Assembly (NCBI GenBank): GCA_032718475.1
Contig: JAUCBJ010008041.1
Location: forward strand, 1-38,137
Direction: 5' to 3'
Source of the DNA: Nemertoderma westbladi
Lineage: Eukaryota > Animalia > Xenacoelomorpha
Length of the DNA stretch: 38,137 bases
The notes beneath the pieces are model-generated. The model was not told the origin of the DNA. It was given only the letters and a program-made list of their open reading frames with translations, and searched no databases. The position numbers and the translations under genes are program-made. Positions 1 through 38,137 of this stretch are shown here, piece by piece; the first letter of the stretch is position 1; each line of letters begins with the position of its first letter.

Positions 1-952
1 CGGTATATCAATTATTTCAAATAATTGAATTTCTGTTACTTTAGGGTTACTTTGTTACTTTACTTACTTTATTACCGTTATTTGAGCAGTAATCCAACTG
101 ATATTGAGACCTAATGGTTGTATGGTAGGCCTACGATTTATAAATCGTTAGATTTGATTTATAATATATATATACCCGTTTTAGTGGGTTTTGTCAATGT
201 TTGAAATAAATGTTATTATTTCTGGGGAGTAATCACTACACAAAGCGGTGCGCTTTCAGTGAAGTGTTACGTACAGGACACTAAAACAAATAATACTAAT
301 TTACCTAAGTTACTTAATACTACAAATTACGTACAATTTGGGTTGAGATTACAATCTCTAAATAAATGCAAAAATTTACAAAAACGCAAATACGAATTTT
401 TAGGGTAATTTTACAAGAAGTCTACAAACCAGCCTAACAAAGGGTTAGAAAACCGGTTATTACACGGACAGGGTACTACGGTATTTGAAATAATAAGTAG
501 TAGTAAATACACTGCGTTGTCTAGATAGGAAAATGCCACCGCCTGACGACCTATAGCCGTATCGCTATAGGTTCTACGTTATGTATCACGGAGTGTTCCT
601 ACCTAGAAGTTAATAGAGCTAATCGAATGTGCCTATCAACCACTTTACAACACAAATATAATGGCTACAATAATTACTTCGGGAAAGCACTGTACACTAA
701 ACCCTAAATTAGGTACGAGTACTTGTACAACAAATAATCAGTAGTTAAATATACTTGAACAGCTAAAAGAACCACGGCATCTGCTGGAGTGACCGATGCA
801 CAAAATCACCAGTCTTTACCTACGCCTAGCAGCCCGTATAGTACCGGGGTTAATTTAACTATAACGGTATGTATAACAAACACAATTACTGTAGGAACAA
901 ACTTAGGGAATGAATGTTGCGAATAATCGCATAAACTCTGAATAATAAATAT

Positions 953-1515
953 TACGCTACGCGTACAAACTACTCAAATAAAATACAGACCGAACACTGA
1001 CAGACTACTATCAAGCCTAAACAAACTACGGTATATGCAGACTCCGAAATGATTAGGGAGTATGCGCTCTAACCCAGTAGTGCGACTTATTCTTTAGTTG
1101 GGGGTTTACCTTACAGTGTTGCTGCCCCTACTGCCTAATCGTACTTAATCGGACAGATGATCTACACACGCGGCAATCCGTTCAGACCTAATAACAGCCA
1201 GACAACTATCCAGCCTACAAATTATCTAAATAAAATTATACGCTACCCGTACAGCCTTACACAAACAAAGTACAGACTAAACGATGGCAGACTACTCTCA
1301 AGCCTAAATAAAATACAGGACATGCAGACTCCGAAATGATTAGGGAGTATGCGCTCTAACCCAGTAGTGCGACTTATTCTTTAGTTGGGGGATTTACCTT
1401 ACAGCGTTGCTGCCCCTACTTCCTAATCGTACTTAATCGGACAGGTGCTCTACACACACTGCAATCCGTTCAGACTTAACAGCAATCAGACAACAGCTCA
1501 GCCTACAAATTGTCT
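953..1515 (-). repeat. Two tandem ~287-bp leader units in A1
   Basis: CCGAAATGATTAGGGAGTATGCGCTCT occurs at 1044 and 1331. Confidence 0.9.
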
Positions 1516-1784
1516 GTACAATCTGATGAGGTTTACACGCCTTCTGTTCAATACTGGCCTACAAATAAATAAAACTTGACAGAAATAAGTAAAAACTCAA
1601 TAAAAAACCAGGGCGGGCCCTCCCTGATTAATTATTAAGGCCTACCGGTATATAATTATCAAAATCGAATAATACTGCTGCACCTGTACTGCTGTAGGTA
1701 CCGGTCCGGGTGGTTAGGTAGTCAGGCCTACTGGGTACCGGTTGCCGGTACTTCAGCTTTATTGCCTACTGCAATACAGAAGCA

Positions 1785-1795
1785 ATATCCTTTAA
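1785..1795 (-). promoter_or_regulatory. Putative self-priming PBS of A1 (TTAAAGGATAT, element sense)
   Basis: Abuts the LTR end. Exact reverse complement of LTR-internal 2534-2544. Confidence 0.8.
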
Positions 1796-3014
1796 TGTTC
1801 GCGCTTTCAGACCTTTGGCAGTTTAACCCGCCAAATTAGAATGTCTTCTAGATAATAAATCTGCTTTTTAGTCTATGACAAGTATTTGATTCACTACACT
1901 AGTCGAAACCAATCCGTGCGCGACCATTCACCCGCTGGATATTCCCGGGAGATTGGGTTCGACGGTTTAATTTGTATTGCTATGTAAGCCTAATGTATTA
2001 TTCGACTGACAGTATTATATAATCTCTGACAATATTATTCACCTTCGGTAATATTAACAGTTCCTTTAGGACGTGGCGCTTTATCTACATAAACAGAGTT
2101 ATGACTTAAACTACTCGCAACGATATGGCTTAATTATAATCCACATATATGGCGCATTCTTTAGGAATTGCTTCTTTAACAGACTCACTCATACACTATG
2201 CTGCACAATACTGCACACTAATCTGCCAATCTTCACTGATTTTAGTCACATATAAAAGGAACACAGGCTGACTCATGTAGGGTCTATCAAATAACATTAG
2301 ATTCACTTCAAACCACTTTAACATAAGTCACAATCGTTATTAGTAACCTTTCTCTCTTACCTTCGGTATATCAAGAATATTGGGTTGCGGGGTTATTTAT
2401 CGTTATTCCAAATATAATTATTCATCAACCATATTATGAAGAACTGACAGCAAATAGCAGTATAAAACAACAAGTCAGTACCGGTATGTCAGCAATGAGA
2501 TATAGGCATGTGCATGGTCCGTAGTCAGATATGTTAAAGGATATATGCCCTTTATAATTAAACCTACTAGTGTACGACTAAAAAGCAGTACAGCACAAAA
2601 ATACTTCCAAGCCGTTCTTTCTTTGGCTCAAGACTGAATGTAAACACTGCACATAGGCATTTCGTCATTTCTCGGAAATTCTCTGTACAAGGAGCCACAA
2701 AAACGCTCTCATTGGCTGACTGAGCTGAGAGACACCGTAGAACAAAGGAAATCAACACGTATGAATGTCAGCTGTTAACCGTAGTCATAGTAACTACTGT
2801 TCAAGAGTAGCTATCACTCCTTTGCGTCACGAATTGCCATAGAATCATAAAAATATACCTTTCACAATACACATACGGAGGAAATAAGTCTTAGATCCTC
2901 TAAAAACACCGATACAGTAATAATACGGTCTCTTACACTTATTAAATCAACTACAGAGTATTTTAATGTAAAAGATAATAAAAATAACGGGGCAATTCAG
3001 CAAAGGCTTTTACA
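1796..3014 (-). repeat. 5' LTR of A1 (1219 bp)
   Basis: TG...CA ends homologous to the A3 LTR ends. U5-side part is well conserved, U3-side part diverged. Confidence 0.85.
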
Positions 3015-3761
3015 GTGACACAATCAATTGATATATTTGATGGTTTTCAAAATTTGGTGCTAGCACCACATTTTGCACCCACATCCGAAAAATACAAGTT
3101 TGAGATGTCTAGTTCGATAATTATATTTTCCATTGAATTCAGAACAGCCATAAACCTCTAAAACGCAAGAAATAAATTGTCACAAGCAATTTTATCTATT
3201 GAATGGATTTTCAAAATTTCGTGCTAGCACCAAAATTTGCACACAGCACCGAAAAATACAAGTTTGATACGCTTGGTGCAACTCGTATATATTTCATCGA
3301 ATCCAAAATCCCAAAAAACCCCAATTGCGTAAAAAACAAGTTTCAAACGATCAATTTACAAAATTGACTTATTTCAAAATTTAGTGCTGGCTCCAAAATT
3401 TGGCACCCACCGAAAAAAACAAGTTTGAAATTTCTAAATCAATTTATATGAATTCCATCAAATTTCTAACACCAAAAAACCGGTGTAAATCAAAAATACT
3501 GATGTTACAATTCATATTTAATGAAATGTAATTTTCAAAAAACGTCTCAAAAAAAGTGCCAAAAGTAGGGTTAAAAAATGGTGCTATAACTCGAAAAGTA
3601 CCCAATATTTTTGAAAACGGGTTTCACTACTAGGAAGACAATATATTTTTAGGAAAAGTCATAAAATTTCAGATTCCCAACTGCGTTTGTTTCAGAATTA
3701 TAATAAAAAAACCACGAAGGGGTCATATTGACCCCCCCCCCCCCGGGTTTAATAGGGTTAA
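3015..3761. mobile_element. piggyBac-like non-autonomous element remnant (one end) with three ~164-bp internal repeats
   Basis: Ends ...GGGGTCATATTGACCCCC...AATAGGG|TTAA (3758-3761). Repeats TTTCAAAATTTNGTGCT near 3045, 3209 and 3373. The left part is interrupted by the A1 LTR. Confidence 0.65.
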
Positions 3762-4162
3762 ACCGAAACCCACTGGAAGACTCCGAGCCCCATCTTAACT
3801 CATCCAAGACCTGTGCCCTAATTCATATTCATCCTTACATCCTCTCTCTATCGCCTCTCTCCCCGCCGCTTCGCTTCCCTTCTCTCTCTCCTAGCAGCTT
3901 CCTCCTCCCTCTGTTCCTCTACCCAATCCGCCTCCTTCTTCTCCCATCATTGGTACGTTGTATCTACGTTTCTATCCACTAGATTCTGGGTATTATAGCA
4001 TATCAACTCGACCTTTTGTCCCGGGTGGGTTACAGGCATAGGTTCTGATTCATAAATCACGTCACCCCCCATTTATTGGTAGGAAGTGTAGGACAGAATG
4101 GATCTGCTTACATACATTAACCAGGAGAATAAGAGCAAGTTACAACGAGCCAGGTCAATGGA

Positions 4163-4395
4163 CTACACTGACTACAGTAGATCAAGAAACGGGAAAGTAA
4201 ATAAAGTTTTAATTTACAATATTTTATATGTAATTTTGTTGTCTATCAAATTATTATGAAGAAGTTTATTACCAGTTTATTGAAATTTTTCAATGTACTT
4301 ACGCATTCATTCCCATATCAATGAGATTTCAGGTGCTTAATGTTGTGCAAAAATTTAAATTGGCAGAATAAACTACCGAAGGAAGTTATCCGGTT
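4163..4395 (+). mobile_element. Fragment homologous (inverted) to the non-coding end region of the Harbinger element at 13704-13971
   Basis: CTACACTGACTACAGTAGATCAAGAAACGGGAAAGTAAATAAAGTTT is the reverse complement of ~13925-13971. Similarity continues to ~4395. Confidence 0.75.
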
Positions 4396-4508
4396 ACATA
4401 TTTTCGTGTTTCACATCCTCGAACGCAAAAAATTATACATAATATAATTCATACAGCTCTACTATTAGCCATTGGAATATAGTCCCTTATAATTTATTCA
4501 ATGTCGCG

Positions 4509-6308
4509 TTAAATTTTAATTAACGGCCCATCCTTTCTCGACATACGGTACTCATTCTTCTCAGGGCTCCGCCTTAGCGTTTGCTTCAATTTACGAAGCC
4601 TTGTGAGTAACATCCCCTTGTTATCCGGTAGCGGTAATTTCGGTTGTTTCCATACCATCCCTATGGTGTACCGCCCCTCGTCGCATCTCATCGACTCCTT
4701 TACACTTTGTATTGCCTGTTTATCTTCTACCGAGGTTCCGACCCCGGTCTCTTTCAATCCCTCAAAGTCCTGTCTGAGTAGTCTCCTGAGCTGCTCCTCC
4801 ACTCCTTCATCTTCTATCTCCCTCATAGTTCCCGCAGACATGCATCCTGATGTCTCCGACATCCTAAACGGAATCTTGCTTCTAATTGGTGTGGAAATTG
4901 CCATTGGGTCACGCTGTTTCTCTTCGCCGAAGACCGTCTGCATTCTCTCGTGGGCCATCGGGCAATCCATTACCACTATAATGGATACCTTCCTAACGTC
5001 CACCTCTGGTATCGAGAAATCGATGCTGTCCAGGAATTTGTATTGTTCGACCTCGATGTTGGTTGGTCGCCTGGTGTTGATATTTATCGATTCTATCACC
5101 TGGATGGGGTTGATGGTCGCCCCATAATCGCATCCCGGTGCTATCGCTGCTATCCCGCACCGTCCGGTCCTCATCCCTAGGACCTCATCTTTGCTGGAGC
5201 TGGTTGTTACCACCATCCTACTTGGCCTCGTCTTTAGTCCTATCTCTTCGGCCACCCAATTCTCGACCAATGTGAAGGCTGCTCCACTGTCGACCAGCAT
5301 CAGCGTGGTTACCGATCGACCGCCTTCTCCGATCACCCTCACTGGTACTACCCCGAGTAGTAACATTCCTCTCTTCTTCGCCCCTATGGTGCTTGTCGCC
5401 ATTGTCTGCCCTTTGCCTTGACCGAACTTAATTGGTGTTTCTTTGCATTGATCAGCTCTGTGTCCGCCCGCCACACATCGATGACAGATTCCACTCTTTC
5501 TTGCATATTCCACCTGGTCTTGTTTGGGCAATGCTTGCCAATATCTGCAGTTCATGGTCTGATGAAGTGCGTTCGTATGCAATTGGCATTTGTTGTCTGG
5601 ATTATAGCCGTCCTTATACAGTGCGCTGCGTATCACACTTACGTTCGTACCTAGATCCCTACTGTTCTTATTGTTTGGGTTCGGCCTACTGGGCGCATTG
5701 GGGTTATGTTTGTTTGTGTTGTTATTGTTTGTATTGTTGTTATTTGTGTTGTGCTGTCTGCTCCATGGTGTGGCCCTACCCCCGGCTACATGTGGACTAG
5801 CAGTCCCCTGAGTCGCCGCGTATGTCAGCGATTGTCTGAGCTTTGGCAATGCGTTCGCCGTGTTGTGTTCTGGTTTCGGCCTGTTATATTCGGTCTTTGG
5901 CCCCTTCCCCAGACTATCCTCGCTATAGACTGGGTCTGTGATCAATTCGGCTTCGTAGTTGAGGAAGCTCGAGATTTCTTCTAGGCCCGGTTCCACTCCC
6001 TTCTTCTCCCGGGTGGAGAAAGCGATTTTTCTCCACTTATTGCGCAGCCAGATCGGCAGTGCCTGCGCTATCGTGGTGATGTTATTAGATGCGTTGAGTT
6101 CATATGGCGCATCTAGCGTCTTCAACATGATTAGTGCCTTCTCGACTTTGTTCGCAAACGTCTTTATGCTAACGGGGCTATCCTGTAGGCCATCCGATGT
6201 TATATCCCTCAGGGTCTGCCGGATGATCTTGGCTGGGTGCCTGTACTCCCTGTCTAGGGCCCGCCATGCAGTTGTGAAGCCACCCTCGATGCCCTGATAC
6301 TGCCTCAC
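4509..6308 (-). pseudogene. B1 gag core, Cys-His knuckles, aspartic protease and pre-RT linker (part of a broken polyprotein)
   Basis: CQLHTNALHQTMNC and CHRCVAGGHRADQC knuckles; LMLVDSGAAFTLV protease motif; GRYTIGMVWK...LPDNKGMLLTRLRKL is the typical Pao pre-RT segment. The last ~12 aa probably come from flanking DNA. Confidence 0.85.
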
Positions 6309-9127
6309 GATGTCATACGCTGGGCCTCCCGTATATACCTGTAGATATTTTAGGCACTCTGCCTGCGTCAGTATAGCGTCAGATTAACCAAGTATATTGT
6401 TGATATTGTAATGGGGGAATGTCACCCTGCCCCCCCCCCCCCACCGGTGGTATGTTTGGTACTGGGGTTGATGTTAATATATTGGGGCCCATAAACCTAT
6501 CCGCAATAACTCTCCCCTCCCCTGGATATATGTTATGTCCCTGCATGCTATTGTCATACTGCTGTGCTGGTACTGGTATAGGCCTATCCACTTCTGGCCT
6601 ACCTACCAGTATGTACTCCGCGACTTCCGGGTTTAACCCCGCCGTCCACGCTACCCTATCGCCTACATTATCTCTCCCAGCATGGCCTATAGTATGTGCA
6701 GTAAGGCCTACAGTATGTCCTGCAGTCTGTATGTGTCCCTCCGGACCGAAGTTTAACCTTCTCGAATAATCCAAGAAGTCCTCCCCGCAACTACCGTACC
6801 CTCGATCGGCAGCTACATCCCGTCGGGGACTTTCTCTTCGATCCCCTCTCCTATTCTCGTCCTTGTACCGGTACGCCCTGTACCCCTCTCTCGGCGTATA
6901 GTACACCTCGCCAGGTCGCGTCTCTCCGGGATGACGGCAATCTCCCGGAGTTCGACCCCACTGACTCTCCAGCTCCATCTCTACTACGACGGCTCGCTAT
7001 CCGTCCTCGCTCTCCTGTCGCTCGCAATGACACTTCTTCTACTCTCTTCTCTTCTTCTCTCTGCAGTGTAGCATCCCCGCTCGTGAGATCTCTCGTCGAC
7101 CTCCCGGTTAAACTCCACTGTCCTTCTCCCTCTTCTGACCGGACCACCGCTAATCTCTCGTTGTGGGGCTCCTGTAGCCCCCCCCCCCCCCACTCGCCAC
7201 CTACCACTTCACTATCTCTCTCTTCGCTTCTACGCCCCTCTCTAGTCGACACACTATCCCTACTGCGGCTGGGTCTATTCACCCCCGCCTCTCCCTCTAT
7301 CACTGCGTGTCCTGACCGGCTCCCGTCGGGTTGACTCACCCCTGCTACTCCCTGCGTATTAACTATTTTGGCCTACCAGGCTCCCATCGGGGTGTCTCAC
7401 CCCCGTTACCCCCTGCGTACTGATTATGTGGCCTGGCAGGCTCTCGTTGGCCGGGCCACTTTCATCTTCCGCGTTTATATTAATAGCACCATTGTCAATA
7501 TTATTTTCTAAATTATTTAAATTATTAGAATTATTCTGTGCTGAATTCGGATTATTATTTAAATTATTCTGTATATTTGAATTAGAATCCGGATTATTTT
7601 GTTCGTTTGAATTAAAATTATTATTTTTAGATTATTTTGCGTATTTAAATTAGGATCGTTCGGATTTAAATTATTGTTACCGGGCAAAATATTATTTCCT
7701 GCAATGAAAGTTTGATTAGGGTTGTCTACTACAGTATTATTAATATTGACGCCTTCTAGCGTATTATTATTACCCCCCCCCCCCCCCCCCCCCCCGCCTG
7801 TACGGTTACACCAGTCTTGGGTTTGTCGTCCGGTCCCTGTAAGTGGGGTATTAACAAACGTTTCCATAACTTCTGGCTCCTCGTAAACAGTACCCGAGCC
7901 AGCCTCACTCTCTGATAGCCCCAATTGCGCCAGTTCTAATCGGCGCTTTTGCTTGGCCTGATATTGCATAAGCCCCCTCAACCGGGCATGCATATCATCC
8001 CGCACACGCTTTCCCGTTCTCTCTCTCTCCCTATCCTCTCGCAAACTCTGCTCGGCCAACTCTGCCTCTCTCGCAATCCTCTCAAGCCGCCTCGCCTCAC
8101 GCTCTTTACGCTCGTTCGCCTCTCTCGCCTCTCGCTCTTTACGCTCATTCGTCTCTCTCGCCTCTCGCTCCTTTCCTTCCCTTATTTCTATCTCCTCACA
8201 CTCTCTAAAGTTTCTTGCGACCCTCTCAGCCCTTTCTTTATTCTCTCTCGCCAGTTCCCTCCCTTTCTCTAATAACGCAGTTCCCTCGTCCAACTGCCTC
8301 TCTAATTCTTTCTGGTCTAGCGCCACCATGTCTAATTGTCATGCCAGATCTATCTCTAACACCCTTCTTGCTTTTGCAAAGGATGTAGCGGACTTATTGG
8401 TTGCGACAGACCCCAGTTGCCTCTCTGTCCTGCTAACTTTCCCCCGCTTTCTGGGGTTCTTGCTAACCGACGAGACCGAATCCTCGGGGTTAACCTCGGA
8501 TTCGCCCTCGTGCAGGTCTGCCCAACCCACTAACTTAATTCCCCTAGCATCCACTAAATACGGCCCTACGTACACTACTTGGGGCTCCATAATCCCGGAC
8601 CACCACAGTTCCAATAGTTCAGTGGCGACCCCCCTCGCTCTCTCACTCGCTAGTTCTCCCTGCCTGAAACGAACTAGGTATCTGAAATGTTTATTCGACT
8701 CACCTAGTCGCTGGCTCAACTTCCCCTGGTCTACCTTTGCTCCCTCTCTGGCCTCCTTGAGCTGTTTCTTCGTGGCGTTGTAGGCCCGTCGAAGCCGATC
8801 GCTGGTTCCGACGTCCTCATCGCCGACACCTCCTCCTCCTCTCCTGGTTCGGCGGCGTACTGTCGCCGTTCTGGTGGGCCGTTCGTCGCCCTCGGCCTGT
8901 GGCTGGCCGGCGACTTCGGCACTTCGACCGCCGTCGTGCGTCGACTCGTCCCCTCATTGTAGTAGACTGCCGCCCTCCGCTTGTGCTGCCGGATCGTCTC
9001 TCGTCGGCGAATCCGGCGTTGCAGGTCGATACCGTCGTGTCACGGCCTCACGGATCATTTCGTTGGTATCGTCCGGGGTCCACGGTGGTGTCCTCTCTCC
9101 CTCTAGATCTCGGGGCTCTGTGCTCAT
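6309..9127 (-). pseudogene. Long low-complexity/coiled-coil N-terminal gag region of B1, broken by stops and frameshifts
   Basis: ATG at 9127 lies ~60 nt after the LTR. Fragments 8339-8719, 7559-8329 and 6379-6978 are colinear and homologous to the B2 ORFs. Confidence 0.75.
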
Positions 9128-9179
9128 CTTTAATTTCTATGGTGTTGGCTGGCAGTTACAGTTTACAGTGGTCCCTGGA

Positions 9180-9188
9180 ATTTCGTAC
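9180..9188 (-). promoter_or_regulatory. Putative self-priming PBS of B1 (GTACGAAAT)
   Basis: Abuts the LTR end. Exact reverse complement of LTR-internal 9372-9380. Confidence 0.75.
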
Positions 9189-9753
9189 TGTGATGGGATC
9201 AGGGGATCCCGACCGGTTTATTAGGTTACGAGTCACCGTGTAATTGAGAAGAAGATAGTTTGTCATTATCGTTCTGATATTGTTATAGGTAAACTGAAAT
9301 AAAATATGATAGCACAGTTGACAGAATGTATGCAGTATGATATAAATGTTGTACCGGTAGTGACGGTGACGGTACGAAATGTCACCGGTCTGCACTGAAT
9401 GACTGAGTAAACTAAACTGGTCGGTACTGTATGCAATATGATATATGATTGTCACTCCTACATTACTTTGGCCTCTCAATCTAGCGGATGCTTCCCTCGC
9501 CCTTATTGGCTAATAGTCTAATTCTCGGCTCTCACCTCTGTGGGAGTGCTTCTCCCCCCGCTGCTGTTACTTTCCCTCTCGAGGTGGTTTGACCTCTAAC
9601 CTCCCTTTGTGTGGCATTCGGGGCTGTGCGTTGTCCCCGTTATTGGATGTGATACGAGATTAGTTGTGATTAATCTCGTATCTCCAATATTGCTGAAAAG
9701 GCGCCACTTCCCAACTTTATGGGGATAGTGAGGCGGAATTGAATCCGCTCACA
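9189..9753 (-). repeat. 5' LTR of B1 (565 bp)
   Basis: TG...CA ends. Shares GACTGAGTAAACTAAACTG, ATTGGCTAATA, CTCCAATATTGCT and GCGGAATTG blocks with the B2 LTRs. Confidence 0.85.
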
Positions 9754-11716
9754 TAAACCCTAAATTAGATACAAGTACTTATACAACATATAACTAGCAG
9801 TTAAATATACGTGAACAGCCAAAAGAACCACGGTATCTGCTGGAGTGACCGGAGCACAAAATCACCAGTCTGTCCTATGCCAAGCAGTCCTGAAGTAGTA
9901 CCGGGGTTAATTTAACTATAATGGTATGCATAACAAGCATAATTACTGTAAAGGATAAACTTGGGGAGTTGTAGGTTGCAAATACTTGCATAAACTCTGA
10001 ATAATAAATATTATGCTACCCGTACAGACTATTCAAACAAAACACAGACCAAATGCTGGCAGACTACTGTCAAGCCTAAATAAACTACAGTATATGCAAT
10101 CTCCGAAATGGTTAGTTAGTAAGCGTTCTAACTACGTAGTACGAGTTATTCTTTCGTGGAGGATTTACCTTACAGCACTGGATGCCTCCTCCTTCCTAAC
10201 TAGCACTTTATTGGACAGAACTCTACATACACTGCAATCGCCTCAGACCTAACAACAGTTAGACAACAATCCGGCCTACAAATTATTTACACAATCTGAG
10301 CAGGCTTACACGCCTTCTGCTCAATATTACACTTACCAGTAACTAAAACCAACAGAAACATGTAAGCTCTAAAAGAAATAAGGGGTGTACAGGCCCTACT
10401 CTCTTAAACAGCCTTCTAATATACAATATATCATAATCAAATAATACTGGGTAAAGTACTGGTTCGGGTTACTAGGCCTACAGTCTACCGTCCGACCGGT
10501 ACGTTCGATTTTATTGCCTACTGAGCAATAAAGAAACTAAAATCTATTAATGTTCGCGCTTTCAGACCTTTAGCAGTTTAACCTGCCAATTTCAATTGTC
10601 CTTTTGATTATGAATCGACCTTGGCCCTTACCAATTACCTGGTGTACTGAAATTACATCCGCCGAAGCCAGTCCGTGCGCGGCGTATGACCCAAGGTGTG
10701 GGAGACTGGATTCGCGTTCCCTAGGAAGTTATTGCGGTGTAGGCTACGTTGTATTATTCGATTGATCTCTACTATATAATCTCTGACAACTATATTTACT
10801 TTCAGGGAAATATTAATAGTTCCTTTGGGACGTGGTGCTTTAAGTATGAAACAGAGTTATGACTTACACTAATCACAACTAGATGGCCACAGAGATTCGT
10901 AAATAGCGCATTCTTTAGGAGATGCTTTATTAACCTTCACACGACTTCACACTACTTCACACTAATTCACACTAATTTGCCGACCGTCACTGATTTTGAT
11001 CATATATAAGGAGGATTGCAACTGACACACGTAGGGATTATGAAATCGCATTTAATTCACACAAAACCACTATAACTTGAGTCACAGTTGCTACCGGTTA
11101 ATCCTTCCTCCGCATATAATAATCAGTAATCAAGAAGATTGAGGGAGGAAGAGAAGATTGAAGATTGATTATTTATCGGTATTCTCCAAATATAACATCC
11201 ATTAATATATACAGCAATTAACACAATATAAAACAGCATTAAAACAGTGCGGTGAACAGTCAGTATGTGTTCATGAAGTTCAGTGTTCCGGTATGACAAG
11301 AGTTATTGCCGCATGTTCTGTTCAGTCCATGTGCATTGTGCAGTCGTACAGTACGAATTGTTAATAGATTTACCTTATTATAACTAAGGCCATCAGATGT
11401 TCTTGGGCCAAAGTCTGAAACGACCGTACTTAGTACAGAATTCTGAGAGGAATCTAATTCTCAGAAAAACGATAACTAAATGCGCATGCGCTAGTTTCCT
11501 CAGGTAGGTCTCCACTGGCATAACTGGGAAGATTGCTCTGATTGTCTGAAAAAGCTTGAACAAAGAGATCTCCACGTACACAAAGAATTAGCTGACAGAT
11601 TTCGTCACCTTGGTTCTAATTTCTGTCCGACGCGTAGTTGAACAATTTTAGGGCTATTTTAGAGTATTCTGCGCATTGCGTAAAAATGACTTGTTTTGTC
11701 CGCAAAAGCTTTTACA
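9754..11716 (-). mobile_element. BEL/Pao family A copy A2: 5' LTR (10551-11716) plus partial leader with one ~288-bp unit
   Basis: Colinear with A1 698-3014. LTR ends TGTAAAAGCTTTTGCG...AGCGCGAACA on the minus strand. Confidence 0.88.
10540..10550 (-). promoter_or_regulatory. Putative self-priming PBS of A2 (TTAATAGATTT)
   Basis: Abuts the LTR end. Exact reverse complement of LTR-internal 11361-11371. Confidence 0.8.
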
Positions 11717-12060
11717 CGGAGGGTAGTGCAGGGAATTGAATCCACTTACATAAATAACGAAATCATAGTGCAGGTTAATAACGAAATCATAGTGCGGGTA
11801 AATAACTTTGAGTACCAATAACTAATAAAATTTTACTGCAGTATTTATTACGGCCCCTTTACGGGCTCTGTAGGTTTTGCTTCACCAAACCAACATTTCG
11901 GTACATAACCGCATTAATAGAAAATTATATAAATCGAGCAAAAGGTCGTAACCACGCTATGAGTCCGGAATTACAACTGGCTATAGCGCTGCGACTTTAT
12001 GCTACGGGTTCATTTATAAATGTTGTTGGAATACCAATGCTGTTGTGAAATCCAGCGTTA

Positions 12061-12515
12061 TTCTTAGATATAGTAGCAGACTGGCCCGGCAGCGTACACA
12101 ATTCTAGAATTTTGAAGAACAGCAGTATTGGGATGGATTTTGAATCAGGCCAACGTAGAGGTATTCTACTAGGAGACAGTGGTTACGAGAACCGCTGTTG
12201 GTTACTGACACCGCTGCTACAGTAGTACTCGATAACTTTTTTTTTTTGAGAAATGTGATATAACGAAGTTTTAGTGTACTTAAGCGGAGATTCCATTGCC
12301 TTTGTGGAAAAATGAGAATGAGTCCAGAGCGTGTATGTCGCATCATTGATTCATGTGCGATTTTGCACAACACTGCCTCTACATGCGGCGATCCCATTCC
12401 CCCTGACAATGGTGAAGAATTACAAGGAGGAAACGACGTCAATGAGGATTTAGAGGCCCACACGATGGTGTTTTGTTTCGTCAGCATTTTATTTCGAAAT
12501 ACTTCATATAAGTAA
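12061..12515 (+). pseudogene. PIF/Harbinger (HARBI1-like, DDE_Tnp_4) transposase C-terminal fragment
   Basis: FLDIVADWPGSVHNSRILKNS, then after a frameshift GILLGDSGYENRCWLLTPL, then I*RSFSVLKRRFHCL...SPERVCRIIDSCAILHN. The catalytic E position is a TAA. Confidence 0.85.
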
Positions 12516-12717
12516 ATGTATTTAATTTATGAATTTATTTTATATAACAAAAATTATTAATCAAATACGAAATTGTGGGGAAAATGTCTAGAAAATTTCC
12601 TTACATTTCCTGACTCACATCCCTAATCTTGATACATTATAATACACAATATTATTTTGAATATACAGTAAATACTTTGTTATTATTTAATTGCATATTA
12701 TTAAAAAAATAATTAGT

Positions 12718-13600
12718 TTATTTATCATTTAACAAAGTAATCTTATGAAGAATGTTTCGAGCCAGGTTGTTGTCAACAAACATTACCTCGGCATTCTCGC
12801 CAATTGAGATAACTGGAGGATCCTCTCGTATAGGCCTACATCCGTTTTCTTCATCTCCAACTCCTGAAGTCTCAACAGCTGAAGCATCCAACGTAAACAT
12901 TTGAGGATCTGGAACTACAAAATTCAATCGTCTCATCATTTCTTTGGCCTTTATCGTCTTAAGGTAAATTAAATACCGGTTTTCTTTTATCATTAACAAC
13001 TGCTGTTGAACCAATTGAAGATCAAGAGCGGTCTCTGTCGATTTGACCCCGGCGGCACAAATACGTTTGGCCACAATATATTCGGATGTGTGATCTATGA
13101 TCGATCTACCAGGATCGGTTCCTGTACTAACTGGAACTGGAGGTAGCGGAATATTTTCTTTTTCGCGAATATCATTACCAGTAGTGTTAGATCCACCACC
13201 CTCCACCCCATATCCTAAACCAAAAATTACATCGCCACTTGAACCATGAATTATTTCGAACATTTTCATGACATAAACGGAGGGGTTGCGACACCGGTGG
13301 TCCACCTCCGGTTCGATGGTATTTTAATGCATTAGCGTAAGTGCGAACAACTTGCTTTGTGTTTTCGATCTTGTTAATTAGTTCGTCTTTTGATCGAGTA
13401 GCCTCCACCCCCGAAACGTTAAAACGATTTAGCATGACCTGCCATGCACGCTCCTTCATTTCCGGAGTTATGTTTTTCGTTTTATTAAAAGAACCACTAA
13501 TGAGGCCATGGTACTTCCCGTACATTGTTACGAACTGACAGGCGTCATTTACTGTCCAATTTTTCTACCTTTTCCGGCTCTTCTGCTTTGACTCAGCCTA
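12718..13600 (-). pseudogene. Harbinger-associated Myb/SANT-like DNA-binding protein, frameshifted, convergent with the transposase
   Basis: NWTVNDACQF...KERAWQVMLNRFN...RSKDELINKIEN...RTGGGP pattern. Split into ORFs 13187-13525 and 12718-13305. Confidence 0.8.
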
Positions 13601-14051
13601 TTAGGCCTAATAATAGTACAACCGGTATCCTTATCGCTTAAATAAATATTTCTGTCTGCATCCATCTCCATTTCAACAGGCAGCAAGAATATAAAAGTTC
13701 ACCGTATACAACTTCCTTCGGCAGTTAATTCTGCCAATTTCAATTTTTGCACATCATTAAACACCTGAAATCTCATTGATTGGGAAATATTGCGTAAGTA
13801 CAGCGATAAGTCTCAATTAAATAAATTGGAGATTTTTACATTACATCATAAATCTTAATAAACTGATAAACTCCTTCATAATAATTTGATATACTGTACA
13901 ATAGAATTACATATTGTAAACTATAAACTTTATTTACTTTCCCGTTTCTTGATCTACTGTAGTCAGTGTAGGCACGGTTTCTCAAAACTCACTTAACTTA
14001 GATTGGGCACTTAAATGACCATTTAAAGTTTCACATTTACGGAAAAACTTA

Positions 14052-16175
14052 CTACTACTATGATCGGCATGCTGCATTGCAGCTGCATTTTTAAGAATGC
14101 TGTGCCGGCTTGTCAACAAAATTGCACCGCCACAACTCCCTATCACCCATGACATTTGCTAGATCATCCGCATCTTTAAGGCCAGTGTCCTTTAAGATGC
14201 GTCTCAAGAAAGTCATGGGCTGTCCACCATGCTTATTCACTCCATGAGGCTGCCAAAGTACAAGATTATGCACTGGCTGGTCCTCACGGCGAAAGCAATG
14301 TCCTGCAAAGCGGAGGCGATTTTGTTCTAGTGTCAAGCTTGGGGGAACCAATGAGACACCTCCAATGTTATATAGTGTCTGGTTGGAGATGTGTGCATTG
14401 TACTTGACACAATGAACCCGGCGTAGCATTCTTGTGAATGTGCCATCCAGAGATTTGGTGTCCTCAGCAGTTAGAGCCCAGCATGGACTCCCGTAGAGGA
14501 GTACTGGAACTACTGCTGCTCTAAATAATCGGACCTTAAGTTTCCGATTAATTCTCGGTGACTTCCAAATCCTGGAAAGCCTATTCAAGGCTGCCCATGC
14601 CTTTCCCTTACGTATTCGAAGGTCCTCACCTGACTTCCGGATCCATGATCCCAGGTAACAGAAGTCGTCCACATGCTCAAGCATACCATCCTTTGAGCTT
14701 ATGTTCATCCGATCAGAGACTTGCTGAGGACGTTCAAAGTTAACTGTCAGAAATTTGGTCTTTCTGGAGTTAATAAAAAGACCAACACTAGAAGCAGCAT
14801 GTTCTAATGAGCTGAGGAGCCGTTGGGCTCCCTCTAATGATTCTGATAGTACTCCTAAGTCATCAGCAAAGTCTAGATCAGTTAGGTACTTGGCAGGATT
14901 TCCTCGACTTCTGGAGCCAGTAGGTGGAGTTATCATCACCCCATCATCATTATAATGATCTAAGGACATGCGTAGAACATAGTCAACCACAATAATGAAC
15001 AAGAATGGTGCAAGTGTGTCTCCTTGGAGGACGCCCCATAACACTTCAAATGGTTCTGTGTCACCGTCAACAGTAGACACAAATGTTGTCGAACCATCGT
15101 ATACTGATCTGATTGCTGCAATAATTTCATCAGGAATCCCATATAATGAAAGTATGCTGAACATACGTGAGCGAGAGACTGAATCAAAGGCCTTGAAGAA
15201 GTCAACAAAGATAACAGCCAGATGCCTGTCTTTCTTTTTTGATAACTCTTCAATTATCCTTCTAAGTGCCAAAATGGGCTCCATGGTCCCACGACCTTTA
15301 CGGAACCCATTCTGATTTCCACGGAGCAGTCTCTCAATGGGATCCCTGATGCGATTTAATAGAATCCTATTGTATAGCTTTGCAGCAATCGAGATCAATG
15401 AGATTCCCCGAAAAGAACCATAGAGTGTTAGGTTGCCCTTCTTGGGAACTGGCACCAACTTATTTGTTTTCATTTCTTGTGGGACTCTTGTTGTTCGGTA
15501 CATGTCTACTATGATGGGATAGATGAGCTTTAAACACTCAGGTATTTTAAAGACCTCAGGGGGAACACCATCTACTCCACTGGCACGATTGGTCTTAATG
15601 CTCTTTGCAGCAGCCTTCACTTCTGCAAAGGAGATATCGCCAATGGGAATATCTGGGAGTACAGACTCAGACACTTTTACTTCTATAAAGTTATCAGGCA
15701 ATACCCTGTCATTATTGAGGAGCTTTTCAAAGTGGGCTTTCCAACCATTGAGGCGATCGGCTGGTGATTCAGCCTTAACCTTGGTGGTTGGTTGGCTTTT
15801 CCGCCCAGTAAGCAGATTGATCGATTTCCATGCCTGGGATGATTGCCTGCTGTCGTCAGCATCATTGATAGCATCAACCTGTTGGTTTATTAGCTCCTGT
15901 AGATTAACAGAGTACTGCCTGTTTAAGGACCTAGATGCAGCCTTAACTGCATTCTTGGCCGCTGTAGTCTGTTTGAGTCGGGACTCTTTCTGCGCCCTAT
16001 GAAGGTCATTTCGGCACTTCTGAATTTTGTTGTCAGTCCAGGGGGCCCTTTTCCTGTTTCGAGGGTATACAGGAACTGTTTCTGCAGCTGCTAACTTAAC
16101 TGCTTCTGTAAAGACAGTATAGCCCTCACAGTGATCTGCCGCCTCAGAGGCAAGAGCCTCATACCTGTTGCTCAG
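14052..16175 (-). mobile_element. 5'-truncated RTE-clade LINE
   Basis: 13-bp TSD ACGGAAAAACTTA at 14039-14051 and 16176-16188. (TAG)n 3' tail and very short 3' UTR. Confidence 0.92.
14091..16175 (-). CDS. RTE-type reverse transcriptase ORF (uninterrupted; endonuclease domain lost by 5' truncation)
   Basis: QNGFRKGRG, FVDFFKAFDSV, GVLQGDTLAPFLF, LDFADD, FCYLGS, VLLYGS and RLRFAGHC motifs. Confidence 0.92.
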   Translation of the reverse strand: MSNRYEALASEAADHCEGYTVFTEAVKLAAAETVPVYPRNRKRAPWTDNKIQKCRNDLHRAQKESRLKQTTAAKNAVKAASRSLNRQYSVNLQELINQQVDAINDADDSRQSSQAWKSINLLTGRKSQPTTKVKAESPADRLNGWKAHFEKLLNNDRVLPDNFIEVKVSESVLPDIPIGDISFAEVKAAAKSIKTNRASGVDGVPPEVFKIPECLKLIYPIIVDMYRTTRVPQEMKTNKLVPVPKKGNLTLYGSFRGISLISIAAKLYNRILLNRIRDPIERLLRGNQNGFRKGRGTMEPILALRRIIEELSKKKDRHLAVIFVDFFKAFDSVSRSRMFSILSLYGIPDEIIAAIRSVYDGSTTFVSTVDGDTEPFEVLWGVLQGDTLAPFLFIIVVDYVLRMSLDHYNDDGVMITPPTGSRSRGNPAKYLTDLDFADDLGVLSESLEGAQRLLSSLEHAASSVGLFINSRKTKFLTVNFERPQQVSDRMNISSKDGMLEHVDDFCYLGSWIRKSGEDLRIRKGKAWAALNRLSRIWKSPRINRKLKVRLFRAAVVPVLLYGSPCWALTAEDTKSLDGTFTRMLRRVHCVKYNAHISNQTLYNIGGVSLVPPSLTLEQNRLRFAGHCFRREDQPVHNLVLWQPHGVNKHGGQPMTFLRRILKDTGLKDADDLANVMGDRELWRCNFVDKPAQHS

Positions 16176-16762
16176 ACGGAAAAACTTAAGTAACCCTGGG
16201 AGGTACCTTATCAAGCCACTTAAGTCTTAAGTAAATAAAAAATGCAGTTTGCTTTGTGCCGGTAATGTTATGGCTTTTTTCCAGTAGATATAAATAGGCA
16301 TTGACGAAAATCGAGAGTAAACAACATCAAACTCAATCCACTACAAGTCAGATCGTGGCGCACATTGGCCGTAAGTGTAAATAGTGATCTTAAGTGCAAA
16401 TTGACCTCAAATGAAATAATGTATATAGTTTATTGTTTTGGTTAGAAAACACCATCACACAGGTTACCTTAAGGTAAACCACGCAGGTAACCTGCTCCTT
16501 TCACTTCATGTTTTTAATTAAATTAACCGTTTAACGCCCACCCCTACTTCCCCATGTCAAAAATGTTTCATATTTTGGAAACTAACTCAAAATGGCCCAA
16601 TAAAAAAACTTTACTTTTACACTTTTGCAAAAAAAGTGTTTGTTCAGAAGTTACAGCTATGTTCCATTTAAGGTGCGTTGGGCATTAGAGCAGATATTTT
16701 TTTTCTAAATTTTTTGGAAAAGCATTCTCCACCTTTACTATACTTTATAACACAAACCTTAT

Positions 16763-17008
16763 GGGTATGTGTAAAACGCGGATCCAGATCCGGATTCCAA
16801 AATTATGAATTAAGGGAAAGGAGCAGGTTACAGTGGCACGATATTTTAACCAAAACAATAAACTAAAGTCAATCGTACAGGTTAGGCCTATAGTTTTATT
16901 TTTGGGAGTTATAAAAATGTAAAAAAATATCGACTTCCGTAGGCCTCTAGGGACAATGTTAAATGTAGAATCCGGATCCGGATACGGATCCGCGTTTTAC
17001 TCTGACCC
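16763..17008. mobile_element. MITE, possibly Mutator-like
   Basis: TIRs GGGTATGTGTAAAACGCGGATCC / GGATCCGCGTTTTACTCTGACCC. Imperfect 9-bp flanking repeat AAACCTTAT / AAACTTCAT. Confidence 0.6.
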
Positions 17009-17171
17009 AAACTTCATAAGTTCTTACATAAATTACAGTATATAGGACCCCATTGATTGTTCAGAAGCTACTGCAGTTAGTTAGGCTATTTAGCTACAGT
17101 ATGGATAAGCAGGTCATCGGCTTACTGATATAAACTAACTGGAAAAAAGTTATTGTTGTTAAGATAGGTTC

Positions 17172-18376
17172 TGTAAAGGCTTTTGCGTAATTAGCCGGTT
17201 ATTTTCCCCGTAAAGTACTCTGTAGTTGGTTTACCAGGCATAAAAAGGCCGTGTCCTTACTGTACTGGTGTTTTAGAGGACATAAAAGTAATTTCTTCTG
17301 TATGTGTACTTTAGCGGACATAATCCGCAATTCTATGACGTAAAAGCCGAAATACTCTTGAACAGTGTAGTTACTATGACGACAGCTAATAGCTGAGCTG
17401 TACACGTGGAGCCTCTGCACGGAGCCTTGGTTCTTTGTTCTGCTCAGCTCAAATGACGACATCTATCAGCTGTGTCCACGTCAGTTCGACCAATCAGAGA
17501 TTTTCCCTTTGTGTAAAAAGCTGTACAGCAGAATCCCATGATTCAGTACTGACGTTTCCCCCACGCCTAAGAACACCGGCCGGGGAATGTTTTCTGACAT
17601 TAGAGCGTCTTTAATTATAAGATCATCAAACTGTTATCTCGGTACTGACTACAGCACCTCGGTTAACTTGGTCAACTTAGTTAAGTACACTTGCATTATT
17701 TACTGCTATTTACTGTGTTGTTAATTGTATCTTCGTTTACATATTATTATTGGGAAGAATATTGATAACGATCCGAAACCCCAATCTTCTTGATACACTA
17801 AGGTTAGAGAGACCGGTTACATATAACAATTTGCGACATACATTATCGTGGTTTGTAGTGAGTTCAATGCTACTTAATAGGCCCTACAAATGTTGGTTGC
17901 TGTTCTCTTTATATATGATTAAAATCAGTGAATATCGGCAATTCAGTGTGCAGTTGTGTGCAATAGTCTGTGTGTGCTTGACCGAGTAACAAAGCATTTC
18001 CTAAAGAATGCACTTTGGTGATCTATAAGACATACCGTTGTGTATAGTGTAAGTCATAGCTCTGTTTAAATAGATAGAGCGCCACGTCCTAAAGGAACTG
18101 CTAATATTTCCCAAAAGGTGAATAATATTTGTCAGAGATTATATATTAACGATCAATCGAATGGTATGGTAGGCCTGCACCGCAATCAAATTAAAGCATC
18201 CAAATCCAGTCTCCCGGGTATATCCAGCGGGTGAATGGTCGCGCACAGACTGGCTTTGGCTAATGTTAGAATTATTATAGGTGTTCAATACTTGTCATAG
18301 GCTGGAGTAGATTTATAACCTAGAAGACATATAGATTTGGCGGGTTAAACTGCCAAAGGTCTTAAAAGCGCGAACA
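17172..18376 (+). repeat. 5' LTR of A3 (1205 bp)
   Basis: Direct repeat of 34057-35259. About 3 substitutions and one 2-bp indel seen by eye. Confidence 0.96.
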
Positions 18377-18387
18377 ATAACAGTTTG
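18377..18387 (+). promoter_or_regulatory. Putative self-priming PBS of A3 (ATAACAGTTTG)
   Basis: Abuts the LTR end. Exact reverse complement of CAAACTGTTAT at 17627-17637 (and 34512-34522). Confidence 0.8.
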
Positions 18388-18664
18388 TAGGATCTTGATT
18401 GCGGCGTAAGCGATCAAGACTAAAGTACCGGTCGACCGGTAACCAGTAGGCCTGACTGCCTGATCATCCGGACCGGTACTTACAACAGTACAGGTACAGC
18501 AGTATTATTCGATTTTGATAGTTATATACCGGTAGGCCTTAATAATTAATCAGGGAGGGCCCGCCCTGGTTTTTTATTGAGATTTTACTTATTTCTGTCA
18601 GTTTTATTTATTTGTAGGCCAGTATTGAGCAGAAGGCGTGTAAGCCTGCTCAGTCTGTACAGAC

Positions 18665-19228
18665 AATTTGTAGGCTGGACTGTTGTCTGACTGTTGTTGG
18701 GTCTGGAGAGATTACGGCGTGTGTAGAGTCTGTCCGATAAAGTGCCAGTTAGTAAGTTGGGGCAGCCAGAGCTGTAAGGTCAATCCCCTCCTAAAGAATA
18801 AGTCGTACTACCATGTTAGAACGCATACTAACTAACCATTTTGGAATCTGCATATACTGTAGTTTATTTAGGCTCGATAGTAGTCTGCCAGCGTTTTAGC
18901 CTGTGTTTGTTTGTGTGGTCTGTTCAGGTACCGTAATAGTTATTACTCAGATATTTTGTAGGCTGGATTGTTGTCTAGCTATTATTAGGTCTGAAGAGAT
19001 TGCTGCGTGTGTAGAGTTTGTCTGATAAAGTGCCAGTTAGTAAGTTGGGGCAGCCAGAGCTGTAAGGTCAATCCCCTCTTAAAGAATAAGTCGTACTACC
19101 GTGTTAGAACGCATACTAACTAACCATTTTGGAATCTGCACATACTGTAGTTTATTTAGGCTTGATAGTAGTCTGCCAGCGTTTGGTTTGTATTTTGTTT
19201 GAGTATTCTGTACGGGTAGCGTAATATT
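18665..19228 (+). repeat. Two tandem ~288-bp leader units in A3
   Basis: TTTGTAGGCTGGA occurs at 18667 and 18955. Confidence 0.9.
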
Positions 19229-20165
19229 TATTATTCAGAGTTTATGCGATTATTCGCAACATTCATGTCCCCAAGTTTATTCCTACAGTAATTGTGCTTG
19301 TTACACATACCGTTATAGTTAAATTAACCCCGGTACTACACGGGCTGCTTAGCGTAGGTAAAGACTGGCGACTTTGTGCTCCGGTCACTCCAGCAGATGC
19401 CGTGGTTCTTTTAGCTGTTCAAGTATTTTTAACTACTGATTATCTGTTGTACAAGTACTTGTACCTAATTTAGGGTTTAGTGTACAGTGCTTTCCGAAGG
19501 TAATTAGTGTGTAGGCAGTATATTTGTGTTGTAAAGTGGTTAATAGGCACGTTGGTTCTGGTAGACCGCGGTAATTAACTTCTAGGTAGGGACACTCCGT
19601 GATACATAACGTAGTACCTATAGCGATACGGCTATAGGTCGTCAGACGGTGGTATTTTCCTATCTGGACAACACAGTGTATTTACTACTACTTATTATTT
19701 TCAAATACCGTAGTATCCTGTCCGTTGGAATAACCAGAAAATCTAACACTCTGTTAGACTGGTTTGTAGTTCCCTGTAAAATTACCCTAAAATTTCGTAC
19801 GTAATATTTTTGTTGTGTTTAATTAGAGATTTAATCTCACCCATATCGTAAGTAATTCGTAGATAAGTAACTTAGGAAGTATAATTATTTGTTTTAGTGT
19901 CCAATAAGTAGCACTTCACTGAGAGCGCACAGCTTTTGTGTAGTGATTAATTCCCAGAAATAATAACATCTATTTCAATATTGTAACAAAACCCCTCATA
20001 CGGGTACATATAAATCCACTAAATCTATTAATAAAATAGTAGGCCTGTTATACAACACTTAGGTCTTAATATCAGTTGGACTGCTGCTCAAATAACGGTA
20101 ATAGAGTAAGTAAAGTAACCAAGTAACCCCTAACATTCAGAAATTCAATTATTTTTAAAATAATT

Positions 20166-20422
20166 GACATACCGGTATTTACAATAGGCTTATTATATTT
20201 ATTCTATAAATTTAGGCTGAAATCATACCGGTATTCTGTAATTAATTCTAGTCTGTAATAATTATACTTATATATACTATAAGTGTCAGCTGTATACCGG
20301 TATTCACGATAGGCCTATTATATATTTATATATAGTTGTGCTAAAATTATATACCGGTACTCTGTGACAAATCTAGTCTGTAATAATACTTATATATATA
20401 CTATAAGCATACCGGTATTCTA
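20166..20422 (+). repeat. Five ~55-65-bp AT-rich units centred on ATACCGGTA
   Basis: ATACCGGTA at 20169, 20225, 20294, 20351 and 20409. Confidence 0.75.
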
Positions 20423-20555
20423 ATATATTATATATATATCACGCTACACTGAGCAGCAGTATCGGTAATTAATTATTAGGCTAACAGTGATACTGAATTA
20501 CTAGACTTACTTTAGCTGAATTTATAGCCGTAGGCATTCAACTGTGTAAACAAAC

Positions 20556-23228
20556 ATGTCTGACACAAAACGGGCACTGTCAGATAGTCTTTTGGAAGGT
20601 GTTAGAATGAGTCTTAGACTTGGACAGGGTCTTGAAAGGAAGATGGCAGAGGCAATGGCAACAGCAGAAGCGGAAAGAAAGGCGGAAGAGGCAATGGCAA
20701 CAGTAGAAGCGGAAAGAAAGATAGAGACACCTGTACTCCCAGAACCTGCCTATAAATTCCCTTTGAACAGTACTAAACTACCTGTGCCCAGTAGGACTGT
20801 TCCCGAGTCCGAACCCGTCCTGGACGCCGAGCGAGATATCAAGAATTTATCGCCCGTCGTCTCTCGCTCGCCCGCTATTACGTTGGCGACTCCCGCTTCG
20901 GCGGTTGAGTGGGTAGCTGAGGGACGACGGGAGATGGGTCTCCTGCTCGAGCAGCTGAGGGAACACTGTTTGTGCTCCTCTCAGCAGGTCCGGGAAATGG
21001 AAGAGACTGTTCAGCAGCTCAAGGGAACAGTAAGGGAAAGTAGGTTAGAGTTGCAAAAGGTGCAGCAAAGTATCGCGTTAGAACGCGATAAATTAGTGAA
21101 CATACAAAGGGGTATAACACCACCCCCTGTAACAATGTGTCAACCCGTTAGGTCTGAAGTATTTCATGCGCAAGGTGTGGAGCCTACACGCATCTATACT
21201 GCTAGTGAAGTAGAAACTCCTATAGTAAACCCTATTCAGGGTAATTATAAACCTGTTGATAATAATATTCCATATAGACCTGATCATAATCCGAGAAATT
21301 TATATACCGATAATTCTATATTCAATAATACGATGGCTCAAGAAAGTTTTACGCGTCAGATGGCTAGAACAGAAGCCCACCAAGCGGTCAAAGTGGGAGA
21401 AATCGTCAAATTCAATGGAGATGAGATGAAATGGTTATCTTTCAATGAATATTACAAAGATAGCATACAGAACTCTGTACTATCTAACGGAGAGAAACTT
21501 AGATTCCTCATCAAGTGCTTGGAAGGACCTCCCAAATTAATGGCGTTAAAGTTTATTGGACATCCAGATGGATTAAGACAAGTTTGGGATACATTAAACA
21601 TCAGGTATGGTAATAGGACTAACATAGCTAGGTATTTATATGCGAAATTAATGGCGCCCCGAAAGTTTCTTAGCAGCGGGATTATAGAATTTTCCGATGA
21701 AATTCAGGAGATCTGTAGACAGCTAGATTGGTTAGGTAAGTCTCATGAATACCAGAACTCTATGGTTGTAGGAGCCTTAGCATCTACTTTACCAAAGGGT
21801 GGAGTAGGTACACGCTGGGACAAGAAAGTGTTATATATGATGGAACAACAACAACGAGACCCTACCATGGCTGATCTCATGTCCTTCTTAGATAGTGAAG
21901 TAAAATTACAACTCATAAAGCAGTCCAGAGAGAAAACATCGGAAAATAAGGTAAGTGAGAAACCCGTTTCTAGGAGAAGGGTAACACCAGTGTGTTATAC
22001 TGACGACGGCGAAAGCCAAGTCTCTCAGGAAGAGGACAGCGGGAAAGACACAGCAAAATCCTACTATGACAACAAGACCTATAAAGACGTAAGTAAATAT
22101 AAGTCTCGAACCAGTGACCGGAGAGAACAGGTAACAACAACTCCTCCTACGTCTCCTAAGAGAATTCACGGAAGAAAGCCCGAAGAAAGAACGAGAGTGC
22201 ATAACGTTGCCCAAGGTAAAGTGAGTAACATCAAACCAAAATGTGCGCTGTGCGACGGGCCCCACCGTTTGAGAGTGTGTGCTGAATTCCTAAAGAAATC
22301 CCTGGTAGACAGACGTGAAGTCATGTGGGATAAGCGGTTATGCTATAATTGCCTCAGACCAGGACACCAACGGCGAACCTGTTTCTCCGAAGTAAAGTGT
22401 GCAAAGTGCGGTGCGAAACATCACATCTTGTTACGCAGTGAATTCGAACGAAACAACCCAAGTCAGGTAAGTGAGCCCGAACTACATGTCCAATTCAGTG
22501 ATGTAAATGACACTGATCAAGAGTCTGAGATGGAAGGATTCTATACGGACGAATTCTCCGACGCCAACGAATCCTGTTACCTAATAAATACCGCAGTGTA
22601 TCGAGCACTTACGTATGAAAAGGACACCGACAATGAGTTCCCCCCAACTACCTTTGACAGACAACCATCTTGGAAACCTCCAACTTCCAACGTAGGAATC
22701 AGAGAATTTCCTGTAGTGCAGGTAAGAGTTCACGGTCCCAACAAAAGTTACATAGTGAACGCCCTCCTTGACTCCGGCAGCACAGGAACATTCATCGATC
22801 AAGAACTAGCCGAAGACATCTTTGCTGGACAACCCAAATTCCGAACTAAGTTGGATATGTCAGGAATTATGCAGGTTTGGAAATCTACCATAACGGCAGA
22901 TTACTATGTAGGTGCGTTGTCCACCCCCCAGGATAAATTAGGAGAACAAAGTATAAGGTCAGTAAAAATGGTGGCTATAAAGAACTTCGCTACTACCCAG
23001 GTAGAACCTTATAACTGGGACGAGGACGAGAGCATCCAGCAGCTTAAGATACCTCGATTCCACACAGATTATCCTGGAGTGCAAATACTCATCGGCCAAA
23101 ACGCGCATGAGGCGCTAGAGACATTGGAGAAACGGCCTGCTCAACCACAGCCACTACAAACCTATGCAGTAAGAACTAGAGTAGGTTGGTACTTCACTGG
23201 CCCTTCCCGTATAACTCTCAAAGTGTGA
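20556..23228 (+). CDS. A3 Gag-protease polyprotein (BEL/Pao), interrupted after codon 889 by B2
   Basis: KFNGDEMKWLSF...SNGEKLRFLIKCLEG gag core; three Cys-His motifs (CALCDGPH, CYNCLRPGH, CAKCGAKHH); ALLDSGSTGTFI protease motif. Confidence 0.93.
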   Translation: MSDTKRALSDSLLEGVRMSLRLGQGLERKMAEAMATAEAERKAEEAMATVEAERKIETPVLPEPAYKFPLNSTKLPVPSRTVPESEPVLDAERDIKNLSPVVSRSPAITLATPASAVEWVAEGRREMGLLLEQLREHCLCSSQQVREMEETVQQLKGTVRESRLELQKVQQSIALERDKLVNIQRGITPPPVTMCQPVRSEVFHAQGVEPTRIYTASEVETPIVNPIQGNYKPVDNNIPYRPDHNPRNLYTDNSIFNNTMAQESFTRQMARTEAHQAVKVGEIVKFNGDEMKWLSFNEYYKDSIQNSVLSNGEKLRFLIKCLEGPPKLMALKFIGHPDGLRQVWDTLNIRYGNRTNIARYLYAKLMAPRKFLSSGIIEFSDEIQEICRQLDWLGKSHEYQNSMVVGALASTLPKGGVGTRWDKKVLYMMEQQQRDPTMADLMSFLDSEVKLQLIKQSREKTSENKVSEKPVSRRRVTPVCYTDDGESQVSQEEDSGKDTAKSYYDNKTYKDVSKYKSRTSDRREQVTTTPPTSPKRIHGRKPEERTRVHNVAQGKVSNIKPKCALCDGPHRLRVCAEFLKKSLVDRREVMWDKRLCYNCLRPGHQRRTCFSEVKCAKCGAKHHILLRSEFERNNPSQVSEPELHVQFSDVNDTDQESEMEGFYTDEFSDANESCYLINTAVYRALTYEKDTDNEFPPTTFDRQPSWKPPTSNVGIREFPVVQVRVHGPNKSYIVNALLDSGSTGTFIDQELAEDIFAGQPKFRTKLDMSGIMQVWKSTITADYYVGALSTPQDKLGEQSIRSVKMVAIKNFATTQVEPYNWDEDESIQQLKIPRFHTDYPGVQILIGQNAHEALETLEKRPAQPQPLQTYAVRTRVGWYFTGPSRITLKV

Positions 23229-23772
23229 CGGGATCTACGGATCCCGGTTTATCCGTTGGGTTTTCTATCCACGCGTCCCCGCCGTGTGTGAAAGGTAAAA
23301 GAGTTCTGATGTTCGGTAATATGTATAAAGGTATAATAGTCTGATATAGCACAGTATAGTATGACACGGTTACCGGTAGATAAGTATGATGGCGGTAGCG
23401 GACGGTGACAGAAGTCCCCGTTCCACCCTACTGATCTGACTGAGTAAACTAAACTGAATAGGGAAGCACCAACAGGTAATATATGTACTGCACAGTTGGC
23501 CATATTACTGTACCTAGTCGATGCTGTCCCCCCATTGGCTAATATCCCACTTCTCGCCCTTTCACCTTCCCTGGTGTGTTTCCCGTTGCCCCTGTTGTTC
23601 TCTCTCTGTTAGGGGTTTGGCCCCTGACCCTTATTGTGTGTGTCTCCTTTGGGGCCTATTGTCCCCGTTTACTGGGGTGACACGAGGTTGATTGGTAATC
23701 AACCTCGTGCTCCCAATATTGCTCAATGGCTTACTTTGTGGGTTCATGTTAGCGGAATTGGATAAGCTAACA
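23224..23772 (-). repeat. 3' LTR of B2
   Basis: Direct repeat of 30040-30588, adjacent to the PPT. Confidence 0.96.
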
Positions 23773-24199
23773 CTCCCCCCCATGCTATCTTCCCGGTGAG
23801 AAGATAGCATCCACCAAAAAATGCGCTACAATTCCGCTGGATCCCGATCTAGTATCGGGTGTGGGGTGGGTTATTTTCTTTCGGAGCCGGCTTTCCTGGC
23901 CGCTCCCTATGGGTATGATATTGCTACCCTCTGGCGTTTCGTGTCGGGCCGATCGTGCGCTTCTCTCACACAACTTTTGTTTCCCCAACACTTTCGCCCT
24001 GACTCTACTCTTCCTCTCCTCTCTTGCTCTAACTCTTGGACTTCCCTGTCCCTCACTCTTCCTCTCACTTCTCCCCCCCCCACGCTTGAATTGCGCCCAC
24101 ACTCTCTCCACACTATCTCCATACCACCTCTCGCTATCTCTCTTGCCCTCCCTAAGGCCCAAATCTCTAATGCTACCCCTGTGCTATCATACCATCTAC

Positions 24200-25000
24200 C
24201 TACTGCTTACTAACTCTAACTATCTAACTCTACTAACTACTAACTCTACTCTCCGCTAACTCTCACTACTTCTGGCTCTAACTAAAGCCTCTAACTTTCT
24301 ACTAACTCTAACTAGAACTACTAAGTCTAGCTAACTCCTACTAACTCTCTACTTCTACTAACTCTACTTGACTCATCTAAGTCTACCAACTCTCTAGCCC
24401 TTTAACTAGAACTCCCTAACTCTACCCACTCTTCTAACTACGTGGCGCTTGCGGTGCCCACAACCACTCTACTATCTGGCACCCTATGTGCCCTTCTACT
24501 ACTCAACTACCTCTCTAACTCTACTACCTGGCACCCTATGTGCCCGTCTCTACTATTCTACTCTCTGGCACCCTATGTGCCCTCTCTACTACTCTACTCT
24601 ATCTCTAACTTACTTCCTTTACATCCACTCGCCTGCACGTGATGCTCTGAATGCCGGCAGAGTGGGTACGTTAATTATGTGAACTACTACTGACTCTACT
24701 AACTCTACTAACTCTCTTCTAACTCTACTAACTCTTTTTGTGCCTGGCACCTCTTGTGCCCGGCACCTTCTAACTCTACTAACTCTTTTTGTGCCCGGCA
24801 CCTCTTGTGCCCGGCACCTTCTAACTCTACTAACTCTACTAACTCTCTACTAACTCAACTAACTCTACTACTAACTCAACTAACTCTACTACTAACTCTT
24901 TTTGTGCCCGGCACCTCTTGTGCCCGGCACCCACCCTAATTAACATACCCTGCTCTTACATCAAACACGTCATCACGCCCTTGCCCCACTAAGTTCAGCG
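24200..25000. repeat. Low-complexity CTAACT/CTACT tract with GGCAC-N5-GTGCC hairpin repeats
   Basis: GGCACCCTATGTGCC x3 at 24478-24580 and GGCACCTCTTGTGCC x3 at 24746-24925. Confidence 0.85.
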
Positions 25001-25078
25001 CATTCCCTACTAACTCTAACTACGTGGCGCTTATGGTGCCCACAACCCTCTACTGCTCTACTAACACTCCTAACTAGT

Positions 25079-25597
25079 GGTACTACGTACCCTCTTACTA
25101 CTCTAGCTCTCTCTACTAGCTAGCGGTACAACGTACCCTCTTACTACTCTAGCTCTCTCTACTAGCTAGCGGTACTACGTACCCTCTTACTCTTACTAAC
25201 TCTCTCTACTCTTACTAACCGGTACTACGTACCCTCTAACTCTTACTCCCTAACGGTACTACGTACCACCCTCTAACTCTTACTCTCTAACGGTACTACG
25301 TACCCCTTAACTCCTAACTAACTAGCGGTACTACGTACCCTCTAACTCTCTAACTAACTAGCGGTACTACGTACCCTCTTACTCTCTAACTAACTATCGG
25401 TACTACGTACCCTCTAACTCTCTAACTAACTATCGGTACTACGTACCCTCTAACTCCTAACTAACTAGCGGTACTACGTACCCTCTAACTCTAACTAACT
25501 AGCGGTACTTACGTACCCTCTAACTCTCTAACTAACTATCGGTACTACGTACCCTCTAACTCTCTAACTAACTATCGGTACTACGTACCCTCTAACT

Positions 25598-25630
<33 letters not shown>

Positions 25631-25940
25631 GGTACTTACGTACCCTCTAACTCTCTAACTAACTAGCAGTACTTACGTACCCTCTAACTCTCTAACTAAC
25701 TAGCGGTACTTACGTACCCTCTAACTCTTTAACTAACTATCGGTACTACGTACCCTCTAACTCTAACTAACTAGCGGTACTTACGTACCCTCTAACTTTC
25801 TAACTAACTAGCGGTACTTATGTACCCTCTAACTCTCTAACTGACTAACGGTACTTACGTACCCTCTAACTCTCTAACTAACTAGCGGTACTTACGTACC
25901 CTCTAACTCTCTAACTAACTATCAGTACTACGTACCACCC
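25079..25940. repeat. Minisatellite of about 23 GGTAC-T(T)AC-GTACC hairpin units, period mostly 34-37 bp
   Basis: Counted by eye. Spacers are built of CTAA and CT modules. Confidence 0.92.
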
Positions 25941-26021
25941 TTTAACTAACTAACTAACTAACTAACTCTTACTACCTAACTTCTACCTACTCTATTATTT
26001 AATTATTTTCATTAATTTTAA

Positions 26022-29000
26022 TTAAATAATTATTTTATATTTTATGCGTGGGAAGGGCGTCTCGCCCTCATTCCCACCCCCCTCAGTCCAAAACTTTGGA
26101 CGACTAAAAACTCTCACGTGCCCCTTCTTCCAGTAGGCTCTCTCCTGCTGCCCTCCTATACGTCCTCTAACTCTTCGCCACACTCTCTTCGACACTACCT
26201 CCGCTAGCCTCCCCCTTCGTATGTGCGCTGGCATTAAAGGCCTCGACGACCCCCGCTCGTTCCTTGGTACACATGGCGTCTGCCCGTGCAATGCCCCCTC
26301 GCACTGTGTCCATCCTGCGTGTGTATGCAACACGCCTCCTTCTACTTTCCCGACTCCCTTATGTTTGCTAATGGGCTTCTCTGCCCCTGGTTTAGTCCTT
26401 TCATATCCTCTCCCTTTCCAACACTCTCCGGATCTGTGTCCTTTTACCACACATCGATGACATAGTCCGTTTGCGTCTGTGTAGGCTACACGATCTCGTT
26501 TGGGCAACGCTTGCCAGTACTTGCAACTCCTGGTCTTATGGGTTCCGTCCCGATGTAATTGACATTGGAATCCTGGATTATAGCGTTTCCTGTATAGTCC
26601 TTCACGTATCGCGCTTAGGTTTATATGTACCGATTTAATGTTTTGGTTGTCTAGACTCGGCCTACTGGGTATATTGGGATTGTTTTTATTTACGGTGTTA
26701 TTTTCTTTCTGTCCCTGCCACGGTGTGGCCCTGCTACCAGCTAACTGTGGACTAGCAGTCCCCTGTATGGCTCCGTGTGGTAGTGACTGCCCGCACGACC
26801 TGTTCTCGTCCAGGGAGTTCGATGTTCTTGCTCCTATCGGGGTATATTGTCGATATCGTGATGGGGGAATGTCACCCTGTCCCCCCCGGCCGGTATGTTT
26901 GGTACTGGGGTTGATGTTAATACATTGGGGCCCATACGTCTATCTCCAATAACTCCCCCCTCCCCTGGATATATGTTATGTCCCTGTGTATTATAGTCAT
27001 GCTGCTGTACCGATATAGGCCTACCTACCTCTCGCCTACCTACCGGTATGTACTCCGCGACTTCCGGGTTTAATCCCGTCGTTCGCGCTACCCCATCGCC
27101 TACTCTATCTCTCCCAGCATGGCCTATAATAGTATGTGCAGTAAGGCCTACAGTATGTCCTGCAGTCTGCATGTGCCCTTCCGAACCGAAGTTTATTCTT
27201 CGCGAATCTCGAATCTCCCCGCGACTACTGCACTCTCGATCGGCAGCTATATCCCGTCGGGAAGCTTCTCTTCGATCCCCTCTCCTGTTCTCGACTTCTG
27301 TATTGGTACGTCCTGTACCCCTCTCTTGGCGTGCGGTGCGTTTCTCCGGGGCGACGGCAATCTCCCGAAGTTCGACCCCACTGGCTCCCTGACTCCATCT
27401 CTACTATCGACGGTCCGCTATCTGTCCTCACACTCCTATCGTTCGTGGCGACACTTCTTCTACTATCTCCTCTTCTTCCTCTTTTCAGTGCAGTATTCCG
27501 GCTCGTGAGATCTCTCGTCGACCTCCCGGTTAAACTCCACTGTTCTTCTTCCCTCTTCTGATCGGGCTCGACGCTTCGCCTGCCCTCTCGCGACGTCAAC
27601 CTGCCTCTCTCTGCTCGATCGCACGCCGCTGGGGATACTCGCAATCCCCCTATTACTCTCCGTCGCCGGGTGTTGCGGTTTACCTAGCTTCGGCCCGCGC
27701 ATTATCCGCCGACGCCTGTGGGACACTCTCTGCCCCCCCTCTCTCTCTACTAATCTCTCGCGGTGGGGTGCCGTAGCCCCCCCCCCCCCACCCGCCACTT
27801 CTAACTTCACTATCTCTTACTACACTTCTGCGTCCCTCTTGTCGGACATTCTCTACCCCCCTTCTCTCGCCACTAATCTTTCGTGGTGGGGCTCCTGTAG
27901 CCCCCCCCCCCACCCGCCACTTCTAACTTCACTACCTCCTACTACACCTCTACACCCCCCTTGTGGGGCATTCTCTGCCCCCCCTCTCTCGCCACTAGTC
28001 TTATGTGGTGGGGCGCCGGTAGCCCCCCCCCCACTCGCCACATCTAACTTCACTATCTCTTACTTCGTCTCTACACCCCTCTCTAGTCGACGCACTGTCT
28101 TTACTACGGCTGGGTCTATTCACCCCCGCCTCTCTCTCTACTACTGCGTGGCCTATCAGGCCCACCTCGGGTTGGCTCAACCCCGCTACCTCCTGCCTAC
28201 CAACTACGTGGCCTACCAGGCCGCCGTCGGGTTGGCTCAACCCTGCCACTTCCTGCCTACTAACTACGTGGCCTACCAGGCCACCGTCTGCCGGGTTATG
28301 TACGTCTCGACACGCTCATATTAATAGCACCATTCCCAATATTATTTGTTAAATCAATTAAATTATTAGAATTTGAAACGTGATTATTATTTAAATTATT
28401 TAAATTACTTAGATCACTACTATTCTCTAAACTTAAATTATTATTCGAATTATTTTGCGGGATTGAATTGAAATTATTATTTAGAGTATTTGTATTTAAA
28501 TTTAAATTACTACTACCCGGTAAAATATTATTTCCTGTAATAAAGGGATTAGGGTTATCTACTACGGTACTATTAATATTAACTGCTTCTAACGTACTAC
28601 TACTACCCCCCCCCCCCCCCCCGCCCGTACGGCTACACCAGTTCTGGTTCTCTCGCCCGGTGTCTGTAAGTGGGGTCTCACTCTCTGACAGTTCCAACCG
28701 CGCCAGTTCTAGTCGGCGCTGATTCAGTTTGGCTTGATGTTGCATAATCCCCCTTAGTAGGGCATGCAAATCATCCCGCCTGCGCTTACACTCTATCCCT
28801 CTCTGTCGCATATCCTGCTCGGCCGACTCTGCCACTCTCGCAACCATCTCAAGCCGCCTCGCCGGCTCGTTCTCTACTCCCATCTCTCGCTCTCTACACT
28901 CCTTGGCTCTCTCTCTAGACTCCTCGGCTTTCTCTCTATACTCCCTTTCCGACTCTCCTAACTCCTCTGAGAATGCGGTTTCCTCTCTCAATTGTCTCTC

Positions 29001-29875
29001 TAACCCATCCTGCTCATTCGCCACCATTTCCAATCTACACTCCAGATTCATCTCCCGCACCCTTCTTTCTTTTACGGAGGATGTAGCAGACTTATCGGTT
29101 GCGACGGACTCCCGCCGCCCCTCCGTCCTACTAACTTTCCCCCGCCTCCCGGAACTTCCTCCAACCGACGAGACCGAATCCTCGGAGTTAACCTCGGATT
29201 CGCCCTCCTCAGGTCTCTTCCAACCCACTAATTTTACTCCCCGGGCATCGACTAAGTATGGCCCTATGTACACTACACTAGGTTCCATACCCCCACATTC
29301 CCATAGTTCAATCAGTTCGTTGGCAACCCCCTTCGCTCTCTCCTCGGCTAGTTCTCTCTGCCCAAAACGCATTAGGTAATCAAAGTGTCTGTTCGACTCA
29401 CCTAGTCGTTTCCTCATCTCACCTCGTCTATCTTCGCCCCTCCTTTGGCCTCTCTCAGTTGCTCCCGGGTCGCGAGGTAGGCCCGTCGAAGTCGATCAGA
29501 AACCCCGACGTCCTCGTCGCCGACCTCTCCTCCATCTCTCCGGGTCCGACGTCGTACCGACGGCCCCACCGTCGCCGTTCCGGTGGACCGTCCGTCGTCC
29601 TCGGCCTGTGGCTGACCGGTGACATCGGTACGTCGACCCTCGCTCCGCGTCGACTCGTCTTCCTCTTCTCCTCCCGACTCGATTTCTCTTTGTAGACGAC
29701 CCCCCACATCTTGGTTCGCCGGGTCGCTCGTTATCGACGTGGCGTCAACGTGCGTCGACGTGGTCGGCGTAGCATCGACCGGCGTCGTGGGTTCGTATCG
29801 TCTCGCCGTGGCCTCGCGGATCGTTAGATCGTCGTCCGGGGTCCGCGGCGGTGTCGTTCCTTTCTCTCGACTCAT
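26022..29875 (-). pseudogene. B2 degenerate gag: N-terminal region and Cys-His knuckles; gag core, protease, RT and integrase absent
   Basis: ORFs 29414-29875, 28296-29417, 26834-27172 and 26022-26507 are homologous to B1. The segment matching B1 ~5860-6390 is missing near 26800-26845. Confidence 0.8.
27690..28290. repeat. Internal tandem repeats in B2 gag (3 x ~120 bp and 2.5 x 60 bp)
   Basis: GTAG-poly(C)-CACCCGCCACTTCTAACTTCACTA x3; CGTGGCCTAYCAGGCC at 28147, 28207 and 28267. Confidence 0.85.
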
Positions 29876-30030
29876 CTTCGTCTTTGGTGGCTGGCAGCCA
29901 CAGTCTGTCAGTTGGTTGGATCTAGTTCTATCACTGTCAGACTGTTAGGGCAGCTGCTAGGATTCTATCACTGTCAGGGCAGCTGGGTGGATCTGATTCT
30001 GTCACTGTCAGGGCAGCTGGGTGGATCTGA

Positions 30031-30039
30031 TTCTGTCAC
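30031..30039 (-). promoter_or_regulatory. Putative self-priming PBS of B2 (GTGACAGAA)
   Basis: Abuts the 5' LTR end. Exact reverse complement of LTR-internal 30221-30229 (and 23405-23413). Confidence 0.75.
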
Positions 30040-30588
30040 TGTGACGGGATCTACGGATCCCGGTTTATCCGTTGGGTTTTCTATCCACGCGTCCCCGCCG
30101 TGTGTGAAAGGTAAAAGAGTTCTGATGTTCGGTAATATGTATAAAGGTATAATAGTCTGATATAGCACAGTATAGTATGACACGGTTACCGGTAGATAAG
30201 TATGATGGCGGTAGCGGACGGTGACAGAAGTCCCCGTTCCACCCTACTGATCTGACTGAGTAAACTAAACTGAATAGGGAAGCACCAACAGGTAATATAT
30301 GTACTGCACAGTTGGCCATATTACTGTACCTAGTCGATGCTGTCCCCCCATTGGCTAATATCCCACTTCTCGCCCTTTCACCTTCCCTGGTGTGTTTCCC
30401 GTTGCCCCTGTTGTTCTCTCTCTGTTAGGGGTTTGGCCCCTGACCCTTATTGTGTGTGTCTCCTTTGGGGCCTATTGTCCCCGTTTACTGGGCTGACACG
30501 AGGTTGATTGGTAATCAACCTCGTGCTCCCAATATTGCTCAACGGCTTACTTTGTGGGTTCATGTTAGCGGAATTGGATAAGCTAACA
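30040..30588 (-). repeat. 5' LTR of B2
   Basis: Direct repeat of 23224-23772. Confidence 0.96.
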
Positions 30589-30592
30589 CAAA

Positions 30593-31045
30593 GAGAGATT
30601 ACCTCAAGAACAGGTATACCAAGTAAAGGAATGGGAAGTGGAGAGCAGTGAGGTGGACGACCCAACTGAGGGAACACCATACTCCTCAGATAATGACGAT
30701 ATTAACTCCAATGTAGATCAATGGAGACATTGCCTTGGGACGATTAATCCAGCCGACATTGCTTCCAGAGGAGCAACTCCTCAAGAACTGATAGATACTC
30801 CAGGCTGGTTAGGTGGATCCGACTTCTTAAGTAAAGAAGAAGAAGAATGGCCTCCTCATATTACCACGGCGGAGATTAGACAGGCCAAGGGAGCGGAGAA
30901 AGTAACACAACAACTCAATCGCCCAGCTGGTCATTTATGTTTACTGGAAAGAGACCGAAAACTGTCCGGAAACTATGGAAGGCAAGATACTCTTCCTACG
31001 ACCACTTCCCTAATCCGACAAATATCTAGGGACTCCATAACGTAA
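30593..31045 (+). CDS. C-terminal 150 aa of the A3 ORF, with the BEL/Pao RNase H C-terminal motif
   Basis: In frame with 20556-23222 once B2 and one TSD are removed. Contains QWRHCLGTINPADIASRG...WLGGSDFL...EEWP. Confidence 0.88.
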   Translation, partial: ERLPQEQVYQVKEWEVESSEVDDPTEGTPYSSDNDDINSNVDQWRHCLGTINPADIASRGATPQELIDTPGWLGGSDFLSKEEEEWPPHITTAEIRQAKGAEKVTQQLNRPAGHLCLLERDRKLSGNYGRQDTLPTTTSLIRQISRDSIT

Positions 31046-31593
31046 TAACATATGGAGTGGGCGTGTGACTATATCATTTTATATTTGTTTTTATTTTATA
31101 TTTATGTATGTATTATTATGTAATTTTATTATAATCGTTTTCTTTAATTTTATTTAGTAGAATGTTCTTTTAGTGATTATTTAGTAGATTAGTGCAATAT
31201 ATTAGTGTTTATTACGTACGTAATTACTTATAATATATATTTAGTGCGACGGCGAGAAATAATTATTTTTTCTCTTTCCTTACTGTCCGTATCATATTAT
31301 AAATACGTGACTACAGTAAGATGAAATGTCCGTACTTATTAAAGTACAATAAAGCCACTACTATATTCAAGTATTATTGGTAGGCAGAGTATTAGGAATG
31401 CAAAGTTCAGATCCTCGTGTCTCGGCTAAACCAAGCTCTGGGTAGACCTTGGAAACGACTTGCCTCTTCACACTGACATTGCTTCGTGCGATATTGCTCT
31501 CATACCATATATAATAATACATATAGTAGCGTGATGTCCCTCTAACAGTAGCGTGAAACGCAAATAAATCTGTTAAACCTTTTGACCATCTGT

Positions 31594-31876
31594 AATTCTA
31601 GTCGATTAAGATATCGCGGCACCCACCGATATACTTGAAAGACAAATTCTAGAATCAGTGGTTAACGTCCCCAGACAAGTTCTGGAATAAATTGGTGCCC
31701 ATCTCAAATATTAATTATTTAATATTTACAAATCTATAAATCAAAATCTGTAAAATTCAGATCCTTTAACAATTCTAGTCGATTAAGATATCGTAGCACT
31801 TACCGATACTCTTAAAAGACAATTTTCATAGAATTAAGGATCCTATGTCCCCAGACCTGCTCTGGAATCAAATTGT
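31594..31876 (+). repeat. Two ~105-bp hairpin-forming direct repeats (period 177 bp) in the A3 3' region
   Basis: AATTCTAGTCGATTAAGATATCG at 31594 and 31771, each followed by GTCCCCAGAC...TCTGGAAT. Confidence 0.8.
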
Positions 31877-34056
31877 GTCAATTGCACTATCAAATAATAA
31901 AATTTCAGGGAATAAATTTGAATTCATATTTTAATGAATTTAATAAATTGTCATTCTGTGCAATTTATAACATTCCCAAAATCCCATTAATTAATAGATC
32001 ACGGGAGCGGAGATTCATCCTATTAAGTGTGTTAGAGTGTGAGAATCTCCCATGTATGAGTCAATAGCCGATAAAATTTATAAAATCATATATAAACGAG
32101 ATATTGGACCATTAAAGAATTACTATTAAATAGCATCCCAGATCTGTATGCATTGGAATTACCCTAATTCTACCGCTAGCTTTCCATAATGTCACCATAG
32201 TAACACCCACGCTAGAATTAGAAACAAGTTAAAAAGAACAATAGAAAGCTTGCCCATTGCATAGTAAGAAATAAATAGCGCACTGCTAGTATCCAAGGAT
32301 ACATAATAATAACGTGGCATTCTGGAAGGCACTGACTAACGGACAAATGGCCCGAGTGTGTGTAATTTGTGACAGTTGTGTGTGTGGAATTTGTGAGTTT
32401 ATAGGCGAATGTTACTACTAAGGTGTGTTTACAGTAGCGAGTCGCAATTGTGAAAGTAACCCTAACTCTCCAGTAAGAACCTGAAGTGTATCTAAGCCTT
32501 TGGGACGGACAGTGGAGTGACTCGTGCTAGTGTCGTTGTCGTTGTGTAGCTACACGTTGGCGGAAAACACAGCGGCGACGATACATTTGCGCTGAGGCTC
32601 TTACACTGTCCGGGGGCTGATTGGGGTAGGCAGCGACGCTCGCTAGCCTAATTATAAGCTCATTATAATATTAATAAACTCATATATAGCAGATATAACG
32701 GAGTTGATAGAAGATGGTCTTGGTATCGGGGAGCGATATACTCTACCTTTACAAGTGTTTGTTGATAGCTTGATACGCGGCGACGCTAGTCCAACTACTA
32801 CGAAGGACGATGGTCGTTATATCGAACCGACGATTTCCTAGAAGCAACTTACGCGTGAATTGGACTATGGAAAATTCACCGCTCGCTACACGCATCGTAA
32901 TAGTACGTATATGGACTTCTTAACCATTGGCCATTCTATCGATTCACACGATACGGACTATGTCGAACATATATCCTACCCAGCGGAGTCGGAACGATAA
33001 ACTGAAATTCGAATGCGAAAATTCTATTCGAAATCGACTCGAAAGAAAAGACATTAGAGAGACAAATGGACGCGGTAACTCTAACGTATATTTGGAATTC
33101 TTGATAGAAGCATTGTAACAACAAATAAATATCATCCGCGTTTCCCCTACCAGACGTGCGTCTTTGGTATTATTACGATAAATGCCCTAGACCCAACTAA
33201 TAAACGGAAAGACATAAACATCCACGGAAACCGAAACTTGTTCGACATATCACCTACGCTCGCTCGACTCAGACGATCCTTGAGTAAACCTACGATCATA
33301 GTTCCGGAATACTCGGTCAGACCACCTCGTTCCTTGATTAGACCTCAGACTTTCGATTCTGATGGTATCCCAGATCCTCACGAGCTGTATTCACTGTTCA
33401 AAGATCTAGTGCTACCCTAACAATTAATCGGTAACACTCCGGCAGCGAGCTCTAGCTAGCCGCCCATCTTACCTAGCCGTATTGGGACGCGGACACCTAA
33501 TATCACCATTCAACCGTATGGTCGTCCCAGTTTAACGCGATACAACCCTTCATCAAGGTGAAGGAGAGCGTTGTACGAAACGAGTTAAACGCTATTCTAC
33601 AAAGATCAGAAAGGAAACCTGCGTTTGTTCAGATAAACGTAAGTTATAACAGCAAGTCCAAGCGGTAAACGAATTGGCTTATCTCAGTTCGATTGGGAAA
33701 TCTTGAATCTCTAAGAAGATATCGAGCTTAGACAACCCTATTCTCTGCGAGAGTTTTGGACGAGCGTGTCCAACGACAAGCGGAGGAAAATCAGCTCGAG
33801 GAGAAGCAGATCGAAATGGACGAGACACTGACCGTAACCCTAAACCTTCTGATGCAATGATATTGCACCCTTCACCCAGGAGTTATAGCCCTCCTAGTAA
33901 AGTGGCTCGCCCCAAAGAGAAAAGGACTCTTGCTAGCCTCAAAAGCTGCATAAACGCCGTCCGCGTAAGAAAGACTAACTGTTTAGAGTATTTTTATATT
34001 TTAGAAACTGTGATTTGTTATATTTTATAGACTTAAATCCCATTTTCTGGGAGCGG

Positions 34057-35259
34057 TGTAAAGGCTTTTGCGTAATTAGCCGGTTATTTTCCCCGTAAAG
34101 TACTCTGTAGTTGGTTTACCAGGCATAAAAAGGCCGTGTCCTTACTGTACTGGTGTTTTAGAGGACATAAAAGTAATTTCTTCTGTATGTGTACTTTAGC
34201 GGACATAATCCGCAATTCTATGACGTAAAAGCCGAAATACTCTTGAACAGTGTAGTTACTATGACGACAGCTAATAGCTGAGCTGTACACGTGGAGCCTC
34301 TGCACGGAGCCTTGGTTCTTTGTTCTGCTCAGCTCAAATGACGACATCTATCAGCTGTGTCCACGTCAGTTCGACCAATCAGAGATTTTCCCTTTGTGTA
34401 AAAAGCTGTACAGCAGAATCCCATGATTCAGTACTGACGTTTCCCCCACGCCTAAGAACACCGGCCGGGGAATGTTTTCTGACATTAGAGCGTCTTTAAT
34501 TATAAGATCATCAAACTGTTATCTCAGTACTGACTACAGCACCTCGGTTAACTTGGTCAACTTAGTTAAGTACACTTGCATTATTTACTGCTATTTACTG
34601 TGTTGTTAATTGTATCTTCGTTTACATATTATTATTGGGAAGAATATTGATAACGATCCGAAACCCCAATCTTCTTGATACACTAAGGTTAGAGAGACCG
34701 GTTACATATAACAATTTGCGACATACATTATCGTGGTTTGTAGTGAGTTCAATGCTACTTAATAGGCCCTACAAATGTTGGTTGCTGTTCTCTATATATG
34801 ATTAAAATCAGTGAATATCGGCAATTCAGTGTGCAGTTGTGTGCAATAGTCTGTGTGTGCTTGACCGAGTAACAAAGCATTTCCTAAAGAATGCACTTTG
34901 GTGATCTATAAGACATACCATTGTGTATAGTGTAAGTCATAGCTCTGTTTAAATAGATAGAGCGCCACGTCCTAAAGGAACTGCTAATATTTCCCAAAAG
35001 GTGAATAATATTTGTCAGAGATTATATATTAACGATCAATCGAATGGTACGGTAGGCCTGCACCGCAATCAAATTAAAGCATCCAAATCCAGTCTCCCGG
35101 GTATATCCAGCGGGTGAATGGTCGCGCACAGACTGGCTTTGGCTAATGTTAGAATTATTATAGGTGTTCAATACTTGTCATAGGCTGGAGTAGATTTATA
35201 ACCTAGAAGACATATAGATTTGGCGGGTTAAACTGCCAAAGGTCTTAAAAGCGCGAACA
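34057..35259 (+). repeat. 3' LTR of A3 (1203 bp)
   Basis: Direct repeat of 17172-18376, followed by TSD GGTTC. Confidence 0.96.
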
Positions 35260-35559
35260 GGTTCTGGTAGCCGTTTATCAGATGATGTATACCGGGATGT
35301 TATGTCAGATTTATCTTTCGGTTTATTTAGTATAGTGGATTACTTTCGGTTTATCGAGTTCCGTTTATTGGCCTATAGGTAGGCCTATAGTATATAATGC
35401 GTAATGCCTTACCTCTAGAGTGGGCCTACACGTGCAATGTACACATACTACAGTACTACATAGACTAGGCCTATCAAGTTATCGACTATTGTATCAAGAA
35501 GTACATTGCGCACAAAAGTACTGCTGTTCCGATATACTGATGCTGATCCTTATACTGTT

Positions 35560-36210
35560 ATGGGACGGATCAATAAAGGACCGTGCCATAATTGCATACC
35601 TGCCAGACCTGCAGGACTCACAGATAGAAACTGCCCTCATCCGCTCCTGCTTGCCCCAAGGTCGCCTTTGCCCTGCGCTGTTGCCCTCCAACTCTGGTAG
35701 TGCAGTATTCCTTGGAATTCGACCTCATCATGCGTGACTCCTTGTCTGACCTGGTCGGTGGTTCGCTCTCCGACTGGTCATACAACAAGGCATGCCTTCT
35801 GGCCTTCCAACCGCTATGGAGGTCTAGGCCTGCGCAAGGCAACTGACCATGCACCAGCTGCATATGTAGACTCCGTTTGCCAGTCTGGACCCCTTGTTTC
35901 CCTCATCCTTGGCCACCAACCAGGCAACCCACACCTGGATCCTGCCCTAACCTCTCTGTCCACATCTGCAGAGGATCTGCAGAGGAGCCCAAGAGGACAC
36001 CAACCTCCGCTCTTCCTGTCTCCACCACCCAGCAAACCTGGACATGCCCTCACTGAGGCCGGGAGCGTAAGATCGTGCCCCACGCCGAGGAGTGTCACAG
36101 CTCCGGGGTCGGGTTCACACCATTCGTTTCTGCTGTCTCTTCGTTTGTCCTTTCTTATGTATTATAATCTTATTAATTAATAAAAAATATTGTTACATTG
36201 AAAAAAAAAA
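35560..36210 (+). pseudogene. Internally deleted CRE-like (RLE-type) non-LTR retrotransposon 3' remnant with poly(A)
   Basis: LPDLQDSQIETALIRSCL / PKVAFALRCCPP, GGLGLRKATDHAPAAYVDS and GHALTEA / ERKIVPHAEECHSSGVGFTPF across frameshifts. AATAAA at ~36179 and A10 at 36201. Clade assigned from motif recall. Confidence 0.65.
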
Positions 36211-37630
36211 TAGTAATACGAACTAGCTAAAAAAAAATACTGATCTACACTGTGTTCTGCTGTACCTAGGCCTTGATTGAACCTACAGTATAGACCTATG
36301 CAATGTACTGTACAGTACACTCGACAATCGAGTTATGTTCTTCACATTTCCACTGGTCAATTGGACAGCTTGTAGACATTTTTTCAAAGTTGATCAAAAT
36401 CAGGTCAAGAAAATGCAATTTATTCGAGTCAGGTCTAGAATGTGGACTGTACAGCTAAACGAGGTAAAATGATGCGTAATAGCAACATAATTGTACAGTA
36501 AATATAACTGTTAGTATATGAAGCAATTTTCAAAAAAATGTAAAAAAAAATGTGTTTGAAATCCCAACGCACCTTAAATGGAACATTTCACTTTGCTGCT
36601 GTATTAAACATTATTAAATAAAAATTTGAAAGCAAAAACTGATAAAAATGATTAACATAGCATTCAGGCCAACAGGAAAGCTAATTTTCGAAAATTTTTG
36701 ACCACCCCACATCTCATAATTTTAAGATTCAAAAAGACACCTAAATTTTTCAAAAATGGCACTTTTCAACAGGCAATTTTCAGTTTTGAAATTGATAAAA
36801 TTTGGTCAAGTAAGATGTCATTATGTGAGGAAACATGTAATTTACTCATATCAAAAAAGAAATCTCGTTTTTTTCAAAGCAACAGCCACCCATATCTCTC
36901 CATATACCATGTTCCATTTAAGGTGCAATGGGCGTTAAACGGTTTTAAATTAATTTTCAAACCAACTAAAATTTATTTTGTGTTTGCGGTCATTTTGCGC
37001 CATTGACTCCTATCCGGTACAAGTATATAACGATACTGAATTTTATTGAGTTCTACTGAGCCACTTGTTCGCTAACGCCGCAAAGATACGCATTTATTTT
37101 TCTTTGTTTTTGAATATGATCATGTTTATGTACTATTCCGTCTTTATTTCCTTTTACCCATTTATTATTATTATTACCGCACGTTTATTTGCTAATTATC
37201 TCTTTCGTATTTATCCCAGTATCACTTTCATTGATCTTTCATTTGTTCTATAATTGTTTACACTACTTTCGTATTACTTTGTTTCCGTTATTTCACATAT
37301 TTTACCTTTACATAATCACTTTACATACTTACCCTGACTCGTGCTTGTTCCGTCTCCCAGAAAGTAATTTTAGTAAGTAATTCAAATAGTCCTTAATTAA
37401 CAAACATTATAGTGATATTTTTTGATTTGAAAGCTGTCATTGATAAAACTTCAGTCTAGATTTGTTTCTTTTTGGAATATTTTACACCTTTGTACTATAC
37501 CTTTCATTCTTGCTGGTCTAAATGTTCGAACCTTTATTTGATTCTCGGCCAATTTAATAAATAATAGCGTAGATATCATCCTTTGACCCTGAGACGCTTG
37601 ACGACGTCCGGCAGTCTTGTGGTTTTCATA

Positions 37631-37770
37631 AGTAGGCTGCCCGTGATCCTCTTACAAGGCTCTCGGCGGGCTAGCTGACCATTATACAGTATATTAGTAT
37701 CTCATCAATCATTTCTCAGTAGGCTGCCTGTGATCCCCTAACAAGGCTCTCGGCGGGTTGGCTGACCATA
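37631..37770. repeat. Two ~52-bp direct repeats (period 87 bp)
   Basis: AGTAGGCTGCCYGTGATCCYCTWACAAGGCTCTCGGCGGGYTRGCTGACCAT at 37631 and 37718. Confidence 0.8.
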
Positions 37771-38137
37771 TCACACATCAAATTAATATTTCATTTGGGC
37801 GAGAGTCAGATATTGGTTCGTGTACATTTCTGACAGCGAAGATCACCCCCTCTCTATCCATCCACATTGTAAATTAATTAATACATCACTGCTCTAACCA
37901 ATCAAAATAGAGATTCACTTCACACCTTTTCCAATGATAAACACAATCTAGCTTTCCTGATTGACCTCTCAATTATCCCCATCCCAAGTAATTCAGCTTT
38001 CAATCTCTTTAAATATCAAATTGCTCTTCATTCTATGCCTTTTTATTTCTGGGTGACGCACAAGATTTTTTACCGCTCTACAACCGTTCATCTCATTTAT
38101 GTCGATTATATATCCGTCCAATTTACCGCTCCACAAC

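Follow-up and report, generated by a model that had tools for sequence, protein, structure and literature searches.

The two copies of an LTR retrotransposon family, B1 and B2, that lie in the 38,137-nucleotide stretch of DNA analysed here (the window) probably prime reverse transcription with their own RNA instead of a host tRNA, a reading to which we assign, from the sequence, a probability of roughly 0.8. Directly visible in the DNA are the pairing between the PBS and a segment of the element's own LTR, the change of this pairing from element to element, the missing TGG site and the BEL/Pao identity of both copies.

The window is animal-type DNA, dense in nested LTR retrotransposons. B1 (edge at 9754) and B2 (23224-30588) were each inserted within copies of a second family, A, and since both B copies are nested in A copies, the window reads as a nested cluster of young RT-less elements; neither A nor B has RT, A1 retains a short RNase H piece, and the LTRs of A1 are 99.6% identical. 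The 5' LTR of B1 (9189..9753, minus strand, 565 nt, TGT...ACA) sits within an A-family copy whose homology ends at 9754, the B1 insertion edge. Its LTR end is set by homology to B2 and by an approximately 15-fold fall in contig depth at 9188, and 6 of 32 contig pieces, among those listed, begin at this end, 9189. Within the window there is no B1 3' LTR, so that of its two LTRs only the 5' one is present; a remnant of the B1 gag-protease frame (4509..6383, minus strand) carries DUF1759 (E 1.8e-7) and an aspartyl protease and stops before RT. B2 spans 30588-23224 (minus strand) inside the pol region of A1. Its 5' LTR (30040..30588) and 3' LTR (23224..23772, with a second copy of the partner at 23413-23405) form a 549-nt pair with 2 differences, and this pair fixes the LTR end together with a 5-nt TSD that flanks the element (30593-30589 and 23223-23219). 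With its TG...CA LTRs, its TSD and a polypurine tract (23793-23773, minus strand) that precedes the 3' LTR, B2 has the structure of a BEL/Pao element. The LTRs of B1 and B2 share 62% identity. Inside B2, a long array of 35-37-nt tandem repeats (24365-25975) stands in place of pol. The window also holds a non-LTR-type reverse transcriptase ORF of 711 aa (14091-16226, minus strand, RVT_1 and DUF6451) and an ORF with a Myb/SANT-like domain (13187-13564, minus strand, PF13873), which we presume may come from a Harbinger-type DNA transposon.

By their gag-protease, the part on which the placement is based, RT and integrase being absent from both, B1 and B2 are RT-less BEL/Pao LTR retrotransposons. 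The relatives recovered by protein search were BEL/Pao polyproteins of at most 31% identity, the few named ones coming from ribbon worm and clam, and 6 of the 7 relatives scanned had a Pao peptidase A17 domain; in a tree, the B1 protease region formed a long branch without strong support. Proteins of the Ty3/gypsy chromovirus type, which define the Tf1/sushi lineage, were not found, those present being of BEL/Pao type. A B1 protein search restricted to near-length matches found nothing, the RNase H piece and two DNA motifs had no matches when viral contigs were scanned, and both hits to Rfam were below threshold. The ICTV profile describes the Belpaoviridae as tRNA-primed, with an 18-nt PBS for tRNA-Arg or tRNA-Gly (PMC8742986). 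B1 and B2 resemble this profile in their TG...CA LTRs of 0.2-1.2 kb, polypurine tract, DUF1759 gag and protease, and differ from it in that its 18-nt tRNA PBS is absent (PMC8742986). ARAGORN returned 0 genes, and a TGG tRNA-type site was found within 60 nt of the LTR end in none of the five window elements (0/5). Because ancestry was judged from the proteins, we read the missing tRNA PBS as a deviation within the BEL/Pao lineage, one that falls outside the ICTV definition as written.

In place of such a site, B1 has a 9-nt PBS flush with the LTR end (9180..9188, minus strand, no TGG in 60 nt), and the exact complement of this PBS, the predicted self-primer or partner, lies in the LTR at 9372..9380 (minus strand). 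At the LTR end of B2, the corresponding PBS (30031..30039, minus strand) is likewise flush and has its exact complement in a partner at 30221..30229 (minus strand). Both pairings had been proposed in the preliminary description, and they were confirmed as exact 9-nt Watson-Crick matches at these coordinates on the minus strand (9188-9180 with 9380-9372 and 30039-30031 with 30229-30221), as was the difference between the two PBSs at 5 of 9 positions, which takes fewer events if a 1-nt shift is allowed. The partner lies 183 nt (B1) and 181 nt (B2) from the LTR end. The PBS of B2 belongs to a 34-nt tandem duplication (29961..30042, minus strand, 2.4 copies, 97% matches), which the preliminary description did not contain; the leader at 29941-30042 holds about four head-to-tail PBS units, of which the first two from the LTR are exact matches to the partner and the rest have decayed. 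A splice-made extension of the B1 and B2 partners, sought at offset 0, was not found.

The A copies show the same relation with 11-nt partners, in A1 at 17627..17637 (plus strand, PBS 18377-18387), in A2 at 2534..2544 (minus strand, PBS 1795-1785) and in A3 at 11361..11371 (minus strand, PBS 10550-10540). Thus all five window elements (5/5) match their own LTR, while PBS-LTR matches across elements reach at most 7 nt, and partner positions are homologous within each family, between B1 and B2 as among the A copies. Chance alone does produce such matches, about 0.5% of window positions carrying a 9-nt match of this kind. Dinucleotide shuffles of the LTR reached 9 nt in 10 of 2000 cases for B1 and 1 of 2000 for B2, and the 11-nt matches recurred in 3, 1 and 1 of 2000 shuffles for A1, A2 and A3 (the LTR starts of A2 and A3 being set approximately for this test). 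A chance origin is effectively refuted by the recurrence of the match in five of five elements, at homologous positions within families, and by the controlled scan of relatives described below. Each of the A copies has, just 5-7 nt before its partner, an AT-rich motif resembling TATAA (17611-17622, 2549-2560, 11376-11388), and the distance from partner to LTR end is 738-810 nt, against 46-216 nt in the relatives, for which an LTR intron downstream of the A partner, or another start site, could be the cause. An ACCGGT palindrome, possibly a dimerisation or packaging signal, occurs in the A leaders (18420-18535) and three times in the B1 LTR (9384-9390, 9353-9358, 9211-9217).

The pairing might also be structural only, serving packaging, dimerisation or a translation switch, while priming falls to a host RNA, for instance an internal fragment of a tRNA. 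This would agree with the ICTV description of the family as tRNA-primed (PMC8742986) and with the half-tRNA priming that, according to the available part of the source, exists in Copia groups (PMC6317226). We nevertheless hold it to be very doubtful, given that five different PBSs each match their own LTR only, that the matching site always adjoins the LTR end, that a TGG site is missing and that junction-spanning partners occur in 16 families of relatives.

To obtain these relatives, metagenomes were scanned with 14 aligned full-length hits, giving 78 loci; 72 of them were scanned for junction partners, the other 6 having too little upstream DNA. Among the nine loci whose ends are defined by an LTR pair, seven have a self-partner, one a TGG site and one neither; six of the seven self-partners run across a splice junction and one is contiguous, and one needed its boundary moved by 10 nt. 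A looser blind scan overlapped its null in match length, and the counts were therefore taken from a blind scan with canonical GTAAG donors and three controls, in which a junction partner of at least 11 nt was present in 21 of 72 loci (16 families), against 0/72 in the reverse, 1/72 in the complement and 0/72 in the direct control. The self-priming and the clade-wide spread suggested in the preliminary description both gain support from this sequence evidence. Two loci with near-identical RT, the same PBS and the same 11-nt partner are of particular interest, as L073 has the partner split 5+6 by a GT-AG intron of about 170 nt (L073:518-700) and L074 has it contiguous (L074:18-28), an apparent case of intron loss judging by the two sequences. 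Contiguous partners like those of B can thus arise from split ones, and the primer that many relatives would assemble across a splice junction seems to exist in family B in contiguous form.

Junction partners of 10-15 nt were seen in L001, L010, L015, L019, L023, L024, L025, L033, L036, L043, L044, L054, L077 and others, and at the junction-partner loci the spacer from LTR end to PBS is 0-4 nt and varies with the family. A TGG-type PBS lies 5 nt beyond the LTR end in L021 (56-80) and L031 (18-45). In a quick RT tree (quick search, midpoint root, 64 of 78 loci, 14 being dropped for short segments), self-type loci are distributed over most branches and the TGG-type is not cleanly separated; the self-type L049 falls in the same clade as L021 and L031, so that primer type may have switched more than once. 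The window LTRs showed no nucleotide similarity to the 78 loci (best E 0.18), a comparison in which summed tblastn scores are inflated by tandem copies.

Where the RNA of B1 and B2 starts decides whether the primer is internal or terminal. A 20-mer is identical in B1 (9400..9419, minus strand, predicted +1 near 9418) and in both B2 LTRs (30253..30272, minus strand, predicted +1 near 30271), giving 3 window matches against 0.01 expected. In B1, a TATA-like motif (9441..9447, minus strand) and a CCAAT box common to B2 (9505..9509, minus strand) lie about 27 and 90 nt upstream of the predicted start, and, in line with the preliminary description, all three motifs recur in B1 and B2 at matching spacing. 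Going by consensus motifs, we take the 20-mer to be an initiator and the other two to act as CCAAT and TATA-like promoter elements. Their spacing fits a start 38-42 nt upstream of the partner in both copies, and on these motifs we lean towards a primer that is internal and not the 5' end of the RNA. Among the relatives, initiator-like motifs 10-45 nt upstream of the partner are weakly enriched (7/19 against 5/19 in a control window).

Plain Tf1-type self-priming shares the self-priming core and differs in the start site: the RNA would start at, or be trimmed to, the first base of the partner, the primer would be its first 9 nt, and the upstream 20-mer would be promoter DNA only. Predicted folding speaks for it, as the primer helix has a probability of 0.93 in B1 and about 0.95 in B2 (two tandem PBS copies summed) when the RNA starts at the partner, compared with 0.04-0.11 at 37 C when it starts upstream at the initiator. 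The 9-bp primer helices are short (-8.8 and -11.9 kcal/mol), and forcing them in the long RNA costs 0.9 (B2) and 3.4 (B1) kcal/mol. The sharp 5' edge of the complementarity would likewise fit run-off copying, in L024 a TATA motif precedes the partner by 31 nt, and segments of the leader can also pair, over 8 and 6 bp, with downstream stretches of the LTR, which resembles the Tf1 pretzel. However, a terminal start is at odds with the CCAAT, TATA-like and initiator spacing in both copies and with the unequal distance from 20-mer to partner in B1 and B2; the B1 downstream arm is altered at 9291 in about 99% of X1 depth; the B2 outer helix is significant (5/1000 shuffles); and with split partners the first exon would have to be as short as 4-10 nt. 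We thus consider a terminal primer rather unlikely. The internal primer, already suggested in the preliminary description, holds with regard to motif spacing, the B2 outer helix and the split partners, which need a first exon and so make it plausible, and is weakened where folding pairs the primer better in an RNA that starts at the partner.

The outer helix would join the 5' end of such an RNA to the leader. In B2, its upstream arm (30238..30244, minus strand) pairs with the leader at 30025-30019 over 7 bp exactly, and the 5 of 1000 shuffles refer to the whole helix, whereas the B1 leader segment that complements the initiator region (9153..9170, minus strand) is not significant (160/1000), nor are the outer helices of A1-A3 (120, 170 and 728 of 1000); among the relatives, 5 of 21 reach p<=0.05. 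A further idea, in which the leader preserves as a fossil an over-copy of the 5' extension of the primer, holds statistically for B2 only. On the other side of the primer, the 5' arm of an inner helix (9363..9370, minus strand) pairs with 9239-9232 over 8 exact base pairs, with a predicted probability of 0.97-0.98. By duplex energy, this helix is not significant (p 0.12 in B1, p 0.31 in B2, 1/21 relatives). Its 3' arm in U5 (9231..9239, minus strand) includes 9231, where nearly all other copies have a base that pairs with the conserved C directly after the partner (99-100% of depth in 4/4 runs), and the same pairing is present in B2. This majority base extends the inner helix to the conserved C, and the primer 3' end would thus abut a second helix. 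A terminal hairpin before the B1 LTR end (9195..9210, minus strand, probability 0.96-0.99) lies in the part of highest X1 depth. Candidates for the arms of a three-duplex pretzel are present, with duplex energies that are not significant.

These depths were obtained by aligning to 9090-9480 the contigs from 4 public runs, which represent at most 3 samples, and do not give copy number. In X1, the summed depth is 25,000-28,000 at the LTR end, about 4,000-4,500 over the partner region, about 4,000 over the U5 arm at 9230-9243 and 400-600 at 9286-9341, and the first three of these, the peaks, mark constrained parts. At 9291, in the B1 downstream arm, about 99% of X1 depth has another base. Within the B1 partner, a variant at 9374 accounts for 29-50% of contig depth, and a PBS change matching it was not seen among the 40 of 118 rows listed.

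The preliminary description had further proposed that the partner is displayed in a hairpin loop, where the partner, in a loop of 10 nt, would dock on the PBS before being cut. A stem around the partner does exist as sequence, with 7 bp in B1 (9364..9387, minus strand, 10-nt loop) and 4 bp in B2, but a stem as short as that of B2 has a background rate of 14%, and the display itself finds little agreement with the predictions. The B1 hairpin reaches -9.6 kcal/mol alone and a probability of only 0.003-0.005 in context, a minor conformer because its 3' arm pairs with 9239-9232 instead; that of B2 (-2.8 kcal/mol) has a probability of 0.000 in context, and a stronger B2 hairpin (-8.7) buries the partner. 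The stem is 1-3 bp long in the A copies; among 23 rows of relatives it measures 4-5 bp in 4 and is never longer, which is at background (three of the rows had a non-canonical donor and the wrong upstream flank, and the coordinate for L043 was wrong). A 9-bp helix within a 10-nt loop leaves a single bridging base, which is sterically unlikely as judged from kissing loops. Still, the 7-bp stem of B1 stands against a background of 0.9%, its arms are without variants among the rows listed while the loop varies, loop-loop pseudoknots are beyond the folding program used, and as the RNA is transcribed a local hairpin would be the first structure to form. Display in a loop seems to us quite unlikely, and from the modelling the local hairpin is more likely to be a folding intermediate or competing early-folding conformer than the priming state.

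Together, we regard as likely a model of self-priming from a probably internal partner, with nested helices, a cut before the conserved C and rewriting of the PBS, whose steps from start site to cleavage we infer from Tf1. The RNA would start at the conserved initiator about 40 nt upstream, and the partner would pair with the PBS within nested helices, namely an outer helix of 5' end and leader, the 9-bp primer helix, an inner helix that begins at the conserved C and pairs with U5, and the terminal hairpin. RT/RNase H supplied by an autonomous relative would then cleave the RNA where the primer helix meets the inner helix, immediately ahead of the C (9371, minus strand, in B1). This cleavage position, also put forward in the preliminary description, is supported at the sequence level by the C that directly follows the partner in five of five window elements and in 17 of 21 relative families. 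The new 3' end would be extended across U5, with the cut also setting the end of the strong-stop DNA, and plus-strand copying of the primer would rewrite the PBS in each cycle, which would explain the matched changes of PBS and partner. In the split families, the strong-stop DNA would transfer to the 3' LTR copy, landing beyond the intron, so that the intron would survive unless the 3' LTR copy is also spliced. More tentatively, and as a possibility rather than an expectation, a large branch of marine-invertebrate BEL/Pao elements may have replaced the tRNA by an internal self-primer with a capped 5' extension, assembled by the spliceosome across an LTR intron in many families, contiguous after intron loss in B and released by a cut where two helices meet, ahead of a conserved C. 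Self-priming would then have arisen independently a third time, and for the first time with a primer that is not terminal.

Of the three superfamilies of LTR retrotransposons, BEL/Pao has received the least study, and officially it is described as primed by a host tRNA. Should our reading be correct, a mechanism proven only in gypsy elements of fission yeast would extend to the third superfamily, elements scored by PBS-based annotation as having no primer site would be explained, and such elements would escape control via tRNA supply or tRNA fragments. An internal primer raises the question of what limits primer copying to 9-15 nt, and in the intron-split forms replication of the element would be coupled to splicing by the host.

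We found no published self-priming in BEL/Pao in the literature covered, outside of which lie subscription journals and Repbase Reports, and the available main text of two BEL/Pao surveys does not mention PBS or tRNA (PMC3118150, PMC554778). The B-family feature is real, and we read it as a variant of a known self-priming mechanism. Closest to it are Tf1, Tf2, Tj1 and the Tf1/sushi group, in which, as far as the available text of the sources goes, the PBS just after the 5' LTR complements a short LTR segment, helices flank the primer, and the primer is freed by a cut on its 3' side (PMC7175516, bioRxiv 10.1101/2022.12.06.519325, PMC4600332). The window elements likewise have a PBS that is complementary to a segment of their own LTR and changes with it. 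They differ in that the Tf1/sushi elements are Ty3/gypsy chromoviruses of another superfamily, and in that many BEL/Pao relatives assemble the partner across a splice junction. Self-priming has also been predicted from LTR-PBS complementarity for plant Tcn1 (gypsy) and TAR, Houba and Osr-1 (copia), where, in the accessible portion of the paper, the complementarity is at least 10 nt and starts 0-5 nt after the LTR (PMC6317226); in contrast to these plant gypsy and copia elements, B is an animal BEL/Pao family, and its 9 nt are below that threshold (PMC6317226). The fungal GalEa Conserved Hairpin Site also lacks a tRNA PBS and has 9-nt complementary sequences at the PBS position (PMC5445492). 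There, according to the part of the source at hand, it is a downstream stretch of the leader that provides the partner, the LTR having yielded none (PMC5445492), whereas in B1 and B2 the partner lies upstream, in the LTR.

Follow-up and report, generated by a model that had tools for sequence, protein, structure and literature searches.

BEL/Pao retrotransposons are generally described as tRNA-primed, as the initial annotation of this locus also held; the ICTV account of the Belpaoviridae agrees and gives tRNA priming from an 18-nt primer binding site (PBS) for tRNA-Arg or tRNA-Gly (PMC8742986). The available part of a further source has the element Achilles primed by tRNA-Tyr (PMC4580426). 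The DNA analyzed here, 38,137 nt of Nemertoderma westbladi (assembly GCA_032718475.1, contig JAUCBJ010008041.1, forward strand; hereafter the window), holds five BEL/Pao copies in two families, A and B, and the question is from what these copies start minus-strand DNA synthesis. With a tRNA-type site judged by TGG, no such triplet occurs in the first 8 nt, or in the first 20 nt, after any of the five LTRs. We suggest, with a probability of roughly 70%, that these non-autonomous elements use a segment of their own LTR RNA as primer, and not a tRNA. The underlying match between LTR and PBS is real and lies far beyond chance. It was found in family A as follows.

17172..18376, plus strand: 5' LTR of A3, 1205 bp, TG...CA; LTR pair 99.6% identical, target duplication (TSD) GGTTC
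17627..17637, plus strand: putative self-primer segment of A3, LTR position 456-466, followed by C; match equalled in 3 of 3000 shuffles
18377..18387, plus strand: PBS of A3, flush with the LTR end, no TGG; exact reverse complement of 17627-17637
34049..35259, plus strand: short purine tract and 3' LTR of A3 (3' LTR 34057-35259), with a second copy of the 11-mer at 34512-34522
1785..3014, minus strand: A1 5' LTR (3014-1796), primer segment (2544-2534) and PBS (1795-1785); 2 of 3000 shuffles
10540..11716, minus strand: A2 5' LTR (11716-10551), primer segment (11371-11361) and PBS (10550-10540); 2 of 3000 shuffles

A3 is a complete insertion (17172-35259) with two TG...CA LTRs, identical at 1200 of 1203 aligned bases, and the 5-bp target duplication GGTTC; the two LTR copies and the duplication therefore fix its LTR end independently of the pairing. 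A1 and A2 are minus-strand 5' LTRs that share their last 12 bases with A3 and continue into a homologous leader. Each of the three copies continues past its 5' LTR with 11 nt that form an exact reverse complement to a stretch of that LTR 738-810 nt upstream; the match spans 11 nt, begins flush with the LTR end and is followed by C. Between A1, A2 and A3 the PBSs differ pairwise at 6, 4 and 3 of 11 positions and every difference is compensated, each PBS matching its own LTR over 11 nt and the sibling LTRs over 6 nt at most. PBS identity of only 5-8 of 11 positions thus stands next to LTR-end bases that are identical at 12 of 12, a degree of variation incompatible with a fixed tRNA primer.

Dinucleotide shuffles of the LTR reached an 11-nt match in 3, 2 and 2 of 3000 trials (A3, A1 and A2), arbitrary window positions did so in 17 of 10546 cases (1.6e-3), and the flank behind the A3 3' LTR, used as a control, matched over 4 nt. 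The initial annotation had described this arrangement for A1-A3, and its six coordinates and sequences were correct letter for letter, as were the absence of a TGG-initiated PBS, the exact and flush 11 bp followed by C, and the compensated differences. Its chance estimate of 3e-4 per copy was somewhat low against the shuffles and the window background. Family A is abundant in the host, with 6995 contigs of run X1 aligned to the LTR plus leader. Logan contig depth on the A3 letters drops from ~125,000 to ~3,000 across the PBS in this run, which is in line with a variable PBS; the flanks of 3' LTRs and of solo LTRs also contribute to the drop.

The second BEL/Pao family of the window shows the same relation between PBS and LTR with other letters and a shorter match.

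23224..30588, minus strand: B2, nested in A3; LTRs 30588-30040 and 23772-23224 (549 bp, 2 mismatches), TSD CAAAG
30229-30221, minus strand: primer segment of B2, with its 9-nt PBS at 30039-30031; 4 of 3000 shuffles
9180..9753, minus strand: B1 5' LTR (about 9753-9189), primer segment (9380-9372) and 9-nt PBS (9188-9180); 12 of 3000 shuffles
4509..6383, minus strand: B1 gag-protease reading frame, Pfam DUF1759 and Asp_protease_2

Both B copies carry a flush 9-nt match to their own LTR, 181-183 nt upstream and followed by C. The two sites differ at 5 of 9 positions, all of them compensated, and the window background for a 9-nt match is 75 of 10732 positions (7e-3). Since the gag proteins of B1 and A3 are only 22% identical over 153 aa, we treat family B as a separate replicate of the self-match. 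Over the five copies in two families, 51 of 51 primer-PBS pairs are Watson-Crick and the ends of the match are sharp. In the B2 leader the 9-nt site occurs a second time, the PBS and the bases after it being repeated 34 nt downstream (30006-30039, minus strand).

The position just past the far end of the match holds a pyrimidine-pyrimidine mismatch in 5 of 5 copies (T/T in family A, at 17626/18388 in A3, and T/C in family B), which would give the duplex a sharp outer edge. Two further candidates were dropped. A splice-built primer is not needed for either family, since all five copies have a contiguous best match. Additional pairing upstream of the primer, noticed by eye, is not a shared feature: 17, 199, 204, 32 and 58 of 500 shuffles equalled it in the five copies.

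The classification of both families rests on their coding remains.

20550..23228, plus strand: A3 gag-protease reading frame, 892 aa, its end interrupted by B2; Pfam DUF1759, E=1e-13
30707..30922, plus strand: remnant of the BEL RNase H C-terminus in A3 (NPAD motif), from tblastn of the fetched proteins >1000 aa

The DUF1759 gag lies above the Pfam cut-off in A3 and B1. In A3 the Cys-His boxes at 565 and 598 were found by pattern and a third (CX2CX3HH, last His absent) was read from the translation; the protease has ALLDSG at 738 and LIG about 105 aa further on. A triple Cys-His box in gag and LLDXG and LIG protease motifs are BEL/Pao hallmarks in the available text of PMC554778. A3 and B2 also have the two TG...CA LTRs, short target duplication and purine tract typical of BEL/Pao, and the likeness to the Belpaoviridae as described by the ICTV extends to the LTRs of 0.5-1.2 kb, triple Cys-His gag, protease, RNase H remnant, 5-bp TSD and purine tract, whereas the 18-nt tRNA PBS and tRNA priming of that description stand against five of five window copies without TGG (PMC8742986). 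The BEL/Pao identity given to family A in the initial annotation holds by these protein features. A tblastn search with all fetched proteins >1000 aa gave no reverse transcriptase (RT) or integrase match for A or B anywhere in the window, and pol in A3 consists of the protease and then the RNase H C-terminal remnant only. With RT and integrase absent, the window copies are non-autonomous, and no autonomous copy of either family was seen in the data examined. The closest protein-search matches of A3 were only 24-37% identical, and a ranking of loci by summed score was biased by duplicated loci; the viral contigs scanned contained no BEL relative, and no metagenome contig had the LTR-end pattern. 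About 3 kb of non-coding or decayed A3 sequence before the 3' LTR (31045-34056) showed no match to the fetched BEL proteins.

We then turned to BEL/Pao elements in public contigs that carry gag and pol. Eighteen full-length BEL proteins were taken from the hit list, and their alignment led to 92 fetched loci. Twenty-four loci with a terminal repeat were inspected and 14 were kept, with the LTR end set by the two LTR copies and, in L015, L027 and L065, adjusted by eye to CA. The other ten were left out: L025, L047, L059 and L092 each belong to the family of a retained locus, the contig ends within the 3' LTR in L033, L035, L080 and L081, and the repeats of L017 and L044 are damaged or are not LTRs. 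A match was accepted at an offset of 0-4 nt from the LTR end, contiguous or across any GT..YAG intron, under a donor rule that was loosened once, after L062 had been inspected by eye.

By this rule 12 of the 14 relatives have a perfect self-match of 10-16 nt, reached by 0-7 of 200 shuffles, and none of 12 host-flank controls reached 10 nt. Three of the matches are contiguous and nine are best across a predicted GT..AG junction; eight of these nine reach only 5-8 nt unspliced, and four have a GTAAGT donor. A match that is best across a splice junction, with GTAAGT as donor in four cases, points to pairing at the level of RNA. The predicted LTR intron measures 76-511 nt in L007, L021, L027, L032, L048, L060, L062, L082 and L083, and in these nine the match begins 1-4 nt past the LTR end, as against flush in A and B. 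A restriction to offset 0 gave best matches of 4-8 nt in the 10 loci scored, the full matches emerging with offsets of 1-4 nt. C adjoins the match in 7 of the 12 self-matching relatives, L082 and L083, which form one family, are weak cases (3 and 7 of 200 shuffles), and L065 has no significant match. L090, the sole element of the 14 that starts with TGG, is of tRNA type and matches itself over 4 nt only. A quick RT tree of 43 rows groups the self-matching loci in one clade (SH-aLRT 96), with L090 outside. A tRNA-type label given to L033 and L062 was dropped when both were re-read as self-matching. An exploratory scan with unknown LTR ends, kept outside the count of 12 of 14, placed 11 of 20 loci at no more than 1 of 20 shuffles; it held two more without a purine tract, and the match of L081 disagrees with its family.

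Fourteen of the contigs (L079-L092) come from prokaryote genome records and encode BEL/Pao proteins, and they are probably host DNA; L090 sits in a 1.4-Mb Wolbachia chromosome record.

The proposal of a self-priming BEL/Pao lineage in the initial annotation, with its call to look for complementarity between post-LTR and LTR-internal sequence in relatives, is thus strengthened as to the self-match, which was confined to family A in that proposal and extends to family B and to 12 of 14 relatives; priming is inferred from sequence only. A3 and B1, for which no named clade could be assigned, form long branches in the gag-protease tree and fall outside the self-matching group; for this reason the relatives are only possible kin of A3 and B1.

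We propose the following course of priming. Transcription would start in the 5' LTR at or upstream of the segment, the RNA would fold back so that the segment pairs with the PBS, and an autonomous partner would provide RT in trans, the RNase H of which would cut just before the conserved C, as in Tf1. RT could then extend the new 3' end across U5, and the PBS would be renewed from the primer during plus-strand synthesis, so that the two sequences could drift and still match perfectly. Such renewal is suggested by the perfect pairing, with no G-U pair, in a site that changes fast next to an LTR end that does not vary. In many relatives the predicted intron splits the segment and splicing would build the primer, whereas A and B would carry it ready-made. 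Initiator-like motifs lie 16-47 nt upstream of the segment, with more at greater distance, so that the primer probably corresponds to the 3' end, internal to the transcript, of a short 5' fragment rather than to the very first 11 nt.

17611..17620, plus strand: TTA(A/G)TTATAA motif, present in A1, A2 and A3 at 11-17 nt before the primer segment

The names initiator, TATA, CCAAT and poly(A) signal for these motifs follow general consensus sequences. TTA(A/G)TTATAA reads as initiator-like or TATA-like. By motif scan all three A copies have initiator-like motifs at -16 or -17 and further upstream, and TATAA at -11 or -12. Family B has CCAAT and initiator-like motifs upstream of the segment, a conserved initiator-like block that begins 40-44 nt before it and, some 30 nt ahead of the LTR end, a poly(A)-like hexamer; this layout would place the segment within a long predicted R region, and the motif scan points to a start about 40 nt upstream of the segment in B. 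Promoter-like motifs and the spliced relatives together point to a primer that is an internal segment as opposed to the first 11 nt of the transcript. If TATAA were a true TATA box, transcription would start downstream of the A segment and the segment would lie outside the 5' end of the RNA. One presumed RNA run had no contig aligned to 18345-18430.

Folding of the predicted RNA was explored with nested structures.

18336..18357, plus strand: predicted hairpin near the LTR end, U5 inverted-repeat-like, kept in A1-A3 (helix enumeration)
18180..18419, plus strand: two competing predicted helices after the PBS, long-range 18180-18189/18395-18404 or local hairpin 18393-18402/18410-18419

For an RNA begun at the segment, the predicted probability that segment and PBS pair is 0.91 in A1, 0.93 in A2, 0.75 in B2 and 0.91 in B1, and it is 0.006 in A3, the youngest copy, where only nested folds count. 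Adding 15 bases upstream leaves it high in A1 and A2 and lowers it to 0.03 in B2 and 0.003 in B1, again among nested folds only. Both competing helices, the long-range one and the local hairpin, can form in all three A copies. Duplexes like those that flank the Tf1 site are possible on both sides in A3 and A1 (6 bp; 8-10 bp) and downstream only in A2 (7 bp), in competition with the local hairpin; family B has no shared pair of flanking duplexes, only a common hairpin at the LTR end. In family A the sequence that follows the PBS has a choice between local pairing and pairing to an LTR stretch ~190 nt upstream, close to poly(A)-like hexamers (ATTAAA in A3 and A1), and in these models it could act as a switch that hides the poly(A) signal of the 5' LTR.

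The folding and motif results bear on the closest alternative, that the primer is derived from the element without a fold-back of the RNA's own 5' end and comes from a second RNA molecule, from the 3' LTR copy or from a small RNA of LTR transcripts. The distance of 738-810 nt in family A is long, the predicted fold-back fails for A3, the same 11-mer is present in the 3' LTR, and the TATAA 11-12 nt upstream could put the A segment in U3. A primer acting in trans would, however, have to come from the same subfamily, as each copy matches its own LTR only, and the B segment lies in predicted R, downstream of the CCAAT and initiator-like motifs and upstream of the poly(A)-like hexamer. We consider this alternative unlikely, though it is the strongest of those weighed.

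It could also be that a host tRNA fragment or another host RNA primes and that the LTR pairing merely masks the site or organizes the leader. The tRNA priming described for BEL/Pao (PMC8742986) and, in the available text, for Achilles (PMC4580426) speaks for a host primer, as does the half-tRNA priming reported for Ty1/copia in the part available of PMC6317226. Five different sites in one window, none of them with TGG, would nonetheless need several host primers, and in the relatives the element's own RNA would have to be spliced, as predicted, for the complement to exist. Perfect pairing without G-U would also be unexpected of a merely structural helix, and we regard a host primer as improbable. 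A last alternative is that the match arose by chance, or through template switching in defective copies and has no function. Every one of the five window copies is defective, an 11-nt match has a background of 1.6e-3 and a 9-nt match one of 7e-3, and the rule for relatives, with its offsets and introns, was relaxed once. This alternative is nonetheless very improbable: in five of five copies the match stands at a homologous place, flush with the LTR end and in different letters, it returns in relatives with gag and pol, and the controls are negative.

Priming from the element's own LTR RNA has known counterparts. The available part of PMC6317226 describes self-priming for Tf1/sushi and predicts it for Tcn1 and copia TAR, and the plant survey reported there required 10 nt or more of complementarity beginning 0-5 nt past the LTR. 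Like the window copies, Tf1 and Tf2 of S. pombe, Tj1 and Tosmo1-3 of the Tf1/sushi group have, in the source texts available, no tRNA site and a PBS by the LTR CA that is complementary to an LTR segment. The geometry is that of the Tf1 descriptions available, in that the first PBS base pairs with the 3' end of the segment, which is thereby placed to copy U5. Further helices by the PBS are possible in the Tf1/sushi "pretzel", as here (available parts of PMC10085805, PMC4600332 and PMC5341516). The window elements are BEL/Pao and not chromoviruses, however: where Tf1/sushi elements have a Ty3/gypsy-type gag-pol and a chromodomain integrase, the gag, protease and RNase H remnant are BEL-type here, the A primer lies 738-810 nt from the PBS, and the intron-split primer of the BEL/Pao relatives has no counterpart in the Tf1/sushi descriptions available. 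Compared with plant Tcn1 (gypsy) and TAR/Houba/Osr-1 (copia), family A and the 12 relatives show the complementarity asked for and B, with 9 nt, is one base short; those elements belong to other superfamilies and other hosts, BEL/Pao lying outside that survey as far as the available text goes (PMC6317226).

Our literature search found no report of BEL/Pao self-priming, with most subscription papers, Repbase and GyDB outside its scope. A term look-up in the available parts of PMC3118150, PMC554778 and PMC2774666 gave no mention of a PBS, and the parts available of PMC3601003, PMC6934838, PMC8220671, PMC5443660, PMC7472051 and PMC13524379 held nothing on BEL self-priming. For yeast Tf1 self-priming has been proven, and for certain gypsy and copia lineages it has been predicted; BEL/Pao, as the third large LTR superfamily, is listed as tRNA-primed. 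The BEL/Pao element Cer7 of C. elegans reportedly was proposed to encode its own tRNA-like primer, in sequence near the 3' LTR; it would share an element-encoded primer with the copies described here, although that primer would be tRNA-like and not a short LTR segment that covaries with the PBS.

We lean slightly towards a broader reading, in which a large part of animal BEL/Pao would be tRNA-independent, with an internal leader primer cut before C, recopied into the PBS and often assembled by splicing, and with A and B as intron-less, deeply diverged forms. If this is true, host splicing of the LTR intron would be a switch for reverse transcription, and a widespread animal lineage would be independent of host tRNA. 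Such a lineage would lack the site by which 3' tRNA fragments silence mammalian LTR elements, according to the available part of PMC7472051. It would also explain BEL elements in which annotation finds no PBS. An internal or splice-built primer would exceed the Tf1 mechanism, and it predicts a 5' end cut at one base and a defined RNA-DNA junction.

ARAGORN reported no tRNA anywhere in the window. Positions 1-35259 form a nested cluster. A non-LTR retrotransposon RT frame of 711 aa (RVT_1 and DUF6451; 14091-16226, minus strand) is unrelated to the self-match. A tandem array within B2 (25045-25994) showed no match to the fetched BEL proteins. B2 lies inside A3 at the end of the gag-protease frame, the B1 LTR abuts the A2 leader, and the 5' flank of A2 resembles the start of a B-type LTR.
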